Source of the DNA: Candidatus Uhrbacteria bacterium GW2011_GWF2_39_13 | GTDB taxonomy: Bacteria > Patescibacteriota > Patescibacteriia > UBA9934 > GWF2-40-263 | DNA length: 59,900 nucleotides | Direction: 5' to 3' | Assembly: GCA_000993535.1 (NCBI GenBank) | Contig: LBWG01000008.1 | Span: 1 to 59,900, forward strand | In this document: in pieces, positions 1 to 59,900 of the stretch | Layout: every line of letters begins with the position of its first letter | Numbering within the stretch: position 1 is the first letter of the stretch | The notes under the pieces: model-generated | What the model was told of the DNA's origin: nothing | The model's input: the letters and a program-made list of their open reading frames with translations, nothing else | Database searches by the model: none | Translations under genes and position numbers: made by a program

Positions 1-1
1 G

Positions 2-220
2 AAGCTTCGTCCCGAAGCCTCCGACAACCACTGGCTCGACGGAATAGTCGGCTGCGCCGTTGCCGCATCCATGCTTGGCGCAAGGCTGCCAAGTACCGGC
101 GAATCCGACAAACCAATCAAACAGAGAAGAAATATTGATTTATCAAAATCCCAACGGAAACTATATCTCTCCGGCGAAAGAAAAATACTGAATCCATCTG
201 AGAGAAAAAGACTGAATTAA
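2..220 (+). CDS. 3' end of an unidentified CDS truncated by the window edge
   Basis: Frame 2 is open from the edge for 72 codons to TAA 218-220 (...HWLDGIVGCAVAASMLGARLP...). The first ~130 nt look GC-richer than the AT-rich spacer that follows. No family recognised. Confidence 0.3.
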   Translation, partial: KLRPEASDNHWLDGIVGCAVAASMLGARLPSTGESDKPIKQRRNIDLSKSQRKLYLSGERKILNPSERKRLN

Positions 221-256
221 AAAGCATTTACTCAAGATTAAAATGTTTTCGGACAT

Positions 257-1195
257 TTATTGATTACTTATCCGGTTTTGCAATTCAAGGTCTTTCGTTA
301 TAAGTTCGGCCTTTATTTCTCCCCGTTCAAGAATGGCATTCAGAAAAGCCGATTCATTATTGGAAAAAGGAAACCAGTGTGTGAGTTTTTTACGGCATTC
401 ATCAATAAGTTTTTCTCCGAATAAAACTGAAGACCGGGTGACTTGTTCAATCTTATTCTTATTCAGAACCGGGAGCAGCATTTGTTCAAGTTCCTTTAGG
501 TCAAATGAAATATCTTCAATTGATACAGTCCGCCAGTCTTTCCTGTTCATGGCGCCGTAAACTATAAAAGCCAGACGCAATTTTTTCTGATCAAGTCCAG
601 GATATGAAAGAAGTTCTCTTGCATCGAAAATATCCCGTGCCTGATGTCGTGAAAACAATGCGGCTAACTTACCGGCAGCCAGTTCATTAATATCAAGAAC
701 CGGTATATTCTTTGACTGGTATTCCCCGATAAGGCGTGATTCTGAGATTGTAATTTCCCAAAGCGGGATGCGGAACATAAAATTCAGGTCCACCTCCAAG
801 TTGCCAGGATGCCCGAAGGCGTTCTGGTATCCCAAGCGCCATTTTCCACCGGCGTGTTCATCTGGCATTCGTTTCAAGTTATAGTCTTCTCGTGAAAAGA
901 CCGCTTGGATTGCCTGTTCTATTTTAGGCCGTTCCACCTGCATCTCATTGAGATTACCCGCACCTATATAGTTCAGATCAATATCAACTGACAAGCGTGG
1001 AATATCAAAGATAAATAGATTCAACGCCGTCCCCCCTTTAAGCGCCAGCTTTCCTTTCAAAGCCGGGTGGGTATTTATCGTATTGAGCAAATTTATCAGG
1101 CGGACAGCTTTTTCAACCATGTCCGCGTGAAAACCGGTAAGAGTTGCAAGAGAGGCGACTTTCTCCCGTGATATCTTCATGATATTTCCTTCCAT
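257..1195 (-). CDS. abiEii: AbiEii/AbiGii-family nucleotidyltransferase toxin (type IV toxin-antitoxin, abortive-infection type)
   Basis: 312-aa ORF. ...LALKGGTALNLF... followed by SVDIDLNY resembles the NTase core of DUF1814/AbiEii proteins. It overlaps the upstream antitoxin-like ORF by 19 nt. Confidence 0.8.
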   Translation of the reverse strand: MEGNIMKISREKVASLATLTGFHADMVEKAVRLINLLNTINTHPALKGKLALKGGTALNLFIFDIPRLSVDIDLNYIGAGNLNEMQVERPKIEQAIQAVFSREDYNLKRMPDEHAGGKWRLGYQNAFGHPGNLEVDLNFMFRIPLWEITISESRLIGEYQSKNIPVLDINELAAGKLAALFSRHQARDIFDARELLSYPGLDQKKLRLAFIVYGAMNRKDWRTVSIEDISFDLKELEQMLLPVLNKNKIEQVTRSSVLFGEKLIDECRKKLTHWFPFSNNESAFLNAILERGEIKAELITKDLELQNRISNQ

Positions 1196-1977
1196 TGCTG
1201 ATTCAATATTTCATCAGGAATTATTAGCTTCCACTTATTTGACAATCGACCATTACGCTTTTTCCTATTTAAATAATGAGGCTGTTTCGGGCATAATTTC
1301 TGTAAGGAAGCAAGATATTTATCACTAACCATCAACCTATCTTTATTTTGTTCCAGAAAAAATCCGGCCTTGGCAGCAGTCGTTGCATTGGACAGAATCT
1401 TGAGATATTTCAAGACTTGCTCCAAATCAAAAAACTCCACAGATTCCAGAGAACGCCATATTTCTTCCCAACTGCCTGAATAGCGAGGACAATCCAGAAC
1501 ATCCACAAAGGTGCGTTCCAGTGAAGTGACCTTCACTTCCATCCCGTTGCGTTCCGCGGTCGTCACTCCGAAATACACTTGTTTTTTGCGTTGCAATTGG
1601 GCAGGAACAGGCACCGTATTAAATCGTACGTTACGCCATACAAGAGGTCTCACAGCAAAAGATGTCTGATAGGTAAAGTGGTTAAATACAGAATAAGCCC
1701 GCCCGTGAAATTCCAAGGCGGTATGATGGACAAGAACGGCATCTTTGCTCATCCGGCCAGCGACAAGAAACGGGTCAGGAGTAAATTGTGCGGCGTTTTC
1801 TCCCGGCGGCACAACAGCAAAAAGCCCACGTTTCAGCCGCTGAATCTTTCCTGCCTTATTATAATAGGCAAGGAGCGATTCCGCAGCACGGCGTCCACAT
1901 GTTTTTTTATTCGCATGAAAAGCATTGAACTCCTCAAACGTAAAAACCGGGTGTTTTATAAAAAAATCGTACAACAC
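1177..1977 (-). CDS. abiEi: AbiEi-family antitoxin / transcriptional autoregulator
   Basis: 266-aa ORF with a GTG start at 1975-1977, preceded by GAGGT (complement of 1985-1989) with a 7-nt spacer. The N-terminal wHTH-like region has the ...RLKRGLFAVVP... motif typical of AbiEi_4-type proteins. Translationally coupled to abiEii. Confidence 0.7.
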   Translation of the reverse strand: MLYDFFIKHPVFTFEEFNAFHANKKTCGRRAAESLLAYYNKAGKIQRLKRGLFAVVPPGENAAQFTPDPFLVAGRMSKDAVLVHHTALEFHGRAYSVFNHFTYQTSFAVRPLVWRNVRFNTVPVPAQLQRKKQVYFGVTTAERNGMEVKVTSLERTFVDVLDCPRYSGSWEEIWRSLESVEFFDLEQVLKYLKILSNATTAAKAGFFLEQNKDRLMVSDKYLASLQKLCPKQPHYLNRKKRNGRLSNKWKLIIPDEILNQQWKEIS

Positions 1978-2005
1978 TGCATTTACCTCATTTGAAAATT
2001 ATAGT

Positions 2006-2034
2006 CACAATACATAGTAATTATATGTATTGTG
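2006..2034. promoter_or_regulatory. perfect 11-bp inverted repeat IR1 (CACAATACATA - 7 nt - TATGTATTGTG), candidate AbiEi operator
   Basis: Read directly: 2006-2016 is the exact reverse complement of 2024-2034. The predicted -10 box lies across the spacer and one arm. Confidence 0.6.
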
Positions 2035-2048
2035 CTTGTATTTGTCAA
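2020..2048 (-). promoter_or_regulatory. sigma70-like promoter of abiEi-abiEii
   Basis: On the minus strand: TTGACA (complement of 2043-2048), a 17-nt spacer, then TATAAT (complement of 2020-2025). This sits ~45 nt upstream of the GTG start. Both hexamers are perfect consensus. Confidence 0.55.
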
Positions 2049-2074
2049 GTAAAATCATTGCAAACTTGACAAAT
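2040..2074. promoter_or_regulatory. perfect 11-bp inverted repeat IR2 (ATTTGTCAAGT - 13 nt - ACTTGACAAAT), candidate AbiEi operator
   Basis: 2040-2050 is the exact reverse complement of 2064-2074. The left arm contains the -35 hexamer. A third TTTGTCAA copy lies at 2115-2122. Confidence 0.6.
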
Positions 2075-2427
2075 ATCAGCAAAAAACATGGCTTTATTGT
2101 GTGCATTGCTTGTGTTTGTCAATTAAAGTATCCTGAAATAAATTATCCGCACGCGGTATTGTTTGATTTTTATGCTTATTGATATTTTACCTATAGATGT
2201 TTAAAACTTTAGGTATTTCATCAAAGGATAAGAAAAAGACAATATGATTTCAGCTTTCAAGTTTAAGCTATCTCTGGATAGAAAAACCAATAGTTATGAA
2301 TAAGTTTAAGTAATTCTATCCATCTCATGGCGATGTTGCAAAAACGACTATAAATATTACTGCTAACTTTGTAACAGCTACCAATCTGGAATACTGAAAA
2401 AGCAATAGGGCAGAACAGCAGGGCTGT

Positions 2428-2459
2428 AAAAGTAAAAGCCCCGGAACTGGGCCGGGGCT
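2428..2459 (-). terminator. rho-independent terminator downstream of the HTH gene
   Basis: An 8-bp GC-rich stem, AGCCCCGG (2437-2444) pairing with CCGGGGCT (2452-2459), with a 7-nt loop. On the minus strand it is followed by TTTTACTTTT (complement of 2428-2437). It lies 25 nt after the stop codon at 2484. Confidence 0.65.
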
Positions 2460-2483
2460 ATAATTAGCGGACTTTGCCGATGT

Positions 2484-2990
2484 TTACTTTTTAATTGTTT
2501 TCCTGGAAACTTTTTTAGTTTCGATAACAGGGACAACATCAGCCTTTTTCCCGGACAGCTCCTTTAACATTTTTTTGACGTCGCGTTTGGTTAGTTTTTT
2601 AAATGCGAGAAGTTTCCTTTTCAACTCCTGGCGTGGACGGAAATCGCCCTTTTCCCAATTGATTATTGAGTTATTATTTACGTCGAGCAGTTCAGCCATT
2701 TTCTTTATGCTCAGTCCGTGTTTCTTTCTCATCCTTGTAATCATCTTCGGCGAGAATCTGGAATTTTTGACCTCGTCATCCGAAGGCAAAGCATTGATTT
2801 TCTTTGTTCCGCCGAGAATTTTCTGCAATGCATCAACAGCCTTCTCAAGGGATTTCACACGTTTCCTTAATTCCGTATTTTCTCTTCTGAGAGAAGTTAC
2901 GGCTTTCTTTAATGTTCCCTGTGATTTTACCACTTCCTTGCGGGCAAGTCTCGTGATTTCATCCTGTAACGGTACTAAGAATTTTGGCAT
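2484..2990 (-). CDS. XRE-type helix-turn-helix protein with N-terminal coiled coil
   Basis: 168-aa ORF. The N-terminal heptad-like segment is charged (...LRRENTELRKRVKSLEKAVDALQK...). The C-terminal half (...HGLSIKKMAELLDVNNNSIINWEKG...) resembles an HTH_XRE/Cro-C1 motif. Confidence 0.6.
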   Translation of the reverse strand: MPKFLVPLQDEITRLARKEVVKSQGTLKKAVTSLRRENTELRKRVKSLEKAVDALQKILGGTKKINALPSDDEVKNSRFSPKMITRMRKKHGLSIKKMAELLDVNNNSIINWEKGDFRPRQELKRKLLAFKKLTKRDVKKMLKELSGKKADVVPVIETKKVSRKTIKK

Positions 2991-3067
2991 TATAGTTTCT
3001 CCTTATCATAATTATTATTCATATGGTCAGATGGAATATAAACACTTTTTTCAATAAATCAAAATTG

Positions 3068-4153
3068 TTAAACTGAAAGCTTTTTCCCTTTGCCTTTCCA
3101 ACTGGTGGAATAAGTATCGGGCCGTATCTGAAACCTGGCAATATATGCCTTGCGTCCTTCATCCCAGTAAATAGGCTCCCCCTCAATCCTGAAAAACTTT
3201 ACAAGGTTTTCGCAGAGCAGCTGTTTCTGCTTTTTTATTGCCGGGGAAGCCTGCAGCCCATCCCATCCGTATACGCCATAGTTTTCAGCAAGATTCAGCA
3301 TAAACGTCCATCTGTCGACGGGGCCTTTATTGAGAGAACTTGCCATCCCCATTTCAAAATAATTCAACGATGCTTTAGTTTCCAGAATCTGCACGGTAAC
3401 TGTATGTTCATTGATGAAATGAATATTCAGATCCTCCCATTTTGCATTGAGAGGGGTCGGGAAGAATTCTACTGTTTTTGTTTCCGGCATATTCAGCAGC
3501 GAAGCGAAAATTTTTTCCTGTCCGCGCCGGAGACTGACATTGCACCGGCGGTCAATGAGAAGTTCGTCTTCCAGAGATACAAAGACGATCTCACGTTTTT
3601 TTAAGAGGAGTTCTGTCTCAGGCGTAAGGAAGCGCCTGGATGTCGAGAACAGTATGAATTTTCCATGATGCCCGGAACATAAATACTTAACCATCCCAGA
3701 CATGCTCGCTCTGAAATTACAGTATGACATATAAACCGGATAGTTGATTCCGGCAAACGGTGTATACTCTCCGAGGTAATATCTTCGCTTGTCATTTAAA
3801 TTGTTTTCATTCAAATTAATGCCGAAAGTCATGGCAATAATTTTATGCAGCTTTGACACATTCAAACGGTAAATGAGAATATCCTGTTCGCTCAATGGCT
3901 GATTGTTGGATATGTTTTCACCGCATACGGCCTCAATGCTTTTCTCTTTATGCTGAATGCGCATGGGGCACGGGCTGTCGCACTGCGTCGGGCATCGTAT
4001 TGCCTTCGCGTATTCGTCCGTCGACGACAGAAAAGCATGACGGAAATCACTTATATCATGCTTTCCATACATTGCGTCTTTCCAATCAATCAGCGGCGCT
4101 CTGAAATCTTCAAGCTCCTCTAAAAAACTTCCAAACGGTGATTTCTGTTCCAT
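3068..4153 (-). CDS. hypothetical protein with N-terminal Cys cluster (C-x3-C-x3-C...C)
   Basis: 361-aa ORF with no family recognised. It contains RCPTQCDSPCPMRIQHKEKSIEAVCGE. It lies 77 nt upstream of, and co-directional with, the HTH gene. Confidence 0.55.
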   Translation of the reverse strand: MEQKSPFGSFLEELEDFRAPLIDWKDAMYGKHDISDFRHAFLSSTDEYAKAIRCPTQCDSPCPMRIQHKEKSIEAVCGENISNNQPLSEQDILIYRLNVSKLHKIIAMTFGINLNENNLNDKRRYYLGEYTPFAGINYPVYMSYCNFRASMSGMVKYLCSGHHGKFILFSTSRRFLTPETELLLKKREIVFVSLEDELLIDRRCNVSLRRGQEKIFASLLNMPETKTVEFFPTPLNAKWEDLNIHFINEHTVTVQILETKASLNYFEMGMASSLNKGPVDRWTFMLNLAENYGVYGWDGLQASPAIKKQKQLLCENLVKFFRIEGEPIYWDEGRKAYIARFQIRPDTYSTSWKGKGKKLSV

Positions 4154-4239
4154 ACATTACGTCTCCTATCAATGTAGTTTTAACAACTTTTATTCTATAA
4201 ATCTTTATTCCGTTATAAGATAAAACTCTTGGCAAATCC

Positions 4240-4268
4240 GAAAATAGAGAAAGAGGCCGCAAGCCTCT
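4240..4268 (-). terminator. possible terminator after the small orphan gene
   Basis: Stem AGAGGC (4252-4257) pairing with GCCTCT (4263-4268), with a 5-nt loop. On the minus strand it is followed by the T-rich run TTCTCTATTTTC. It lies ~80 nt after the stop at 4348. Confidence 0.4.
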
Positions 4269-4347
4269 CCTATATTTTCTTTCATCTTAACATTTTTCCT
4301 CCTTTCTAAAATTGCTGTTAATGCGTCCTTATTTTTGTATCTTCGGC

Positions 4348-4647
4348 TCATGCATCCGGTTTCACATCTGTTTTCTTTTTTTCCTTCAAAAGAATTGTCA
4401 AATCATTTTTCAATTCCTTCAAGGGCTTTGATTTGAATGAGTCCTTGCTCTGGTCAACAACAATTATTGCCACCCCAACCCCTCTCTCTAAATTACCTAT
4501 GCGCCGTGCCTGCCATTCAATGACTGAGTGTTCCGTAAACTTTGCCCTCGCTTCCTCATCATTGTTTTTCAACTGCTCCCGGAACTTATCAACTGTTTTA
4601 TTCAAATCATCACAGGCATCATCGATATTCTTTTCAAACGTACTCAT
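4348..4647 (-). CDS. small hypothetical protein (~99 aa, predicted helical, charged)
   Basis: The track ORF is 4348..4689. I prefer the internal ATG at 4645-4647 (MSTFEKNIDD...) because the upstream extension MRLFVFYSYKERKS overlaps a 13-bp inverted repeat. No family recognised. Confidence 0.45.
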   Translation of the reverse strand: MSTFEKNIDDACDDLNKTVDKFREQLKNNDEEARAKFTEHSVIEWQARRIGNLERGVGVAIIVVDQSKDSFKSKPLKELKNDLTILLKEKKKTDVKPDA

Positions 4648-4680
4648 GCTTTTTCTTTCTTTATAGCTATAAAAAACAAA

Positions 4681-4739
4681 GAGACGCAAACATAAAAACA
4701 GTGCGTTTTACAACAACACTATTAATATGTTTGCGTCTC
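4681..4739. repeat. perfect 13-bp inverted repeat (GAGACGCAAACAT - 33 nt - ATGTTTGCGTCTC)
   Basis: 4681-4693 is the exact reverse complement of 4727-4739. On the minus strand the hairpin is followed by TTTGTTTTTT, so it may act as a terminator/attenuator or an operator just upstream of the small gene. Confidence 0.7.
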
Positions 4740-4894
4740 TACTTGACGGCCCGCCGGCACATGCCGGCCCCGTCCCGACAAGACACATATTCCCGATAGC
4801 CAGACTAAAAAAATCTGCAACCGAAAAGTTTTTAAATTGTTAAATTACTTCCCTTCTGCTCTACTCACCTCCTTCTTTGTTATTTCAAAAATCA

Positions 4895-5036
4895 TTATCT
4901 AGAAACTTCTGTTCTTCCATGCTTCTCTATACTTTTTCCCAAATCGTAAAATGACAAACAACTGAAAATTTGACGGATGGCTTGCATTCAAATCAATTCG
5001 TCAAATTGCAAAATTCACTTTTGAGACACTACAAGG
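4895..5036 (+). repeat. copy A (shortest) of a dispersed intergenic repeat family (MITE-like or ncRNA-like)
   Basis: The core 4931-5036 aligns by eye with 18361-18467 and 39741-39843. It begins with TTATCTAGAAAC, resembling the copy-B terminal repeat, and contains the hairpin 4972-5002. Confidence 0.6.
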
Positions 5037-5151
5037 TAATAGAATATAACTCTTTTTGAAAACACTTCTGTATTCAAAAAAATGATTTTTGAGGAGTAAT
5101 CCTCTCATTTCCAATTTTCATTATTTACCTTTTATGTTTTTTACGTTAAAA

Positions 5152-5886
5152 TCAATAATACGGAGTAGTATCGGGCCATTTAAGAAAATAGAATTCAGGC
5201 AAATCATTAACTCCATTTATAGAAAAACGCTTTACGTGTCCGTCAACAAATCCTATGTTCGAGCCTTGTATATGAGGATAAATAAGATTAGTTCGCCTTC
5301 CACAAGAATAGCTGCTCCCATCCATAATAAGTGCTATAAGTGACGGACTGGTTACGAATCTCAACGGCTTACATTCATTAGGAGATACGCCTGTTGTCTG
5401 CATAATTCGCGAATTAGCCCCGAATACAAAAGAATTGTAATCCAATCCCAAATTTTTTCTTACTTGTTGTTCCGGGCAAGTATAAATCACCATAGCCGTG
5501 CATGAATCAACTGAAAGCCCTTCTTCCAAAAGAACTGATTTGGGAGAATTGAGATATTCTGCCAACGGGTGTTGCGGACTGTAAATGCGTATTGCGCTTG
5601 TAGGAGTAGTTCTCAATGTCGGAGTATTGTTGTAATCACTATCATAGTTCATTACTGCTGTAATAATCTGGCGTATTCTGGATATACATTCTCCGGCATT
5701 TGCACTGCTGCGCGCCTTACTTAAAGCAGGCATAAGAATACCGGCTAGAATAACTATAATAGCTATAACTACCAACAACTCCACAATTGTAAAACTACAA
5801 TTTACCTTAAGTTTTTTAATGTTGTTTCTAAGATAAAAATAAAAAGTGAATTTTCCTTTTCCCATGTTGAATTTAAATATTTTCAT
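5152..5886 (-). CDS. prepilin-type N-terminal cleavage/methylation-domain protein with H-X9-DG motif (DUF1559 family)
   Basis: ...FTIVELLVVIAIIVILAGILMPALSKAR... is a class-III signal/pseudopilin motif. The C-terminal HIQGSNIGFVDG is an exact H-X9-DG. The start codon is uncertain (several Met in the first 10 codons). Confidence 0.8.
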   Translation of the reverse strand: MKIFKFNMGKGKFTFYFYLRNNIKKLKVNCSFTIVELLVVIAIIVILAGILMPALSKARSSANAGECISRIRQIITAVMNYDSDYNNTPTLRTTPTSAIRIYSPQHPLAEYLNSPKSVLLEEGLSVDSCTAMVIYTCPEQQVRKNLGLDYNSFVFGANSRIMQTTGVSPNECKPLRFVTSPSLIALIMDGSSYSCGRRTNLIYPHIQGSNIGFVDGHVKRFSINGVNDLPEFYFLKWPDTTPYY

Positions 5887-5979
5887 ATCACCCTGCTACC
5901 TCCATTAATTATTAACTTACTTAAATATTTCGAATTTTCCATTGGCTTCAGCTGATAACTGTGTACGAATACTTATAAA

Positions 5980-6822
5980 TCATCCCTTCACCGCACCAAG
6001 TGTTATACCTTTGATAAAGAATCTTTGCCCGGCTATGAAAACAATGAACATAGGAAGAATCATAATTACGGAGCCGGCCATTAGCAAAGGCCATTGAATG
6101 CCGTACATTTCCTTGAATTTTGCCAGGGCTACAGGAAGTGTATAAAGTTCCGCGCTATGAATAACAATCAATGGCCACATGAAATTTTTCCAGGAACCCA
6201 TGAAAATGAGGATTGCGAGAGTAATCAATGCGTTGCGTGACAATGGAATGATTACATTACAGTATATTTGCCACGAATTACAACCATCTATCATCGCGGC
6301 CTCTTCCAAATCACGCGGGAGATTCAGAAAAAACTGACGTAGCATGAAAGTGCCGTATGCGGTAAACATTTCGGGAAGAATTAAGGCATAATAAGTATCA
6401 ATCCATCCAAGTTTCTGCAACAGCAGGAAAGTCGGAATCATAGTTACGGAATGAGGTATCATCATGGTAGCGATGTAACCAAGAAAGATATGGTTGCGCC
6501 CCCAGAATATCATCCTGGCAAACGCATAGGCCGCAATTGAACTGGTAAACACTTTTCCAGCAGTAATGGTGAATGTAACAAATACGCTGTTACAGAATTC
6601 CCGCAGAAAATTGGTTTCAACAAAAACGGCACGGTAATTGTCCCAATGGCATTTGGAAGGGACAATACTGGTCAATTTTGAAACGTCGGCATATGGGTCT
6701 TTAAGAGAAGTTGCAAGCATCCACAGCAATGGGAAGATGGTAGTAAAACCGATTATAATCAGAAATGCGTAAATCAAAACAGTGTTCAAATTTTTATGAA
6801 AGACATGCCTATTCATGAACAT
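5980..6822 (-). CDS. carbohydrate ABC transporter permease (CUT1, MalG-like)
   Basis: 280 aa and multi-pass hydrophobic. It has the EAA-loop motif LEEAAMIDGCNSWQIYCNVIIPLS. It overlaps the upstream permease by 14 nt. Confidence 0.9.
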   Translation of the reverse strand: MFMNRHVFHKNLNTVLIYAFLIIIGFTTIFPLLWMLATSLKDPYADVSKLTSIVPSKCHWDNYRAVFVETNFLREFCNSVFVTFTITAGKVFTSSIAAYAFARMIFWGRNHIFLGYIATMMIPHSVTMIPTFLLLQKLGWIDTYYALILPEMFTAYGTFMLRQFFLNLPRDLEEAAMIDGCNSWQIYCNVIIPLSRNALITLAILIFMGSWKNFMWPLIVIHSAELYTLPVALAKFKEMYGIQWPLLMAGSVIMILPMFIVFIAGQRFFIKGITLGAVKG

Positions 6823-7732
6823 TCCCCCCGAATCGCCAATTGATAATGGTAATAATTAAAACAATTAAAAATAATACCAGTGCGATAGTTGCGGCATAAC
6901 CCATGTTGAACCAGACAAAAGCATGATTGAATATATAGTAACTCAATGTAGTTGTCGCTCCTGCCGGTCCACCGCCGGTCAGAATAAAGGCGGCGTCAAA
7001 TCCCCCTTGAAATCCGGCAATTACCGACATGATGAAAATGAAAAAGCTGGTAGGTCTCAGCATGGGTAATGTAATATGACGGAATTTTTGAAAGACACTT
7101 GCTCCATCAATATTGGCTGCTTCATACAGTTCTTCCGATATGCCCTGAAGTCCAGCTAAATACAACAGCATGTTCGTCCCCCCCATAGCACCCCACGTGC
7201 CCATCAGCATAATCGCGGGCTTAGCCCAAGTGCAGTCTGTAAGCCAGCCCGGCCCCTTGATGCCTATCAGTGCCAATGCTTGATTCAAAAGGCCGAATTC
7301 AGGATTGTAAATGAAAGACCAGAGCAATAGAATCCCAACACCTCCGCATATAGTCGGCAAATAGAATATGGAACGGAAAAAACCAATACATTTAAGTGGA
7401 TGGTTCAACATTATAGCTATCAATAGAGAAACCAGCATATTTACAGGAATGGTTAACATCAGGAAGACAGTGTTCCACAGGTACTTCCAGAAATATGGGT
7501 CATTGAAGGCAATCTTCCCGTTTACTATGCTCATGCCTAATAAATCACGTAAATTTTCAAAACCTACGAATTGCGGCGGATTAAAAATATCCCATCGGAA
7601 AAAACTTAAAACAATCGCGAATAAGACAGGAATGAAAGTGAAACTCAAAAATCCCAGAAAATTAGGAGCCAGGTAGAGCCAGGCTGTGGTATTACGTCCA
7701 ATATGTTTTTGCTCTGGAAATCCCATAATCAT
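6809..7732 (-). CDS. carbohydrate ABC transporter permease (CUT1, MalF-like)
   Basis: 307 aa. EAA-loop LYEAANIDGASVFQKFRHITLPML. 4-nt overlap with the upstream binding-protein gene. Confidence 0.9.
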   Translation of the reverse strand: MIMGFPEQKHIGRNTTAWLYLAPNFLGFLSFTFIPVLFAIVLSFFRWDIFNPPQFVGFENLRDLLGMSIVNGKIAFNDPYFWKYLWNTVFLMLTIPVNMLVSLLIAIMLNHPLKCIGFFRSIFYLPTICGGVGILLLWSFIYNPEFGLLNQALALIGIKGPGWLTDCTWAKPAIMLMGTWGAMGGTNMLLYLAGLQGISEELYEAANIDGASVFQKFRHITLPMLRPTSFFIFIMSVIAGFQGGFDAAFILTGGGPAGATTTLSYYIFNHAFVWFNMGYAATIALVLFLIVLIITIINWRFGGNVHE

Positions 7733-9132
7733 TTTTCTTCAGTATGTTGTTGCAATGTTTTAAATTTTTGAAGTTTTCTATTAAGCGATTGTTCCAGTTT
7801 TGTCATTGCTGTTTCAGGAGTGTCAAGCCCATTCCATACTCTGCTGGAAACATTATTAAAGCCTGCAAACAGTTCCTGCAGGTGAGGTACTCTGGGAATT
7901 GGAGAAAGAAGTTTCATCATCTTCAGCAGTATTGGATAATTTTCCGGTTTTCCTGTGTGCAACGAAACAGCTTCCTGAGCATAACGATAATCTGAAGGCA
8001 AACATTCAAAGGACATAGCCAATTGAAAGTCACGGCTCAGAAAAATTTTTGCAAGTTTCCATGCCGCATCAGGATATTTAGTATTTTTAGCGATAACGAT
8101 TCCCTGGCTGGATGCCCACTGAGTCTTTTTGCTGATTTTGGGATTCATGACTATATCCCAATCAATATCTTTAAACCGGGTTTTGATGAAAAACAAATCC
8201 CAGGTGCAAAAGTACATCATGGCGACCCTTTCCTGAGAAAAATAACTGTACCTGTCAAGGCCTTGCTGCTGTTCATCTTCCGGTCTTGGGGTTACACGCC
8301 ATTTCTGCTGTAGCTCAAGATTGATCTTGAAGTAATTGATCATATTGGGAGTATTGCACAGGATTTTTTTCCCGTCTTCGCTGATTACCTGGGCACCGAA
8401 AAGAGAATAGTCCAAACGTCCACGGAAACCGAAGCGGCTAATCCTCCCGGATTTATCAACCACTGTCAATTTGCGCGCATTTTCTAAGAAGTCCTCGTAA
8501 GTCCAGTTGTCACGGGGATATGCCAGTCCGGCTTTGCGGAATAATTTTTTATTATATGCCAGAAATTTCAGGTCAATTCCATAGGGGATGCCATAAATAT
8601 GTCCGTCTTGAGTATACCACCGGACCACAGTAGATTCGTAGTTGGCCAAATCAATATCTTTATCTGTTTTCAGGCGTTCTGAAATGTCCATGAAGACTCC
8701 ACGATCTGCAAATTCAGAAAAACTTTGTCCCATCCACATCAGATCAGGTCCTATATTGCCAACAATCATAAGGAGTAATTTTTGGTAATAATTCCCTGCG
8801 ATATCCCTGAGTTCGACCTTGATGTCAGGATTTTTCACTTCAAACCGCTTGATAAGCTCCATATAGATTTTTGTAGTCTCTTGTCCGGCAGGCACCGCCA
8901 CAACCAATTTAATTTTTCGACTGTCGCTAATTCCTATTTTCCCTGATTGGGAAAAAATATAAACAGTAACGGAAATATAAATTAACAGCAATAAGAAAAT
9001 AATCCCTCTGGAAACTAATTTTTCCCGGTCATATGAATAAAAAAAGGAGCCTTCTTTAAGATGGAAAAATGACAGCGCTTTTTTCAGCCCAGCTCTCAAT
9101 GTTCCTGAAGACGGTTTTTCATTCATTGCCAT
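7729..9132 (-). CDS. extracellular solute-binding protein (family 1, sugar ABC importer), membrane-anchored
   Basis: 467 aa, with SBP_bac_1-like composition and its position upstream of two CUT1 permeases. The N-terminus has a single hydrophobic helix (GIIFLLLLIYISVTVYIF) and no lipobox Cys. Confidence 0.7.
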   Translation of the reverse strand: MAMNEKPSSGTLRAGLKKALSFFHLKEGSFFYSYDREKLVSRGIIFLLLLIYISVTVYIFSQSGKIGISDSRKIKLVVAVPAGQETTKIYMELIKRFEVKNPDIKVELRDIAGNYYQKLLLMIVGNIGPDLMWMGQSFSEFADRGVFMDISERLKTDKDIDLANYESTVVRWYTQDGHIYGIPYGIDLKFLAYNKKLFRKAGLAYPRDNWTYEDFLENARKLTVVDKSGRISRFGFRGRLDYSLFGAQVISEDGKKILCNTPNMINYFKINLELQQKWRVTPRPEDEQQQGLDRYSYFSQERVAMMYFCTWDLFFIKTRFKDIDWDIVMNPKISKKTQWASSQGIVIAKNTKYPDAAWKLAKIFLSRDFQLAMSFECLPSDYRYAQEAVSLHTGKPENYPILLKMMKLLSPIPRVPHLQELFAGFNNVSSRVWNGLDTPETAMTKLEQSLNRKLQKFKTLQQHTEEK

Positions 9133-9160
9133 TTTTCATTCTCTCAGTATGAAATATTCT

Positions 9161-10147
9161 CTACCATTTTACGATGACTCCAAGATACTTTTCCTGATTT
9201 AATGTAAGGGCATTGTAGACCTTTATAATGTCAGAGTAATCGAACCTGTGACTTATAAGGTCCTTTACAATTAGTTTTTTATTGCAAAGAAGCTTGATTA
9301 TTAAATTGATGTCATCCTGTCTGGTCCAGCATCCATGAAAAGAATTGTGAGGCAGAGTATTTCTTGCATGTGCGCCTATAATGGAAATTCCTCTGTAATG
9401 GATGTCAGAATAAAAATTTATTTTACTCTCTTCGTCCCGAGGAGAGCCTAACAGTATAATTTTTCCCATATCTTTAACGATTTTAGATGCTTCTAAAATA
9501 GCAGAGGAAGTTTCCACCGCGACAATTACAATATCAGCATATTTATCTGAAATAAGCGTCCTGATTTTTTCCTGTAAATTATCCTTTGAGACATTTATGC
9601 TGTAATCCGCCCCTGACGACAGGGCGGTTTTCAATCTCAGGTCGGATATATCAACGGCAATCACCGGAAATGCTCCATTCATCCGGGCAAAACGTGTTGC
9701 CAAAAGTCCGATAAGGCCCTGTCCTATGATAGCTATCTTACTTCCCAATTCGATATTTGATTTTCTTATTCCCTGAAGGGAAATGGAAGCCAGTAATGAA
9801 AAAACGGCATCTTCGGAAGACAAATTTTGGGGGATGTTAAATGAACTTTCTACCGGGACAATAACATGAGACGCGTGGATACCGTAGGAAACAACACGGT
9901 CCCCTATTTTCAGTGACTTTACATTTTTACCCTTTTTGATAATTTCACCGGCGTTTAAATATCCCGGAAACACGGGAAATTGTTTCTTTGTGTTGGGCGC
10001 TCCCCGTAAAATCGCTATTTCTGTCCCTGAACTGATCAAGGTATTTACAGTCTTAACTAGAATTTCATTTTCTTTCAATTCCGGAATTTTGAATTTTTCA
10101 ATATCAACTTTTCCTTTTTCCGGAAAAACAACTCTGTATCCGTTCAT
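9161..10147 (-). CDS. medium-chain dehydrogenase/reductase (zinc-type ADH fold, apparently without the catalytic Zn Cys/His ligands)
   Basis: 328 aa. It has a GroES-like N-terminal domain and the Rossmann motif IAIIGQGLIGLL. SSGTE and PGYLNAGE occupy the positions of the usual C..GTD and GHE motifs. Confidence 0.65.
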   Translation of the reverse strand: MNGYRVVFPEKGKVDIEKFKIPELKENEILVKTVNTLISSGTEIAILRGAPNTKKQFPVFPGYLNAGEIIKKGKNVKSLKIGDRVVSYGIHASHVIVPVESSFNIPQNLSSEDAVFSLLASISLQGIRKSNIELGSKIAIIGQGLIGLLATRFARMNGAFPVIAVDISDLRLKTALSSGADYSINVSKDNLQEKIRTLISDKYADIVIVAVETSSAILEASKIVKDMGKIILLGSPRDEESKINFYSDIHYRGISIIGAHARNTLPHNSFHGCWTRQDDINLIIKLLCNKKLIVKDLISHRFDYSDIIKVYNALTLNQEKYLGVIVKW

Positions 10148-10201
10148 TTTGGTTCTCCTTTTTTCATTTTTTTAAAGTTTGCAATGTCACATGTATTTCT
10201 G

Positions 10202-11878
10202 TCATAATTTCCCGCATGCTTTCAACAGCAATTCGACATCACTCTCTTTCGGGTCATTCACTAAAAGCAACGCCAGGTCCAAAAGCGTAAATGATGTATT
10301 CGAAATCAAATCTACTTGATTATGTCCGGTTTTAAGTAATTTTGCAGGTACACTGTAACTTGTCAGGTCGCCGTCTCTGGTCATGAAATCGATAATTTCA
10401 CCATTGATTTTTACAGTCAAATCTGAAGGAACTATATTCCTGCTGTAAAAAAACATTACTCCGAACATCTTATCATTATTGATTTTTCCCAGATATATCG
10501 GCAAAGAAAGAGTGCTTTGCGGAGATAATGTTATTGGTGTTACCGGAGTAAGCAACGGTAGATTTCTGTACTGAACCCCTCCCTTCAAATAATTTCCGGG
10601 ACTGGCCTTGAGATATGAAACAAAGTGAAGTTTATTTTTTGTAGAAAGTATTTCAGGACTGTCAATTTCGCATAAATAGCGTTTTATTCGCAATTTGTTT
10701 AAATCGGCTTCATTGAAAATATAAATTCCCCCAACGCCACCGGCCCAGGCTTCAGCGGCACGAGCCCTGTATCCCAAAAGGGTACGGCGCAGCAGCAATT
10801 CATGTTCTTTTTCTTTAGAGTGATAACTTCGAATTCGCGGCTCTTCAAGCCCGGCATAAATTTTAACATTGTACTTTCGGCATGCATTTACCATATAATC
10901 CCATGCGTTTAAATTGAAGTATCCTCCGGCAATTATAATATCCACTATTTTTTTTTGCATCCAGTGCTCCAGATCAATTCCGATTTCTTTACAGTATGGG
11001 ATAGAATCAGGGACCCGGACAGCTAACAATACAGCCCTGCCCTTTTTAATACTGACACGTTCAGTCATGTCATGAATTTTTTGAATAGTTTCGCTGAGCA
11101 TAGCCCGTTCCAGATCTCCAGCCTGACCGCCAAGCACTACTTTTTTAAATAAGTAAAGGTGACGGAAAAAATCCAGTTCTACTCCATCCACGTCATAATT
11201 TTCACAGACCTCACTAACGTATTTAACGAGTAATTCACGGATTTCCGGGTACTCGAAGTTAACAGCGCTCCACCGTCCGAACGGTAATTGCTGACCACAC
11301 TCCCCCATTAAATATTCAGGATGCTTTTCTTTTAATTTCAGCCAATAAGGCCATGGCTTGTCAGGACGATGAACAAAGTCGTGAGTATCATTTATGCGTA
11401 AAGACCACCATATTTCAAACCCGTTGGCGTGAGCAAATTTAACGACTTCCTTCAAAGGATCGGTTTTTAATTTGATGAATTCTGACGTGGCGTTGATATA
11501 TTTCGATGTCGAATGCGGCTGAGACATAGATTCACCGACTTTAGTGGAATGCATGAAAAGTCCGAATGTCCCGGTAGAATACGAAATAGTATTTACATGG
11601 GAATCTTTTAATTTGGCAATGCGCAGTTCAAAAAACTTATCTATACTGAAGGGTAATTTATCTTGAGGATAAGCACGGACATCATCGCCATCGTCATTGA
11701 AAATAATCGCACGATGGCGTTCAAGGGCTTGCTGACGCAGTTCCGAATATTCAGTTTTTGCCGCAGATGTTTTCTGTGTGGCCTCTTGAGAGGATAAATT
11801 CCAAGACAGTGTAGCTGATAAGACAAAAATGAAGCTGAAATTATTTAAAACTTTAAATTTTTCTTTACAATTTAGCAT
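10202..11878 (-). CDS. secreted TIM-barrel glycoside-hydrolase-like protein (family not assignable by eye)
   Basis: The track ORF extends to 11944. I prefer the ATG at 11876-11878 (MLNCKEKFKVLNNFSFIFVLSATLSWNLSSQE, signal-peptide-like), which is preceded by AGAGGT (complement of 11884-11889) with a 5-nt spacer. ...ANGFEIWWSLRINDTHD...VDGVELDFFRH... resembles GH-like (beta/alpha)8 proteins. Confidence 0.45.
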   Translation of the reverse strand: MLNCKEKFKVLNNFSFIFVLSATLSWNLSSQEATQKTSAAKTEYSELRQQALERHRAIIFNDDGDDVRAYPQDKLPFSIDKFFELRIAKLKDSHVNTISYSTGTFGLFMHSTKVGESMSQPHSTSKYINATSEFIKLKTDPLKEVVKFAHANGFEIWWSLRINDTHDFVHRPDKPWPYWLKLKEKHPEYLMGECGQQLPFGRWSAVNFEYPEIRELLVKYVSEVCENYDVDGVELDFFRHLYLFKKVVLGGQAGDLERAMLSETIQKIHDMTERVSIKKGRAVLLAVRVPDSIPYCKEIGIDLEHWMQKKIVDIIIAGGYFNLNAWDYMVNACRKYNVKIYAGLEEPRIRSYHSKEKEHELLLRRTLLGYRARAAEAWAGGVGGIYIFNEADLNKLRIKRYLCEIDSPEILSTKNKLHFVSYLKASPGNYLKGGVQYRNLPLLTPVTPITLSPQSTLSLPIYLGKINNDKMFGVMFFYSRNIVPSDLTVKINGEIIDFMTRDGDLTSYSVPAKLLKTGHNQVDLISNTSFTLLDLALLLVNDPKESDVELLLKACGKL

Positions 11879-12014
11879 TTCTAACCTCTGTTGAAATATT
11901 CTTTTGTTGCACAGTAAACAATCATATTGTTTATTATATAACAATAAAAAATAAAAAACAAGATAATAATCAAAAACTCTTTAACAAAAATATTATAAAT
12001 TCTAATGATTTATA

Positions 12015-13343
12015 TCAATTGAGCCTCTTAAAGCCGGAATGAGCTACTGGTCCTCTTAATTTTTCTGAAATTTTATCAACTTTCATATCATGAGATATTT
12101 GGGAAAAGACAACTTCTACCGCTTCAGAATAGAGTTTCACTATAGTTTCGGTATGCGCCAAGGTAGGATAGAGAAACGGGGTAGCCAGAAAACCTTGTTT
12201 CAGCATATATTGCACAAAAAGTGTTTTTAATTCATTCTCTTTTTCATGCTTGAAATTAAACTTTGCGAAACATGGGGAACATTCTGGAATTACTATAGGC
12301 AATGAATATTTCTGTGCGCTGTTTTTCCACGAAGAAACTACAGTATTGCCGATTTTTGCCACATATTCGGGAATATTGATGCGGCTCATTTTATCAAGGA
12401 CCGAAAGCGCGGCAGCCGGCCCTGTTCTTTCTGTCCAGTAGGTACTGCTGATAAAAGATTTCTGTGCGCCTTCCATTGCATTGGCTGTTCCTATGACTGC
12501 ACCGATAGGATGTCCGTTTCCAAGTGCTTTTGCAAAAACAGCCATGTCAGGATTCACCCCAAGTTTCAGATGTGAACCTCCAAAGCATAAACGCCAGCCT
12601 ATTGTTATCTCATCAAATATCAGGACAGTTCCATTCTTTTCTGTGATTTCCCTTATCTTTTCAAGAAAATTATTTTCCGGCATGGAATATTTGCATGGCT
12701 CCATAACAACAGCCGCAAGACGCTTACCGTATTTCTTTACAATATTTTCAAACTGTTCCATATTGTTATAAGAAAAAGCAACTGTTGTGTTTCGAAGTTC
12801 CACTGGTACTCCGATAGGCTCAAGCCCTGGAAGCAGATGCCCTCTGAGGCTGTCATCAGCGCCTAGATTTGCGGCCAGATACCAGTCGTGCCATCCGTGA
12901 TAACCGCATACGGCGATAACTGATCTATCGGTGCTGGCCCTGGCGATGCGAACAGCTACAGTCATTGCTTCGCCGCCTGACCTTGTAAAACGAACATTCT
13001 CAGCCCATGGATGTATTCCGCACAATTTGTCCGCAAGATATACTTCTTCGGGCGGATTTAAAGAACACATCGAACCGTTGTCAATTGAGGATTTCACAGC
13101 ATTGCTTACATCAATATCATTAAACCCCAGAAGGCACGCGCCAATACCATTTGTTGACATATCATAATAGTGATTTCCGTCCAAATCCCAGACTTCGCAA
13201 CCGGATGCTTTGCTGTAATATGCTGGCCATTGTCCGGGAGCATACAGTTCAGGCCTTTTGCTCAACAACTGTGTGCCGCCTGGAATTATTTTTTTTGCAT
13301 GTTCATAAAGCTCCTGCGTTACAGGTGATTTGTTTTCATTCAT
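12015..13343 (-). CDS. class-III PLP-dependent aminotransferase (glutamate-1-semialdehyde aminomutase-like)
   Basis: 442 aa. ...IIPGGTQLLSKRPE..., FDEITIGWR and the PLP-lysine context AVFAKALGNGHPIGAV are typical of class-III aminotransferases. Confidence 0.8.
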   Translation of the reverse strand: MNENKSPVTQELYEHAKKIIPGGTQLLSKRPELYAPGQWPAYYSKASGCEVWDLDGNHYYDMSTNGIGACLLGFNDIDVSNAVKSSIDNGSMCSLNPPEEVYLADKLCGIHPWAENVRFTRSGGEAMTVAVRIARASTDRSVIAVCGYHGWHDWYLAANLGADDSLRGHLLPGLEPIGVPVELRNTTVAFSYNNMEQFENIVKKYGKRLAAVVMEPCKYSMPENNFLEKIREITEKNGTVLIFDEITIGWRLCFGGSHLKLGVNPDMAVFAKALGNGHPIGAVIGTANAMEGAQKSFISSTYWTERTGPAAALSVLDKMSRINIPEYVAKIGNTVVSSWKNSAQKYSLPIVIPECSPCFAKFNFKHEKENELKTLFVQYMLKQGFLATPFLYPTLAHTETIVKLYSEAVEVVFSQISHDMKVDKISEKLRGPVAHSGFKRLN

Positions 13344-14346
13344 GTTTTGTTTTTCCCTTCATCTTTAAACATTTGAAAAAAGATTGTGCATTATTATAAA
13401 AAATATCTTTAATGGCTTCCGGCCCTAATCCCAATATTTCAGCAGCCTGCCGTTGCGCCCGCAATTGTTCATATATGACAAAAGTTGGTTCAGGATTGCA
13501 ATGTTCCAGAGATACATTTCCCTTGTAACCTTCCCATGCATGCGCATAAGTGATATATTTGCCTCTCATGCAGCCGGCGGCGACATTGTCGGATCCGAAC
13601 ATTATCCTCTTTATATTTTCATGTCTGAGCAAAATTATATGAGAATATAAATCATTTACAGCGGAAGTATCATACCATATATTGGGTATATCTTTAAGTT
13701 CGTGTATTGCCTTTTCAAGAGTAAAAGGATTGAATGCCCTTGCGCAGTGGGCAAGTACCCATTGCACAAGTGGATACTTTTTTGTATATTCGCGCAGATC
13801 ATTCAAGTTATATTTATCGTTTATTCCTGACTTTTTTGAAATGTGCAGGACTATTCCCAACGCAAGTGAGTTTGCCATATCAATTACAGGTTCGGGAAGA
13901 AAATCTTTTATACGGGAGTTGGCTGGATCCTTCGCAAAAACACGATATGGTTTTAATATTTTAAAAGCATATTTCTTAACTTGTTTTTCCAGATAATCAG
14001 GACTCATTTCAGGTGTTACAACCATGCCGGCATAAGATTTTTTTTCTTTGATTACCTCCCCGGCAACCCACGAGTTATGAGCGTCCATGTCAATATTTTT
14101 CAGCGGCGTTCCCAATGCCAGAAAATCTATCTGTCGGTCAGGAAAGATTTTTTCAGAAATTTTTCTGAGTGTTTTCATGTTCACTTCCATACGCAATGGC
14201 GAAGTATTATTCCGGTTTCTCCCTTTGTGTTTTTCCGCCCAAAGGTGCGTATGAAAGTCAAAAATGCGGCTGGGAACAAAATTTTCCAATTCAGTTTCCC
14301 ATATAGCTCTGTCGATATTACGAATATTAAAGGAAGTGTTTTTCAT
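13336..14346 (-). CDS. amidohydrolase-2 family metal-dependent hydrolase (TIM barrel)
   Basis: IFDFHTHLW, LAHCARAF, WYDTSAV and IMFGSDN motifs are present. I prefer the start at ATG 14344-14346 (MKNTSF...), which removes the 26-nt overlap with the SDR gene implied by the track ORF. Confidence 0.7.
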   Translation of the reverse strand: MKNTSFNIRNIDRAIWETELENFVPSRIFDFHTHLWAEKHKGRNRNNTSPLRMEVNMKTLRKISEKIFPDRQIDFLALGTPLKNIDMDAHNSWVAGEVIKEKKSYAGMVVTPEMSPDYLEKQVKKYAFKILKPYRVFAKDPANSRIKDFLPEPVIDMANSLALGIVLHISKKSGINDKYNLNDLREYTKKYPLVQWVLAHCARAFNPFTLEKAIHELKDIPNIWYDTSAVNDLYSHIILLRHENIKRIMFGSDNVAAGCMRGKYITYAHAWEGYKGNVSLEHCNPEPTFVIYEQLRAQRQAAEILGLGPEAIKDIFYNNAQSFFKCLKMKGKTKHE

Positions 14347-14353
14347 AATTGCT

Positions 14354-15142
14354 CTATTTTGCGGTATATCCGCCGTCAACTGGTATATTGGTACCGGTTA
14401 TATACAATGACGCGTCAGATGCAAGGAATACCAGTATCCCTTTCAAATCGCTTGCATTTGCCATCCTTCCAAGCTGGGTCCTGCCGCTGTAATTTTTCAC
14501 AAAGACAGGATCGTGCGTTTTCTCAAGAAGCCCTCCGGGAGAAATGCAGTTTACTCTTATGTTGTATTGGCCTAATATACTTGCGGCCCAGCGGGTAAAA
14601 TTTATCATGCCGCCTTTCTCGTAAAAATAAATCGGAGACGGATTTGGATGCATATCGGTGCCTTCATAGTTTGCCATTTCAACTCCTACCATTCCCATCA
14701 TTGAAGCGATGTTTATGATTGAACCGTTTTCCTGCTTTTTCATTTCATCGCCAAAAACGCGTGTAATAGTAAAAAGAGCGGATGCGTTGACATGGAGGCT
14801 TCTGTCAAAATCCTCCATTTTCTGCTCCCATCCATTCATGGCGCAACGGATTACAGCGTTATTAATAAGGACATCTATTTTGCCGCTTCGGCTTATGATA
14901 TTGTCCCTGAGTTCCATTATGGAATTTTCAGATTCCAAATTAAGTTTCATTGCGATGACATTGTATCCTCTTGAATTTTCCTCGGCGGCTACTTTTCCCA
15001 AGGCCACGATATTTCTTGACGCGATGTAAGTTTCAGCTCCCGCTTCCGCCAAAGCGGACACGAACTGACGCCCGTATTTCCCCGCCCCTCCGGTCAGCAA
15101 TGCGACTTTTCCCTTGAGAGAAAAACTTTCCATGACATTCAT
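14354..15142 (-). CDS. SDR-family oxidoreductase
   Basis: 262 aa. Cofactor motif KVALLTGGAGKYGRQF, plus NNAV and IRVNCISPGG motifs. Confidence 0.85.
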   Translation of the reverse strand: MNVMESFSLKGKVALLTGGAGKYGRQFVSALAEAGAETYIASRNIVALGKVAAEENSRGYNVIAMKLNLESENSIMELRDNIISRSGKIDVLINNAVIRCAMNGWEQKMEDFDRSLHVNASALFTITRVFGDEMKKQENGSIINIASMMGMVGVEMANYEGTDMHPNPSPIYFYEKGGMINFTRWAASILGQYNIRVNCISPGGLLEKTHDPVFVKNYSGRTQLGRMANASDLKGILVFLASDASLYITGTNIPVDGGYTAK

Positions 15143-15165
15143 AGCTATCCTTATATTTAAGATAA

Positions 15166-16110
15166 TTAAATCCTGACAATTCGGCCGTTCTTTTCCCTGC
15201 TTTCAATCCCCCCTATGACAAGGCGCATCAGTTCATCAGTTTCGCTGAAGGCAAAGGGATATTCACCCGTCCGTAAAAAGTCGATGAAAGCCTGTAACTG
15301 TGCTTTGAAGGAATAAAAAGTGTCAAATGTTTTTATTGACACATTCCCATCTGTTCCGCATAGATTTAACGCGGCACCGTATTGCATATCTTTAATACAT
15401 GCAATAACTACATCAATGCCCTTGCGATGGGTTATGTGAACTATGTTGCGTTCGTAAGAACCAATATTTTGAATAGTTTCAAACCCTGGGCCGAGAATCG
15501 GATAGATGGCTTCAAGGGCATGAATGCCGTAGGTCTCCCACTTTTTCGCCATCGGCATGGAAATGAAACGGAGCTGTCCGAATTCTTCAGTCCTCATGTG
15601 ATAGGGTTTTATTTCCTTCGCATAACGCATCGCGCTTGAAGACATTATCGGTCTTTTCTCCTCAAGTATCCATTTTCTGAATGTTTCAAGGTCTCTTTTG
15701 TTATCGCAAAGAGGTTTGTCTATGAAGACGGGAATACCCGCTTCCACAAAAGATTTTGCCCTTTTTACATGTTCACTTCCTATATCAATACCAATAATAA
15801 CTCCATCAATGTTTCCAATGAAATCTTCCGGCTTATCAACTACATCCGGTATCAGTGAACATTTTGCAACGTGCTCCGCGTCGGATTTCTTATCGCAGAA
15901 TATATGGGTTACGTTCGATCCTTTTATTCTTAAAGTGTCTTTCGGTTCCTTGTTCAGATAAGCCGGGATTCCTGCGAACGGGCACTTTGCCATTTTTTCA
16001 GAATCATACCCGTTGAAAATAGCGCTCCAGGAATAAGGATGCCCATTGCCTTCGGTCATTCCTATCATTCCGAGTTTTATGTTTTCAGTATCTTTTACAA
16101 GAGCATTCAT
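15166..16110 (-). CDS. Gfo/Idh/MocA-family oxidoreductase
   Basis: 314 aa. The N-terminal Rossmann segment IKLGMIGMTEGNGHPYSWSAIFNGYD and the FIDKPL motif are characteristic of a Gfo/Idh/MocA subgroup. Confidence 0.7.
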   Translation of the reverse strand: MNALVKDTENIKLGMIGMTEGNGHPYSWSAIFNGYDSEKMAKCPFAGIPAYLNKEPKDTLRIKGSNVTHIFCDKKSDAEHVAKCSLIPDVVDKPEDFIGNIDGVIIGIDIGSEHVKRAKSFVEAGIPVFIDKPLCDNKRDLETFRKWILEEKRPIMSSSAMRYAKEIKPYHMRTEEFGQLRFISMPMAKKWETYGIHALEAIYPILGPGFETIQNIGSYERNIVHITHRKGIDVVIACIKDMQYGAALNLCGTDGNVSIKTFDTFYSFKAQLQAFIDFLRTGEYPFAFSETDELMRLVIGGIESREKNGRIVRI

Positions 16111-16129
16111 CCTGCCTCGTTTCAGGCTG

Positions 16130-16906
16130 TTATTTCATGAGACATGCGGCTTCGGCCAACTTTCTACCGACCGTTTTTGTTTTCTCTATCAGTTCTTTCT
16201 CCCTAGTCGGAGTATATCTGCATGCTGGATAAATAATACCTATGCAGGCACCGGCCCAGACATCCAGATGTTTGACGGGAACGGCAATACTGTGTATGCC
16301 CGCCTCCTTTTCTCCATGATCTGTCGAATACCCAGCCTCTTTTATTCTTTTGAGTTCTTTTTTAATTTCATCCACTTTTCTCCCGGTATTTTTCGCGGCT
16401 TCAAGCTGTGTTTTATCCTTGAAATATTTTACGATATATTCATCATCGTTATGTGCGAGGAGGCATTTTCCCAAGGCATCATAGAGGGTCGGCCTTGTTC
16501 TGCTTAGATCAACACTGCATCTTAACATGGAAAAAGCGTCCTCTGTATCCAGAAAAAACATATCGTAGGATTCTATGGCAGCCAAAACAGCTGTTTCTCC
16601 GGTTATATCCCTGAGTTCTTTCAGGAAGGGTATGGCCATTCTCCTGAAAGGCATGGCAGATTGCTTGCTCATTCCAAGCCTGAAAAGTTTTAATCCGAGC
16701 ATATATCTGACCGGGCTACTGGTCTTAATTATAAAACCGTTGTTTTCGAGTGTTTCCAAGATTCTGAACACTGAACTTTTCTCAAGCTTGAATATGGCCG
16801 AGATATCGCTCAGCCTTATGCCATCCGGATGCCTGCCTATTTCTTCGAGAAGCGACAACGCTTTAGCCACTGAATATATAGGGCCTGCCAAATCTTCTTT
16901 TTCCAT
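16130..16906 (-). CDS. IclR-family transcriptional regulator
   Basis: 258 aa. N-terminal wHTH (SVAKALSLLEEIGRHPDGIRLSDISAIFKLEKSSVFRILETLENNGFI) plus a C-terminal IclR effector-domain-like region. Confidence 0.85.
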   Translation of the reverse strand: MEKEDLAGPIYSVAKALSLLEEIGRHPDGIRLSDISAIFKLEKSSVFRILETLENNGFIIKTSSPVRYMLGLKLFRLGMSKQSAMPFRRMAIPFLKELRDITGETAVLAAIESYDMFFLDTEDAFSMLRCSVDLSRTRPTLYDALGKCLLAHNDDEYIVKYFKDKTQLEAAKNTGRKVDEIKKELKRIKEAGYSTDHGEKEAGIHSIAVPVKHLDVWAGACIGIIYPACRYTPTREKELIEKTKTVGRKLAEAACLMK

Positions 16907-16928
16907 AAAAATCTGTCTTTCTTGTTAA

Positions 16929-17921
16929 CTATTTTTCTATAATATACGGAGTTAAATACGGATTTGATAATTTTACTGCGTTTTTATTTCTCTTCAACTG
17001 AATGCTTTTTATTTTTTTGCCGCATTTAAGAGCAATGACAAGAACGCTTGAAGTCATTCCTACGACCTCGTCTATGGCGCTGAGTAGCAAGCTTAAGTCC
17101 ACATTTTCCACTATGGTATAATCAAATTCGTGTATTTGGGAATGTTTAGAGATAAAACTGTTTATAATGCCGTTCCTATGTCGAGGGTGAGGTTTTATTA
17201 AAATTCTCGCATCGCGGTAATTCATGTCGTTGAAGAAATATTCAACTGTGCTGAATTCATTGAAGCCTAGAAAAGGTCTTCCATCTTTCAAGCATCCCAA
17301 ATCTTCGTCCAGCGGCTCTAATGCCAGTAGAACAAGTTTTTTATTTAACGGATTTAGTTTTCCTCTGAAATCTTGTACAATTTTTTCAGACATATTCCTG
17401 ATTAATGAAACCGTTTTTTCAATGCCGCGATGTTCTGTAATTATAATATTTTCGAAGAATGAATTATCGTCTACAAACAATGAAAGCTCTTTTATCAGAT
17501 CGGCTTTGGCAATTTCGTCCATTATGAAAATCGTGTCAGTGAGATGTAGCCGCAAATCATCCCTGTCCTGAAAACAGTTTAAGTAATTGCCCCAGTAATC
17601 AAATAGAAAAACAGTATGCAATTTCTGGTTTTTACAAAAGTCAATCATTTGAAAGTTCAGCTTGAAATTAACCTGTGCGCATATTATTACGCAATCTCTT
17701 TTATTTTTTTCAGCTTTACTTCTGAAAGTTTTCGAGTCAATAAATGGCAAATTTTTTCCTTTTTTTTCCCTACACCAGCCATCGAAAATCCAAACTGTTT
17801 CTTTACCTTGTCTCGTCATGTCGTCATACATAGGCTCTGCCGCATAAAAAGCCCCTGGATCGCAGCAGTAAAAATAAATGCGCTTAAACCCCTCAAGAAA
17901 AATTTCATGATTTTTTCCCAT
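16929..17921 (-). CDS. hypothetical protein, possibly GT-B-like/Rossmann fold
   Basis: 330 aa. ILIKPHPRH and VVGMTSSVLVIALKCGKKI are reminiscent of C-terminal domains of GT-B-type transferases (TagF/KpsS-like). This is a weak, by-eye impression only. Confidence 0.3.
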   Translation of the reverse strand: MGKNHEIFLEGFKRIYFYCCDPGAFYAAEPMYDDMTRQGKETVWIFDGWCREKKGKNLPFIDSKTFRSKAEKNKRDCVIICAQVNFKLNFQMIDFCKNQKLHTVFLFDYWGNYLNCFQDRDDLRLHLTDTIFIMDEIAKADLIKELSLFVDDNSFFENIIITEHRGIEKTVSLIRNMSEKIVQDFRGKLNPLNKKLVLLALEPLDEDLGCLKDGRPFLGFNEFSTVEYFFNDMNYRDARILIKPHPRHRNGIINSFISKHSQIHEFDYTIVENVDLSLLLSAIDEVVGMTSSVLVIALKCGKKIKSIQLKRNKNAVKLSNPYLTPYIIEK

Positions 17922-18044
17922 AAACCGACATTACCTAATATTAAAGTTGCGCATTAAACAATTACATTGCACATTATATAACAATTAGTTTTTAAATGCA
18001 AGTGCAGTCCGATTAAAAAGTAGTAAAAAAATAGTCTGAAATAG

Positions 18045-18467
18045 TCGTGGTATCCAGAACCTCACTGACCTGCCGGCCTATCCAAATATTCAACTCGGAG
18101 ATTTGCCGGGCGGTTGACGCAGAATTTGAGACGTAAAACTTCAATTGAAAAATCGAACTTTGACAGAAAATCTGACATTTTACGAATCAGAGTATCTTGA
18201 AAATAAAAATCGAGGGCAAAAATGATAGAGAGAGCCATAAGTCCCTGAGGTCAAATCCAGCAAGATAAGAACGGCAGTTTTTTGAATTTGTGATAATCAC
18301 ATTGTAGTACAAGTTCGCAAGTTACGAATGCTCAAGCATCTTTCAAAAACAAACCTCCGTCCACTTTTTATCAAAATCATAAAATGACGAACAGCTGAAA
18401 GTTTGACGGATGAGTTGAGTTCAAATCAATCCGGCAAATTACAAGATTTAGTTTCTGGATACTACGC
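18045..18467 (+). repeat. copy B (longest, ~420 bp) of the dispersed repeat family, with terminal inverted repeats
   Basis: CGTGGTATCCAGAACC (18046-18061) versus GTTTCTGGATACTACG (18451-18466) are 14/16 complementary. The core 18361-18467 matches copies A and C, and 18275-18360 additionally matches copy C. Contains the hairpin 18405-18435. Confidence 0.65.
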
Positions 18468-18505
18468 CAGAATTATTCACTATTTCAGGAATGCTTTGTC
18501 GATAC

Positions 18506-19954
18506 CTATTCTATCGGATATGAGCGATAATTCTTCCGATACGGAACCGTGAACTGAACAACTATCACATGATGGGCAGTACCTGTTTCCAGAACGTTTC
18601 TGATATAGCTTTCGACCGGAGTTTCCACTTTTATCATGGCGTGTATTTCATCGCAGGGGAGGCAGGGGAACTCTATAGCCTCTCCTTCTGAGATGAACAT
18701 TCGCCATCCGTTGGCTGTATGCAGGAAATGCCCCATTGTAACCGGGCCGGGTTTCATTATCAGTTCATAATTTATTCCGTTGCCCTTGAAGCCCCATTCC
18801 TCCGGGGACCTTGTGAGAGTTACCGATTTATCTGAAGATGCCATCTCAGGCGTGGCGATGCCATGCCCGAGCAGAAATATTGCATTGTTCTTTTTGTCGA
18901 ACTGTCCCCATTCCGCCTGAAGCGGAATATTTCCGGTCAGGTCTTTCATCATTTCCATCATTATTAAACCGCCGATGTCACCTTCGCAGGCAACGGTGAT
19001 ATTTTCTTTTTCCATGAGTATTGAAGCGCCGAGCCTGGCGGGGGCCCCGGTTACTTTTTCGATATAATGTTGTCCGAGGAAACAAAGCGCGTCAAGATTG
19101 AATTTCCTGACAATCTCTTTCATTGCCAGTCCAAGCCTGACAGATCTCACCGCGTCATCAATTGTAACATGCTTCGATTTAAAGCGCGCAAAAAGTTTTG
19201 CGGCTTCGGCTTTTGCCGTTTTTTCTGAAACACTTTTCCATATATCGATAAGATGTTCCATCTGTATGCTTATTATTTCGGGGCCGAGGAAACCTCTTAT
19301 TTTAGATCTATCGTATTCCAAGTCGTACATACCTCTGAAAACATGTCCGATTATGCCGATATTGTATGATGTCAGTTTTTTTGCAATCCGGACAGACTGT
19401 ATGTGCTTTTTCAGTATTGAATAAGCATTTTCATCACTTATTTCTCCGACAACCACATCATATTTTCTATCAGTCTTCCTGAATGTTCCGCTTAATTGCG
19501 AAAGCCCGATAAGCGCGCTGTTGCGCATCGTTGCCGGATAATCGTCAAAAGGCGATACGTCAGCGCCTGTCTGAGTGTTGAAAAATATTACAGGCACATG
19601 CCTGATTTTATCCAGAACGTGAAGCACTATGAAATCCGGCAGATATGTTCCTTCCGCGATGACTATCAGGTCAATCTTTTCCTGGACGAATTTGTTCCCT
19701 GCGAGTTCAGCCGCATCCAGCGTATCAACCATGCAGGGATAAACAAGATCACAGAAAGAGGAAAGTCTTTTCTGGATTTTTCTCAGGTCTCCTGCCACTT
19801 TTTTCTCCAATGCCGGATACATTCTCCAGTACTCGAAGTAACCACATCCGAGCAATCCGACTTTTATATTGTTGTTTTTATGATTGGAACTGATGATGTC
19901 TCCAAAAGATTGGGCATTGGAAGCTTCAAAAGATGTTATTTTAGGCTTAGACAT
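18506..19954 (-). CDS. L-fucose/L-arabinose isomerase-family protein (possibly frameshifted at the extreme C-terminus)
   Basis: 482 aa. The overall layout and motifs (IGIIGHVFRGMYDLEYD, ACEGDIGG, TAHHV) resemble FucI/AraA-like sugar isomerases. The last 16 residues look non-native, and an alternative frame gives a more typical tail (see findings). Confidence 0.6.
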   Translation of the reverse strand: MSKPKITSFEASNAQSFGDIISSNHKNNNIKVGLLGCGYFEYWRMYPALEKKVAGDLRKIQKRLSSFCDLVYPCMVDTLDAAELAGNKFVQEKIDLIVIAEGTYLPDFIVLHVLDKIRHVPVIFFNTQTGADVSPFDDYPATMRNSALIGLSQLSGTFRKTDRKYDVVVGEISDENAYSILKKHIQSVRIAKKLTSYNIGIIGHVFRGMYDLEYDRSKIRGFLGPEIISIQMEHLIDIWKSVSEKTAKAEAAKLFARFKSKHVTIDDAVRSVRLGLAMKEIVRKFNLDALCFLGQHYIEKVTGAPARLGASILMEKENITVACEGDIGGLIMMEMMKDLTGNIPLQAEWGQFDKKNNAIFLLGHGIATPEMASSDKSVTLTRSPEEWGFKGNGINYELIMKPGPVTMGHFLHTANGWRMFISEGEAIEFPCLPCDEIHAMIKVETPVESYIRNVLETGTAHHVIVVQFTVPYRKNYRSYPIE

Positions 19955-19956
19955 AT

Positions 19957-20847
19957 TTACTCCTGCGATTTCGAGAAGAATTTATTGCATGCTTCTGACA
20001 TTGTTACTGCTTCAAATTTTTTATTCATTGAAGCAGCTTTCTCTTGACCGTAAGCGATGAGTCTTCTGTAAAATTCAAAACCAAGCAGTGGCTCATTTCC
20101 TTCCTGTATAGGAGAGACATGGCACACCGGAACAAAAGGTATGTCATTTTCAATACAGGCGTCAAGGTCGTGTCTTGCCAGGTCAAATGTTATCTCTAAC
20201 TTATCTTTTTCCAGATACCATGTGTATTCCGCTGTAAGGGGCAGCGTTTTCATATCGCCTTTAACTTGGGCGGCATCAAAATCTTTCTTTGTAATGGGCT
20301 TGATTTTAATTTCTTTTTTGTTATTCAAAATATCCCATGCTCCGGGCTGAAAACATTTGGAACTGTCGTAAGCATATTTTTCAAGGACTAACGCAGTGAA
20401 AAGATTACCGCATACGGAAAGGCACGGGCCCCTGAAACCTTTGATTTTACAATTCAAATTCTGTTCAAGAATTTCACGCCCATTTCGCAATCTTGAAGTA
20501 ATCACAGAGACTGATAATTGCTTTTCTATTTCCGGGCGATGCGTCCTGACAAATTCCTTGTTTTCTTTTTCATGGGGCAAATCCAATATCATTTCAGGAG
20601 GTATGCCGAATTCGAACCTGGTGTGCTCCAATCCATGCTGCCCGATTTCATGTCCCTGCGATATCATGTTTTTCAATATCGAAGAATAAGTTTTGCTTTT
20701 CTTTTCAAAGGACAAAGGAACTGTGAACAATGTCATTTTGATTTTCTCTTCTTCGCAGAAAGCCAAAAGTCGCTCGAGATGCGCTTCCGTGGAATATCCA
20801 TCAAGGCATCCGTCATCGGTGCTGAAACAGAATAAAAAACTTTTCAT
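19957..20847 (-). CDS. polysaccharide deacetylase-like (NodB/CE4-like or DUF2334-like) protein
   Basis: 296 aa. FSTDDG near the N-terminus and HEIGQHGLEH resemble the Asp and His-His metal motifs of NodB-homology deacetylases. Confidence 0.55.
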   Translation of the reverse strand: MKSFLFCFSTDDGCLDGYSTEAHLERLLAFCEEEKIKMTLFTVPLSFEKKSKTYSSILKNMISQGHEIGQHGLEHTRFEFGIPPEMILDLPHEKENKEFVRTHRPEIEKQLSVSVITSRLRNGREILEQNLNCKIKGFRGPCLSVCGNLFTALVLEKYAYDSSKCFQPGAWDILNNKKEIKIKPITKKDFDAAQVKGDMKTLPLTAEYTWYLEKDKLEITFDLARHDLDACIENDIPFVPVCHVSPIQEGNEPLLGFEFYRRLIAYGQEKAASMNKKFEAVTMSEACNKFFSKSQE

Positions 20848-21539
20848 TGCAATAGCCTTTCTATATTATTTATCGCTTCAGGAACAAATGAGGATTTTTT
20901 CAAAACCTCTGCATATTTCACGCCGATTTTGCTTCCGTGGAAACGAGCCCTTGCCGTTAATTGATCAACCATTTTATCAAGATGCTTTTCCGCGGTCTTG
21001 AATTTCTTCCATGCCTCTATCTTGGCGTCAAAAGTATCGGAGATATCTACAATATGGGTTGGTTCAGGCAAATCATGAATAACTTCGAAATGGTAAAAGG
21101 ATTTTGCCGTCCACGGTTCGCCAAGATCGGCGCTGCAATGCCAGGCCGCCTGCCACCAGGCGTCGGATGTCATTCTTGCCATTGCCATGTGCTGGAAATA
21201 TTCTGCCCAGTAATGCCCCAGTATTATATCCGGTTTTACTCTTCTTATTTCTTCAATGCAGATTCTATAATTTTCCCTATTTTCCTGTACCGCAAAATCC
21301 GGCAGGTCATGACATTTGAAATCGGAAACGCCGATTACGGAATGCGCTTCCACTGCTTCCGACTTGAATGCTTTCACTATGTCCTCGGCCTTTTGCGATT
21401 TGCATTCTGTTGCTTCGTCTCCGTTTCCAAAACAAACCACACTGACCGATATGTTGTTATCAGTGAACTTTTTTATAATTCCACCCGCCGCGATAATGGA
21501 ATCGTCAAGGTGTCCGGCAAGAATCAGTACTTTTTCCAT
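20844..21539 (-). CDS. PIG-L/LmbE-family N-acetylglucosaminyl deacetylase
   Basis: 231 aa. VLILAGHLDDSIIAAGG matches the AHPDDE-type LmbE signature. 4-nt overlap with the downstream gene. Confidence 0.8.
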   Translation of the reverse strand: MEKVLILAGHLDDSIIAAGGIIKKFTDNNISVSVVCFGNGDEATECKSQKAEDIVKAFKSEAVEAHSVIGVSDFKCHDLPDFAVQENRENYRICIEEIRRVKPDIILGHYWAEYFQHMAMARMTSDAWWQAAWHCSADLGEPWTAKSFYHFEVIHDLPEPTHIVDISDTFDAKIEAWKKFKTAEKHLDKMVDQLTARARFHGSKIGVKYAEVLKKSSFVPEAINNIERLLQ

Positions 21540-21591
21540 TTTAATAACCTCTCAATGTTTTCATGCTCTAATAGTACTATATTTGAGATTA

Positions 21592-22524
21592 TTAAACTAC
21601 ACCTTTCCTGCTGATTTGTTTTCCTTTTCTGCTCTTTCTGAAAGAAACGGGAGACTGCTTCTCAAGCTTTTTGAAAATTCGGTTAAAATGTGTCAGATTG
21701 CTGAAACCAGTTTCGGTAGAGATTTCCGTTATGCTCATATTGGTATTGAGTAAAAAATCTTTTGCTTTTTCTATTCTGAACTTATTCAGATACTGAACAA
21801 AACTTATTCCAAGTTCTTTCTTAAAGAGATGACTGAAGCGGCTGGCGCTGAGAAATATACGGGAGGCCGCGTCTTCTATGCTTATTTTATTCTTGTACTT
21901 TTTTTCAATGTAGCCCCGTATAACAGAAATTTTGTCTTTTTCATGTATTTTTTCAAAGAAGAGAAGTTTGCTTTGGCTGTCCACGATGTAATTACTGACA
22001 AGGGAAATCAAATCTACTATTGCCTGGAGTTTCTCTTGATCTAAATATGGTGTTTTGAAGAAATGTTTTTTTAAATCAGAATCACTAGTATTCAAATTCA
22101 AATCAGATATCATCTCTTTGAATTTTCTGAAGCTTTTTTCTGAGGGTTTTTCCCGTAAGATCTGACCGGCTGTAACACAGCCAATAAATTTTTTGTTGAT
22201 GAATATAGGTACTCCTATATCAGTTAGTCCGGCATGGCATGTATATATTACGCTCTTCTGTTTGATTCTTGCTTCATTTAATGCCGAGGCATCATATATT
22301 TCACATTTTTTTCTGCCCTCGGGGCATGCTCTTATAAGTTTACAAAGCGGATTCAGGTGATGCTCCGGACATAGTTTGAAGCATTCTCCGTCAGACGATG
22401 CGAAGTCCATAGGAATACCTGTAAGTCTATAAACGATATTATGGTATTCTGCCAGAATTTTTTCTTTGCTTACATCGATGATCTTCTCGTAGATTTTCTT
22501 CTCAGTCATAATGTTTTTCTCCAT
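21592..22524 (-). CDS. AraC-family transcriptional regulator with N-terminal PocR-like sensor domain
   Basis: 310 aa. Cys-rich PocR-like region (...CKLIRACPEGRKKCEIYD...YTCHAGLTDIGVPIFINKKFIGCVTAGQ...) and a C-terminal AraC double HTH (...ISTETGFSNLTHFNRIFKK...). Confidence 0.8.
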   Translation of the reverse strand: MEKNIMTEKKIYEKIIDVSKEKILAEYHNIVYRLTGIPMDFASSDGECFKLCPEHHLNPLCKLIRACPEGRKKCEIYDASALNEARIKQKSVIYTCHAGLTDIGVPIFINKKFIGCVTAGQILREKPSEKSFRKFKEMISDLNLNTSDSDLKKHFFKTPYLDQEKLQAIVDLISLVSNYIVDSQSKLLFFEKIHEKDKISVIRGYIEKKYKNKISIEDAASRIFLSASRFSHLFKKELGISFVQYLNKFRIEKAKDFLLNTNMSITEISTETGFSNLTHFNRIFKKLEKQSPVSFRKSRKGKQISRKGVV

Positions 22525-22640
22525 AAATAGCAGGAAACGTAAAATATTCAGCCGAAAAGGTGTGGATTTATTTTCATGTTTATTATAACATCTACAATAG
22601 AATAAAAAAGTATTGTCAGGATAAATAAGTAAATATTTTA

Positions 22641-23360
22641 ATGGGATATGAGAAAAGTATGAAACAGCGGTTGAGTGAATTGAAAATTTTCAAGAAAATC
22701 GCAAAGAAAGAAGCAATAAAAGTAGTGGCGCTTGGGTCCTCCAGTACTCAGCGTTTCATGTGTGGAATGCATTGGTTTGATTATGTCGAATTGGGATTTA
22801 AAAATACTGATTATAGAGTAGGCCAATTTATAAACTCCGGTGTATCAAATGACAGTACCGTTCAATGGCTTGAACGCTTCGACAATGAATGTGCAGTTTA
22901 CAAACCGGATTTAGTTTTATTTACTGTAGGCGCCAATGATTGCAGGCTGGAGCATTCCCTTGAAAAATTCAAAAAAAATCTGATGGAATTATACGACAGG
23001 ATAAAAGGAACAGGAGCGGATCTTGTATTTCAGACTTTTTATCCTCTGGACATGGAACGAGCAAAAGGAGCATGGCTAAAGATAGAAGAATATATTCCAG
23101 TTGTCAGGCAAGTGGCGGAAGAAACCGGAAGCCTTCTGATTGACACTGAAAAACGCTGGAAAAAATTAAGGGATTACAATATTGAATTATACAGGGCTTT
23201 ATTGAGGGACTTTGCGCATTTAAATGAAATGGGAAATATGGTGCTTGGACTTGATATAATGCGTTTCTTCAATACCGGGCTTTTGGTAAAAGACGGACAG
23301 ATTGATTATTGCCGGGATGGCTTGCTCCTGCAGCATAAAATAGATTCCTTAGACAGATAA
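22641..23360 (+). CDS. SGNH/GDSL-family hydrolase (esterase/deacylase)
   Basis: 239 aa. Block I VVALGSSSTQ, block III FTVGANDC and block V DFAHLNEMG are present. Confidence 0.75.
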   Translation: MGYEKSMKQRLSELKIFKKIAKKEAIKVVALGSSSTQRFMCGMHWFDYVELGFKNTDYRVGQFINSGVSNDSTVQWLERFDNECAVYKPDLVLFTVGANDCRLEHSLEKFKKNLMELYDRIKGTGADLVFQTFYPLDMERAKGAWLKIEEYIPVVRQVAEETGSLLIDTEKRWKKLRDYNIELYRALLRDFAHLNEMGNMVLGLDIMRFFNTGLLVKDGQIDYCRDGLLLQHKIDSLDR

Positions 23361-23381
23361 AATATAAAAAGAGGATGTTTG

Positions 23382-23762
23382 ATGAATAAGAAAATCTCCC
23401 AGGAAGGTTCTTTCGTATGGGTTGTCCCGGATGGCTATCTGCCGCCAGGCGGCGAGGGGGAAATGAAAAGCCATGAGGCGTTGATGATTCTTAACACGAA
23501 TAATAAAAAAGCAAATGTCAGGATGGACATATACTTTGAAGATAAAGACCCCGTCAGGGACATTCCTGTAACTGTAGGCGCCGAACGTATCCTCTGTATC
23601 AGGATAGACAACCCTGAACAGCTCGGCTATGACATGCCCGTACTGACACAGTATTCTCTCAGGATAAGGAGTGATGTCAAGGTAATCGTCCAATTCGGCA
23701 GGATGGATGTTCGCCAGTCCAATCTGGCCTACTATGGAACAATGGCGCATCCGGTAAAATAA
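23382..23762 (+). CDS. sensory rhodopsin transducer (ASRT)-family protein
   Basis: ~126 aa. W.VPDGYLPPGG...SHEALMILN...IYFEDKDPV...VGAERI...VIVQFGRMDVRQ... parallels the Anabaena ASRT sequence along its whole length. The ATG at 23382 is preceded by AGAGGA. Confidence 0.85.
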   Translation: MNKKISQEGSFVWVVPDGYLPPGGEGEMKSHEALMILNTNNKKANVRMDIYFEDKDPVRDIPVTVGAERILCIRIDNPEQLGYDMPVLTQYSLRIRSDVKVIVQFGRMDVRQSNLAYYGTMAHPVK

Positions 23763-23774
23763 GAGGATGTTATA

Positions 23775-24872
23775 ATGATAAATAAAATAAATTTAAACCA
23801 AACATTGGACAGGTTGCTGGCTTTTGCCGAACACCGCCTTGAAGATGGAATTTTGGTAAGCGTTAGATCATATTATGATGCTGAAAATAAAGAATCTGAA
23901 CAGGCCTATATCAAGGAATGTCCGCTTATAACGGAAAGAGAGAATTGTGTAAAACTTGCTAAAACCTATTTTGAAAAATTTGATTCCGCTTCTTTATGGG
24001 ACTTTATACCTGTTTCATATCCCGCCTGCTCATTTGGAGAATCAATATGGTCGGGTTTTTTTGGCGGGAAAATAACTTTTGCAGGAACTAAAAATGCAAC
24101 ATGGAGTTCCTGCGAAAAGCCAGTTATAGAAAACTTTGAAAATTTCAATTTTCCTGATTTCTCAATGGATAACTTCTGGATACGTAAATTTCTTGAGACG
24201 GCAAAATATTTTGTTGATAATATAGGTGCTCTTTGTGACTATACTCCCTTCATTTTTGACGACTGTTTAAATCTTTTAGTTGAACTAAGGGGAGCCGGAA
24301 ATGCATATATGGATATTTATGATTATCCTGATCTAATTGCTCGTTTCATGGATTGGAGCGTTGATTTGAATATAAAACTTTACGACCTCCAATCGAATCT
24401 TTTCAGAAGGACAGCAGATGATGCCATTGGAAAACATCCATATAAAAAGTATCTAAGGAGTCATATTCCAGATTTAAGCGTAGATGCTTATGGAGTGTGT
24501 GATACTGAAATATATAAGAAATGGGGGCTTGAACAGCATAAGAGAATTGTGGCGCATTATAGTGGCGGTCGAATGCATATTCATGCAAATGGCAGACACT
24601 TGTGTAAGACAATCGCGACAATCAAGGGCTTGTGCTATTGCTACTTAAGTGATGACATTGGATATCCTCCTCCCTGGGAAATACTTGAAGTATTGAAAGA
24701 AGAACTTCATCCTGTACCTATAGCAATAGATATACCTTGTGAGGTTTTTATCCAACGCTTGAATGAAAATACTTTGCCGGGTGGAGTCTTGTATAGGTTA
24801 GACGGAGTAAAGAGGACAGAAGAAAGCAAAATTATGAAAAAAGTTTTTGATTATTCTCCTAAGAACAGGTGA
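23775..24872 (+). CDS. hypothetical protein (no family recognised; faint URO-D-like TIM-barrel impression)
   Basis: 365-aa ORF preceded by AGAGGA, 12 nt after the ASRT stop. It has no signal peptide. Confidence 0.45.
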   Translation: MINKINLNQTLDRLLAFAEHRLEDGILVSVRSYYDAENKESEQAYIKECPLITERENCVKLAKTYFEKFDSASLWDFIPVSYPACSFGESIWSGFFGGKITFAGTKNATWSSCEKPVIENFENFNFPDFSMDNFWIRKFLETAKYFVDNIGALCDYTPFIFDDCLNLLVELRGAGNAYMDIYDYPDLIARFMDWSVDLNIKLYDLQSNLFRRTADDAIGKHPYKKYLRSHIPDLSVDAYGVCDTEIYKKWGLEQHKRIVAHYSGGRMHIHANGRHLCKTIATIKGLCYCYLSDDIGYPPPWEILEVLKEELHPVPIAIDIPCEVFIQRLNENTLPGGVLYRLDGVKRTEESKIMKKVFDYSPKNR

Positions 24873-24915
24873 GAAATCTAAATATACATTGTGAAACTAA
24901 AAAAGGATTTACAAA

Positions 24916-26082
24916 ATGTCGAAAATAACAAAAGAAGAATTCAAATCACGTATTGCAAGAATTCAGGATGAGATGAAAGTGAACGGCCTTGATGGAATTA
25001 TGGTTTACGGTGATGAATACCGGAAGGAAAGCCTGAGATATGTATGCAATTTCTGGCCTATCTTTGAAAGAGGCGCATGTTTTATCCCATTGAAGGGCAA
25101 AGCTGTTTTCGCGGGAGCCCCCGAAGGTGAAAAGTATGCCCGTGAAATGTGCGTATGGGATGATGTCAGGAATATAAAGGAATTCGCATGTGTTTCCGTC
25201 CCCGAAGAAATCAATTACCCGATGGCTAATTTTTCGTCCCTTGCCGGAATATTGCAGGAAGTCTTGAACGGCGGTAAAAAGCTTGGTATAGTAGGTCTAT
25301 GGGATATATCGGCGCCGATTATGGACAGAATTGGAAATTCACTGGACGGCATTCAGATACTGGATGCTTCTCCCGTTCTGACAAAACAGAGAATCATCAA
25401 GAGTCCCGCAGAAATAGAATGCCTCAAAAAGGCCGGACATATGGCATGTATCGCATATGAAAAACTTATTGAACACGCAGTTCCAGGCAATACCGAACGC
25501 ATGGCTGCCGGAGCGGCTGAAGGCGCCGCAAGGATGGCTGGGGCCGAGGACATCAATTTCACTGTCTTTGGTAGCGGCAAACGCGCTGATACAATAATTG
25601 GCAGGGCAACAGAAAAAATCATCCAGGACGGCGATATGATAATGGCGGCAATAGCAGTGCAATACGAGGGATATGTTGCCACTGCCGAATATCCTTTTGT
25701 TGCCGGCAAAGCTTCCGATAAACAAAAACGCTTCCTGAATGTCCTTTTCGAAGCCGCTGAAGTCCAATTGAAATATCTTAGAAATGGTGTTATCTCCGGC
25801 GAAATGGTACGGGCTGTCAAAGAAGTATTCAAGAAACATGGTCTCGAAAAATATGACGTTTATCCACCCATGCACGGCATAGGTCTTGCCGAAGCCGAAA
25901 GCCCATATCCCGACGAGACTGCCGAATATCCGCTTGTTACTGGAATGTGCGTCAATTCCGATATAAGTTTATTCGGTCATCCCGATGGATCAAATCGCCT
26001 TGAGGAAGGGTTTGTTATAACAGAAGCCAACACCAAATCTTTAACGCCATTGATAAGAAAACTTGTAGAGAACGGGATATGA
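24916..26082 (+). CDS. M24-fold (creatinase/prolidase-like) protein, probably lacking the canonical dinuclear metal site
   Basis: 388 aa. Creatinase_N-like N-terminus and pita-bread C-terminus (PPMHGIGL, LEEGFVITE). The two Asp ligand positions read A and T in GDMIMAAIAVQYEGYVATAEY. Confidence 0.7.
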   Translation: MSKITKEEFKSRIARIQDEMKVNGLDGIMVYGDEYRKESLRYVCNFWPIFERGACFIPLKGKAVFAGAPEGEKYAREMCVWDDVRNIKEFACVSVPEEINYPMANFSSLAGILQEVLNGGKKLGIVGLWDISAPIMDRIGNSLDGIQILDASPVLTKQRIIKSPAEIECLKKAGHMACIAYEKLIEHAVPGNTERMAAGAAEGAARMAGAEDINFTVFGSGKRADTIIGRATEKIIQDGDMIMAAIAVQYEGYVATAEYPFVAGKASDKQKRFLNVLFEAAEVQLKYLRNGVISGEMVRAVKEVFKKHGLEKYDVYPPMHGIGLAEAESPYPDETAEYPLVTGMCVNSDISLFGHPDGSNRLEEGFVITEANTKSLTPLIRKLVENGI

Positions 26083-26232
26083 TAATGAAACGCAGTACCA
26101 AGGCGTGATATTTTCTAAAGTTTAGGAATCCTGAAGATGAAGAGTTAATTTTGAGTTATGGTAATGCAGTCTTGGAAAACTCTAATTACAACAAACAATA
26201 GTTTTCCTGGATAAAAGAAATGGATTTCAGTT

Positions 26233-27096
26233 ATGGAATTGAAAAAACAACCGCTGGCATCTTATGACCTGCATCTTCATACTTTCTGGAGTTATGATGG
26301 TTGCACATCCGTAGAGTATTATTTTCAAAGAGCTTTAGAGTTGAAACTGCGTGCGATAGCGATAACCGAACACTTTACAATGGATTCACTGCCGGACATT
26401 ATTACTGCTTCGAAAAAATACCCGGCAGTCAGATTTATACCATCAGTTGAAATGACTGTTACATGTTCAGTAGGTGCGGTGGACATACTGTGTTTTGGCA
26501 TGCCCCTTGAAATTCCAACAGAAATTGAAGAGATTTTTGAAAGATACCGTCAATGGCAAAGGGATTGTGGCGAGGCATTTTCCCGAGGCATGACGGAACT
26601 CGGATTCAATTATTCAAAAAATGAACGATTGAAACTCCTGAAGAAATACAGGCCTGCCAATGTTATAGAAAAACAGGGCGTAACACATGTGTACGGACAG
26701 AGCGCTTATTTCATAAATGCCGGGTACATAAAATCCGGGGATGACGCCAAACTTCTTAAAGAAAAAATCAGAATCCCAGAATATCCACAAGCAAGGGAAA
26801 TCTTACCAGCGTTCAAGCGTTGCGGAGCACTTATAGCTATTGCGCATCCGACACATTATTTTAATAGAAACGACATAGAGCGCATGGATGAGCTCAGAGA
26901 TGAGCTTTCATTTGAAGGAATTGAATGTGCCCATGACCTGATACCGATGGAATTGACCCATTTCTACAGAGATTATTGCTTAAAACACGGGCTTTTTTCA
27001 TCTGGAGGCTCCGACAGTCATTCTGACCCTGATAATCCCAAGATCCATATAGGGACACAGCATGAATTTGCAAGACATATCGGGGAACAAGAATAG
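26233..27096 (+). CDS. PHP-domain metal-dependent phosphoesterase
   Basis: 287 aa. YDLHLHTFWSYDG, AITEH, IAIAHP and GGSDSH motifs. Confidence 0.75.
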   Translation: MELKKQPLASYDLHLHTFWSYDGCTSVEYYFQRALELKLRAIAITEHFTMDSLPDIITASKKYPAVRFIPSVEMTVTCSVGAVDILCFGMPLEIPTEIEEIFERYRQWQRDCGEAFSRGMTELGFNYSKNERLKLLKKYRPANVIEKQGVTHVYGQSAYFINAGYIKSGDDAKLLKEKIRIPEYPQAREILPAFKRCGALIAIAHPTHYFNRNDIERMDELRDELSFEGIECAHDLIPMELTHFYRDYCLKHGLFSSGGSDSHSDPDNPKIHIGTQHEFARHIGEQE

Positions 27097-27263
27097 CTGG
27101 ATGAAATATTCCAACGACTTAAAAATAAATGAAAAAAGAGAGCCACATGTCTAACAAACTCATTTTTGTAAAGATATTTTATAATAACTGGAAGCCATTG
27201 CTTTTGTTACCATAAGCTATTACGAGCAAGAAAAAATTCCATAATAATAAGGAGAAAAAGGAA

Positions 27264-29267
27264 ATGAATTACGAGGCATGGATATGGACGGAACTTTTAG
27301 CTTTCGATAATACACAGAAAGATCAGGGTGTATCAGAATACCTCATAAAAACCGGTTTTATCCCTAAGGGAATATGTCTTCTGGTTTCATCTCCAGATTT
27401 TGTTTTGCTTCATGATGGTATCAAGGAAGAAAAGATTCTGCCGCCGGATATATGTTCACGGCGCGGACACGAGAGAAATGAAGAAAGAGAAAGGCAGGAA
27501 TGGACTAATTATCAGATAAAATCACTTGTGGAAAATCTGCACAAAAAAGGTGTTGAAGTTTATATCTCAATGTTCACATCATATATGATGGATAAATTTC
27601 ACGGCGAATGGATGAGTAAGCACCCGGAAGTCATGCAGGAATGGGATTTCCAGGGACGTTCTCCTTGCGTTAACTGCCTGCGAAGACTTAAAGACGGTAG
27701 ATATTTTGAGGATATTTTCATTGCTAAAGTTATAGAAGCCTCTAATGATTACGGTTTTGACGGCTGGCATGGACCTGATGGCTATGGGCCGTTATCATCC
27801 GGTGCATTGCCATATACAGATTGTTCCGATGACATGATGGGACAGTTTGCCGCTTATTATAAAAAACCGTTACCCGATATAGTAACATGTGATTCAATTA
27901 TTCGAATTCCGACCGTTCGAACCTTGCAGGACAGGATGAACTGGCTTTGGAGCAATCTGAGGAAAGAATGGATAGATTTCAACGTAACACGATGGGAAAC
28001 CTTCTGGAAAAAAATGGTTGACGCCCTTCACAAAAATGGGAAGAAAGCGCTGATTAATTCTGCATGGACCAGAGCATGTTTTGAAGCAATGTATCGTTAT
28101 GGTATTGATTATAGAAGGATAACAAATACCGGCGTTGATTATATGGTGGTCGAAACCGTTGCTGAAGGATTATCTTTAATAAATGAATCTATAAAAAGAA
28201 ATTTGCATCATGACTTTCTTGCCATGCTTATGGAAATAAAAGCGTTTGCTCCTGATATGAAGTTGCTCTTTCTGCATGGCGTGAAAGATGTCGTTGAAGA
28301 ATTCAATCTGCTCAGTCATGCTCCGACTTCACTGGAAAGGGATTGTTATTCTCTTGCCAATATCTATTATCAGGATAAAGAGAAATTACCGCGCCGTGCA
28401 GTGGACGGTCTTCTGGTATGCCTGGGAGACGGAATAACTTCTGAAGAATGGGAATGGCTCAAAACACGCTGGGATTTGTCCTTTGCCGCTAAATCCCGGA
28501 AAAGCGGAGAACTTACGTTTGTATGGTCTGACAATGCGTTTTATGAACTACTTGATGATTATATTCGCAATGGCACATGGAGTTCACATCTTACAGCATT
28601 TCATCTTATGGAAAGAGGCATTCAAATCCAGACGGGGGCAAGGATTGAAAATGTCGAGTTTCTGAAAGGCCCCTTACTTATACCATGTTCCCATCTTTTG
28701 CCTGACAGCGAACTGAAAAATATTCTCGCCTATGAAAACGGTCCCCTAATTCTTATTGGTAATCTTGAGGCCGAGCAAATTCCATCGAATTCCGTTTTTA
28801 TAAAATGCGGAGATATGGCATGTGCCATAATCAATTCATCCATGAAAAGACAATCCGTGATTATCCCGTATTTTTCCGGGAAATTTATTGAAGAAAAAGT
28901 ACCTTTAAGCTTCAAGGAGGATATATCCTGGTGTGAGGTTCTTGAGCTCTTCTGGGTAAGCGCTTCGGAATTCATATCCTCTGCAATCGAAGAATATAAC
29001 AGTGAAAAAGGACTTACTTCATGTACCTGTATTTCTGAAAATAACAAAGTAACCCTTATGAGTTCACAAATTGATGAACATAAAATTCATCTGGCAGTTA
29101 AAAATACCGACAGGCATTATTTGAAAAGGGAAATCAGCATAACAAAGAAACCTGATAAAATAAAAATACAAGGCAAATATCCCGCTACCGAGCTGGCCTG
29201 TAATAATAACAAATTCAGTGTGCGGATACCACCACATGGAATTATAATTCTTGAGATAAGCATCTGA
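27264..29267 (+). CDS. cytoplasmic hypothetical protein, possible glycoside-hydrolase-like TIM barrel
   Basis: 667 aa with no signal peptide. ...KKGVEVYISMF...DYGFDGWHGPDGYGP... resembles GH-like barrels. No family assignable by eye. Confidence 0.35.
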   Translation: MNYEAWIWTELLAFDNTQKDQGVSEYLIKTGFIPKGICLLVSSPDFVLLHDGIKEEKILPPDICSRRGHERNEERERQEWTNYQIKSLVENLHKKGVEVYISMFTSYMMDKFHGEWMSKHPEVMQEWDFQGRSPCVNCLRRLKDGRYFEDIFIAKVIEASNDYGFDGWHGPDGYGPLSSGALPYTDCSDDMMGQFAAYYKKPLPDIVTCDSIIRIPTVRTLQDRMNWLWSNLRKEWIDFNVTRWETFWKKMVDALHKNGKKALINSAWTRACFEAMYRYGIDYRRITNTGVDYMVVETVAEGLSLINESIKRNLHHDFLAMLMEIKAFAPDMKLLFLHGVKDVVEEFNLLSHAPTSLERDCYSLANIYYQDKEKLPRRAVDGLLVCLGDGITSEEWEWLKTRWDLSFAAKSRKSGELTFVWSDNAFYELLDDYIRNGTWSSHLTAFHLMERGIQIQTGARIENVEFLKGPLLIPCSHLLPDSELKNILAYENGPLILIGNLEAEQIPSNSVFIKCGDMACAIINSSMKRQSVIIPYFSGKFIEEKVPLSFKEDISWCEVLELFWVSASEFISSAIEEYNSEKGLTSCTCISENNKVTLMSSQIDEHKIHLAVKNTDRHYLKREISITKKPDKIKIQGKYPATELACNNNKFSVRIPPHGIIILEISI

Positions 29268-29369
29268 AAATAACTGCTGTAACCTATATCCCGTGACGCC
29301 TGTTCAGTCGCCGCAAAACAGAGTATTGGAAACTTTCAAAAAAATTCTGTTTTTTTCTTGGAAAAACTA

Positions 29370-29398
29370 TTGACTTAATTCTCCGCTTGTGTTATCAT
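29370..29398 (+). promoter_or_regulatory. sigma70-like promoter upstream of the GntR-type regulator operon
   Basis: TTGACT (29370-29375), a 17-nt spacer, then TATCAT (29393-29398), ~50 nt upstream of ATG 29450. It is followed by a tandem AGTATCC (29411-29417, 29421-29427). Confidence 0.45.
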
Positions 29399-29449
29399 TA
29401 AGATACAAACAGTATCCAAGAGTATCCTAATTGGGAAAGATGTGGATTT

Positions 29450-30634
29450 ATGAATTTGAAAAAAGAAAAAGGCAAGTCCCATAAGATAGCTGAAGCTGTA
29501 AAGTCAGAAATTGCGTCAGGCAAAATGAGGCCCGGAAACAGATTGAAGAGTGTCCGCGAACTGGCTTCTTATTTTTCTGTAAGCACGAAGGCGGCCCAGA
29601 GGGCGTTTGATACGCTGGAAATTGAAGGCTTCGTGGAGCGCAGGCAGGGTTCCGGTACTTTCGTCAGGGAAAATAAAACTTCCAGAAGCAATACAGTTTA
29701 TTTTCTTGTTCCACACGCATCGCATATTGCGTCTTCACATGAATCAAGTGTCATGCTCAATCGTATCCTTTACGGGATAACATCCGCTCCGTCACCCAGG
29801 GTATTGCCTCAATTAGTTCCTGTTTCAAAACAAAATGTCCGGAGCATAACCAAAACACCATCCGCCATAGACTGGGCAACCTTGGAGCAAATTCCCGCCG
29901 GTGCAAATGTCTTTGCAAGTGCTTTATGGTATAATAGAATTTTCCCCTTTCTCGTGGAACGCGGAGTCAAAGGGCTTCTTCTCGTTGCACAGTATGAACA
30001 GGAGCAGCAGAAAATGTATGATCTTATCAGAGATGCTTCCTGGTCGTTTATTACGATAGACCGTTTTGCCGGGATACAGAAAACCGTGGAATATCTCTAT
30101 CGTCTCGGAAGACGGCGGATTGCCGCAATAAAGCGTTGCCCTGAACAACCTGAGCATCCCTTCAGAAAAGGTTTTATAACGGCTTATGAAAATTACGATA
30201 TGGTTTTCAAAAATGATTTCTTTCATGAAATTACTCCAGAGCAATCTGAAGGCAATATGAGTGATACGGTATATGAACTCTTCAGAAAAACGAAATTCGA
30301 TTCTCTGATTTTATGTAATCCGAATATTGTCGGCGCCACATATTCAGCGCTCGCTAAAATCGGACTGAAAGTACCTGATGATGTCGCTGTAATTGCCTTC
30401 AGGGATATGCCTGAATACGTTAATTTAACTCCTGCTGTAAGCGCGTTTGATTTTTCATGGGCGGACATAGGCCGGGAAATTTCCCGTATTTTCACTTCAG
30501 ACGATCCTTTTTACAAAGATACCCGCTTCCATTCGTCAATTATCAAACGCGGCTCCACTGAGAAAAATATGCGCCCTGGTACGGATGAAGAATTCATGAC
30601 AGAACTATCCTACGCTCAGGATATAATGCAATAA
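29450..30634 (+). CDS. GntR-family wHTH regulator fused to a LacI/periplasmic-binding-protein-like sugar-sensor domain
   Basis: 394 aa. The N-terminal segment ...LKSVRELASYFSVSTKAAQRAFDTLEIEGFVERRQGSGTFV... is a GntR wHTH. The remaining ~320 aa resemble a Peripla_BP sensor domain (...DDVAVIAFRD...). Confidence 0.75.
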   Translation: MNLKKEKGKSHKIAEAVKSEIASGKMRPGNRLKSVRELASYFSVSTKAAQRAFDTLEIEGFVERRQGSGTFVRENKTSRSNTVYFLVPHASHIASSHESSVMLNRILYGITSAPSPRVLPQLVPVSKQNVRSITKTPSAIDWATLEQIPAGANVFASALWYNRIFPFLVERGVKGLLLVAQYEQEQQKMYDLIRDASWSFITIDRFAGIQKTVEYLYRLGRRRIAAIKRCPEQPEHPFRKGFITAYENYDMVFKNDFFHEITPEQSEGNMSDTVYELFRKTKFDSLILCNPNIVGATYSALAKIGLKVPDDVAVIAFRDMPEYVNLTPAVSAFDFSWADIGREISRIFTSDDPFYKDTRFHSSIIKRGSTEKNMRPGTDEEFMTELSYAQDIMQ

Positions 30635-30716
30635 AATGCCTGGAGAAAAACTTATGGAAAACAGTAACTTGAGAATTACACAATGTCAAAAAGTTTTCAA
30701 TCCAGAACACCCTCAT

Positions 30717-31319
30717 ATGGCAATGAAATATAGGAATTTTACCCTGCTCGAACTCCTCATTGTAATAGCAATCATAATGATACTGGCAAGTGTTTTACTG
30801 CCATCCCTCAGCAAGGCCAGAAGCGTAACTCAAAGAATCGCATGTACCAACATACTCAAGCAGATTTCAACGGGTACCCAGATGTACGTACAGGATTACA
30901 ATGACTGGCTGCCCAGCGGAAGTATGTACAGCGGCGGCGGCGGCACTATTTATTGGTTTGAACATGTTGGTAACTATATTAGCCGTCGCAAATCATATTT
31001 CAAATGTCCCTCTGAAAATGTTGCTGTCGGGCCCAATACTGGCGAATTTTTCTATTACACACATTATGGCATAAATTCGAGATTGACAGGGGACTATGAC
31101 CTCTTGAGAAAAGTCAGTACAATTAAAAGCCCTTCTATCGCCGCCCATTATGCAGATAACATAAACAAGGATACTTTTAGAGTCATATATGGTTTCAATG
31201 TTTCATTCAGGCATGTTGCCGGAACAGGCAATTTATGCTATCTCGACGGGCATGTGTCCAGTAAAAAAATAAATGATATTGGCAACGGTTCATCATACTT
31301 CAAAGAAGGTTTTGAGTGA
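30717..31319 (+). CDS. prepilin-type N-terminal methylation-domain protein, DUF1559-like
   Basis: The track ORF starts at 30636, 1 nt after the GntR stop. I prefer ATG 30717 (MAMKYRNFTLLELLIVIAIIMILASVLLPSLSKAR). The C-terminal HVAGTGNLCYLDG is an H-X10-DG variant. Confidence 0.8.
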   Translation: MAMKYRNFTLLELLIVIAIIMILASVLLPSLSKARSVTQRIACTNILKQISTGTQMYVQDYNDWLPSGSMYSGGGGTIYWFEHVGNYISRRKSYFKCPSENVAVGPNTGEFFYYTHYGINSRLTGDYDLLRKVSTIKSPSIAAHYADNINKDTFRVIYGFNVSFRHVAGTGNLCYLDGHVSSKKINDIGNGSSYFKEGFE

Positions 31320-31344
31320 AAAGGTGTTTCAAGTGGGGAAAATT

Positions 31345-32139
31345 ATGAAGATTTATGTTAGTGCTGATCTGGAAGGAATTTCAGGGATAGTGAATTTTGA
31401 ACAGACGGGCAGGGATAATAAAGGCCCTGAATATGAAAGGGCAAGAAGGTTGCTGACCAATGAAGTCAATACTGTTGTTGCGGCATGCAGAGAAGCCGGA
31501 GTTGAAAAGGTCGTTGTTATGGATGGTCATGCTGGCGGATATAATTTCATAGTAGAGGATTTGCATCCTGAGGGGGAATATGTCATCGGGACCAACAGGA
31601 AGAAATCTTTTGAGGGAATGACTGACGATTTTGATGGAGTTATCCTTCTGGGATATCATGCAATGGCGGGAACCGAAAATGGTGTTTTAGACCATACACA
31701 ATCATCGAAAACATGGTATAACTATTGGATCAATGATATAAAAATGGGAGAACTTGGACAGAGCGCAATTCTCGCCGGACATAGAAATATACCGGTTATT
31801 TTAGTTACCGGCGATCTTGCAGTATGCAAAGAGGCAAAGGAGCTATTGCCGCATATTGAAACTGTCGCCGTGAAAGAAGGATATTCACGCACCTGCGCCA
31901 AAATAATACCTCCCTCCGCTGCACAATTGATGATAGGGAGGGGTGTTAAAAAAGCCTTGAGTAAAATAAAAACAATGAAACCGTATAAAATCAGTTTTCC
32001 CGCAAAAGTAAAAATTGAATTCCAGACAACAGACATCGCAGACACTTATGAAAAAAATGGATGGAAGAGGGTCAGTGGCACAATTGTTGAAAAAATCGTT
32101 GATAAACCTAAAAAAGGACAGGACTTAAGAATTCTTTGA
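31345..32139 (+). CDS. M55-family D-aminopeptidase (DppA-like)
   Basis: MKIYVSADLEGISGIV... is the characteristic M55 N-terminus. I prefer the start at ATG 31345 (a GGGGAA-type purine run lies upstream) over the track start at 31273, which overlaps the preceding gene. Confidence 0.8.
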   Translation: MKIYVSADLEGISGIVNFEQTGRDNKGPEYERARRLLTNEVNTVVAACREAGVEKVVVMDGHAGGYNFIVEDLHPEGEYVIGTNRKKSFEGMTDDFDGVILLGYHAMAGTENGVLDHTQSSKTWYNYWINDIKMGELGQSAILAGHRNIPVILVTGDLAVCKEAKELLPHIETVAVKEGYSRTCAKIIPPSAAQLMIGRGVKKALSKIKTMKPYKISFPAKVKIEFQTTDIADTYEKNGWKRVSGTIVEKIVDKPKKGQDLRIL

Positions 32140-32185
32140 AAAAATTATTTTTATTGCGCAAATAAAAGACGTAGGAAAAAATCTT

Positions 32186-32953
32186 ATGAAAAACAGAGAT
32201 ATCAGAAATTTTAAATATCCGGAATGTCCTTTTGAAATAATAAAATATAGGTTTTTTACATTGGTAGAGCTTATGATTGTAATAACAATAATATTAATCC
32301 TTGCCGGACTTTTATTGCCGGCTTTGAAGAACGCAAAGAGCATGAGCCAATCTATTCTTTGCAAGGGAAATCTCAAACAGATTGGTATTGCCATGACCGG
32401 ATATGTTTCTGATTACAATGAAAAACTAATGTGGAGCGGTACTCCTTATGTAAGCGCAGCAACTGGAAACGGATCTATTCGTCCGTGGTATGAACTTCTA
32501 GGCATCTTCGGACCATACTCTATACTTGATTATGGAGTCAGAATAGCCAGTTTGGCGACAAAGAACGAACGCTATGGGAAAAATATGCTGTGTCCCAATC
32601 AGAATATATCAGATAAAACACTTTTCTCTTATGCCGATTATGCCTGCAACCGGTGGTTCTTCGGGGTAAGAACACAAACGGATACTTACAAAAATCATTC
32701 GGTTGAGATGATGCAGAAGCCAAGCCAGGTCATATTGGTGGCCGATAACGGGTACGACAGTAATTATTCAGTTTCAATGGGATGGTTTTCGGGAAATACT
32801 GCATATGATGGATACTGTATAAGGTCTAATCATATCAAAAGTGCGAACATTCTTTTCGGCGATATGCACGTAAATGGCATGAAACGCGAAGATATAGGTA
32901 ATGGCTCCTCAATACTCAGGAGTGGTTTTGATTCTTTCTCAGGATATGAATGA
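32186..32953 (+). CDS. prepilin-type N-terminal methylation-domain protein, DUF1559-like
   Basis: ...YRFFTLVELMIVITIILILAGLLLPALKNAKS... The C-terminal HIKSANILFGDM is an H-X9-D variant (Gly replaced by Met). Confidence 0.8.
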   Translation: MKNRDIRNFKYPECPFEIIKYRFFTLVELMIVITIILILAGLLLPALKNAKSMSQSILCKGNLKQIGIAMTGYVSDYNEKLMWSGTPYVSAATGNGSIRPWYELLGIFGPYSILDYGVRIASLATKNERYGKNMLCPNQNISDKTLFSYADYACNRWFFGVRTQTDTYKNHSVEMMQKPSQVILVADNGYDSNYSVSMGWFSGNTAYDGYCIRSNHIKSANILFGDMHVNGMKREDIGNGSSILRSGFDSFSGYE

Positions 32954-32980
32954 AAATTTAAATAAGGAAATATTGAAGTT

Positions 32981-34006
32981 ATGAGAATATTAGAAGACAG
33001 AAATAAAATAAAATTTACTGCAATGTTTTTTTTGTTGGCTGGAAGTGTATTTTCGTGGCACAGAGAATTATTGGCGGAAGATGGTAAAAACATAGATGAG
33101 CACCGTCTTCAGATTATGAACCTTTACAGACAGGGAACTGCTGGTATTCCGGAACTTGAAAAAGCTTTGAACGATAAGAGCACTCTTACGCGCCGTGCCG
33201 CTGTCCGTGCCTTGGCTGATATGGGTGAACCAGCCATTGGCGCATTAATCAAGGCAACGGATAATGAAGATGCGCTTGTAAGAAGGATTGCGCTTCTTGA
33301 ACTGACGAAAGCGGGCGCCGATAAGTCAACGCAATATCTGGAAAAATCACTTGCAGACAAAGATGTGACCATAAGGGAAGATGCCGTAAAAAAACTTATT
33401 GTAATTAAACCGCGAACGGAAGAAATAAAAAAACTCATGCAGCAGGCGCAGAAAGATGAATGCATGGATGTGCGCGCGCCCGTAACGGCGGCTTTATGGC
33501 CGTTTCAGAAAGAAGTTGTCCTGCTGAAGGACCGCCCTGATATGGCGGATCACACTGCCCGGATTAAACTTGAACAAAGCATAGAATTGCCTGTTAAAGG
33601 ATGGAAATTCAAAGTTGACACAAAATTGGACGGGCACGTGAGGCAATGGTTCAAACCTAATCTGAATGACTCAAAATGGAAGGATATATCGATAGGACTA
33701 TGGAAGGATGCGCATATAGGCATAGCATGGCAGCGTCTTTCCTTTACCCTGCCGTCTAAGCCTGATTTTACGGCGGTTGAACTCCGTTTCGGCGCGGTGG
33801 ATGAAAGCGCCTGGGTCTGGATCAACGGCAAGTATGCCGGGCATCACGATATCGGTCCTGAGGGATACAACAAAGAATTTTCTCTGGATGTTACCAATGA
33901 ATTAAAATGGGGCGAGAAAAACCAGTTGACAGTTCGCGTGCTCAATACAGAAGTCGGCGGGGGAATATGGAAACCCGTATATATAGATGCGTTGAAATTT
34001 AGATAA
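32981..34006 (+). CDS. secreted HEAT-repeat protein fused to a GH2 N-terminal sugar-binding (galactose-binding-like) domain, with no catalytic domain
   Basis: 341 aa. Hydrophobic N-terminus. HEAT/PBS-lyase-like repeats (RRAAVRALADMGEPAIGALIKATDNEDALVRRIALLEL). The C-terminal half matches the Glyco_hydro_2_N pattern (...WKDISIG...GIAWQRLSFTLP...VELRFGAVDESAWVWINGKYAGHH...FSLDVTNELKWGEKNQLTVRV). Confidence 0.6.
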   Translation: MRILEDRNKIKFTAMFFLLAGSVFSWHRELLAEDGKNIDEHRLQIMNLYRQGTAGIPELEKALNDKSTLTRRAAVRALADMGEPAIGALIKATDNEDALVRRIALLELTKAGADKSTQYLEKSLADKDVTIREDAVKKLIVIKPRTEEIKKLMQQAQKDECMDVRAPVTAALWPFQKEVVLLKDRPDMADHTARIKLEQSIELPVKGWKFKVDTKLDGHVRQWFKPNLNDSKWKDISIGLWKDAHIGIAWQRLSFTLPSKPDFTAVELRFGAVDESAWVWINGKYAGHHDIGPEGYNKEFSLDVTNELKWGEKNQLTVRVLNTEVGGGIWKPVYIDALKFR

Positions 34007-34020
34007 AAAAGGAAAAAGTT

Positions 34021-36594
34021 ATGATAAGTTTCAGAATAATATCCACATATTTTATATTTACACTGTTGATAGCATCTGCATTCGGGACGGAACCAGGACA
34101 GGAAAAAGAAATAATAAGTATCGTGGAAAGCGGGCGGACTGTCTTTCAGAGAATGGAACCGGATGCCGGACTCTGTCTCTCTATCAGGAATTCAGGAGAA
34201 AAAACTCTGTCTGCTGTTTCTGCCCGCATAAATTCAGCAGATAATATATTGAGAGATAAAATTGCGATCCCGGATATTTCACCGCAGAGCAGTATATCCG
34301 TAAAAATACCAATAGATACAACATTAAAACCGGGCAAATATGATACAGGCCTGCATTTCACGGGGATGCTGGAAAATCTTCAGTTTGATAAAGAGATTAC
34401 GCTTATCATTATTATCGTGCCAAGGCAGAATAAAGATGAATTTCCCGTAATACTATGGAGTGTTTCCAGTCTTGATAAAATAAAGGGCATCGGCTTTACC
34501 CATGCCGGCCTTCCCCTTTCCAGAAACTATGAAAATATATGGAAAAAAGGAAAACCTCTCGGACTCCAAAGCAATAATCTACTGAAAAAAATGGATGATG
34601 CCATGTCATCCGGAATTAGATGCATGATAAATATGCTTCCTGGTGAATGCATCAGCGCTTCTGAAAACCTGAAAATGAAGTATCAGAGAATAGACAGAAA
34701 CGGCGGAACATACAGAAGGTGCGGTCTCTGTGGTAATTTCCCGGAAATCCAGAATTATTTTTATAATGTCGGAGCTTCAATTGCAATGAGCTATGGAAAA
34801 CATCCGGCGTTTCAGGCGGTAAACATTAATACAGAAGTACGTGACACGTCGGAAATCTGTTTCCATAAACATGACAGGGATGCTTATATCACTTATTCCG
34901 GAGAGGATTTCCCGGCGGAAGTTTCCTCAAAAAGAGGTTTGTCTGCGGCATTAAAACAAAAATATGTTCCTGTGAATGGCATTGTTCCAGATGACAATAC
35001 CATTCTGAAATTCTATAAGTGGTTTTGGAAAGAGGGCGATGCATGGAACATTTTGAATTCTAAAGTCCATGAAGGATTAAAGACATCCGGCAGGCCGGAT
35101 TTCTGGACCTTCAATGATCCGGCAGGGCGCGTCCCTCCGACATGGGGAAGCGGCGGAGATGTCGATGCCATATCGCACTGGACATATACTTATCCTGATC
35201 CTCTTAGAATGGCTCTTGCGGTAGATGAACTTTTTGCCATGGCAAAAGGAAAGCCCGGACAGAAAGTAATGAAAATGACCCAGGTCATATGGTATAGAAA
35301 GCAGACTGCTCCAACATTACCTGCAAAAGAAAAGTACCGTGCGGAATGGGAAAAGAAAGAACCTGATGCAACATTCATAACAACAGCTCCTGATCATTTG
35401 CGGGAAGCTTTCTGGTTAAAAATATCCAGACCAGTACAAGGGATAATGTATTTCGGCACAGGAGTTTTGTTTGGAGAAGGAAAAAGTCAGCGCCTGACGA
35501 ATCCTGAAACGCTTAAGGTACTTTCGGAATTGTTACATAAAACGCTAGCTCCATTGGGGCCGACACTATTGCAAGTGCCGGGCATACGCCCCGATGTAGC
35601 TATTCTTGAGAGCTTTACTTCCAGTGTCTTCGGTGAAGAAGCTACCTGGGGGTGGGCACGCGGGTGGACTGGCGATGCTCACCTGATGTTGCAATGGGCG
35701 CGTTTGCAGCCTGAGGTAATCTACGAGGAAACTATTGTACGCGATGGTTTGGATGGTGTCAAGGTGCTGTTAACGCCGAATTGCTCAGTGCTTCCAGTTA
35801 GTGTTTTTGAAAAAATCCGTGAGTTCCAGCGTAAAGGCGGAATAATAGTAGCGGACCAGAATCTGGCACCTGCGCTGAAGTCTGATATACTTCTTCGCAA
35901 ATTTACCCGCAATGGGCCTCCTGACAAATCCAAGACTGAATTACAGAATATGGCATCAAAACTCAGAGATGAATTGAAAGAAGTCTATACTCCGTCCCTG
36001 GATTCATCTGACTCTGATGTAATAGTGTACAGACGTGCATATAAAGACACCGATTACATTTTTGCGATCAATGATAAACGTACTTATGGAGACTATGTCG
36101 GACATCATCGCAAAGTTATGGAGAAAGGACTCCCTAATACTGCCGAATTATTTCTGAAACGCAAAAACGTCTGTGTCTATGACCTGACCGAAAACCGTGA
36201 GATACTGACGAAATCTACAGAGAACGGGATAAAATGGAACGCTGATCTTGCGCCCGGCGGTGGACGGCTTTATATGGTTTCATCCAGGCCATTGGAGAAA
36301 ATTATTATTGATGTCGCACCTCGCAAGGAGGACGAACAGAAAGTCCGCATATCTGCAAAAGTTACGGATAAAAAACTTCAACCGTTGGATGCCGTTGTGC
36401 CGATGGAAATAAAAATTATCGACCCGAAAGGGAAAGAGGCCGAGTTCAGTGGTTATTATGGAGCAAAGGACGGCATTCAGGAAATAAATCTTGATCTGGC
36501 GAAAAACGATGGACCCGGAACATGGATAATAAAAGCAAAGGAATTAGCTACGGGCAAAACTGCGGAAGCTGCTTTCAAATTTATTAAAAAATAG
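34021..36594 (+). CDS. secreted hypothetical protein (857 aa), possible glycoside-hydrolase-like protein with a GH42M/GATase1-like module
   Basis: Signal-peptide-like N-terminus (MISFRIISTYFIFTLLIASAFG). ...GVKVLLTPNCSVLPVSVFEKIREFQRKGGIIVADQN... resembles the trimerisation/GATase1-like domain of GH42-type proteins. The C-terminus looks Ig-like. Coding is secure; function is not. Confidence 0.4.
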   Translation: MISFRIISTYFIFTLLIASAFGTEPGQEKEIISIVESGRTVFQRMEPDAGLCLSIRNSGEKTLSAVSARINSADNILRDKIAIPDISPQSSISVKIPIDTTLKPGKYDTGLHFTGMLENLQFDKEITLIIIIVPRQNKDEFPVILWSVSSLDKIKGIGFTHAGLPLSRNYENIWKKGKPLGLQSNNLLKKMDDAMSSGIRCMINMLPGECISASENLKMKYQRIDRNGGTYRRCGLCGNFPEIQNYFYNVGASIAMSYGKHPAFQAVNINTEVRDTSEICFHKHDRDAYITYSGEDFPAEVSSKRGLSAALKQKYVPVNGIVPDDNTILKFYKWFWKEGDAWNILNSKVHEGLKTSGRPDFWTFNDPAGRVPPTWGSGGDVDAISHWTYTYPDPLRMALAVDELFAMAKGKPGQKVMKMTQVIWYRKQTAPTLPAKEKYRAEWEKKEPDATFITTAPDHLREAFWLKISRPVQGIMYFGTGVLFGEGKSQRLTNPETLKVLSELLHKTLAPLGPTLLQVPGIRPDVAILESFTSSVFGEEATWGWARGWTGDAHLMLQWARLQPEVIYEETIVRDGLDGVKVLLTPNCSVLPVSVFEKIREFQRKGGIIVADQNLAPALKSDILLRKFTRNGPPDKSKTELQNMASKLRDELKEVYTPSLDSSDSDVIVYRRAYKDTDYIFAINDKRTYGDYVGHHRKVMEKGLPNTAELFLKRKNVCVYDLTENREILTKSTENGIKWNADLAPGGGRLYMVSSRPLEKIIIDVAPRKEDEQKVRISAKVTDKKLQPLDAVVPMEIKIIDPKGKEAEFSGYYGAKDGIQEINLDLAKNDGPGTWIIKAKELATGKTAEAAFKFIKK

Positions 36595-36621
36595 TAAATA
36601 TCAACTAGGGAAAAAGCAAAA

Positions 36622-37758
36622 ATGAATGAAAGGGTTCAAGTCGGAATTATTGGTTTGGGAACTATGGGACAGGGGCATATCAAAACCCTCCTGAATGATG
36701 TTCCTAACTGTGAAGTCGTTGCCGTATGTGATACAGATGAGAAACGGTTTAAAGAAGCGGAAGGAAAAGGGCTTCTGAGTGAAAAAATGCAGCGTTTTTC
36801 TTCATACGGTAAATTGATAGACTCAGATCTCTGCAAAGCTGTTGTTGTTGTTACACCACATCCGTTTCATCCTGAAATCAGTATCTATGCTTTCAGAAAA
36901 GGCCTGCACGTTCTAAGCGATAAACCGATAGCAATAACGGTTTCAGCCGCCGATGAAATGATAAGGGAATGGAAGAAGACTTCACTTAAATTTTCCACTA
37001 TGTATTCAATGCGCACTACCTCTGTAAACATAGCTATAAAGGATTTTCTGCTACAGGGAAAACTGGGTGATATCAGAAGAGTTGATATGGTCTGTACAAA
37101 ATGGCTCAGAACACAGAGATACTATGATGAACAGACTTGGAGAGGAACCTGGAAAGGCGAAGGGGCGGGACTTCTTTTAAATCAGGCGCCGCATAATCTT
37201 GATCTTCTTTACTGGTGGTTTGGTCCGGCAGAAGCGGTATCAGCAGAAGTGTCAAAAAGGTTCCACAATATTGAGACAGAAGATGAAGTTACTGCAAATA
37301 TCAGAACTAGATCCGGATTTCCCATCAGGTTTTATTCAACCACAGGCGAAGCTCCCGGTTTCGACAGAGTGGAAATTGTAGGGAGTAAAGGAACATTGAT
37401 CAGGGATGGGCGAATGGCTAAAGTTTTCACTTTCCTTGAATTGGAAGAAGAGATTGAAAAAACTATTTATGAAAATGAGAATACTATGCTGGATGTTGCA
37501 TTTTAAAAAACGGAAATTGAAGTTCCTGATTTGCCCAGAGGACATAAAATAGTATTTCAAGATTTCTTCGATGCAATCATCAATGACAGTGAAAACAGCG
37601 GTATGCTTGCTCCTGGCGATGAGGGAATACATTCGCTGGAATGGGCAAACGCGATGCTTATGTCTTCAATCGAAAAACGTGAAATAATACTTCCCATTGA
37701 TAGAAAGAAATATGATGAATTATTAGAAAAATTGAGAAACGGAAAAATTAAAATATAG
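36622..37758 (+). pseudogene. Gfo/Idh/MocA-family oxidoreductase interrupted by a single in-frame TAA (37504-37506)
   Basis: ORFs 36622..37506 and 37531..37758 are in the same frame (37531-36622 = 909). Reading through gives ...LDVAF*KTEIEVPDLPRGHKIVFQDFFDAII..., a normal Gfo/Idh/MocA C-terminal domain. The N-terminus VQVGIIGLGTMGQGH is the Rossmann motif. Confidence 0.7.
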
Positions 37759-37771
37759 AAAGGTAAAAACC

Positions 37772-38656
37772 ATGAAAATCGCAATCACCCCTATAAGTGT
37801 TTCCAGAATGTTCCGTTCAGGAGAAATGGACATTGAAAAATTCATGCAATTCTGCGCCGAACTGGAGATTGACGGCATTGACTTGCTCGATTCGAATTAT
37901 TATCCGTGGTTCTGGAAAGATAAGAAAAATGAAATCAGGAAAATTCCGGGTTTGCTTGAGAAATACGGGCTCAAACTTGCCGCTTGTGCCACAGCAAATA
38001 ATTTTGCTAAACTGAAAGAAGAAGACAGAAAAACTACTGTTGAAAAAGTAAAGTCGGCAATTGCTGAAGCCGCTGAACTTGGAGCGCCCATGCTTCGTGT
38101 TTTCGGCGGTCATCATTATGATTTTGGCGGGGAAGCCGCAATTGATCATTGGAATGGTCTAAAGTTAGTTATGGAGGGACTGGAAAAATGCGTTGAGGAA
38201 GCGGCGCGTTACAAGGTGGTACTGGCGCTAGAAAACCATGGAAGGCTTCCGGGGCATTCATATGAAGTGGAAGCTATCATAAAGCATTTTAATTCTCCCT
38301 GGGTAAAAGTGATGTTCGACTGTGCTAATTTCATGGGGAATGCAATGGATGAGCCGGAAAATCCTCTGCGCGCATATGAACGACTTAAAAAACATGTTGT
38401 TCATGTCCATGTGAAAGACACGGGCCCAGCAATCACGTCAAACCTGCGCAGAATGGAAGGTTATGTCGCGGGAATGGGTAAAGTACCGCTCAGACAGTTT
38501 GCGGCATTGCTTGAAGAAAATAATTATCAGGGATTCTGTTCCCTGGAATATGAAGCGTCCGCAATTGTCCCGGAAACTATCGGTGTAAAACAGAGCATTG
38601 AATATCTCAAACGCATCAGGGCTATTCATCAGATGTTCAAAGAAGAAAACAAATAG
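37772..38656 (+). CDS. xylose-isomerase-like TIM-barrel protein (sugar phosphate isomerase/epimerase family)
   Basis: 294 aa. ...GIDLLD..., APMLRVFGG, VVLALENHG, HVHVKD and SLEYE motifs are typical of the AP_endonuc_2 / IolE / MocC-like family. Confidence 0.8.
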   Translation: MKIAITPISVSRMFRSGEMDIEKFMQFCAELEIDGIDLLDSNYYPWFWKDKKNEIRKIPGLLEKYGLKLAACATANNFAKLKEEDRKTTVEKVKSAIAEAAELGAPMLRVFGGHHYDFGGEAAIDHWNGLKLVMEGLEKCVEEAARYKVVLALENHGRLPGHSYEVEAIIKHFNSPWVKVMFDCANFMGNAMDEPENPLRAYERLKKHVVHVHVKDTGPAITSNLRRMEGYVAGMGKVPLRQFAALLEENNYQGFCSLEYEASAIVPETIGVKQSIEYLKRIRAIHQMFKEENK

Positions 38657-38663
38657 GTGAAAA

Positions 38664-39521
38664 ATGGATGTTGTTCAGGAAATAAGACTGATGTCCATAA
38701 TGGCGCATCAGGATGATTTTGAATTTACTGCGGCTGGCACGTTTGCCCTCATGAGAAAACATTACGGGGATAAGGTCAGAATTAAAATATTGACCACCAC
38801 CCGCGGGGCTTCGGGGCATCATCAGATGAACACTGAAGAGACATTCAGGAGGAGAGATGCAGAGGCCCGCAGAAGCGCGGAAACAATCGGCGCTGAATAT
38901 GAGTGTCTCAAATGCCTGGACGGAAATCATGTCGAAGCGCAGTTCTTCCCGGATAGAAACGCTCTCGGCGGTTTGTGGAACGCGATAAGAAAATTCCGTC
39001 CCGATTACATATTCTGCCCTCCTGTAATAAACAATCCTCTGGCAGGCATTCATGTTGACCATTACAATACGGCGGTGGCGGTAAGGATGCTGGGGTATCA
39101 GCTGACAGTTCCTCATGCTTATCCGGTGACAGGTGATGCGGTGGCTGAACGGGTGGATTTCCCTCTCATAATAAATGTGGATGACATGTATGCCAGAGAA
39201 AACGAGTGGCATTTCTGCATAGATGTGAGCGAAGTTTACGATAAGAAAAAAGTTCCCATGGCGCTCTGTCATGAATCGCAAATTTTTGAATGGCTTCCGT
39301 GGAATGCAAACATTCAGCCACCAACGACTGAACAATTCAAAGAAAACTTTATAAACAGGCATTTAAACATAAATAAACGCTATGGCCTGAATGATGGTAT
39401 TATGAGAGAGTTTTTCAGGATTACGGGCTGGAGTCGGAAATCTCTGCCAAAAGATTTCAAGACCATATTTCAGCGCATGAGCTTATCGGATGTCGGAAAG
39501 GAAGTATTGGAGAACGGATAG
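38664..39521 (+). CDS. PIG-L/LmbE-family deacetylase
   Basis: 285 aa. LMSIMAHQDDFEFTAAG is an AHPDD-type signature. A second His/Asp region is at HVDHYN. Confidence 0.75.
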   Translation: MDVVQEIRLMSIMAHQDDFEFTAAGTFALMRKHYGDKVRIKILTTTRGASGHHQMNTEETFRRRDAEARRSAETIGAEYECLKCLDGNHVEAQFFPDRNALGGLWNAIRKFRPDYIFCPPVINNPLAGIHVDHYNTAVAVRMLGYQLTVPHAYPVTGDAVAERVDFPLIINVDDMYARENEWHFCIDVSEVYDKKKVPMALCHESQIFEWLPWNANIQPPTTEQFKENFINRHLNINKRYGLNDGIMREFFRITGWSRKSLPKDFKTIFQRMSLSDVGKEVLENG

Positions 39522-39587
39522 TAATAATATTAGAGAAAGTATACTCTATTAGTTTAATATTTTAAAACGCTTAAACTCACAGGTCAA

Positions 39588-39843
39588 CAGTATCCCTAAT
39601 TCCTAAAGGGTGTCATAATTTATTGCGGTCACACACACAAGATAGAAACGGTATTTTTTTGAGTTTGAGAGTATCACATAATAATAATACAAGTTCGAAA
39701 ATCATGGATGCTCTGGCATTCATCAAGAACAAACCCAAGTCCACTTTTTACTAAAATCGTAAATTTGACGAATAGTTGACTGAAGGATGGATTGTTCAAA
39801 TCAATCCTTCAGTTTCTGGAAGCCAATATTTGGAGACTACAAA
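39588..39843 (+). repeat. copy C of the dispersed repeat family, filling the gap between two convergent operons
   Basis: 39652-39843 aligns by eye with 18275-18467. Contains the hairpin 39782-39810. The left end is CAGTATCCCTAATTCC. The right end (GGAGACTACAAA) stops 1 nt before the TAA (39844-39846, complement) of the GH42-like gene. Confidence 0.6.
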
Positions 39844-41916
39844 TTATATTTCATATTTTATAATTGCATGGCGCATTATGGATTTCAAAATTGTTTCATG
39901 TCGACAATTATTTTTTTGCCAGGAAAGCTTGACAGGTTCTTTTTTTTCCGGTAAATAAAGCAATGAATTTTTCGGGATATGACCGCTTAATATGGAAAAA
40001 TTCATGTCAACTCCTCCCTTTAATTCTCCGCAGCGCATAAGCAGACAGCCCTGAGAATTGTCAGAAAACAGGACCCAGTCATGTCTGACTTCCGGATGCC
40101 CGTATATTTTTACGGGTTCGAGATCGGTTTTCAGCCATTCTATCATGCCGACAATTTCGTCCGCATTATATGGGTCTTTCCAATAGCGGCTGTCTATCGA
40201 GTTGTAATGGACATTATGTTTCGACTGGAAGACTCCCGGCTTGTATTTATAATCGATTTTTCCGATATATGCACATTTTCCCTTTCCGTACGTTGAGGTA
40301 ATGTTCTCTCCATTTTTCTGCGCCGTGGAGAATTGTTTATTAGGGTCGTAGTTCGCCGTTTCCTCAGTGGAGTCGGAACTGCCTGAAAAACTTCCGCCGA
40401 AAAGTTCAGCGAAAGCAGGATTGCAGCGTTTTCTGAAATCAACATTGAAAGCTCCTGACTTTTCAGTAACAAGAAGGGCAGCGCCATTTTTAACAAACGA
40501 AAAAATGACAGAAAGCTGAGTCTCGGAAATATATTCCGCATCAGGCAGTATCAGGAGATCAAAATCTTTTAATCCTTCTTCTGTTATAAATTCATCCTGG
40601 ACAATACTGAAAGGAATGCGGCGCTTGAAAAGAATATGCTCCATCACACACGCTGAAATATGAGAATCGTAATTAACAAGGGCCAATGACCTCTGATTTC
40701 GCCATACCGCAATGCGGGCTAAAGGCTTTACACCGCAATAAATATTTTTATGGCAGTTGAAGAAATCTGATAATTCCTGTATGCCGGGGCCCGGCTCCTC
40801 CAGAGCATTTTTCCTGGGTTCTGCGTATCCCCATCTGGAATAGATTCCGGGATTGCCAGAGAATGTCAGGTTAAAGCTCATTTCCTCATCAGTTTTAAAG
40901 GCCGTAATAACACTTTTTCCCAAGCGTCTCATGAGGTTCATTCCGCGCATCTTATGAGTCACCCTCGGTATTGCGTCAATATCGGTATCGGGACGCAAAT
41001 CAGGATTTTCTTCCCACACTATATCTACATATTTAGCCTGCGCCGTTGAATTGATGCCGTGAGTGAAAGCCTGGTTCACGCCCCACACCGACTGGCCGTT
41101 GGAATCTATGGCTATGCATGGATTCACTTTTTTGGCGTATTCAGATAATTCCTTAATATAATCAGTCACTGTGTCGCAGCGGAACTCGATCCATTCCTGC
41201 ATCAGGGGATTTTTTATTCTTTCCAGTTCCCATGGATTAAGGAAACGGAGATAGAAGTTAGGGGCCCTGAATGTTTCAAAGCCACCAAAACCGAAACGTT
41301 TTTTCTGTTCGTTTTCCGACGGATACCGCAGCCGCAGGAATTCCCTGAATTTTTCCTGGCAGTACCGGCAGTGACAGCTGTCCGGCTCCGGCCATACCGC
41401 CAAATTATCAAAATGCAATAAATCCGTTTTCACATAATTAACGGCTTTTTCTATTTGCTTTTTCATGTGTTCGCGCCAGCCGGGGGAATTGAAACATGCA
41501 ACCCATCGCCATGATTGTTCCCCTCCGTAATGGACAAATCTGTTGTCATGCGTATGCACAACCCAGTCTTCACAGTCCGGATAATCTTTCAGCATGGATT
41601 CAAAATAAACGGTGTTTGCAAGATATACCCCGTGTTTCATGTTATGCTTATGGCATAATTCTGCCAACTGCCTGGCTTTTTCCTGTTCTTCTTTCTGATC
41701 AGTGTCGCTTAATCCACGGTCGAACTGTCCGACTATCAAATTTATTCCGAGCAGTTTCAGTCTGGCAATCCGCTCTTCGCTGTATTCCCATTCATATAAT
41801 TCCTCTTCATTGTCCAGAGCGTTTCCGGCCCTTAATCTTCCGGCTAACGGGTGCCATCCTCCGGCAAGATAGATTCCTTCATTTTTCCACCAGTCATTTC
41901 TCTGTTGCGTAATCAT
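39844..41916 (-). CDS. GH42-like glycoside hydrolase (beta-galactosidase-family architecture), cytoplasmic
   Basis: 690 aa. VACFNSPGWREH and the C-x-C-x2-C cluster CHCRYCQEKFREFLRLRY mirror the GH42 zinc-site/FR.WL region. FDLLILPDAEYISETQLSVIFSFVKNGAALLV resembles the GH42 trimerisation (GATase1-like) domain. Confidence 0.6.
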   Translation of the reverse strand: MITQQRNDWWKNEGIYLAGGWHPLAGRLRAGNALDNEEELYEWEYSEERIARLKLLGINLIVGQFDRGLSDTDQKEEQEKARQLAELCHKHNMKHGVYLANTVYFESMLKDYPDCEDWVVHTHDNRFVHYGGEQSWRWVACFNSPGWREHMKKQIEKAVNYVKTDLLHFDNLAVWPEPDSCHCRYCQEKFREFLRLRYPSENEQKKRFGFGGFETFRAPNFYLRFLNPWELERIKNPLMQEWIEFRCDTVTDYIKELSEYAKKVNPCIAIDSNGQSVWGVNQAFTHGINSTAQAKYVDIVWEENPDLRPDTDIDAIPRVTHKMRGMNLMRRLGKSVITAFKTDEEMSFNLTFSGNPGIYSRWGYAEPRKNALEEPGPGIQELSDFFNCHKNIYCGVKPLARIAVWRNQRSLALVNYDSHISACVMEHILFKRRIPFSIVQDEFITEEGLKDFDLLILPDAEYISETQLSVIFSFVKNGAALLVTEKSGAFNVDFRKRCNPAFAELFGGSFSGSSDSTEETANYDPNKQFSTAQKNGENITSTYGKGKCAYIGKIDYKYKPGVFQSKHNVHYNSIDSRYWKDPYNADEIVGMIEWLKTDLEPVKIYGHPEVRHDWVLFSDNSQGCLLMRCGELKGGVDMNFSILSGHIPKNSLLYLPEKKEPVKLSWQKNNCRHETILKSIMRHAIIKYEI

Positions 41917-41969
41917 TTAAAACCTCAAATTTATATTGCTTGGTACATTGAATTTTTTCTTTTAAAATG

Positions 41970-43424
41970 TCAAAAACTTAACGGGAAAAGCTCTTTGGGT
42001 TTAGCGTTAATAACGCTTTTACCTATCGCATAAGCTTCATCCATAGAGGATATCTTTTTTTCCTTCAGAAGTTCATTTAATATTTCGGCTATAAGCTTTT
42101 TGTTGGAATGCGCCATGCCCGCGCTGCCTTCGATATTAGCCATATCCAGGCCGGCGACAGTTCTGTATGGAAATTCAGAAATGAATGCTTTTGCCATTTT
42201 TCTGCCGAGTTCAGGTTCAAGCAGCGGTATCCAGGTAAAATCGGCAATTGCGTTTTTATATCTGGCGCATAAATCAAGGACCTCATTATAATAATGTTTA
42301 CCTCCGTGGAGGAGAATGAAGTTCATATCGGGATTTTTGGCAATCACCTCTTCAAGGAGGGCCGGCCGTGATGTTTCAATATCTTTGCCTTTATGTCCGG
42401 TGTGAATTTGGATTGTCTGCCATTTACGGTCTCTGGCCATGTTTATGCATCTGAAAAAAATGAAATCTTCAAAAACCCGAAGCGTCTCTTCAAAATCCAT
42501 ATCCTGAGAATCCAGAAATTCAGACTGCAATTTATTGAAAGCCTTTCTTGCATCTTTTTCTTCCCGCTCTCTGAATTCGACAGTCCTCGCGAAACAGCAG
42601 GCGCTCTTCATCTGGGATACTCCTCTGGATGCGAAATAATCAAAAGCTTTATCGAGAAAAACAAGATATTCGTCAAAAGATATGCTTTTCAGATATCTGT
42701 TAATTTCTCTTATGTGAATTTGAGACATTTCCCATGGTTTTCTGAGCGGAATGACCGGCAGTCCATTAATGTCCTGCACAAATTCCAGAAACCATTTGGC
42801 GATAGCGAAATCGCGTCGATACCTGAAAGGGAGGACCAGCGCATAATCAAATCTGAAAGTCGCGGGAAGAAACTTAAGTTCAAGTTGTTTATTTTCTTCT
42901 GTCAAATTATCAAAGTGTTCACGGGCATATCTGCTGGTCCAGATATTTATGCTTCTCACAATTCCGGCCTTCCTGTATGCGCCAGGCAGATGTTTCAGAA
43001 TTCCATCCTTGTATGCGGCCTTCACTCTCAGCGAAAGTTCCACATATTGTTTTCTGTCGGACATGTCCAGCTCCGGCATCTCGTAAAGTATTTTAAATCC
43101 ATCCACAAGCGTTTCTAAAGATTTCTCGCCTGAAAACTTTTTAAAATACGGTTGCGCCAACTCATAAGCGGCCATTTCGTTTTCAACGCATACGGACAGG
43201 AATTCCCACTTGTTTTTGTAAGGAAAACTTTCCGCTCTCACAAATAAATTACCCGCATAATCCTGAAACAGCAATTCAATCGGATTCCGGATGGCACGTC
43301 CTGTGTTTCTGAAAGAACCGTCAGGGTACCATTCATCTTTTTCCCAATGAAAATGAAAATCGCAGTATCCTGTCTCCATGATTTTCTTCTCAATGTTCTG
43401 TTCTGTTTCAATGCCCATAGTCAA
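41970..43424 (-). CDS. amidohydrolase-superfamily TIM-barrel protein (function unknown)
   Basis: 484 aa. YCDFHFHW near the N-terminus, IQIHTGH, NFILLHGG, and AIADFTWIP near the C-terminus are consistent with metal-dependent hydrolases of the amidohydrolase-2/UxaC-like type. Confidence 0.5.
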   Translation of the reverse strand: MTMGIETEQNIEKKIMETGYCDFHFHWEKDEWYPDGSFRNTGRAIRNPIELLFQDYAGNLFVRAESFPYKNKWEFLSVCVENEMAAYELAQPYFKKFSGEKSLETLVDGFKILYEMPELDMSDRKQYVELSLRVKAAYKDGILKHLPGAYRKAGIVRSINIWTSRYAREHFDNLTEENKQLELKFLPATFRFDYALVLPFRYRRDFAIAKWFLEFVQDINGLPVIPLRKPWEMSQIHIREINRYLKSISFDEYLVFLDKAFDYFASRGVSQMKSACCFARTVEFREREEKDARKAFNKLQSEFLDSQDMDFEETLRVFEDFIFFRCINMARDRKWQTIQIHTGHKGKDIETSRPALLEEVIAKNPDMNFILLHGGKHYYNEVLDLCARYKNAIADFTWIPLLEPELGRKMAKAFISEFPYRTVAGLDMANIEGSAGMAHSNKKLIAEILNELLKEKKISSMDEAYAIGKSVINAKPKELFPLSF

Positions 43425-43461
43425 TGCAAGTCCTGTTTTACAATTTTATACGTTCATGGCC

Positions 43462-46400
43462 CTATTTAAATATCAATTGTCCGTAACCGAAAACATCGTC
43501 TTTTGCAAAAGAGGCTCCGGACCAATCATATTCAGCTTCAAGTTTTCCGTCCTTGCTGTCGCTGTCCCGGCAACTGATATCAAACCCGAAAGTCTCTCCT
43601 TTCTTTACTCCAAAACCTGAGCGCTCAAGTGGAATTCTTGCAATATAACGCCTCTGGAATTTTTCCGCCCTGGAAACGGTTTCGACCTTAATTTTATTTC
43701 CGTCGGGCAATAAAAATTCCGCATCGGCTTTATCATTTTTAATAAAGACTACTTTCAATTTGAAGAGGTTCTTTGATTCTCTGTTTCCGATGTTTTTCAT
43801 AAGGTCCGGCTGAAAAACATATTCAACGCTTTCATTCCAATCACCCGGGATATCCGTTTTTTCGGGAATAATCAACTCGTCCTCGATAATACCGCCGACA
43901 TAGAAATATTTGTCATCATAGCGGATGAAATGCCTCGACATATAATCATGTTCCATTGATCCGTCGAGCTGCATATTGGGGTCGGTATTTTCTCCGCCGC
44001 ATCTGATCTGGCACCTTTGATATGAGCCGTTCAAGCCCCAGTTGACGTAAACTGACGCCGGAGACTGGAGTTTCTCCCATTGCTCCAGGAGCGTCAAATC
44101 AAATTTCCCGCTTTTCTCCGGCTCCGCATAATGGAGCCAGAAAAAATCTCCTGACTTCATGTAATTTCCCTCTGCCGTATTGACAAGGAGTTCGTCTGTC
44201 TTCTCCTCAACGGCAGTGGAGAAAAAATCATTTATCTCAAGCTGCGCGTAAACGGGATAGTTGCTTATGGCCCTGCCGTCAAAAACACCTTTGTCCTGTA
44301 TGCTGGTAAAGATTTTCCATTCGCCCGGCTTGACGTTAAAATCAAATATTTCAGGGGATTTTTTATAAAGCATATCCTTATACATTGTAAGTTTTCCGGA
44401 AAGCGTTTCAGCAGTGTTATTCTTTATAAAGCCGATGCACTCGGTCTGATCATTTTTCCGAGCGATAATGAAACGCGTTTCAAGCAGATCAATAACCTGC
44501 ATTTTTTTTACGGCCTCGAGAAGCTTCCTGTTTTTGCTTCCTATGAAAAGGGTCTGACCTCTTTTCATGATGATTTTTTCAGGGTTGAGAGGCGCCAGGT
44601 GAAAGTCAAGAACAGTCAGTTCTTTCGGATCAATACCAAGCTTCAGCTCTTTCAGCAGCGCGGGGGCCGGAGCATGAAGAACAACCCATGTCATATCTTT
44701 TATAGTAAAATAACATACTTCGATATTGCTGGCCCTGTCGGGAAAAAGGAGACCTCCCGCCTCCGCCTCGCGCATGAACTGCTCAAGAATTATCCATTGG
44801 GCGGCGGCGAAAGTAGGACGCCCGTCATAAATGGAAAACTGGTTAAAAGGATCGGTGGCATACATCCCGTATTTACCGACATATACGGAATATCTGACCG
44901 GACGGTATATTGACGTGATGACTGCCAAATCCCATGCCTGTTCATTGAAATAATCATAGTATTTTGCCGCGCTGAGGGGATTTCCGGTTTTATCGAACTG
45001 CTGGATGTCAGCGCAATTGTAGTACCAGCCAACCCCATCTATGAAAAACGGCAGATTGTTTTCTTTGTTGAACCTGTTTTCCCGGACATACCACCATTTC
45101 CCGGTGTTGTAACGGCTTCCTCCGTAGGTATCGGTAATTTTGCCCTTCACTTTTCCGATTTCCTTTTTATATGCCTCCGCGGGCAGGAACTCGAAGGAAT
45201 TCATGACTTCGACATCCGGATATTTTTCTTTTACGGCTTTGTATGTCGCGAGAAGATAAGGAAGGGCAGACCTGGCAGACATGTTATTAGTAAGTTCATC
45301 GGTAAGGATTATCATATTGTAATAAAGCCCTTTGTAATTCTCGAGAACGGACTGAACATACCATGCGCCGAATTCGGGGGACATCCACGGTTTTCCGCCA
45401 TTTGCCGCCGGCGTGTCCGAATAGACCGGAACATCATAAGGAGGAAGCTGAACAGGAAATATCCATGGTATCCATTTCAAACCTGAATTGATATTTTTCT
45501 CGACTTCGTTTCTGTAAAGGGCATGGTCATGATATCCTCGGCACGTCTGGTCAGCCTTGATTACAACATCATTCAGCGTAGTGACAAACTCATACCCATA
45601 ATGCCTTAACATTTTTCCTGAACGCTCCCTGATGTTCCTGCCCAATGCCCCCAGATAAACCGGATGTTTTGAAGCTTTTTCCATGGCCGCAGGATTCTGG
45701 ATTCTGCTGAAGGGCACGTTCAATATTTTTCCATCGTCTGTTTTTGCTGTGAGCATGAAATTTCCATATCCGTTAAAATTATCAAACTCGAAACTTTTTC
45801 TGCTTACGCCTTTGCCTCCCGATATTTTGAGGTCTCCCGAACCATATGTATTCCCTGCGACATCTTTAACTGTATACTTAAGCTTGAATTCTTTTTGCGT
45901 TTCCGTGTCATTAACGAGCACGGCTTCGAATTTTATATTTTCATTGTCATGGAAAGCCGAATACGGTGCCAGTACCGCTACCAGAACGGAAGCACCTTCC
46001 CCTTCCATGTATAAAGGATGGGCTTTTTCAGCCGGGACATAAGCCTGGACTGCATCAAGCTCCAGAGTGGCTCCGGGCTCTTCGCTTTCAAGCGCGAAAA
46101 GCAAAGCGATTTCTTCAGGCTTTCCCGATCTGAACTCGTAATCATACTTTTTCCATTCATTGCCAATTTTGAATTCTTTCACTGCGATCTGTTCTCTTTT
46201 TCCTTTAAGCGGTGAACCGGACCACTTGACGATTTTCAAAGACAATTTTGTATCGGGCTTATATGCTCTTGCCTGAAAACTGATATCGCAGCCTTCAATA
46301 GGAATCTCGAAATATTTACTTCCAATACCGGCACGATATTTCTTTGCGCCCTTATAATCATCCGGGTAAGCGCCTGCCTGAACAGCTTGCATCCTGGCGT

Positions 46401-47433
46401 ATCTTTTGCCATGAGGGGCATCTCCTTCTATTATGTCTCCGACGTCAAAAGTAAAATCGTCCTCTCCATCCATTCCCGGATTCCAGTAAGGCCTTCCTCC
46501 CGCTTCAAAACTGCCGTCAGTCACAAGATTGCCTTTATATTTTTTTCTGTTTTCATCCGCATTTTTCTTTTCCGGCGTTGAAGCCGCCGTTATTTTTCCT
46601 TCTTTCTTTTCGGATGCCAGGGTGAGGTCATACTTGCTCTTCAATCCTTTTTTCCACTCATATCCCGGTTCGTTGCTTATCTTCACTTTATCTATAATTA
46701 TGTATGGCAGACTGAATTCAGGGACATCGCCAATGCCGCCCGAGGCTATCTCCTCCGCAGTGATCCTTAATGCATTCCAGTCCGAGTTTGCTTTGACGAC
46801 AGGGTCTTCCAGGACGATGCTGTTTTTTTCTTTTACAAAACCGTTTGCCGTATTTTCAATATATGCAGTGCTGCTGCTTTTCAGACAGGGAATAAAACTG
46901 TAGCCGCTCCCGAAAAAAGGATACAGCTTTAAAATCGCAACGGGGGTGAAACCAGTTTTATCGGCCTTTCCAAGTTCAATCCTTACGATATTGCCTGATG
47001 GCGCGCCGTAATCAGTTCTCCTGTTTTTAGTCCAGCGGGTAAGCACGATCTGTGCGCCTATGAGATAATTTCCTGGAGGAAAATTGCGGTCGAAGACTTT
47101 AAGCATTCTTGCCGCTTCGCTCTCCGAATCGCAGACGGCAAATGCCCTTCCCGAGGCATGGGTATGTTCTTTCACATAAAACCCCTGTCCTTTTTCACGA
47201 TGAAAATCCGGATATACTTTGAGATTGTCAAAATCTTCAGCTTCCACAATTATATTCACCGGCTCACGGGGAACTTCTGTTATTTTGTTTTTAAAAAGAC
47301 TGTTTTCTTTGTCCGCCCGAACAGAATTATCTCCAAGAAGGAAGAGCGAAAAAAGCAGCGGCAATAAATATTTTGCTCTCAGCGGTCTGACGCTTGAAGC
47401 CGGAATTTTACTGTAAAAATTTAACAAGTCCAT
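43462..47433 (-). CDS. giant secreted hypothetical protein (1323 aa) with CBM4_9-like module(s) and a putative clan GH-A-like barrel
   Basis: Signal-like N-terminus (...KYLLPLLFSLFLLGDNSVRA). GNLVTDGSFEAGGRPYWNPG is a CBM4_9/galactose-binding-like opening strand. It shares LATYKAVK plus overall layout with the adjacent 1151-aa ORF. Confidence 0.5.
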   Translation of the reverse strand: MDLLNFYSKIPASSVRPLRAKYLLPLLFSLFLLGDNSVRADKENSLFKNKITEVPREPVNIIVEAEDFDNLKVYPDFHREKGQGFYVKEHTHASGRAFAVCDSESEAARMLKVFDRNFPPGNYLIGAQIVLTRWTKNRRTDYGAPSGNIVRIELGKADKTGFTPVAILKLYPFFGSGYSFIPCLKSSSTAYIENTANGFVKEKNSIVLEDPVVKANSDWNALRITAEEIASGGIGDVPEFSLPYIIIDKVKISNEPGYEWKKGLKSKYDLTLASEKKEGKITAASTPEKKNADENRKKYKGNLVTDGSFEAGGRPYWNPGMDGEDDFTFDVGDIIEGDAPHGKRYARMQAVQAGAYPDDYKGAKKYRAGIGSKYFEIPIEGCDISFQARAYKPDTKLSLKIVKWSGSPLKGKREQIAVKEFKIGNEWKKYDYEFRSGKPEEIALLFALESEEPGATLELDAVQAYVPAEKAHPLYMEGEGASVLVAVLAPYSAFHDNENIKFEAVLVNDTETQKEFKLKYTVKDVAGNTYGSGDLKISGGKGVSRKSFEFDNFNGYGNFMLTAKTDDGKILNVPFSRIQNPAAMEKASKHPVYLGALGRNIRERSGKMLRHYGYEFVTTLNDVVIKADQTCRGYHDHALYRNEVEKNINSGLKWIPWIFPVQLPPYDVPVYSDTPAANGGKPWMSPEFGAWYVQSVLENYKGLYYNMIILTDELTNNMSARSALPYLLATYKAVKEKYPDVEVMNSFEFLPAEAYKKEIGKVKGKITDTYGGSRYNTGKWWYVRENRFNKENNLPFFIDGVGWYYNCADIQQFDKTGNPLSAAKYYDYFNEQAWDLAVITSIYRPVRYSVYVGKYGMYATDPFNQFSIYDGRPTFAAAQWIILEQFMREAEAGGLLFPDRASNIEVCYFTIKDMTWVVLHAPAPALLKELKLGIDPKELTVLDFHLAPLNPEKIIMKRGQTLFIGSKNRKLLEAVKKMQVIDLLETRFIIARKNDQTECIGFIKNNTAETLSGKLTMYKDMLYKKSPEIFDFNVKPGEWKIFTSIQDKGVFDGRAISNYPVYAQLEINDFFSTAVEEKTDELLVNTAEGNYMKSGDFFWLHYAEPEKSGKFDLTLLEQWEKLQSPASVYVNWGLNGSYQRCQIRCGGENTDPNMQLDGSMEHDYMSRHFIRYDDKYFYVGGIIEDELIIPEKTDIPGDWNESVEYVFQPDLMKNIGNRESKNLFKLKVVFIKNDKADAEFLLPDGNKIKVETVSRAEKFQRRYIARIPLERSGFGVKKGETFGFDISCRDSDSKDGKLEAEYDWSGASFAKDDVFGYGQLIFK

Positions 47434-47477
47434 TATGTTCCTCCATATTATTTTAAACTTATTTGCCTATTGTCTTT

Positions 47478-50400
47478 TCATTCCACAATCATCAGGCGGG
47501 CCCATTGTTCAGGATTTATCAATTCCACTTTTCGCGAGTCGGGAAAATATATATTATTTGTATAAACAACGTCATTTTTGTTTTGAAGGGACACGGCTTT
47601 TATGTCACAGGCGTAATTTGTTCCCGGAGCACTTGTGAAATCAGGTATTTTAACAAGAGGTATGCTGAAGCTGACAGAATAAGGTTTCGTATTTGTGACA
47701 GTGACGGGAAAGGACGTTTCCGCCGTTTTGTCCTTTCCTTTTTCGCCGCCCGATATAATTCCATTCTTATTGTTTGTTGTTATTTCAAGGCAGGTTTTTT
47801 TGTTCATCAGCAATTCTCCGTCTGAAAGATTTATTGGAATAAATGTAAAAGAAAAACTTTTAAAGCTCATTCCGTTTACTGTTCCGGTAAATGTTACATT
47901 CAGGTTATTTTCCGCAATCGCAAAGGAAACGGAAGCAACTTTATTTGCATTGCTGCCATATAGATTTAAATCCTGCCCGGGAGTTTTCCTGTTTTCTGAC
48001 AGAAATATCGGGGTATAACGCAATGGATACGTTCCAAAAATAGTTCCGTATTCCGTGTCAATATTCAGCGGCAGGATTCTTTCAACGGCCTTCATTACAG
48101 ATTCTCTGTAAGGCATATTTACCAGATATGTATTTCCCGGGAGCTTCTCAGATTTTAATTCCGAGACTTTATTCGTATTGAACGGGTCTTCTATAGTCGT
48201 TTCCGCATGGAGAGGAATGGAGCTGTGAGGTTTTATGAACAATTTGATCCCGATAGCTCCGGAAGAGCGTTTCTCCATCCCGAAAACAATCGGAAGCTTC
48301 TCCGTGAATTTCAGCGCCTTAAGTTCCTTTCCGGCGGCATTTAAATCATTTATTTTTAAATAGAGGGGATATGAAGAAATATGGTAATTCAGTTTCCCGT
48401 CTTTTTTCCAATTTTTTACCGGATTTCCGAAACTGTCCATGACGTCGGCGATGCCATCGGCATTCATTGAAATATCATAAACTTTTCCGTCCACGCTGTA
48501 GATAATGCCAATTCCCTCATTGGCCCCTTTTTTTACAAGCCCGATTCTTAATTCTTCAAAATCATCGATTGATTCCGTCCCCTGGTGCCCTCCCAATAAA
48601 TAATTCGCCGCCGCATAGAAATGGAACACAGGCTTAATGCGCCCCGCCTCGTCAAAGAGGCACGCCCCGGTATTTTTTCCCGGGAACACCCCATAATAAA
48701 AGTAACGGCAATTTGAAGCGCCCCAAATCACGCCATCCAGAAGTTCCTGGACTGTCTTGAGTTCTTTTTCTCTTTCGCCAGAAAAATCCGGAGCTCCTTT
48801 CATCTCCTTGAAATCATGCGAGTAGGCAGGAGAATAACATGTCGCGGTAACAAGCGGTATATTGTGTTCTTTCAGGTAATCCCTGAATTCACGGGCTGCC
48901 GTCTTGCTTATTTTGCCGCTGTGCTGGCTGTCAAGATAAGCATGAATTCCATCCATATATTTATATGCCTGGTTATCCGTTGCCTTATTCAAGGCGTTCA
49001 GCAACTTCATGTCTTTTGCGACAAACATATCGAAGAATACGGGTATCTGCGGATCTACAGATTTGACAGCTTTGTATGTGGCCAGATAAAATTTCGCATA
49101 ATCCTCGGGCGAAAAATAATACACTGGCTCATCTTCTATTATATATTTACTCACGCGACCTTTGAAATGTTCAGCAAATTGCTTAACGTAGTCAAGCCAT
49201 AAAGCCATATTTATTTTTGTAGGTTTTCCTTCGCGCCGCGCTTTAACTTCAATGAATTCAGAGGGGTCGCTTCCATTGTACACACACAATTCCGGCACTC
49301 CATAACCGGAGCCGGCTGTATTGACATGCAGTTGAGCAACAGGCTTTATCCCGTCAGCCGCAAAACGTCCAACTTCCATATCCGCGTCTGTCCAGTCGTA
49401 CCTGATATTTTCTTTAGTTGAGTCCTTTGAAAGATTAGGTTTCCAGCGCGGAAATGGATGCCCCAGCGGATTAAATTCAATGATTCCGAATTTCTTCATG
49501 ATTTCCCCGTAACCGAATTCGGGGACGGGGGCCAGTGTATAGTATGCCCCAAGCAGACTTTTTTCCCGGAGATTATTTCGCGGTCCGACGGGCCTTATGA
49601 CATTATAGAAATAGTCGCTTTGCTTAGTGCAAGGCTTGCCGTTCCTGGTATATTCTGCCGTTGTGCGTATCCTGTAGAAACCCGAGCGGCCGGTGTCAAG
49701 GCAGAATTCCTTCTGCAAAGAGTTGCCCTTTACTTCAATCTCTTCCTTTTTTCCGACTTCCCTGTCAAAATAATCATATACATTGAAATAACAATTTTTC
49801 ACAAGCACGTCGGGAGATTTCTGAAGATTGAAAAGAACTTTTGCCTGTGAATTCAAGTCAAATATCGATTGAGTATTGGGCGGAATGAAGTTGGCTTCAA
49901 GCCCGCCGCATGGTTCATAACTTTTTCCATTACCCTCAGTTATCTGAAGCGAATCGACAAGCAGAGGTGTTTTCAGGGGGGCATCGACGGGTTTCTCGAA
50001 AGAAATGCGGTAAAGGCCATTTGTATCCTCGTCCGGCAGTGTCTTGAAACTGAAAGCGCTTTTTTTCCATCCCTTGACATCGGAGGCTTTTGCATTGTCG
50101 GCAACAATTTTTTTCACTTCCTGAAAAACGCCATCGTTTGAAGCCTCAATGCTTACAGTCACGGGCGTCTTATTTTCATCTGCAGTGTAAATGCTGAAAG
50201 CATAATCTTTAATGCCTTTGAGGACGAAAAGCCGCGATATTATCTTGACTTTTCCGATGTCAAGAGAATAATTTCCATGCGCGGCTTTTTTATTCAGCAG
50301 GAAAGGTTTTGTCATTTCATTGCTGCGGTACTTCTGCACGTCCCAGCATCTTATTCCCTCCTCGAAACCTGAATTGGGCAGCAAATTGCCTTCAGGGTTG

Positions 50401-50933
50401 GCCGGTATTTCCCTGACATATTTAAGGGTCTGATACCTGAATTTCTCCCGCTTCACTCCATGTTGATAAAAGGTTTCATATTTATATTCCGGGTCGTTGG
50501 TGAAAATAGTGGTGTACCATATGATCCTGCCTTTTTTCCCGTCAAGGGTTTCGGCCTTGAACTTTATCTCGTCCGAGGCTTCCTTAAGCTGGAACTTCAA
50601 TTCAGTCCAGTTGGATCTGTGGGTGTCTTTTTTAATGACAGCTTCCTCCGACAGGCTTCCTATGGTAATAGTAACCTTGATGTCATTTTCAGGAAAATGC
50701 CTTACATAAGCCCTGACTTCTCCTGGCCCTGCTTTGAAAGGCAGCCTTTTTTCCGCGGTCCAACTGCCTTCAAAACCTGTTAAGGATGGCCGCTCGCCTG
50801 AATATCTCCTGGCTTTCTCCACATTGTCAACGTCATCCATTGATAATTTATAAGTGAATACCTCAGGAGTTTTTTCAGCCCCGGCAAATATTGCCGACAA
50901 AAACAGGAACCCGATTATAAGCTTCTTTAACAT
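47478..50933 (-). CDS. giant secreted hypothetical protein (1151 aa), divergent paralog of the 1323-aa ORF
   Basis: Signal peptide MLKKLIIGFLFLSAIFAGA. It has a CBM-like EGNLLPNSGFEEGIRCWDV and a barrel-like region ...KYIIEDEPVYYFSPEDYAKFYLATYKAVKSVDPQIPVF... (DEP where clan GH-A enzymes carry NEP). Confidence 0.5.
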   Translation of the reverse strand: MLKKLIIGFLFLSAIFAGAEKTPEVFTYKLSMDDVDNVEKARRYSGERPSLTGFEGSWTAEKRLPFKAGPGEVRAYVRHFPENDIKVTITIGSLSEEAVIKKDTHRSNWTELKFQLKEASDEIKFKAETLDGKKGRIIWYTTIFTNDPEYKYETFYQHGVKREKFRYQTLKYVREIPANPEGNLLPNSGFEEGIRCWDVQKYRSNEMTKPFLLNKKAAHGNYSLDIGKVKIISRLFVLKGIKDYAFSIYTADENKTPVTVSIEASNDGVFQEVKKIVADNAKASDVKGWKKSAFSFKTLPDEDTNGLYRISFEKPVDAPLKTPLLVDSLQITEGNGKSYEPCGGLEANFIPPNTQSIFDLNSQAKVLFNLQKSPDVLVKNCYFNVYDYFDREVGKKEEIEVKGNSLQKEFCLDTGRSGFYRIRTTAEYTRNGKPCTKQSDYFYNVIRPVGPRNNLREKSLLGAYYTLAPVPEFGYGEIMKKFGIIEFNPLGHPFPRWKPNLSKDSTKENIRYDWTDADMEVGRFAADGIKPVAQLHVNTAGSGYGVPELCVYNGSDPSEFIEVKARREGKPTKINMALWLDYVKQFAEHFKGRVSKYIIEDEPVYYFSPEDYAKFYLATYKAVKSVDPQIPVFFDMFVAKDMKLLNALNKATDNQAYKYMDGIHAYLDSQHSGKISKTAAREFRDYLKEHNIPLVTATCYSPAYSHDFKEMKGAPDFSGEREKELKTVQELLDGVIWGASNCRYFYYGVFPGKNTGACLFDEAGRIKPVFHFYAAANYLLGGHQGTESIDDFEELRIGLVKKGANEGIGIIYSVDGKVYDISMNADGIADVMDSFGNPVKNWKKDGKLNYHISSYPLYLKINDLNAAGKELKALKFTEKLPIVFGMEKRSSGAIGIKLFIKPHSSIPLHAETTIEDPFNTNKVSELKSEKLPGNTYLVNMPYRESVMKAVERILPLNIDTEYGTIFGTYPLRYTPIFLSENRKTPGQDLNLYGSNANKVASVSFAIAENNLNVTFTGTVNGMSFKSFSFTFIPINLSDGELLMNKKTCLEITTNNKNGIISGGEKGKDKTAETSFPVTVTNTKPYSVSFSIPLVKIPDFTSAPGTNYACDIKAVSLQNKNDVVYTNNIYFPDSRKVELINPEQWARLMIVE

Positions 50934-50957
50934 TTTGATATCCCTTCCTTAAAATTT

Positions 50958-51764
50958 TTAATTTTGATCTGCAATATTTGCCATATCATGAATATCCTTC
51001 GCCTGAAGGCCGAGGGCATCAATAAAATATTGGAAGTCTTTTACAGCTTCGAGTTCTTTAATTCCGTGAGCGTCGCTTCCAAAAGTAAATTTGCATCCGG
51101 CTTCCTTGGCGATTGCAAGGAATCTCACCGGCGTCTCAATGCTGAAAAAGCGGTTTTTAGCCGCGTTTGGCAAATAACAGGGATTGATTTCGATGCCTGT
51201 ATTCTTTGCCGCCGCCACGGCGCACGCGTCAAAGAGTTCCGCATCGGATATTGATGCCATCGCTGTATCATACATATCTATGAAACCATATGGGAAAAAT
51301 GGATGCGCCAGAATATCCCCCATGCCGCTTTCCGCCGCGGAAATGAAGAATTTGAGCATATGCCGCCCAAGTGTCCGGGAATCGGAATTCTCCGGCTGTT
51401 CAACAAAATCCTTCATGTGAAAATGGTCGGAGGACAGAAGCACATAGTCCATTTGCCTTTTGAAATCATCCGTAATGCCGAATTTTCCCGGAGCAATCAT
51501 GTCCGCTTCACATCCGACCAGCACTTCAATCCCCCAATCACGGCTTTGCGCAATCTCTTTAAGCTTTAAATGTTCCTCTCCCGACTGTTTGTTGTAAAAT
51601 CCGGACGGCTTGTACATATCCGATACCCATACGTGATCGGCAAAACCGATTTTTTTCAAGCCCATGTTTTTCGTGGCTTCCGTTATATTTTCAATAGTCT
51701 GTTCTTTGTCATGACAACACGGAGAAGCAGATGTATGTATGTGTAAATCAGATAAAATTCTCAT
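50958..51764 (-). CDS. PHP-domain phosphoesterase (histidinol-phosphatase-like)
   Basis: 268 aa. LSDLHIHTSAS, GFADH, SSDHFH, LAHPF and FGSDAHG motifs. Confidence 0.75.
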   Translation of the reverse strand: MRILSDLHIHTSASPCCHDKEQTIENITEATKNMGLKKIGFADHVWVSDMYKPSGFYNKQSGEEHLKLKEIAQSRDWGIEVLVGCEADMIAPGKFGITDDFKRQMDYVLLSSDHFHMKDFVEQPENSDSRTLGRHMLKFFISAAESGMGDILAHPFFPYGFIDMYDTAMASISDAELFDACAVAAAKNTGIEINPCYLPNAAKNRFFSIETPVRFLAIAKEAGCKFTFGSDAHGIKELEAVKDFQYFIDALGLQAKDIHDMANIADQN

Positions 51765-52621
51765 CGCAGGTCCCTTTCAAAAAAACGGTCGCACAAACGC
51801 CCCTGCACAAATGTCTTGTCAAAATTGTAATCACTTTTGAAGCCGGCTTCAGCGGCCATGGAAATTGTCTTCATGGACAATTTTGTTTCAGTGACTTCAA
51901 ACAGCTTGAACTCAAACGGCGCTTCCGTAAAGGCTGACACCGTAATGTAATTCACTCCGTCCAGTTCTACATTCATATTCATATGATTGTGCGCGCCTAA
52001 TACTGCTTTTACAGACAATTCATCTGCTATTTTTCGCATTGTCATGGAAAAATCGCCTTCAGGCAAATGCAGCGGATTTTTCAAACCGCTCTGTTCGCAA
52101 GGAAGTCCCAATACCGGCGAATGAACAATTAAAAACAGCGGTTTGGAAACAGTCCCGTATTTTCTCAGCGCTTCCAATTGGGAGGCTGAAAAATATGGTA
52201 TTTGTTTTTCCGCCGGGTCCCAGAAATACGGTTTCTTTCCCCAGTGACAGGTCAGAAAATAAAAATCCATTTCATCATGTGAGAATGGGAAATTCACCGA
52301 ATTTCCGGAAAAATATTCAGGGGCCTTATTCAACCAATATCCTACGGCGTCATCTGAAGTAAGATCGTGATTTCCCAACGCAATATGGACGGGACATGGC
52401 AACTGTCTGAAGAATTTCAATGCCGCGTCTATGTTTTCAGCGCTCGAACTGTCAACCATATCTCCGCCGTGAATTATGAAATCTATATTCTTCTGCTTTT
52501 CTATCCATCCGGCAAGGCACTCCATCAATTCTGAAATATGCAAGAGATAACGCGGCTGCTGCCGGTAGCCCTCGCTATCTGAACCGCCGATATGAGTGTC
52601 TGCAAGATAAATAAATTTCAT
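51761..52621 (-). CDS. calcineurin-like metallophosphoesterase
   Basis: 286 aa. MKFIYLADTHIGG, HGGDMVD, LGNHD and GAHNHMN are the canonical MPE motifs. 4-nt overlap with the PHP gene. Confidence 0.85.
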   Translation of the reverse strand: MKFIYLADTHIGGSDSEGYRQQPRYLLHISELMECLAGWIEKQKNIDFIIHGGDMVDSSSAENIDAALKFFRQLPCPVHIALGNHDLTSDDAVGYWLNKAPEYFSGNSVNFPFSHDEMDFYFLTCHWGKKPYFWDPAEKQIPYFSASQLEALRKYGTVSKPLFLIVHSPVLGLPCEQSGLKNPLHLPEGDFSMTMRKIADELSVKAVLGAHNHMNMNVELDGVNYITVSAFTEAPFEFKLFEVTETKLSMKTISMAAEAGFKSDYNFDKTFVQGRLCDRFFERDLR

Positions 52622-52648
52622 ACAGGATTTCCCCAGTAATTTTCAATA

Positions 52649-53440
52649 TCAATCTTTATTATGTGTCCAGTATTTTCTTTTTGAGAGGACGCTTTCCGTA
52701 TCCAAGCCCGCTATGTCCGAAGTTTTTTTTGCTTCAACATGGCAATCGAAAAATAAGGCATTTCCTTTATTTATGTGCCTCGGTCCGAATGTCGGCACAG
52801 TATCCGCTTCATACCAATTGCGTCGGGGTTCACAGAACGTACTGAGTCCTGAAGTGTTTAATCTTTTCCGTATATCACTCAACGCTATTGTGTCGGGACT
52901 TACCGAGAGGCTTCTCACATGGTAAAGCTGATTGGCGACAGGATTACATTTATACCCCATTCCGGTTGTCCCCCATCCGTAAGAGTTCCACCCGTAAGGA
53001 TTGTATTCTTTTTCTGTCGGATTGGCAAGGTAATCAGACTCTATCGGCAGAAGTTTTATCCCGGGACAGTCAAATATGGTGCCTTTTAGATATCTGTAAT
53101 AACTTGAGGTTGCATAATCAGCGTATTTGGGATTATTCAAGGCATATCCAATCAGGCCGTTTTGAGAAGTCCACGCCCCGCACCCCCCCTGGCTTGCCTC
53201 CATCCAGCCGACCGGGCACCAGTCGTTGTTGTCGCCGATATACGACGTCAGACATGTCCCGATATTACGCAGATTACCGGAACACTGGATCATGCGGGCC
53301 CGGTCTTTCGCCGCTTTCAGTCCCGGCAAAAGAAGGCTCGCCAGAATTGCTATAATGGAAATGACTATCAGCAATTCCAAAAGAGTAAAATACAGTTTCT
53401 TTCTTAACGGACAAATAATTTTTTCACCTTTAATACTCAT
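52649..53440 (-). CDS. prepilin-type N-terminal methylation-domain protein, DUF1559-like
   Basis: ...KKLYFTLLELLIVISIIAILASLLLPGLKAAKDRAR... The C-terminal HINKGNALFFDC is an H-X9-D variant. It overlaps the upstream LacI gene by 11 nt. Confidence 0.8.
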   Translation of the reverse strand: MSIKGEKIICPLRKKLYFTLLELLIVISIIAILASLLLPGLKAAKDRARMIQCSGNLRNIGTCLTSYIGDNNDWCPVGWMEASQGGCGAWTSQNGLIGYALNNPKYADYATSSYYRYLKGTIFDCPGIKLLPIESDYLANPTEKEYNPYGWNSYGWGTTGMGYKCNPVANQLYHVRSLSVSPDTIALSDIRKRLNTSGLSTFCEPRRNWYEADTVPTFGPRHINKGNALFFDCHVEAKKTSDIAGLDTESVLSKRKYWTHNKD

Positions 53441-54476
53441 TTCCTTTTTTCTTTCGTAGTTTTGTTACGGTTTCGCCTGCGATAAATCCATAAGGAACAA
53501 AAGTTCTCCAGTCTTCCGGATTTTCTCCATTGATAATGGCAATCAGGGAGCTGACGGCATACTCGGCTATTTTTGTCTGGGATACGGTAAAAGAGCTGAG
53601 TCTGGGAGTCAAATGAGCATACCTGTCATAGCAGTTTCCAACACACATTATCGAAATATCTTCCGGTACTTTTATTCCTTTTGCCGGGGCAATTTCCAGA
53701 AGTTTCGCGCCTGCTGGCATATCCGTAAATATGGCTGTAGGCCTTATCTTCGCGGGCATCGCAAGCCATTTCTCAAGTGTCTTGCCCAACAGGGACGTAT
53801 CGACGCTGTTCCTGATGAAAAGCCAGTCGTCATTGAAGCCCGGATTATTTTTTTTCATCGTGAAAGCATATCCCTGCATAGTTCTCAGGGCATCTTCCCA
53901 ATCGTTCACATTGGCAGCCAGGTGGGCAATATTCCTATGGCCCAGCGACCACAGATATTTGACGGCTTTACATGCTATTTCATAATAATCGGAATTGGCG
54001 GAGGCAACACCATCCGGAACATTACTTTTAAGAAGGACTACAGTCGGGAAATTTTTCTTTCCAAGGTATTCTGACGCGTTTTGACGAAGAGATTCGTTGA
54101 ATATAACCCCGTCTATTCTTCCATCCAGAAATTTTATCGGATTTACAATATCAGTGCCTCTGATTACTTTTTCCCCGAGATAAAACATCACATCATAGTC
54201 GCTCTTTTCGGAAACGGCGTTTATAATGTATTGAAACATTTCAGATAAATTAGGTATCTTGAAGTACCCCAGCCCGATGGTGTTTGTTTTGCCATTCTGA
54301 AGCGACTTTACCATATTATTGGGGGAATAGCCGAGCTCCTCTATTGCCTTGTTAATCCGTTCGACAGTCGTTTTCGAAAAGTTGAAATTGAGCTTGTGGT
54401 TCAATATGCATGACACCGTCGTGGGGGAAACCCTGGCATACTTTGCCACGTCTCTGATGGTTGGAAGCCTGTTCAT
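53430..54476 (-). CDS. LacI-family transcriptional regulator
   Basis: 348 aa. The N-terminal PTIRDVAKYARVSPTTVSCILNHK is the LacI HTH, and the rest is a Peripla_BP-like sensor domain. Confidence 0.85.
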   Translation of the reverse strand: MNRLPTIRDVAKYARVSPTTVSCILNHKLNFNFSKTTVERINKAIEELGYSPNNMVKSLQNGKTNTIGLGYFKIPNLSEMFQYIINAVSEKSDYDVMFYLGEKVIRGTDIVNPIKFLDGRIDGVIFNESLRQNASEYLGKKNFPTVVLLKSNVPDGVASANSDYYEIACKAVKYLWSLGHRNIAHLAANVNDWEDALRTMQGYAFTMKKNNPGFNDDWLFIRNSVDTSLLGKTLEKWLAMPAKIRPTAIFTDMPAGAKLLEIAPAKGIKVPEDISIMCVGNCYDRYAHLTPRLSSFTVSQTKIAEYAVSSLIAIINGENPEDWRTFVPYGFIAGETVTKLRKKKGNEY

Positions 54477-54497
54477 GAAGCCTCTTTATTAAACATA

Positions 54498-54508
54498 GTT
54501 TAGTAAAC
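54498..54508. promoter_or_regulatory. small palindrome GTTTA-G-TAAAC upstream of the LacI gene (possible operator)
   Basis: A 5+1+5 palindrome read directly, 22 nt upstream of the LacI start. It is short, AT-rich and not the classical LacI-family CG-centred consensus. Confidence 0.25.
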
Positions 54509-54604
54509 TTAATTTAATTATATGACTTTTTTGCGAATTGTCAAGAGATTTTCCAGTAAAAAAAACACTTTTTACAAAAAAAGTTTTTCCCCGCCGCAAG
54601 ATGT

Positions 54605-55900
54605 TCATGCGTCAAGTATTACCTTTTGCCTTATTAATATTTCTTTAAGCCCTTTTATATCAATGTTTTTCGGCTCCTTTCCTGAACTTACAGACAAAGC
54701 CGCAGCCGCTCCGGCCGCTTCTCCCATTGCCATGCATATCGCCATGACCCTGATTGAGCCCAATGCCTCCCTGTCAGCCGAGACACACCTCCCCGCCGCT
54801 ATCAGCCCGTCGATTTTCTCGGGAACAAGGCATCTGTAAGGAATCGTATAGGAAAAGCCGGGTTTAAGATGTATCATAATGCCGGTGTCGTCTCTTCCGC
54901 TATGGACGTCAATTCCGTATGCCCCTCTGCAAATTCTGTCGTCAAATTCCCTGTATCCGAGTATGTCTTCACGTGTCAGGGTATATAAGCCCTTGAGCCT
55001 GCGGCTTTCACGGGTACCCGTCTGCGGCGCCGTAGAAACAAGGTAACAATCCCTGAAGCCGGGAATATATTTTCTGAACCATTCAATCAGCTCATGGACC
55101 TGTTTCCGGCACTCAATTTCCGACATCGTGATATCTTTTGCATTGGTGCAATCGCCAAAAGACCTTGTTATATTAGCGTAAACTTCCCCCTTCCTTAATG
55201 TGGGAAAGAGCGCAAAACTTCTGTTTTTAGATGGATAACCGTATTTGTCATAAGCGTTCTGAAAAGCAAAATATCTCTCCTCGGTTACGACATCAGGCCA
55301 GGTATCTGTCGGCACACCACCCATTATGAAGGCCAGCGTCATCGGCTGAAGCCCGCTTTTATCAGGGCTCTTGAAAAAATCAGCCCCTGAATGATAAATG
55401 ACGTCTCCATCCCCCGTTGCGTCAATTACCACATCCGCAAGGAAAACCTGCCTTCCTGATTTGTTCTCGACAATTATCCCTTTGACTTTATTATTTTCCG
55501 TAAATGCCCCGGCGATGAAAGAGTGATACAGAATTTCCACTCCTGCCTCAGACATCATAGTGTCGCATAAAAATTTTACATGCTCCGGTGACTGGCGCAC
55601 CAATGGCGCTGACGGCTTTCCCAATGTCCCGCCGATTTTTTCAAGACGCTGAACGAATTCAAGAGAAATGCCTCCGATTATCACGTTTCCCGCATTGTCA
55701 CTGTAATTTCTTATATTCATGACATATCCGGCGGTAAGATTTCCGCCAAGGAAACCCCAGCGCTCGACAATGAGCGTTTTTGCGCCGTTGCGGGCGGCCG
55801 AAAGCGCCGCAATAATGCCGGCCGGGCCCCCGCCTGCAACTATTACATCGTAATTGCCCGCTACTTCAGTCTTTCTTTCAGTCTCAATGATATGTTCCAT
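54605..55900 (-). CDS. FAD-dependent oxidoreductase (FAD_oxidored / GlcNAc-PUL-associated type)
   Basis: 431 aa. YDVIVAGGGPAGIIAALSAARNGAKTLIVE is a dinucleotide-binding motif, and GGNLTAG follows as in the FAD_oxidored family. Confidence 0.75.
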   Translation of the reverse strand: MEHIIETERKTEVAGNYDVIVAGGGPAGIIAALSAARNGAKTLIVERWGFLGGNLTAGYVMNIRNYSDNAGNVIIGGISLEFVQRLEKIGGTLGKPSAPLVRQSPEHVKFLCDTMMSEAGVEILYHSFIAGAFTENNKVKGIIVENKSGRQVFLADVVIDATGDGDVIYHSGADFFKSPDKSGLQPMTLAFIMGGVPTDTWPDVVTEERYFAFQNAYDKYGYPSKNRSFALFPTLRKGEVYANITRSFGDCTNAKDITMSEIECRKQVHELIEWFRKYIPGFRDCYLVSTAPQTGTRESRRLKGLYTLTREDILGYREFDDRICRGAYGIDVHSGRDDTGIMIHLKPGFSYTIPYRCLVPEKIDGLIAAGRCVSADREALGSIRVMAICMAMGEAAGAAAALSVSSGKEPKNIDIKGLKEILIRQKVILDA

Positions 55901-56025
55901 AGCTCTGCCCCCAATGTTATTTATTATTAATTTTACATTGAAAATCTTTTTTATGCCTTTAATTTATTAATATAGTATCTTAAATATTTTCATATTTTTC
56001 AAATTAACACCGGAGACGCCTTATC

Positions 56026-56976
56026 TTGAAAAATCAAAGGATACTGAAAAAAACAGACGGCTATGATCCGTATGATATTAATTCTTATATCAGATGGCTG
56101 TGCAAAAAATACGGAATATGGATATCCGTCAAAGACCTTTATGGTTTTTCAAGTTATTATCTGTGCAGACTTGATGATGAATTTCGCGGACACGCCTGTC
56201 CCTTCTGCGTTTATGTCAAGTCATTTCAACGCTTGCGTGAAAAATGCTATGAAGAGCGTTATGCCGCAACTGTAAAATCAGGACAGGTGAAAGTTCCTTT
56301 TTCCAAATCCTGTTATATGGGGCTGGGGGAAATAGTAGTGCCTGTAATAAAAGATAATCTATATATGGGGAATATTGCCTTTGGACATTTCGATACTTTC
56401 AAAAATGATAAAGGAAAAAAAGCTTTTTTGGAAAAAATTTCCACTGAAAATAATGCGGACGTCAAAAAGCTGACAAAATTTTATAAACAGTCGGCCATTC
56501 AGAGCCTGAAAAAACTCGGCGAAATAATTCCGCATATTCAGAACCTTGCTTTTATTTTTTCAATTGCCGGACACTCAATGTACAAGATGCCTGACAAGAA
56601 TCTTCAGCAAATCGAAAGCCTGAAAAATAATGACGGAATGAAAAAAATCTCCAGACAGGAATGGCTTGTCAATGAGGCTGTAAAATATATAAAGGACAAT
56701 TTCCGCAAAAATATTTCTCTCAGTGAAATAGCAAAAAATATATACCTGAGCCCGGGTTATTTGAGTATGCTTTTCAACAAAATCACAAGGACATCCTGTT
56801 CTCTATATATAAATCGAGTTAGAATTGAAACTGCCAGAAAACTACTCTCGGATACATCTGTTCCCATCTCAAAAATTACTTTTGAAGTAGGCTTCAATGA
56901 TTCCAATTATTTCTCCAAGGTTTTTTCGGATACGGTAGGAGTATCCCCAACCGAATATAGGCGAAAGTATCAATAA
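56026..56976 (+). CDS. AraC-family regulator with PocR-like N-terminal sensor domain (second copy in the window)
   Basis: 316 aa with a TTG start. It has a Cys-containing sensor region (...GHACPFCVYVK...KSCYMGLGEIVVPVIKDNLYMGNIAFG...) and a C-terminal AraC HTH (...ITFEVGFNDSNYFSKVFSD...). Confidence 0.75.
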   Translation: MKNQRILKKTDGYDPYDINSYIRWLCKKYGIWISVKDLYGFSSYYLCRLDDEFRGHACPFCVYVKSFQRLREKCYEERYAATVKSGQVKVPFSKSCYMGLGEIVVPVIKDNLYMGNIAFGHFDTFKNDKGKKAFLEKISTENNADVKKLTKFYKQSAIQSLKKLGEIIPHIQNLAFIFSIAGHSMYKMPDKNLQQIESLKNNDGMKKISRQEWLVNEAVKYIKDNFRKNISLSEIAKNIYLSPGYLSMLFNKITRTSCSLYINRVRIETARKLLSDTSVPISKITFEVGFNDSNYFSKVFSDTVGVSPTEYRRKYQ

Positions 56977-57214
56977 TAATCACAGCCATCCCCGTTCTGT
57001 CAAAAAATACGAATCAGTAATTTGAGGGAAGGATGACGACATAATTGAGGAAAATAATTCTATTTTGCTGCGAGATTTCTCATGGTAAACCTTGAACCTT
57101 ATGATTCTGAAATGGGAAAGGAAGTCGAAGTTAGCCATATTTTGTGTTCATTGAGAATATAAATCTCACCGGAAATAATCCGGGAAGTTGAAAGAGGTAT
57201 GGCAAGGTTGTCGG

Positions 57215-57429
57215 TTACGTAGCTTTGCGGTAATAGTATTTCAGCAAACCGCCGAGACGTTCTTTACATTTGATTTTACCATAAAGAGACCATGTAGATA
57301 AAGCAAAAACGGCATGCAATTATCTAGTTCTTGACGAGGGTGCGTCCTCAAAAGAGTCAATATAAAAGGGGAAATATTATGGTAGGGCACAATCGTTGAA
57401 GCTGAGGTTATGAGAATAGAGAAATTCAC
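57215..57429 (-). pseudogene. frameshifted C-terminal fragment of an rve (DDE integrase-core) transposase
   Basis: One frame reads ...LLRTHPRQELDNCMPF... (compare the ..RPHQGLDN.. motif at the end of rve domains). The adjacent frame reads ...GKIKCKERLGGLLKYYYRKAT* (stop at 57215-57217), the typical C-terminal tail of this transposase type. Confidence 0.55.
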
Positions 57430-57577
57430 AGAAAGCCGATGCTTTCGTATTATGCAAATGCAAACTTACGGCTTCTTCATTCATAGTTTATCGGAGATAC
57501 ATTCAGTTTTTACGGAGAGTATTCTATTTTGTTTAGGTGCTAATTTATGGTATATTGAGCTCATGAAAAAATAAAGT

Positions 57578-57874
57578 ATGGAGCTGGATATGATAAAGGA
57601 AACCTTTAATAAATTTGCGGCCTTGATGGAAGGGGTTAACAACGATGCGGTCAAAGATGCGTTTCTGAATTTTCAGAAGTCGCTGGAATACTGCATCGAA
57701 GAGAATACCGTCATGCGAGAGGTGCTTCGCGACAAATATAAATGCAAGAAGCTCCAGCTTACTGGCGGCCGTATGATTGATCCCCTGCCCCAAGATAAAG
57801 ATGGAGATATTGTAGAATTCAACCACCTGGGCGGATTATTGAGGTCATACCGCCGCGTGAAACAGGCAGCTTAG
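57578..57874 (+). pseudogene. internally deleted transposase remnant of the same rve type (N-terminal ~60 aa fused to C-terminal ~35 aa)
   Basis: ...IEENTVMREVLRDKYKCKKLQLTGG... resembles the N-terminal coiled/HTH leader of these transposases. ...GDIVEFNHLGGLLRSYRRVKQAA* is the characteristic C-terminal tail. The DDE core is missing. Confidence 0.5.
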
Positions 57875-58317
57875 TGAGGTCTGGGAATTATGGTACCCAC
57901 CCATGGAAATGAAAACAATATTTGCGATTTGAGGCTGAGAAAAGATAAAAAAACAGAATCAGAAAAACTCCTTAAAAATCCATCAAATTTAGAGAAATGT
58001 TTTTAAAAGATTTCCATGGCTATTTTGCCCTCAAATGCTCTCTGTTTTTGAGAAATACGTTACAAAAAGCTTCTATTTGAAAAATCTGTTATAATCGATT
58101 TTCTTCACGAATAAAACATTGATAATAAAGAAGAAACAAGAAACAGAGAGCAGCGGAGAGTGTTTCCCATTTAATGTGGTACCCTTCAGGTTAACCTGGC
58201 ACTGAGCCAATATTGTAATGCATGTTTATAATGCAAGCCATAGTCTTTTAGTTTTTAGGCACATTGAAATGCAAGAAGTGAAAAGTGTAAAAATAGTATT
58301 TCTTTTATCTACTTTGT

Positions 58318-59241
58318 TTATGCTTCGTCGAAGAGCCATGTACTGAGGTAACGTTCTCCTGTATCAGGAAGTAGGACAACGATTAATTTCTTTGCGTTTT
58401 CAGGTCTTTGTGCCAGTTCGAGAGCAGCCCATAAGGCAGCGCCGGAGGAGATCCCGGCAAGTATTCCTTCCTTACGTGCCAACAGTCGCGCAGTGAGTAC
58501 CGCGTCTTCATCTTTAACCTTTATGATTTCATCAATTATTTTTCTGTTAAGTACATTGGGTACAAATCCCGCGCCTATGCCCTGTATTGTATGATGCCCG
58601 GGAAGCCCTCCTGATAAAACCGGTGACTTTTCGGGTTCTACAGCAATGATTTTTACTGTTTTCTTTCTTTTTTTCAGTGCTTCGCCGACCCCCGTGATGG
58701 TTCCTCCAGTGCCAACGCCCGAAACAAAAATATCAATCTTTCCATCCGTATCACGCCATATTTCCTCGGCGGTCGTTCTCCTGTGGATTTCCGGGTTTGC
58801 GGGATTGTTGAATTGTTGAGGTATGAAGGAATTTGGATTGGACTTTGCTATTTCCTCTGCTTTTTCTATGGCCCCCTGCATCCCTTTAGCTCCTTCAGTA
58901 AGGACAAGTTCCGCGCCCAGGGCCCTGAGAAGCTTCCTCCTTTCGATGCTCATTGTTTCCGGCATGGTGAGAATCAAGCGGTAACCTTTTACCGCCGCGA
59001 CATAGGCGAGCGCAATGCCTGTGTTTCCGCTTGTCGGCTCTATGATGACAGTATTCTTGTTTATCAACCCTTTTTTTTCTGCATCATGAATCATTGCGTG
59101 TCCGATGCGGTCTTTTACGCTTGCATGGGGATTGAACGATTCAAGTTTTAAAACAATTTTCGCTTTGCCGGTATCCAGCTTTGTTAGTTTTACAAGAGGA
59201 GTATTGCCAATAAGCTCAATGATGTTTTCTGCAATTTTCAT
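58318..59241 (-). CDS. cysK: cysteine synthase A (O-acetylserine sulfhydrylase)
   Basis: 307 aa. ...[11 protein letters not shown]..., the PLP-lysine context [18 protein letters not shown] and [10 protein letters not shown] motifs. Confidence 0.9.
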
Positions 59242-59252
59242 AGACGCCTCAT

Positions 59253-59696
59253 TTATATTGTATATGAGAAATTTCTCTGCGCGCTTTTGGTTTCATGCGT
59301 TCTCACAATGTTCTGGAGGGTTATATTCTCAAGAACGTTGAAAATTTCTCTTTCAAGTGAGCACCATATATCTCTCGTGGGGCATGTGCTTGCGCGTTTA
59401 CAGACGCCTGAATTTTTTACACACTCCACCGGGCTTATGTCGCCTTCCAGAACTTCCACAATTTCCCTTACTGTTATCAGCGAAGGTTCTCTCGCTATGG
59501 TGTATCCGCCGTGTGCGCCCCTTGCCGAATTCACAAGCTTGGCCGCTTTAAGCGGTATGATCAGTTTGCTTAAATATTTTTCAGATATGTCCTGTTTTTT
59601 CGCTATGTCTTTCAGGAACACAGACCCTTTTCCGAAATGCAGGGCCAGTTCAAACATCAGCCTCAGTCCATATCTGCTCCTAGTCGAGAGTTTCAT
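59253..59696 (-). CDS. Rrf2-family transcriptional regulator (CymR/IscR-like)
   Basis: [18 protein letters not shown]... is a typical Rrf2 N-terminus. I prefer the start at ATG 59694-59696, preceded by AAGGAG (complement of 59703-59708) with a 6-nt spacer. C-terminal Cys residues (C..C.....C) are compatible with an Fe-S site. Confidence 0.85.
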
Positions 59697-59719
59697 AGCC
59701 AGCTCCTTAATTAACACCA

Positions 59720-59739
59720 TTATACTCTATTTAGTATTA
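59720..59739. promoter_or_regulatory. imperfect 20-bp palindrome at the predicted transcription start of the Rrf2-cysK operon (candidate Rrf2 box)
   Basis: The minus strand reads TAATACT-AAATAG-AGTATAA. The arms are 6/7 complementary. It lies immediately downstream of the -10 hexamer. Confidence 0.35.
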
Positions 59740-59768
59740 ATTATATCTGGAAGCCATCAAAAAATCAA
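59740..59768 (-). promoter_or_regulatory. sigma70-like promoter of the Rrf2-cysK operon
   Basis: Minus strand: TTGATT (complement of 59763-59768), a 17-nt spacer, then TATAAT (complement of 59740-59745). This sits ~45 nt upstream of the ATG. Confidence 0.45.
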
Positions 59769-59805
59769 TAGAACGGGATAAAATTCCCTGGAATATTTTC
59801 GGGCG

Positions 59806-59900
59806 TCAAGTGCGGATTGAAAGAAATTCAACAGATGCTTCCGCGGCGGCGTTTATTTCATCCATTGTATGAGCGGCGGAAACAAAATTCAACTCGAACT
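59806..59900 (-). CDS. 3' end of a CDS truncated by the window edge, possibly a class-III aminotransferase (HemL-like) C-terminus
   Basis: The minus-strand frame starting at 59898 reads FELNFVSAAHTMDEINAAAEASVEFLSIRT* (TGA = complement of 59806-59808). F.S.AHT.EDI followed by a helical tail is typical of GSA-aminomutase-like proteins. Confidence 0.35.
   Translation of the reverse strand, partial: FELNFVSAAHTMDEINAAAEASVEFLSIRT

Follow-up and report, generated by a model that had tools for sequence, protein, structure and literature searches.

Members of the Planctomycetota, Verrucomicrobiota and Lentisphaerota degrade complex glycans without SusC/SusD. In the same three groups, DUF1559/H-X9-DG proteins are among the largest paralogous families, with tens to hundreds of copies per genome, and to the best of our knowledge no function has been assigned to them. 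Published counts of DUF1559-type paralogues are 68 for Planctopirus limnophila and 74 for Rhodopirellula baltica. Expression data come from a 2026 proteome of Verruconatronum alginivorum (Opitutales), in which the product of a pulG-like gene (251 aa) of an alginate-lyase cluster accounts for 0.51% of the protein on alginate but for 0% on either mannose or sucrose, is more abundant than the neighbouring lyases and has 67 paralogues in the genome (PMC13274419). The co-induction by substrate that an earlier, sequence-only reading of the DNA studied here had proposed to look for has been measured for a similar gene, which the authors of that study name in passing as a possible part of a type II secretion system (T2SS). 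In planctomycetes, dextran binds to pili-like fibres (PMC5394234), in Akkermansia no outer-membrane protein is more abundant than a PilQ secretin (PMC4960237), and the sugar-binding proteins of Sulfolobus carry class III pilin-type signal peptides and are assembled by the Bas system into the bindosome (PMC3047682). In the papers found by literature searches, genes such as those reported here receive passing mentions only, and neither their arrangement behind a regulator nor the change at residue -1 is described.

The window, by which we mean the whole stretch of 59,900 nt analysed, contains exactly four ORFs with a pilin-type N-terminus according to a six-frame motif scan, which recovered the same four genes that the sequence-only reading had listed (Table 1). 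All four encode x/F-T-[LI]-x-E after a K/R-rich leader, i.e., the leader, Phe+1 and Glu+5 of type IV pilins (the slash separates residues -1 and +1). The N-terminal motif of the sequence-only reading is exact in three genes, while pilin-like gene 1 has F-T-I-V-E in place of F-T-L-x-E; its C-terminal H-X9-DG motif, conversely, is found as such in pilin-like gene 1 and as variants in the other three. The ORF of pilin-like gene 2 opens at 30636, with 30717 as the likely start. One metagenome copy of this gene (L171) is frameshifted.

The Pfam matches of the four genes to N_methyl and DUF1559/SBP_bac_10 are weak and confined to the first ~40 profile positions. For DUF1559 (PF07596; gathering threshold 23.3 bits), pilin-like gene 3 scores 24.4 bits and the other three 22.0, 20.6 and 18.2 bits, all of them weak matches to profile positions 2-45 of 268. 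N_methyl is matched above its cut-off by pilin-like gene 2 (23.1 bits) and TIGR02532 by pilin-like gene 4 (19.1 bits). The cut-off of 19 for TIGR04294, the H-X9-DG C-terminal domain, is passed only by pilin-like gene 1 (19.7 bits), and this model is matched at E<=0.001 by 21 of 105 relatives. Scores against GspG (TIGR01710) are 23.9-29.9 bits, for the N-terminal 50-60 residues only, compared with an equivalog cut-off of 88.85. Over the N-terminal 60-80 residues, GspG models are the best or near-best match, and ComGC models also match the N-terminus. Judged by sequence, all four fall within a branch of the GspG-like/DUF1559/H-X9-DG pilin-like family that is specific to Lentisphaerota.

Table 1. 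Coordinates of the pilin-like genes and their neighbours in the window; a slash in an N-terminus separates residues -1 and +1.
Feature	Position	Strand	Description
Pilin-like gene 1	5152..5886	-	Last in operon A; N-terminus VNCS/FTIVELLVVIAIIVILA; C-terminus H-X9-DG
Operon A upstream of pilin-like gene 1	5980..16906	-	Pfam
Promoter-like site before GntR-type regulator	29370..29398	+	TTGACT-17-TATCAT, 10/12 matches, TG before -10; candidate, consensus match only
GntR HTH + Peripla_BP_3 (AraR-type) regulator, operon B head	29450..30634	+	Pfam GntR 2.1e-14, Peripla_BP_3 3.3e-11
Pilin-like gene 2	30717..31319	+	N-terminus KYRN/FTLLELLIVIAIIMILA; C-terminus H-X10-DG
M55 D-aminopeptidase-family gene, between pilin-like genes 2 and 3	31273..32139	+	Peptidase_M55 5.8e-79 from ORF residue 25
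Pilin-like gene 3	32186..32953	+	N-terminus KYRF/FTLVELMIVITIILILA; C-terminus H-X9-DM
Exported HEAT-repeat + GH2_N-type sugar-binding-domain protein	32981..34006	+	HEAT_2, Glyco_hydro_2_N; signal-peptide-like N-terminus
857-aa exported protein	34021..36594	+	Signal-peptide-like N-terminus; weak MG2 match only
Operon B cytoplasmic tail	36622..39521	+	GFO/IDH/MocA oxidoreductase, xylose-isomerase-like TIM barrel, PIG-L deacetylase; Pfam
Operon C remainder	39844..52621	-	Metallophosphoesterase, PHP, two giant exported proteins, amidohydrolase-like, GH42-like; Pfam
Pilin-like gene 4	52649..53440	-	N-terminus KKLY/FTLLELLIVISIIAILA; C-terminus H-X9-DC
LacI-family regulator, operon C head	53430..54476	-	LacI 1.8e-14, Peripla_BP_3 2.3e-19
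Sigma-70 promoter-like site + candidate operator, upstream of LacI	54488..54544	-	Sequence match

The neighbours that had been given for the four genes were all found in place by Pfam searches and ORF coordinates. The GntR+Peripla_BP_3 gene stops 82 nt before the start of pilin-like gene 2, the M55 peptidase gene ends 46 nt before pilin-like gene 3, and the LacI gene overlaps pilin-like gene 4 by 11 nt. Upstream of pilin-like gene 1 are ABC permeases (5980-7732; 93-nt gap) and a binding protein (7729-9132), and operon A contains, besides the ABC binding protein and the two permeases, an IclR regulator, oxidoreductases, an amidohydrolase, an aminotransferase, an exported GHL10 protein and a Zn-dehydrogenase. 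Ahead of the LacI gene, a putative promoter with 12/12 consensus matches (TTGACA-16-TATAAT; 54544..54517) is accompanied by a 31-bp imperfect palindrome (54488-54518; 80% complementary), a candidate operator; between the GntR-type regulator and pilin-like gene 2, no promoter-like site comparable to that in front of the regulator was found. The M55 peptidase has no signal peptide. The two giant exported proteins of operon C (1151 aa, with a weak CBM_4_9 match, and 1323 aa) have signal-peptide-like N-termini (47478-50933 and 43462-47433). PDB matches of the HEAT-repeat protein are GH2 sugar-binding domains, and PDB sequence searches with the giant exported neighbours of operons B and C, including the 857-aa protein, returned no relatives. 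As the sequence-only reading had stated, no T2SS or type IV pilus assembly family (assembly ATPase, platform protein, secretin or peptidase) is matched in any window gene; no susC-like TonB-dependent transporter or susD-like Pfam family is matched in them either.

The placement of pilin-like genes behind regulators was assessed in 84 loci from public genomes (~20-kb pieces around matches). A pilin-like gene directly follows a LacI/GntR (AraR-type) regulator in 12 of 21 cases, compared with 2.3 expected, and none of 20,000 within-locus shuffles reached 12 such adjacencies. The pattern was replicated in a hold-out set, where 12 of 15 regulators are followed directly by a pilin-like gene (Fisher p = 2.4e-8); this set was drawn from a pilin-centred metagenome scan, as the regulators share only 13-24% identity and a regulator-centred pattern scan was therefore unsuitable. 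Nine independent long contigs looked up in precomputed Pfam annotations gave six with a pilin-like gene directly after a regulator and eight with one in a regulator-headed operon. Among 52 upstream neighbours, Peripla_BP_3 occurs 10 times, GntR eight times, LacI twice and T2SSF once. The orientation relative to the regulator is consistent, and in several loci the two genes overlap by 4-38 nt. Lentisphaerota loci have a background of ~2.1 extra pilin-like copies per 60 kb, which makes the number of four in the window close to ordinary; it is their placement that exceeds chance. The wiring of regulator and pilin-like gene claimed by the sequence-only reading is thus upheld, and the neighbour enrichment that it had asked about is positive at the scale of 84 sampled loci and the hold-out set. 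In the window, a stretch of Lentisphaerota DNA, and in the glycan operons of relatives, the pilin-like gene is usually the first gene after a sugar-sensing repressor; it is the first structural gene of glycan-utilisation operons under a repressor of the LacI or AraR type (GntR HTH + sugar-binding domain).

Across loci, the pairs of regulator and pilin-like gene have diverged strongly, so that they are numerous distinct modules and not a single conserved locus. The divergence of the regulators and that of the pilin-like proteins are weakly correlated (Spearman 0.27, reached by 27 of 5000 permutations). In L003, L004 and L085, the gene immediately behind a GntR-type regulator is an orthologue of pilin-like gene 3 (46-61% identity), and the regulator preceding the orthologue in L004 is 51% identical to the GntR-type regulator of the window.

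Residue -1 in pilin-like genes 1-4 is S, N, F and Y, respectively, and not the Gly/Ala of a prepilin peptidase site. Gly/Ala at -1 is found in only 8% of 40 members from Lentisphaerota loci, compared with 100% of those from Planctomycetota loci and 95% of the other Verrucomicrobiota-type members; 82% of the 40 Lentisphaerota members have residues such as K, R, N, D or H at this position, and their leaders are often just M-K-K or M-K-R-K. Linkage to a regulator is found in 22 of 58 members of the non-G/A Lentisphaerota branch and in 0 of 127 G/A-type members, which come from Planctomycetota and Verrucomicrobiota-type loci, so that the regulator wiring is a Lentisphaerota trait and not a general DUF1559 trait. 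By their residues, the regulator-linked genes constitute a distinct Lentisphaerota branch that has lost Gly/Ala at -1 and kept Phe+1, Glu+5 and Pro+22. Given the specificity of PilD/GspO, the lack of Gly/Ala at -1 should prevent cleavage of the prepilin and, with it, assembly into a filament, which weakens the premise of the sequence-only reading that the proteins are pseudopilus subunits.

An AlphaFold model of pilin-like gene 3 (pLDDT 85), built on a 105-sequence alignment after a model from 18 sequences (pLDDT 67) had been discarded as too weak, predicts a pilin-like helix at residues 26-76 followed by a beta-sheet with strands at 85-89, 96-100, 152-155, 183-188, 219-224 and 229-233. An LLPAL motif supplies the Pro+22 of the ~20-residue hydrophobic segment that in type IV pilins makes up the first half of a ~50-residue alpha-1 helix packed on a beta-sheet (helix and sheet by model). 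Invariant or nearly so across the 105 relatives are F+1 (F24), T+2, E+5 (E28), P+22, a Cys pair that probably forms a disulfide, and H216/N221/D226/H228; outside the conserved positions, the mean identity is 15%. The screen for lectin- or CBM-like folds that the sequence-only reading had suggested gave no significant lectin, CBM or solute-binding match: Foldseek searches of PDB with both models matched the N-terminal pilin helix only, at E>0.1, a result that permits no verdict on such a fold, and PDB sequence searches with both profiles likewise matched this helix alone. The globular domain by itself has 33 relatives among 1.84 billion representatives, all with a pilin-type N-terminal region and none with the domain detached or fused to a known domain. 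The whole family is huge: of 8000 candidates scored, at least 4956 are relatives at E<=1e-10.

In the relatives, the gene after the pilin-like gene encodes a signal-peptide protein 15 times (6.4 expected) and a large one 11 times (3.1 expected). All recognisable operon mates are glycan-active (CBM9, LamG, DUF4838, GH42, PL8, GH78, GH39, GH123 and F5/8-C), which agrees with the sugar/amino-sugar catabolic operons of the sequence-only reading, although within the window that label rests on partial domain matches. No transporter family, susC/susD-like ones included, is found among 29 operon mates elsewhere. L001, L004 and L085 share a conserved triad in which the pilin-like gene is joined by genes for a CBM9 and a LamG protein, while orthologous pilin-like genes (46-61% identity) precede CBM9+LamG, PL8 or HEAT/GH2_N proteins. 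Some pilin-like genes accompany importers instead of enzymes: one is in a Peripla_BP_2/FecCD operon (L086), another beside an MFS gene (L090), and pilin-like gene 1 of the window is behind ABC permeases. In Planctomycetota and Verrucomicrobiota loci, a conserved small downstream partner was considered and rejected: the ~125-aa ORFs are mostly unrelated or spurious, those of L051 and L083 alone being similar.

We propose, with a probability of roughly one in three, that the pilin-like protein is a glycan-capture subunit plugged into a shared filament/secretin machine. A single promoter before the regulator would give one sugar-inducible transcript that runs from the regulator through the pilin-like gene into the enzyme genes. 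The product is predicted to be an envelope protein located outside the cytoplasm, with a pilin N-terminal helix, a conserved H...N...D-x-H site that appears common to every paralogue and a middle part whose hypervariable sequence is different in each operon. As an operon-specific, substrate-recognising subunit of a type IV filament/secretin machine encoded elsewhere, it may capture the glycan of its operon at or near the outer membrane, from where the glycan would be passed on for degradation by the exported enzymes of the same transcript and for uptake; the pilin-like gene would then fill the operon slot of SusC/SusD in Bacteroidota. In favour of capture we count the placement behind regulators, the glycan-active operon mates, the members beside importers, the predicted pilin-like fold with its few conserved residues and, from the papers cited above, the alginate induction of the Verruconatronum gene, the dextran-binding fibres of planctomycetes, the abundant PilQ of Akkermansia and the pilin-type signal peptides of Sulfolobus.

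Against glycan capture stand the adjacency to large exported proteins, which suits export or anchoring at least as well, the different enzymes behind orthologous pilin-like genes, the missing Gly/Ala at -1, the Foldseek result, with no similarity to lectin, CBM or solute-binding folds, and the absence of machine genes from the window. An induced GspG-like pseudopilin might instead be a cargo-specific adaptor for secretion or display, re-tooling a shared T2SS to move the giant Sec-exported enzymes of its operon through the outer membrane or to tether them at the surface, which we regard as possible. Such a role agrees with the excess of exported and of large exported proteins among the next genes, the conserved CBM9/LamG triad and the GspG-like N-terminal residues; in addition, pilin-like genes are found in the three window operons that encode large exported proteins and in none of the regions that lack them, and T2SS export was proposed for the alginate cluster by its authors (PMC13274419). 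It agrees less with the unrelated enzymes behind orthologous pilin-like genes or with the operon of L086, which joins a pilin-like gene to an ABC importer only, and for the importer-associated members uptake is a better fit than export. A T2SS gene is the upstream neighbour in just 1 of 52 cases, the missing Gly/Ala argues against pseudopilus assembly here as it does in the capture model, and we know of no precedent for cargo-specific major pseudopilins.

Alternatively, the Lentisphaerota protein might not be a filament subunit at all, its uncleaved N-terminus being a signal anchor in the inner membrane; the globular domain in the periplasm would then assist its own operon, for instance by binding oligosaccharides or by scaffolding enzymes. 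The short leaders, the prevalence of non-G/A residues in Lentisphaerota members, the exact coincidence of the Gly/Ala loss with recruitment behind regulators and the lack of assembly genes nearby are in line with an anchor, but the retention of F+1, T+2, E+5 and P+22 across 105 divergent members is hard to explain for a mere anchor and suggests that a pilin machine still processes or assembles the protein, perhaps through a peptidase of changed specificity; we consider an anchor unlikely. The tight coupling to the regulator, with overlapping genes in several loci, and the weak but significant co-divergence might also suggest an envelope sensor or regulatory partner that reports extracellular glycan to the adjacent regulator. 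Its cytoplasmic part, however, would be a leader of 3-20 residues that offers a cytoplasmic LacI/AraR protein no obvious contact surface, these regulators already have a sugar-binding domain of their own, and the large amount in the Verruconatronum proteome is in keeping with a structural role, all of which makes a sensor quite improbable. That an abundant family has simply landed beside regulators and catabolic genes by chance or hitch-hiking is barely credible: its size and background density make four copies unremarkable, but a lack of functional link is effectively refuted by the permutations and the hold-out set, and is further opposed by the consistent orientation and overlap with the regulator and by the substrate-specific induction measured in a related organism (PMC13274419).

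If glycan capture, the reading that we prefer, is extended to a previously undescribed kind of polysaccharide-utilisation locus (PUL), a repressor, a pilin-derived substrate-specific subunit with a non-Gly residue at -1 and a shared secretin/type IV machine that pulls the glycan across the outer membrane would together replace SusC/SusD. We hold this extension to be doubtful; if true, a pilus-based PUL might also account for reports of 'selfish' polymer uptake and of glycan-binding fibres in PVC bacteria. The pairings of regulator, pilin-like gene and enzymes, with predictable inducers, offer a testable handle on the huge DUF1559 family, and residue -1 is a simple sequence marker that separates the operon-wired branch from the rest. 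Should the proteins be substrate-specific adaptors for capture or export, they could be used to predict the substrates of uncultured Lentisphaerota and to define glycan loci automatically.

Compared with DUF1559/H-X9-DG (TIGR04294) proteins at large, the window proteins have the same pilin helix at the N-terminus with AR..A...C.NNLKQ behind it, the same H-X9-D-G/x-H near the C-terminus and likewise a large number of paralogues, but are shorter (~230 mature residues vs ~310 in Planctomycetota loci), reach the Pfam cut-off in one of four cases, lack Gly/Ala at -1 and lie directly behind LacI/AraR regulators, where none of the 127 G/A-type members is found. With GspG/PulG they have F+1, E+5, P+22 and alignable N-terminal 60-80 residues in common (GspG models, PDB 5wda), whereas their globular domain is larger and unrelated, Gly at -1 is missing and their genes are not with gspC-O. 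Filament subunits that bind a polymer have precedents in the type IV pilin-like adhesins with which cellulolytic bacteria bind glycans, as these are cited in PMC4704652, and in the competence pseudopilus ComGC, which binds DNA and brings it inside; these are single systems with their own assembly genes, unlike hundreds of operon-specific paralogues under sugar repressors. The Verruconatronum gene pgaptmp_000050, likened here by description only, resembles the window genes in its size (~250 aa), its position beside signal-peptide proteins in a polysaccharide-degradation cluster and its many paralogues, but belongs to a different phylum-level lineage and is not directly behind a LacI/AraR regulator. 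The archaeal bindosome likewise places pilin-type N-termini on nutrient-acquisition proteins co-encoded with sugar uptake; there, however, it is a genuine ABC solute-binding domain that carries the pilin signal, while the window proteins have a small pilin-like globular domain (for a solute-binding fold, no Pfam family beyond the PF07596 name and no Foldseek PDB match was found) and just one of the four genes is beside an ABC transporter. A SusD-like role by analogy is plausible: although the pilin-like fold is unrelated to SusC/SusD and the likeness is one of operon logic read from genes alone, the Bacteroidota systems and the loci described here both combine a regulator, a substrate-specific envelope component and exported glycan-active enzymes in many paralogous loci.

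A six-frame scan of the window for the pilin N-terminal motif found exactly four open reading frames, the number that a sequence-only reading had claimed. Their translations have a short basic leader followed by F-T-[LI]-x-E-L-[LM]-[IV]-V-I-x-I-I, then ...LLP.L..A...C...[LI][KR] and a C-terminal H-X9/10-D-[GMC]-H. Only the N-terminal parts of the four proteins are detected by Pfam and NCBIfam, with N_methyl and DUF1559/SBP_bac_10 scores near or under the cut-offs; the GspG, ComGC and PilA models align to the first 50-60 residues only, and the cut-off of TIGR04294 (H-X9-DG) is passed by one of the four. The source organism is a member of the Lentisphaerota; the G+C content of the window is ~41%, and among named relatives the best is Lentisphaerae bacterium GWF2_44_16. 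The locus recurs in several metagenomes at ~99.5% identity. In one such copy (L171 4896-5312, 99.5% identical and equivalent to window 30636-31319), a 4-nt indel in gene 2 leads to a shortened call of 138 aa and reflects either a population variant in which the gene is lost or an assembly error. ORFs at three other loci (L014 2413-3441, L024 10762-11643 and L033 1642-2703) start with FTLIELL, continue with low-complexity AAAAQQNCLSKTKNNTSS... and end with H-X9-DG; they may represent pilin-like genes, frameshifted or recoded, that stand in tandem behind an intact copy.

Features of the window, with positions on the 59,900-nt stretch
Feature	Position	Strand	Remarks
Gene 1 (operon A)	5152-5886	-	pilin N-terminal motif scan
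Gene 2 (operon B)	ORF 30636-31319, probable start 30717	+	pilin N-terminal motif scan
Gene 3 (operon B)	32186-32953	+	pilin N-terminal motif scan
Gene 4 (operon C)	52649-53440	-	pilin N-terminal motif scan
GntR-type regulator of operon B	29450-30634		51% identical to the regulator of locus L004
Giant signal-peptide protein	34021-36594		857 aa; at most weak Pfam matches
Giant signal-peptide protein	43462-47433		1323 aa; at most weak Pfam matches
Giant signal-peptide protein	47478-50933		1151 aa; at most weak Pfam matches
Promoter-like site and palindrome before LacI	54488-54544	-	perfect TTGACA-16-TATAAT, then 31-bp imperfect palindrome
PocR sensory domain + AraC HTH regulator	21592-22524	-	no pilin-like gene next
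PocR sensory domain + AraC HTH regulator	56026-56976	+	no pilin-like gene next
IclR regulator	16130-16906		no pilin-like gene next
Surface-glycan or amino-sugar gene set	16929-21539	-	weak polysialyltransferase/capsule-synthesis match, polysaccharide deacetylase, PIG-L deacetylase; neither pilin-like gene nor large exported protein
AbiEii nucleotidyltransferase toxin gene	257-1195, within 257-1977	-	overlaps upstream 266-aa ORF; probably an AbiE-type toxin-antitoxin pair at the window edge

The neighbourhoods described from the sequence alone hold up: a regulator with a GntR HTH and a Peripla_BP_3 domain ends 82 nt upstream of gene 2, LacI and gene 4 overlap by 11 nt, gene 1 comes after the genes of an ABC binding protein and two permeases, an M55 peptidase lies directly upstream of gene 3, and annotation of the rest of the genes shows the window to be free of assembly genes for type II secretion or type IV pili. 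Operon B consists of the regulator, gene 2, M55, gene 3, an exported HEAT/GH2_N protein, an exported 857-aa protein and three cytoplasmic proteins (an oxidoreductase, a TIM barrel and a PIG-L deacetylase), and operon C of LacI, gene 4, a metallophosphoesterase, a PHP protein, two giant exported proteins, an amidohydrolase-like and a GH42-like protein; transporter genes are absent from both operons. The three giant exported proteins are probably uncharacterised glycan-active enzymes, and none has a relative with a solved structure, so that "sugar/amino-sugar catabolism" is a reasonable label and not a proven one. Promoter-like sites are found upstream of both regulators, and no comparable site lies between regulator and pilin-like gene in operon B or C, which, together with the gene overlaps, argues for co-transcription. 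The palindrome, immediately ahead of the LacI start, could be an autoregulated operator. Among the regulators of the window, a pilin-like gene comes next only after the two that have a Peripla_BP_3 domain.

Because the pilin-like family is very large (at least 4956 of only 8000 scored candidates are relatives at E<=1e-10) and Lentisphaerota loci carry ~2.1 extra copies per 60 kb, the presence of four copies in the window is ordinary; their placement is not. Loci were sampled around pilin-like genes. The first set consisted of 84 loci, 80 taken from species-representative genomes and four from close homologues; ORFs were called in it, pilin-like genes were flagged by motif, and a profile built on the two regulators of the window served to flag regulators (LacI/GntR with a sugar-binding domain). 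Genes, regulators and signal peptides were called by simple procedures of our own with a partial Pfam cross-check, and the taxon labels were taken from record titles. A pilin-like gene was the very next same-strand gene after 12 of the 21 regulators, and when the gene labels were shuffled within each locus, the count averaged 2.3 and peaked at 9, with none of 20,000 shuffles reaching 12. A further regulator-pilin case, L001, was missed by the motif and recovered by BLAST. In agreement with this, among 52 upstream neighbours scanned independently with Pfam, Peripla_BP_3 was found in 10, GntR in 8 and LacI in 2, and all other families once or twice (T2SSF once). In the hold-out set, which comprised 80 metagenome loci and six long-contig look-ups, the pilin-like gene directly followed 12 of 15 regulators. 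Nine look-ups, picked solely for long contigs and with precomputed Pfam, had the queried gene directly after a LacI or GntR+PBP regulator in six cases and within an operon headed by one in eight. The sequence-only interpretation is partly supported: the wiring into regulated operons stands, and the SusD-like function that it proposed is hypothetical. The regulator/pilin pairs are very divergent (median normalised alignment scores of 0.03-0.05) and represent many old paralogous modules rather than one conserved locus, and regulator and pilin sequences co-diverge weakly (Spearman 0.27, reached by 27 of 5000 permutations).

By our own crude signal-peptide heuristic, the gene following the pilin-like gene in Lentisphaerota loci had a signal-peptide-like N-terminus in 15 cases versus 6.4 expected and was also at least 500 aa long in 11 versus 3.1 expected, neither count being reached in 5000 shuffles; the excess was not significant in other phyla. 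Twenty-nine proteins downstream of regulator-pilin pairs, all outside the window, were scanned, and every recognisable family was glycan-related (DUF4838, Laminin_G_3, CBM9, GH42, PL8, GH78 rhamnosidase, GH39, GH123, F5/8 type C and CBM11), with no transporter family among them. Operons B and C of the window conform to this pattern. These results show a non-random placement of the pilin-like genes, which come first among the structural genes of glycan operons headed by LacI/AraR-type regulators and precede large exported proteins.

The module of GntR-type regulator, gene-3-type pilin, CBM9 protein and LamG protein recurs in three of the sampled loci (L001, L004 and L085). The gene after the L004 regulator is orthologous (61%) to gene 3 and not to gene 2; in the window, gene 2 and M55 look like insertions, and the enzymes downstream seem to have been replaced. 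Orthologous pilin-like genes stand before different enzymes, which argues against a strict one-pilin-one-enzyme pairing. On the 5.87-Mb contig of L085, an unusually short, 315-aa Secretin-domain gene (13959-14906, minus strand) is convergent to the module. At L089 (8903-14259), several pilin-like genes come after a GntR-type regulator, with two ~266-aa proteins that belong to no known family dispersed among them, an arrangement reminiscent of minor-pilin sets. At L086 (10001-13896), a pilin-like gene heads an operon of Peripla_BP_2 / radical SAM / FecCD / ABC-ATPase genes that lacks any glycan enzyme, so that siderophore/cobalamin-type importers, too, have members of the family attached to them.

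Cleavage of canonical prepilins occurs after Gly(-1), but S, N, F and Y occupy this position in the four proteins of the window, a feature that the sequence-only reading had not noted. In the first set, the -1 residue is G in 73% and A in 27% of members from Planctomycetota loci (n=26), G in 45% and A in 50% of those from other loci (Verrucomicrobiota and others; n=40), and G in 3% and A in 5% of those from Lentisphaerota loci (n=40), where the remaining members have K, R, N, S, D, H and similar and the leaders are often merely MKK or MKRK. F+1, E+5 and the LLPAL proline are invariant in a 105-sequence alignment. Members with residues other than Gly or Ala at -1 directly followed a regulator in 12 of 24 hold-out cases versus 0 of 60 for Gly/Ala members (Fisher p = 2.4e-8), a comparison in which the -1 residue is a proxy for lineage, and in 10 of 34 versus 0 of 67 cases in the first set minus the window (p = 6.8e-6). 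The -1 change and the regulator linkage coincide, and the regulator-linked genes therefore form a distinct Lentisphaerota branch of the family. In this branch, either the peptidase specificity may have changed or the proteins may no longer be cleaved.

The AlphaFold model of gene 3, with 105 relatives (pLDDT 85, pTM 0.80), predicts a 51-residue N-terminal helix and a small beta-sheet, that is, a pilin architecture; Foldseek against the PDB found nothing significant beyond the helix, and PDB sequence searches matched the helix only. In the 105-sequence alignment, C59, C136, Y73, Y152, H216, N221, D226 and H228 are nearly invariant at a mean column identity of only 15%; the paralogues thus all share a frame and one conserved site and are otherwise hypervariable. 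The two cysteines make a disulfide likely, which points to an extracytoplasmic location. Of 1.84 billion cluster representatives, only 33 are detectably related to the globular part on its own, and each of them has a pilin-type N-terminal region. A shared frame with a hypervariable remainder fits recognition of a specific partner, which may be a glycan or a protein.

We infer that the pilin-like genes are co-transcribed and sugar-induced and that their products are extracytoplasmic and recognise an operon-specific partner. Tentatively, with a probability of about 0.35, we propose that the pilin-like protein may be a substrate-specific subunit working with a shared type IV filament or secretin machine, that the two would capture glycan, and that the captured glycan would be passed to enzymes and uptake. 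This favoured reading best covers the importer-linked members (L086, gene 1 of the window and L090), and the PVC fibre data fit it as well. Almost as likely, the protein could serve the neighbouring giant enzymes as an adaptor for export or display. The missing Gly(-1) keeps alive the more doubtful idea of an uncleaved inner-membrane helper, while a sensor role seems unlikely. Chance placement is least probable of all, given the shuffles (0/20,000) and the hold-out (12/15).

The protein family is already known but functionally blank, and its operon role is previously undescribed and statistically robust. Planctopirus limnophila has 68 DUF1559 paralogues, two of them essential (PMC10632474), and Rhodopirellula baltica has 74, some stress-responsive (PMC2754498); our literature search found almost nothing on the function of the family and no account of the -1 change or of the regulator-pilin-exoenzyme architecture. 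Nutrient capture by pilins is plausible on biological grounds, since pili-like fibres of planctomycetes bind dextran, the route of uptake being unknown (PMC5394234), the most abundant outer-membrane protein of Akkermansia is the PilQ secretin (PMC4960237), sugar-binding proteins of Sulfolobus carry pilin-type signal peptides (PMC3047682), and a passage of PMC4704652 cites adhesion to cellulose via type IV pilin-like structures. The closest precedent is the alginate-lyase cluster of Verruconatronum alginivorum, which includes a 251-aa pulG-like gene; the genome has 67 paralogues, several adjoining signal-peptide proteins and sialidases, and the authors of the study mention possible T2SS export only in passing (PMC13274419). 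The pulG-like protein accounts for 0.513% of the cell proteome on alginate and 0% on mannose and sucrose, above its cluster neighbours (0.02-0.17%), and the canonical GspG is unchanged (PMC13274419).

Follow-up and report, generated by a model that had tools for sequence, protein, structure and literature searches.

The eight genes at 39844-54476 on the minus strand of the window, as the whole analysed stretch of 59,900 nucleotides is called here, are read as a LacI-controlled catabolic system for a complex glycan, with a probability of about 60%. Two of them encode giant exported proteins, G1 (1151 aa) and G2 (1323 aa), which profile comparisons show to be distantly related paralogues, members of a very rare branch within an unclassified superfamily of GH10/GH39-like proteins. 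By the same alignments the acid/base glutamate at barrel strand β4 is kept in both as part of an Asp-Glu pair, and the nucleophile glutamate which distant relatives carry at strand β7 is gone.

Layout and predicted control of the operon

The genes and the control elements around them are as follows.

54517..54544, minus strand: sigma-70-type promoter, TTGACA-16 nt-TATAAT (12/12 consensus match, top of a 16.7-kb scan)
54490..54509, minus strand: candidate LacI operator AGTTTAcTAAAC-tat-GTTTA, overlapping inverted repeats in the interval from the −10 box to the RBS
53430-54476, minus strand: LacI-family regulator, 348 aa (PF00356, E 1.8e-14; Peripla_BP_3, PF13377, E 2.3e-19)
52649-53440, minus strand: pseudopilin-like (N_methyl/DUF1559) protein, 263 aa (N_methyl, DUF1559 and GspG-like matches, all weak)
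51761-52621, minus strand: calcineurin-like metallophosphoesterase (MPE), cytoplasmic, 286 aa (PF00149, E 4.4e-14)
50958-51764, minus strand: PHP-domain phosphoesterase (PHP), cytoplasmic, HisJ-like, 268 aa (PF02811, E 4.7e-10)
47478-50933, minus strand: G1, exported, multidomain, 1151 aa (AlphaFold2 model, Foldseek, 16 homologue clusters, hhalign)
43462-47433, minus strand: G2, exported, paralogue of G1, 1323 aa (6 homologue clusters, hhalign)
41970-43424, minus strand: amidohydrolase-superfamily (Amidohydro_2-like) protein, cytoplasmic, 484 aa (PF04909, E 1.5e-9, residues 324-399 only)
39844-41916, minus strand: GH42-like protein, cytoplasmic, 690 aa (PF02449, 28 bits, cut-off 21)
39789..39807, no strand assigned: hairpin, possible terminator, in the convergent intergenic region 37 nt past the last gene

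The open reading frame layout agrees with the preliminary description, which had reported a co-directional block with tiny spacers or overlaps and no transporter. All gaps are 53 nt or less, the LacI and pseudopilin genes overlap by 11 nt and the MPE and PHP genes by 4 nt, the remaining spacers are 27, 24, 44, 37, and 53 nt, and none of the eight genes encodes a transporter. Every Pfam-level family call made before was confirmed by Pfam/NCBIfam, and the proposal of a LacI-headed, tightly packed operon for glycan catabolism is supported. The promoter stands 41 nt 5' of the ATG of the LacI gene, a scan found no terminator-like site in any intergenic gap of the operon, and the eight genes are probably co-transcribed. 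The hairpin past the last gene is weak as a terminator, with no clear T-run on the minus strand. The exact 13-mer palindrome of the candidate operator occurs a single time within the operon region, and the LacI orthologue of the closest related locus (L002) is preceded at the equivalent place by a similar ACTAAAC-ata-GTTTA. The regulator itself scored under every NCBIfam equivalog cut-off.

The pseudopilin-like protein has a prepilin-type N-terminal helix (FTLLELLIV, residues 18-26) and a C-terminal H-X9-D(C)-H motif (residues 222-234), and FTL.EL and N..F.D.H were invariant in an alignment with seven homologues. It thus shares the FTLxELLxVIxIIxIL helix and the terminal H...N..F.DGH with the PVC 'prepilin N-terminal + H-X9-DG' (DUF1559) family, but has D-C-H where the family has D-G-H, and its database matches all lie under the family thresholds. 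The residue before the Phe, canonically Gly, is Tyr in the operon and Tyr, Asn, Phe, Glu, or His in every copy found here; the window holds three further pseudopilin genes in other cassettes, one directly 3' of a GntR-type regulator gene. The design of a regulator followed by a pseudopilin is also found in neighbouring cassettes and recurs in Victivallaceae/Lentisphaerota genomes. In linking a regulator to exported depolymerases, to finishing enzymes inside the cell and to accessory enzymes of esterase type the operon resembles the polysaccharide utilization loci (PULs) of Bacteroidota of the SusC/SusD type, from which it differs by having a pseudopilin-like gene after the regulator instead of a SusC/SusD pair or a transporter.

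Gene linkage was compared across eight related loci, almost all from Victivallaceae/Lentisphaerota. Full-length matches among 185,579 species genomes numbered five, all in Victivallis, Victivallaceae, or Lentisphaerota MAGs. The operon studied here is itself assigned to a member of the Lentisphaerota, of Victivallaceae type. The eight-gene block had been put forward as a unit whose conservation should be checked; what is conserved is a core of pseudopilin, G1, and GH42-like genes, usually with G2. The GH42-like gene accompanied G1 in all eight loci, the pseudopilin gene in most, and G2 or a G2-like gene in six, whereas the MPE-PHP pair was found in two of eight and the amidohydrolase in one of eight, the latter gene being absent from all related loci. 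In L002 the order LacI-pseudopilin-G1-G2-GH42-like is the same as here minus the MPE, PHP, and amidohydrolase genes (59% identity for G1, 54% for G2, 63% for the GH42-like protein, and 57% for the LacI orthologue heading the operon). The products of these three genes are cytoplasmic, and the genes themselves were added to a core of five in particular lineages.

[quoted passage not shown] With GH42 beta-galactosidases (Geobacillus GanB, PDB 4oif) it shares the barrel region, the Cys-x-Cys-x2-Cys motif, the acid/base Glu, a middle region resembling the trimerisation domain, and a cytoplasmic location. It departs from them in having Pro-Glu-Pro aligned with Asn-Glu-Tyr, an unaligned nucleophile region, and a sub-threshold GH42M match, the family profile matching 4oif only at E 3e-8. 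Signal peptides were assigned by eye from the N-terminal sequences. By this inspection G1 and G2 have signal-peptide-like N-termini, and MPE, PHP, the amidohydrolase, and the GH42-like protein have none, in keeping with the cytoplasmic location previously proposed for the last two.

In the proposed working of the operon LacI would act as repressor on the palindrome just 3' of the strong promoter and be released by a breakdown product. The pseudopilin-like protein, G1, and G2 would be exported, the CBM-like modules of the giants would bind the polymer, and a clan-GH-A-type barrel would cut it. An unlinked transporter would then bring fragments into the cell, where the GH42-like enzyme, the constant genomic partner of G1, would finish them.

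Fold and catalytic positions of G1 and G2

Neither G1 nor G2 gave a direct sequence match to any Pfam glycoside hydrolase family or PDB chain, which bears out the earlier remark that neither matches a recognisable CAZy family. They are also rare (16 clusters for G1 and 6 for G2 among 5.8 billion, about 10 representative clusters being G1 proper). The CBM4_9-like module and barrel ascribed to them were both recovered, the former as sub-threshold CBM_4_9 matches, the latter from the model of G1 and from profile homology in G2. In G1 a signal peptide (1-19) is followed by a beta domain (27-172), a CBM4_9-like module (180-335, E 8e-4), an Ig-like domain (345-446), a (β/α)8 barrel (about 458-780), and beta-sandwiches (785-1151). 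The AlphaFold2 model of G1 (pLDDT 81.6, pTM 0.78) confirmed the barrel together with Foldseek, which returned GH2, GH39, GH5, GH66, and GH10 structures with GH39 5jvk as the top rigid match (TM 0.66). G2 has an N-terminal beta domain (EAEDF...), a CBM4_9-like module (residues 295-480, E 2e-3), an Ig-like domain, a degenerate barrel, beta-sandwiches, and a C-terminal CBM9-like module (CBM9_1, E 5e-3); its AlphaFold2 model was poor (pLDDT 57) and was not relied on.

The relationship to known glycosidases is traceable via intermediate sequences. In hhalign G1 and G2 aligned with each other over 781 columns (Prob 99.3%, E 3e-20) and with distant GH10/GH39-like relatives at Prob 100% (E 7e-70 and 3e-63, respectively). 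Among 46 such relatives Pfam recognised GH10 in 19, GH39 in 8, GH42 in 5, CBM_4_9 in 23, and CBM9_1 in 12, and their profile matched GH10 xylanases (E 8e-8) and GH39 5jvk (E 1e-3) in the PDB. The positions aligned with the catalytic residues of these relatives, the nucleophile being assigned from profile alignment and predicted secondary structure, are the following.

49128..49133, minus strand: G1 Asp601-Glu602 (IIEDEP), end of strand β4, invariant in 16 sequences
48837..48842, minus strand: G1 Thr698-Cys699 (LVTATCY), end of strand β7, both invariant, where clan GH-A has its nucleophile Glu
45295..45300, minus strand: G2 Asp712-Glu713 (LTDEL), β4 acid/base position, aligned to the NEP of the relatives
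45034..45036, minus strand: G2 Gly800 (FIDGVGW), nucleophile position, from hhalign

Glu602 of G1 (model strand 597-599) is matched to the Glu that serves as acid/base in the NEP motif ('weI.nEP' of the relatives), and the Glu of their 'W..E' falls on Thr698 (model strand 694-698) with an uncertainty of ±1 residue. In the G2 family Glu713 is invariant in eight sequences and the Asp is kept in seven of them; the position of Gly800 is Gly, Ala, or Ser in all eight, never Glu or Asp. With clan GH-A, nearest to GH10 and GH39 (GH39 BACCELL_00856, PDB 5jvk; Geobacillus GH10 xylanases), the giants share the barrel followed by a beta-sandwich and the acid/base Glu at the end of β4, and G1 also the Arg of β2 (Arg496), the His of β3 (His536), and the His-x-Tyr of β6 (His664-x-Tyr666). 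They differ from it by Asp-Glu in place of Asn-Glu, by Thr-Cys (G1) or Gly (G2) in place of the β7 nucleophile Glu, and by a far larger size with additional N- and C-terminal beta domains. GH2-type glycosidases gave the leading Foldseek E-values for the models of both giants and have the same order of jelly-roll sugar-binding domain, Ig-like domain, and TIM barrel, but the global TM-scores were 0.12-0.29 with an rmsd above 20 Å and there was no sequence similarity, so that the resemblance is one of domain order only.

It is tentatively proposed, at clearly less than even odds, that G1 at any rate has remained an enzyme and needs no carboxylate nucleophile of its own. The more than 100 invariant residues of the G1 family argue for a constrained active site. 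The most likely route would be neighbouring-group (substrate-assisted) catalysis on a 2-acetamido sugar; use of the invariant Cys699 as nucleophile is less likely. A D-E pair is a hallmark of substrate-assisted catalysis of the GH20/GH84 type (PMC10570127). With GH18, GH20, GH84, and GH123, TIM-barrel enzymes with a D-E or D-D pair and no enzymic nucleophile, the giants share the Asp-Glu at the C-terminal end of a barrel strand and the lack of a carboxylate nucleophile, but no detectable homology, and the Asp also occurs in nucleophile-bearing relatives. Of the 46 relatives 22 have NEP with Glu and 17 DEP with Glu (VEY), while 5 combine DE with the lack of a nucleophile. Asp-Glu is the ancestral state of the wider DEP+VEY clade, and because this clade keeps its nucleophile the Asp by itself is no sign of substrate assistance.

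It is rather unlikely that G1, G2, or both are instead pseudo-enzymes, dead glycosidase scaffolds which capture glycan on the cell surface or in the periplasm for pseudopilin-dependent uptake, all cleavage being left to the GH42-like protein and unlinked enzymes. That both families have lost the nucleophile Glu would fit such a role, as would the CBM-like modules, the constant pairing with a pseudopilin-like gene, and the lack of a transporter in the operon. Against it, the acid/base Glu never varies in either family and persists in other nucleophile-less relatives (ADEA, GDEV), which is unexpected once catalysis is lost, and G1 retains the further residues of the GH-A active-site set named above. 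Moreover, if no depolymerase were exported, the GH42-like enzyme in the cytoplasm would have no substrate unless this were already an oligosaccharide. For G2 the case is different, since the β3 and β6 His positions are lost as well and the model is poor, so that it may be non-catalytic. Other genomes have a G2 orthologue on its own, so that the two giants need not cooperate.

The phosphoesterase pair, the amidohydrolase and the nature of the substrate

The motifs DxH, GD, GNHD, and GAHNH of MPE are intact, and its only further similarity is a weak N-terminal one of the Mre11/SbcD type. PHP matched the histidinol phosphatase of T. thermophilus (2yxo, E 1.6e-7) but stayed below the HisJ threshold (hisJ_fam, 42.8 bits, cut-off 90.2); neither enzyme reached an NCBIfam equivalog threshold. 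The amidohydrolase has an N-terminal HFHW metal motif and a long insert, starts with TTG with an ATG two codons on, and found no match in a PDB sequence search. Together the three enzymes probably trim a substituent off imported fragments, and it is a reasonable guess that MPE and PHP act as diesterase and then monoesterase.

The preliminary description had gone further and put the operon forward as a candidate phospho-glycan utilisation system. In this reading, as spelled out in the present analysis, the giants would cut the backbone of a phosphomannan, a teichoic-acid-like polymer, or phosphorylated N-glycans or capsules, and MPE (diesterase) and PHP (monoesterase) would strip phosphodiester-linked substituents. 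This did not hold up well and is now considered unlikely. In its favour, the pair is intact, lies in the operon, is translationally coupled by its 4-nt overlap, and travels together, the ATGA overlap being preserved. In L001 the two genes (MPE 40% identical) stand 7 kb off the G1/G2/GH42-like module and adjoin a gene for a GH92 alpha-mannosidase, and genes of alpha-mannosidase type (GH38, GH63-like) are found in the vicinity of other relatives of G1 or G2. Bacteroides PULs for yeast mannan contain dedicated mannose-6-phosphatases. On the other hand, as both enzymes lack signal peptides they cannot act on an extracellular polymer beside the giants, and the pair is missing in six of the eight related loci including the closest. 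An MPE homologue (45%) occurs in an unrelated context in L017, the pair persists in L016 as internally deleted remnants among oxidoreductase genes, and the sub-equivalog scores also weigh against this reading, as does a second, unrelated PHP gene in another cassette of the window.

GH39 is the family of PslG, and several matrix hydrolases of the PslG/PelA/PgaB kind act on amino-sugar polymers with non-classical barrels; that the module likewise reshapes exopolysaccharide or biofilm matrix made by the organism itself instead of feeding on external glycan is nevertheless very improbable, since the GH39 match of G1 and the deacetylase and capsule-synthesis-like genes elsewhere in the window are set against an operon with no glycosyltransferase or polymer-export genes found in it or adjoining it, and against features that fit catabolism, namely a repressor of the LacI type, a GH42-like finishing enzyme in the cytoplasm, and, in related loci, genes for MFS or ABC transporters.

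Layout of the operon and its conserved core

The operon at 39844-54476 consists of eight genes, all on the − strand, and their coordinates were found to be exactly as laid out in the preliminary description. The family assignments made there for the six smaller genes were borne out by Pfam and NCBIfam, where none of the six proteins, the LacI protein included, reached an equivalog threshold.

Genes of the operon in reading order
53430-54476, −, LacI-family regulator
52649-53440, −, pseudopilin-like protein
51761-52621, −, calcineurin-like metallophosphoesterase (MPE)
50958-51764, −, PHP-domain phosphoesterase (PHP)
47478-50933, −, giant exported protein G1, 1151 aa
43462-47433, −, giant exported protein G2, 1323 aa
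41970-43424, −, amidohydrolase-like protein
39844-41916, −, GH42-like protein

Two of the junctions are overlaps of 11 nt and 4 nt, the other gaps measure 24-53 nt, and the sign of the GC skew flips at about 40 kb, matching the change of coding strand. TTGACA-16-TATAAT at 54544-54517, located 41 nt 5' of the LacI ATG, was the sole 12/12 promoter match in the 16.7 kb scanned. A terminator scan yielded no terminator-like hairpin in the intergenic gaps of the operon, its total being close to the shuffled expectation. The palindrome AGTTTAcTAAAC-tat-GTTTA sits between the −10 box and the ribosome binding site of the LacI gene, and in L002, the closest relative of the operon among related database loci, TTGACA and then ACTAAAC-ata-GTTTA are found at the equivalent position of the LacI orthologue. 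The promoter, the terminator-free gaps and the palindrome with its similar counterpart in L002 suggest a single autoregulated transcription unit. The regulator itself is a clear member of the LacI family (PF00356 53.6 bits and PF13377 70.6 bits, both above their cut-offs). An Rfam search of the window revealed neither a riboswitch nor any other RNA. Directly upstream of the operon and co-directional with it lies a gene for a PF12831 FAD-dependent oxidoreductase (54605-55900, −; E 1e-115) with a divergent PocR-AraC regulator (56026-56976, +); the strong promoter lies between it and the LacI gene, and the related loci lack an equivalent.

Conservation was examined in eight distinct G1 loci with visible flanks, namely the window, L001 (identical to L007), L002, L005, L008, L009, L010 and L019; a further one, L006, is cut by a contig end and was kept outside this set. 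The GH42-like gene adjoins G1 in all eight (43-63 % identity) and a G2 or G2-like gene (23-54 % identical) in six, G2 orthologues being also found alone beside unrelated genes. A pseudopilin-like gene stands ahead of the module in the window, L002, L008, L009, L010 and L019 (6/8), and L001 also has one. In L002 the order LacI, pseudopilin, G1, G2, GH42-like is the same as in the window, with MPE, PHP and the amidohydrolase missing; the operon of the window is thus made up of a five-gene core and three lineage-specific insertions. No account of the arrangement, and none of a DUF1559-headed CAZyme operon in Lentisphaerota, turned up in the open-access library searched, although such a search is no proof of absence. 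All five full-length similarity matches in the genome collection came from Victivallis, Victivallaceae or Lentisphaerota MAGs, and the window therefore very probably comes from the same group.

Some variation was seen around the module. In L010:8407-12451 and L019:10001-16882 a G2-less variant is made up of pseudopilin, G1, the GH42-like gene and a second cytoplasmic GH42-type protein with GHL6/GLMA_2nd/GH42M matches, the L019 module having an AraC regulator ahead. A gene of the URO-D family (uroporphyrinogen decarboxylase / MtaA-like methyltransferase fold) lies upstream of the G2 orthologue in L003/L004 and near the G1/G2/GH42-like module at L008:13189-14256; its recurrence could be a hint that the sugar carries a methylated substituent. 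Two families without Pfam match (about 396-624 aa, and 575-579 aa with a GFN(A/G)IWLRA motif) are found beside the module at L001:3956-7596, L008:11885-13075 and L009:16590-19725 and not in the window.

Fold and catalytic positions of the giant proteins

Most is learned from the two giants themselves: they are paralogues of the GH-A fold without the canonical nucleophile, and in Victivallaceae they are linked to a GH42-like partner that is itself divergent. By eye both carry a signal peptide, read in G1 as MLKKLIIGFLFLSAIFAGA/EK. Neither matched a glycoside hydrolase family in Pfam or NCBIfam, and sequence searches against the PDB, including one with the G1 family profile, gave a CBM-type match and sub-threshold GH5/GH39 fragments only. 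For G1 an AlphaFold2 model from a 16-sequence alignment (pLDDT 81.6, pTM 0.78) comprises a beta domain (27-172), a jelly roll (180-335) with a sub-threshold CBM_4_9 match, an Ig-like domain (345-446), a β/α barrel and several beta-sandwiches. The barrel has eight strand-helix units at about 458-780, as in the (β/α)8 catalytic domain of clan GH-A. Foldseek aligned the model with GH2, GH39, GH5, GH10 and GH66 enzymes, reaching probability 1.00 for GH39, GH10, GH5 and GH2 barrels, and the top rigid superposition was with the GH39 structure 5jvk (TM 0.66 over the target). The model of G2 (residues 291-1323, 6-sequence alignment) was too poor for this purpose, with a pLDDT of 57 and below 50 in the barrel, and its Foldseek matches (GH2-like domain order, TM about 0.15) were set aside. 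Structure prediction, the check proposed for both giants, hence placed a GH-A-type barrel in G1, while that of G2 is predicted through homology. Weak CBM_4_9 and C-terminal CBM9-like matches were also present in G2.

The homology to GH10 and GH39 could be reached solely via intermediate sequences. Both families are very rare, with cluster counts among 5.8 billion of 16 for the G1 family and 6 for G2. An exhaustive profile search of 1.84 billion representatives gave about 10 clusters that belong to G1 proper; 263 proteins passed at E ≤ 1e-10, a number that rose to 883 at E ≤ 1e-3. When homologues were sought a third time, with the profile of G2, one marginal protein was gained and nothing substantial. 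Among 46 distant relatives Pfam matches were to GH10 (19), GH39 (8), GH42 (5), CBM_4_9 (23) and CBM9_1 (12), and the profile of the closest sub-clade matched GH10 xylanases in the PDB with E 8e-8, and also GH39 5jvk. In profile-profile comparison with this distant set both G1 (E 7e-70) and G2 (E 3e-63) scored Prob 100 %, and G1 against G2 gave Prob 99.3 % and E 3e-20 over 781 columns. G1 and G2 are therefore distant paralogues within an unclassified clan-GH-A-like superfamily.

In clan GH-A (the 4/7 superfamily) the acid/base glutamate ends strand β4 in an Asn-Glu-Pro motif and the nucleophile glutamate ends β7. In G1 the β4 strand (597-599) leads into IIE-D601-E602-P, where Asp601 and Glu602 are both invariant in 16 sequences; Glu602 aligns with the glutamate of the NEP motif, the preceding asparagine of which is replaced by Asp601. 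The nucleophile position, after strand 694-698, reads LVTA-T698-C699-Y with invariant Thr698 and Cys699, and none of the 16 sequences has a carboxylate at or near the end of β7. Arg496, His536 and His664-x-Tyr666 are retained. The corresponding β4 segment of G2 is LT-D712-E713-L, Glu713 being invariant and Asp712 present in 7/8 sequences, the nucleophile position is Gly800 (Gly, Ala or Ser in 8/8), and both conserved histidine positions are lost. Of the distant relatives, 22 combine NEP with the nucleophile glutamate, 17 have DEP together with a nucleophile (V-E-Y), and five carry D-E with no nucleophile.

The acid/base glutamate is constant in every lineage without nucleophile, which argues against a simple decay to lectins and would favour general-acid chemistry without an enzymic carboxylate nucleophile. 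Neighbouring-group participation by a 2-acetamido group, backed by a D-E or D-D pair, is the textbook case in GH20 and GH84 (PMC10570127). G1 resembles the substrate-assisted HexNAc-ases of GH20, GH84 and GH123 in having an adjacent carboxylate pair and no enzymic nucleophile, two features that in those enzymes go with a 2-acetamido substrate and inhibition by thiazolines; no homology to these enzymes was found. Substrate assistance may thus be considered for G1, with the caveat that the aspartate of the pair is older than the nucleophile loss, as seen in the 46 relatives, and that this step was taken from the alignment and not from model coordinates. As a second option Cys699 might act as the nucleophile. 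To our knowledge neither substrate assistance nor a cysteine nucleophile has been described in clan GH-A, and within the limits of the library searched no GH-A family using substrate assistance was found.

The smaller proteins and the question of a phosphorylated substrate

The GH42-like protein is as divergent as G1. [quoted passage not shown] For its nucleophile region hhalign gave no match to the GH10/39-like set (Prob 0.8 %), nor did a profile of residues 285-425 match the PDB. The amidohydrolase-like protein had no sequence match in the PDB and no further Pfam family up to E 5, and a uronate-isomerase-like identity, prompted by its length and an HxH motif, was dropped since nothing supported it; its gene occurs in the window alone among the eight G1 loci.

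In the pseudopilin-like protein an FTLLELLIV helix is accompanied by a C-terminal H-X9-D(C)-H motif common to seven homologues. Of the features of type IV pilins and T2SS pseudopilins it has Phe18, Glu22 and the hydrophobic helix, with tyrosine and not glycine at −1, and it scores 16.4 against the N_methyl cut-off of 21.2 and 19.1 against 16.3 for TIGR02532. The residue preceding FTL(I/L)EL was surveyed in the genes at 30636-31319(+), 32186-32953(+) and 52649-53440(−) of the window and in L001, L002, L008, L009 and L010, and in no case was it the canonical glycine, the position being taken by Asn, Phe, Tyr, Glu or His. It is therefore doubtful that a classical prepilin peptidase processes this Lentisphaerota family.

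The preliminary description had proposed a phospho-glycan utilisation system, and its general framing as glycan catabolism is sound. A phosphorylated substrate would call for phosphoesterases which are conserved with the giants and placed to meet it. The MPE-PHP pair was present in two of the eight G1 loci, the window and L001, and absent from L002, and MPE and PHP, like the amidohydrolase and the GH42-like protein, have no signal peptide as judged by eye. A homologue of MPE (45 %) in L017 stands in an unrelated gene context. At L016:1195-1510, on a related metagenomic contig, MPE and PHP persist as internally deleted stubs with fused N- and C-termini, the ATGA overlap being kept; these remnants, flanked by GFO/IDH/MocA oxidoreductase genes, are far from any G1 or G2. 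The behaviour of MPE-PHP is therefore that of a mobile unit of two genes, not of an obligate partner of the giants. Only three loci came out of the metagenome scan for relatives of MPE, too few for statistics. The L016 remnants look as if the unit is able to decay. What keeps a phospho-glycan possible is that the pair is intact and coupled in the window, that in L001 it lies 7 kb from the G1 module adjoining a GH92 gene, and that mannosidase genes occur near other relatives; conservation and predicted localisation lend it no support.

Housekeeping identities for the two phosphoesterases failed at the score thresholds. The PHP domain was confirmed by Pfam (40.5 vs cut-off 26.4) and the protein is similar to HisJ-type phosphatases (2yxo, E 1.6e-7), yet a HisJ-type histidinol-phosphate phosphatase was rejected on TIGR01856 (42.8 vs 90.2) and PRK07328 (61.4 vs 202). 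In MPE every metallophosphoesterase motif is intact. Its similarity to Mre11/SbcD-type enzymes covers residues 1-92 only (E 6e-5 to 1e-2, far below the cut-offs), and such a nuclease was rejected; a match over the whole protein (286 aa), with the nuclease capping domain included, was not obtained.

Proposed function and surroundings in the window

Among the bacteria that break down complex glycans in guts, digesters and sediments are the Lentisphaerota and other members of the PVC group, most of whose large exported proteins lack annotation. As a tentative reading, to which we assign a probability of roughly 0.3, G1 and perhaps G2 would represent a new glycoside hydrolase family in the clan GH-A fold without the glutamate nucleophile, acting via 2-acetamido neighbouring-group participation backed by the invariant Asp-Glu, or via the invariant cysteine, and would form with the cytoplasmic GH42-like protein and the pseudopilin a module specific to Victivallaceae, its target being a glycan that contains amino sugars and is possibly phosphorylated. 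The analysis as a whole reduces an eight-gene puzzle to a compact, testable core of pseudopilin, G1, G2 and GH42-like protein, in which the giants are placed in the GH-A fold and the catalytic anomaly can be named: Asp-Glu is kept and the nucleophile lost. An active G1 would widen the range of mechanisms in the largest clan of glycosidases and would probably found one or two new CAZy families. The operon is a good target for CAZyme discovery.

A Bacteroidota-type PUL has adjacent genes for a SusC-like TonB-dependent transporter and a SusD-like protein, whereas the operon has neither; SusC/SusD domains were absent from the eight genes and from the scanned reading frames of at least 150 aa, which make up nearly all of the window. 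Three more pseudopilin-like genes are found in the window at 5152-5886(−), 30636-31319(+) and 32186-32953(+), and a GntR-type regulator gene immediately precedes one of them; the copy at 5152-5886(−), recognised by a Pfam N_methyl match only, lies outside the motif reading. Catabolic cassettes that include a pseudopilin thus recur in the window, and the regulator-plus-pseudopilin layout, seen there four times and again in the related loci, merits attention, since it may be for PVC bacteria what the PUL is for Bacteroidota. The window also encodes a second PHP, a second Amidohydro_2 protein, two PIG-L de-N-acetylases, a polysaccharide deacetylase, a D-aminopeptidase with an aminotransferase, and a sugar transporter:

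5980-9132, −, ABC sugar transporter (substrate-binding protein and two permeases)

Genes for phosphoesterases and amidohydrolases are frequent accessories here, and the amino-sugar flavour of the neighbourhood is mildly consistent with a HexNAc/HexN substrate.

The convergent cassette at 29450-39521(+) has the regulator-plus-pseudopilin design of the operon and an amino-sugar or peptide flavour; a GntR/Peripla_BP_3 regulator, a pseudopilin, an M55 D-aminopeptidase and a second pseudopilin are followed by a HEAT plus GH2_N-like protein, an 857-aa unknown, a GFO/IDH/MocA oxidoreductase, a xylose-isomerase-like TIM protein and a PIG-L de-N-acetylase. The cluster at 22641-29267(+) encodes a GDSL esterase, a 365-aa unknown, an M24 peptidase, the second PHP, which is no close paralogue of that of the operon, and a 667-aa protein without Pfam match. 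Several adjacent units occupy 5152-22524(−), with a PocR-AraC regulator leading and an IclR regulator internal, and contain genes for PIG-L, polysaccharide deacetylase, a capsule/polysialyltransferase-like protein, GFO/IDH/MocA, SDR, the second Amidohydro_2, a class-III aminotransferase, a GHL10-like protein, Zn-ADH, the ABC sugar transporter and the fourth pseudopilin. The left end of the window carries, at 257-1977(−), a gene pair for an AbiEii toxin and an AbiEi antitoxin (type IV TA, abortive-infection type).
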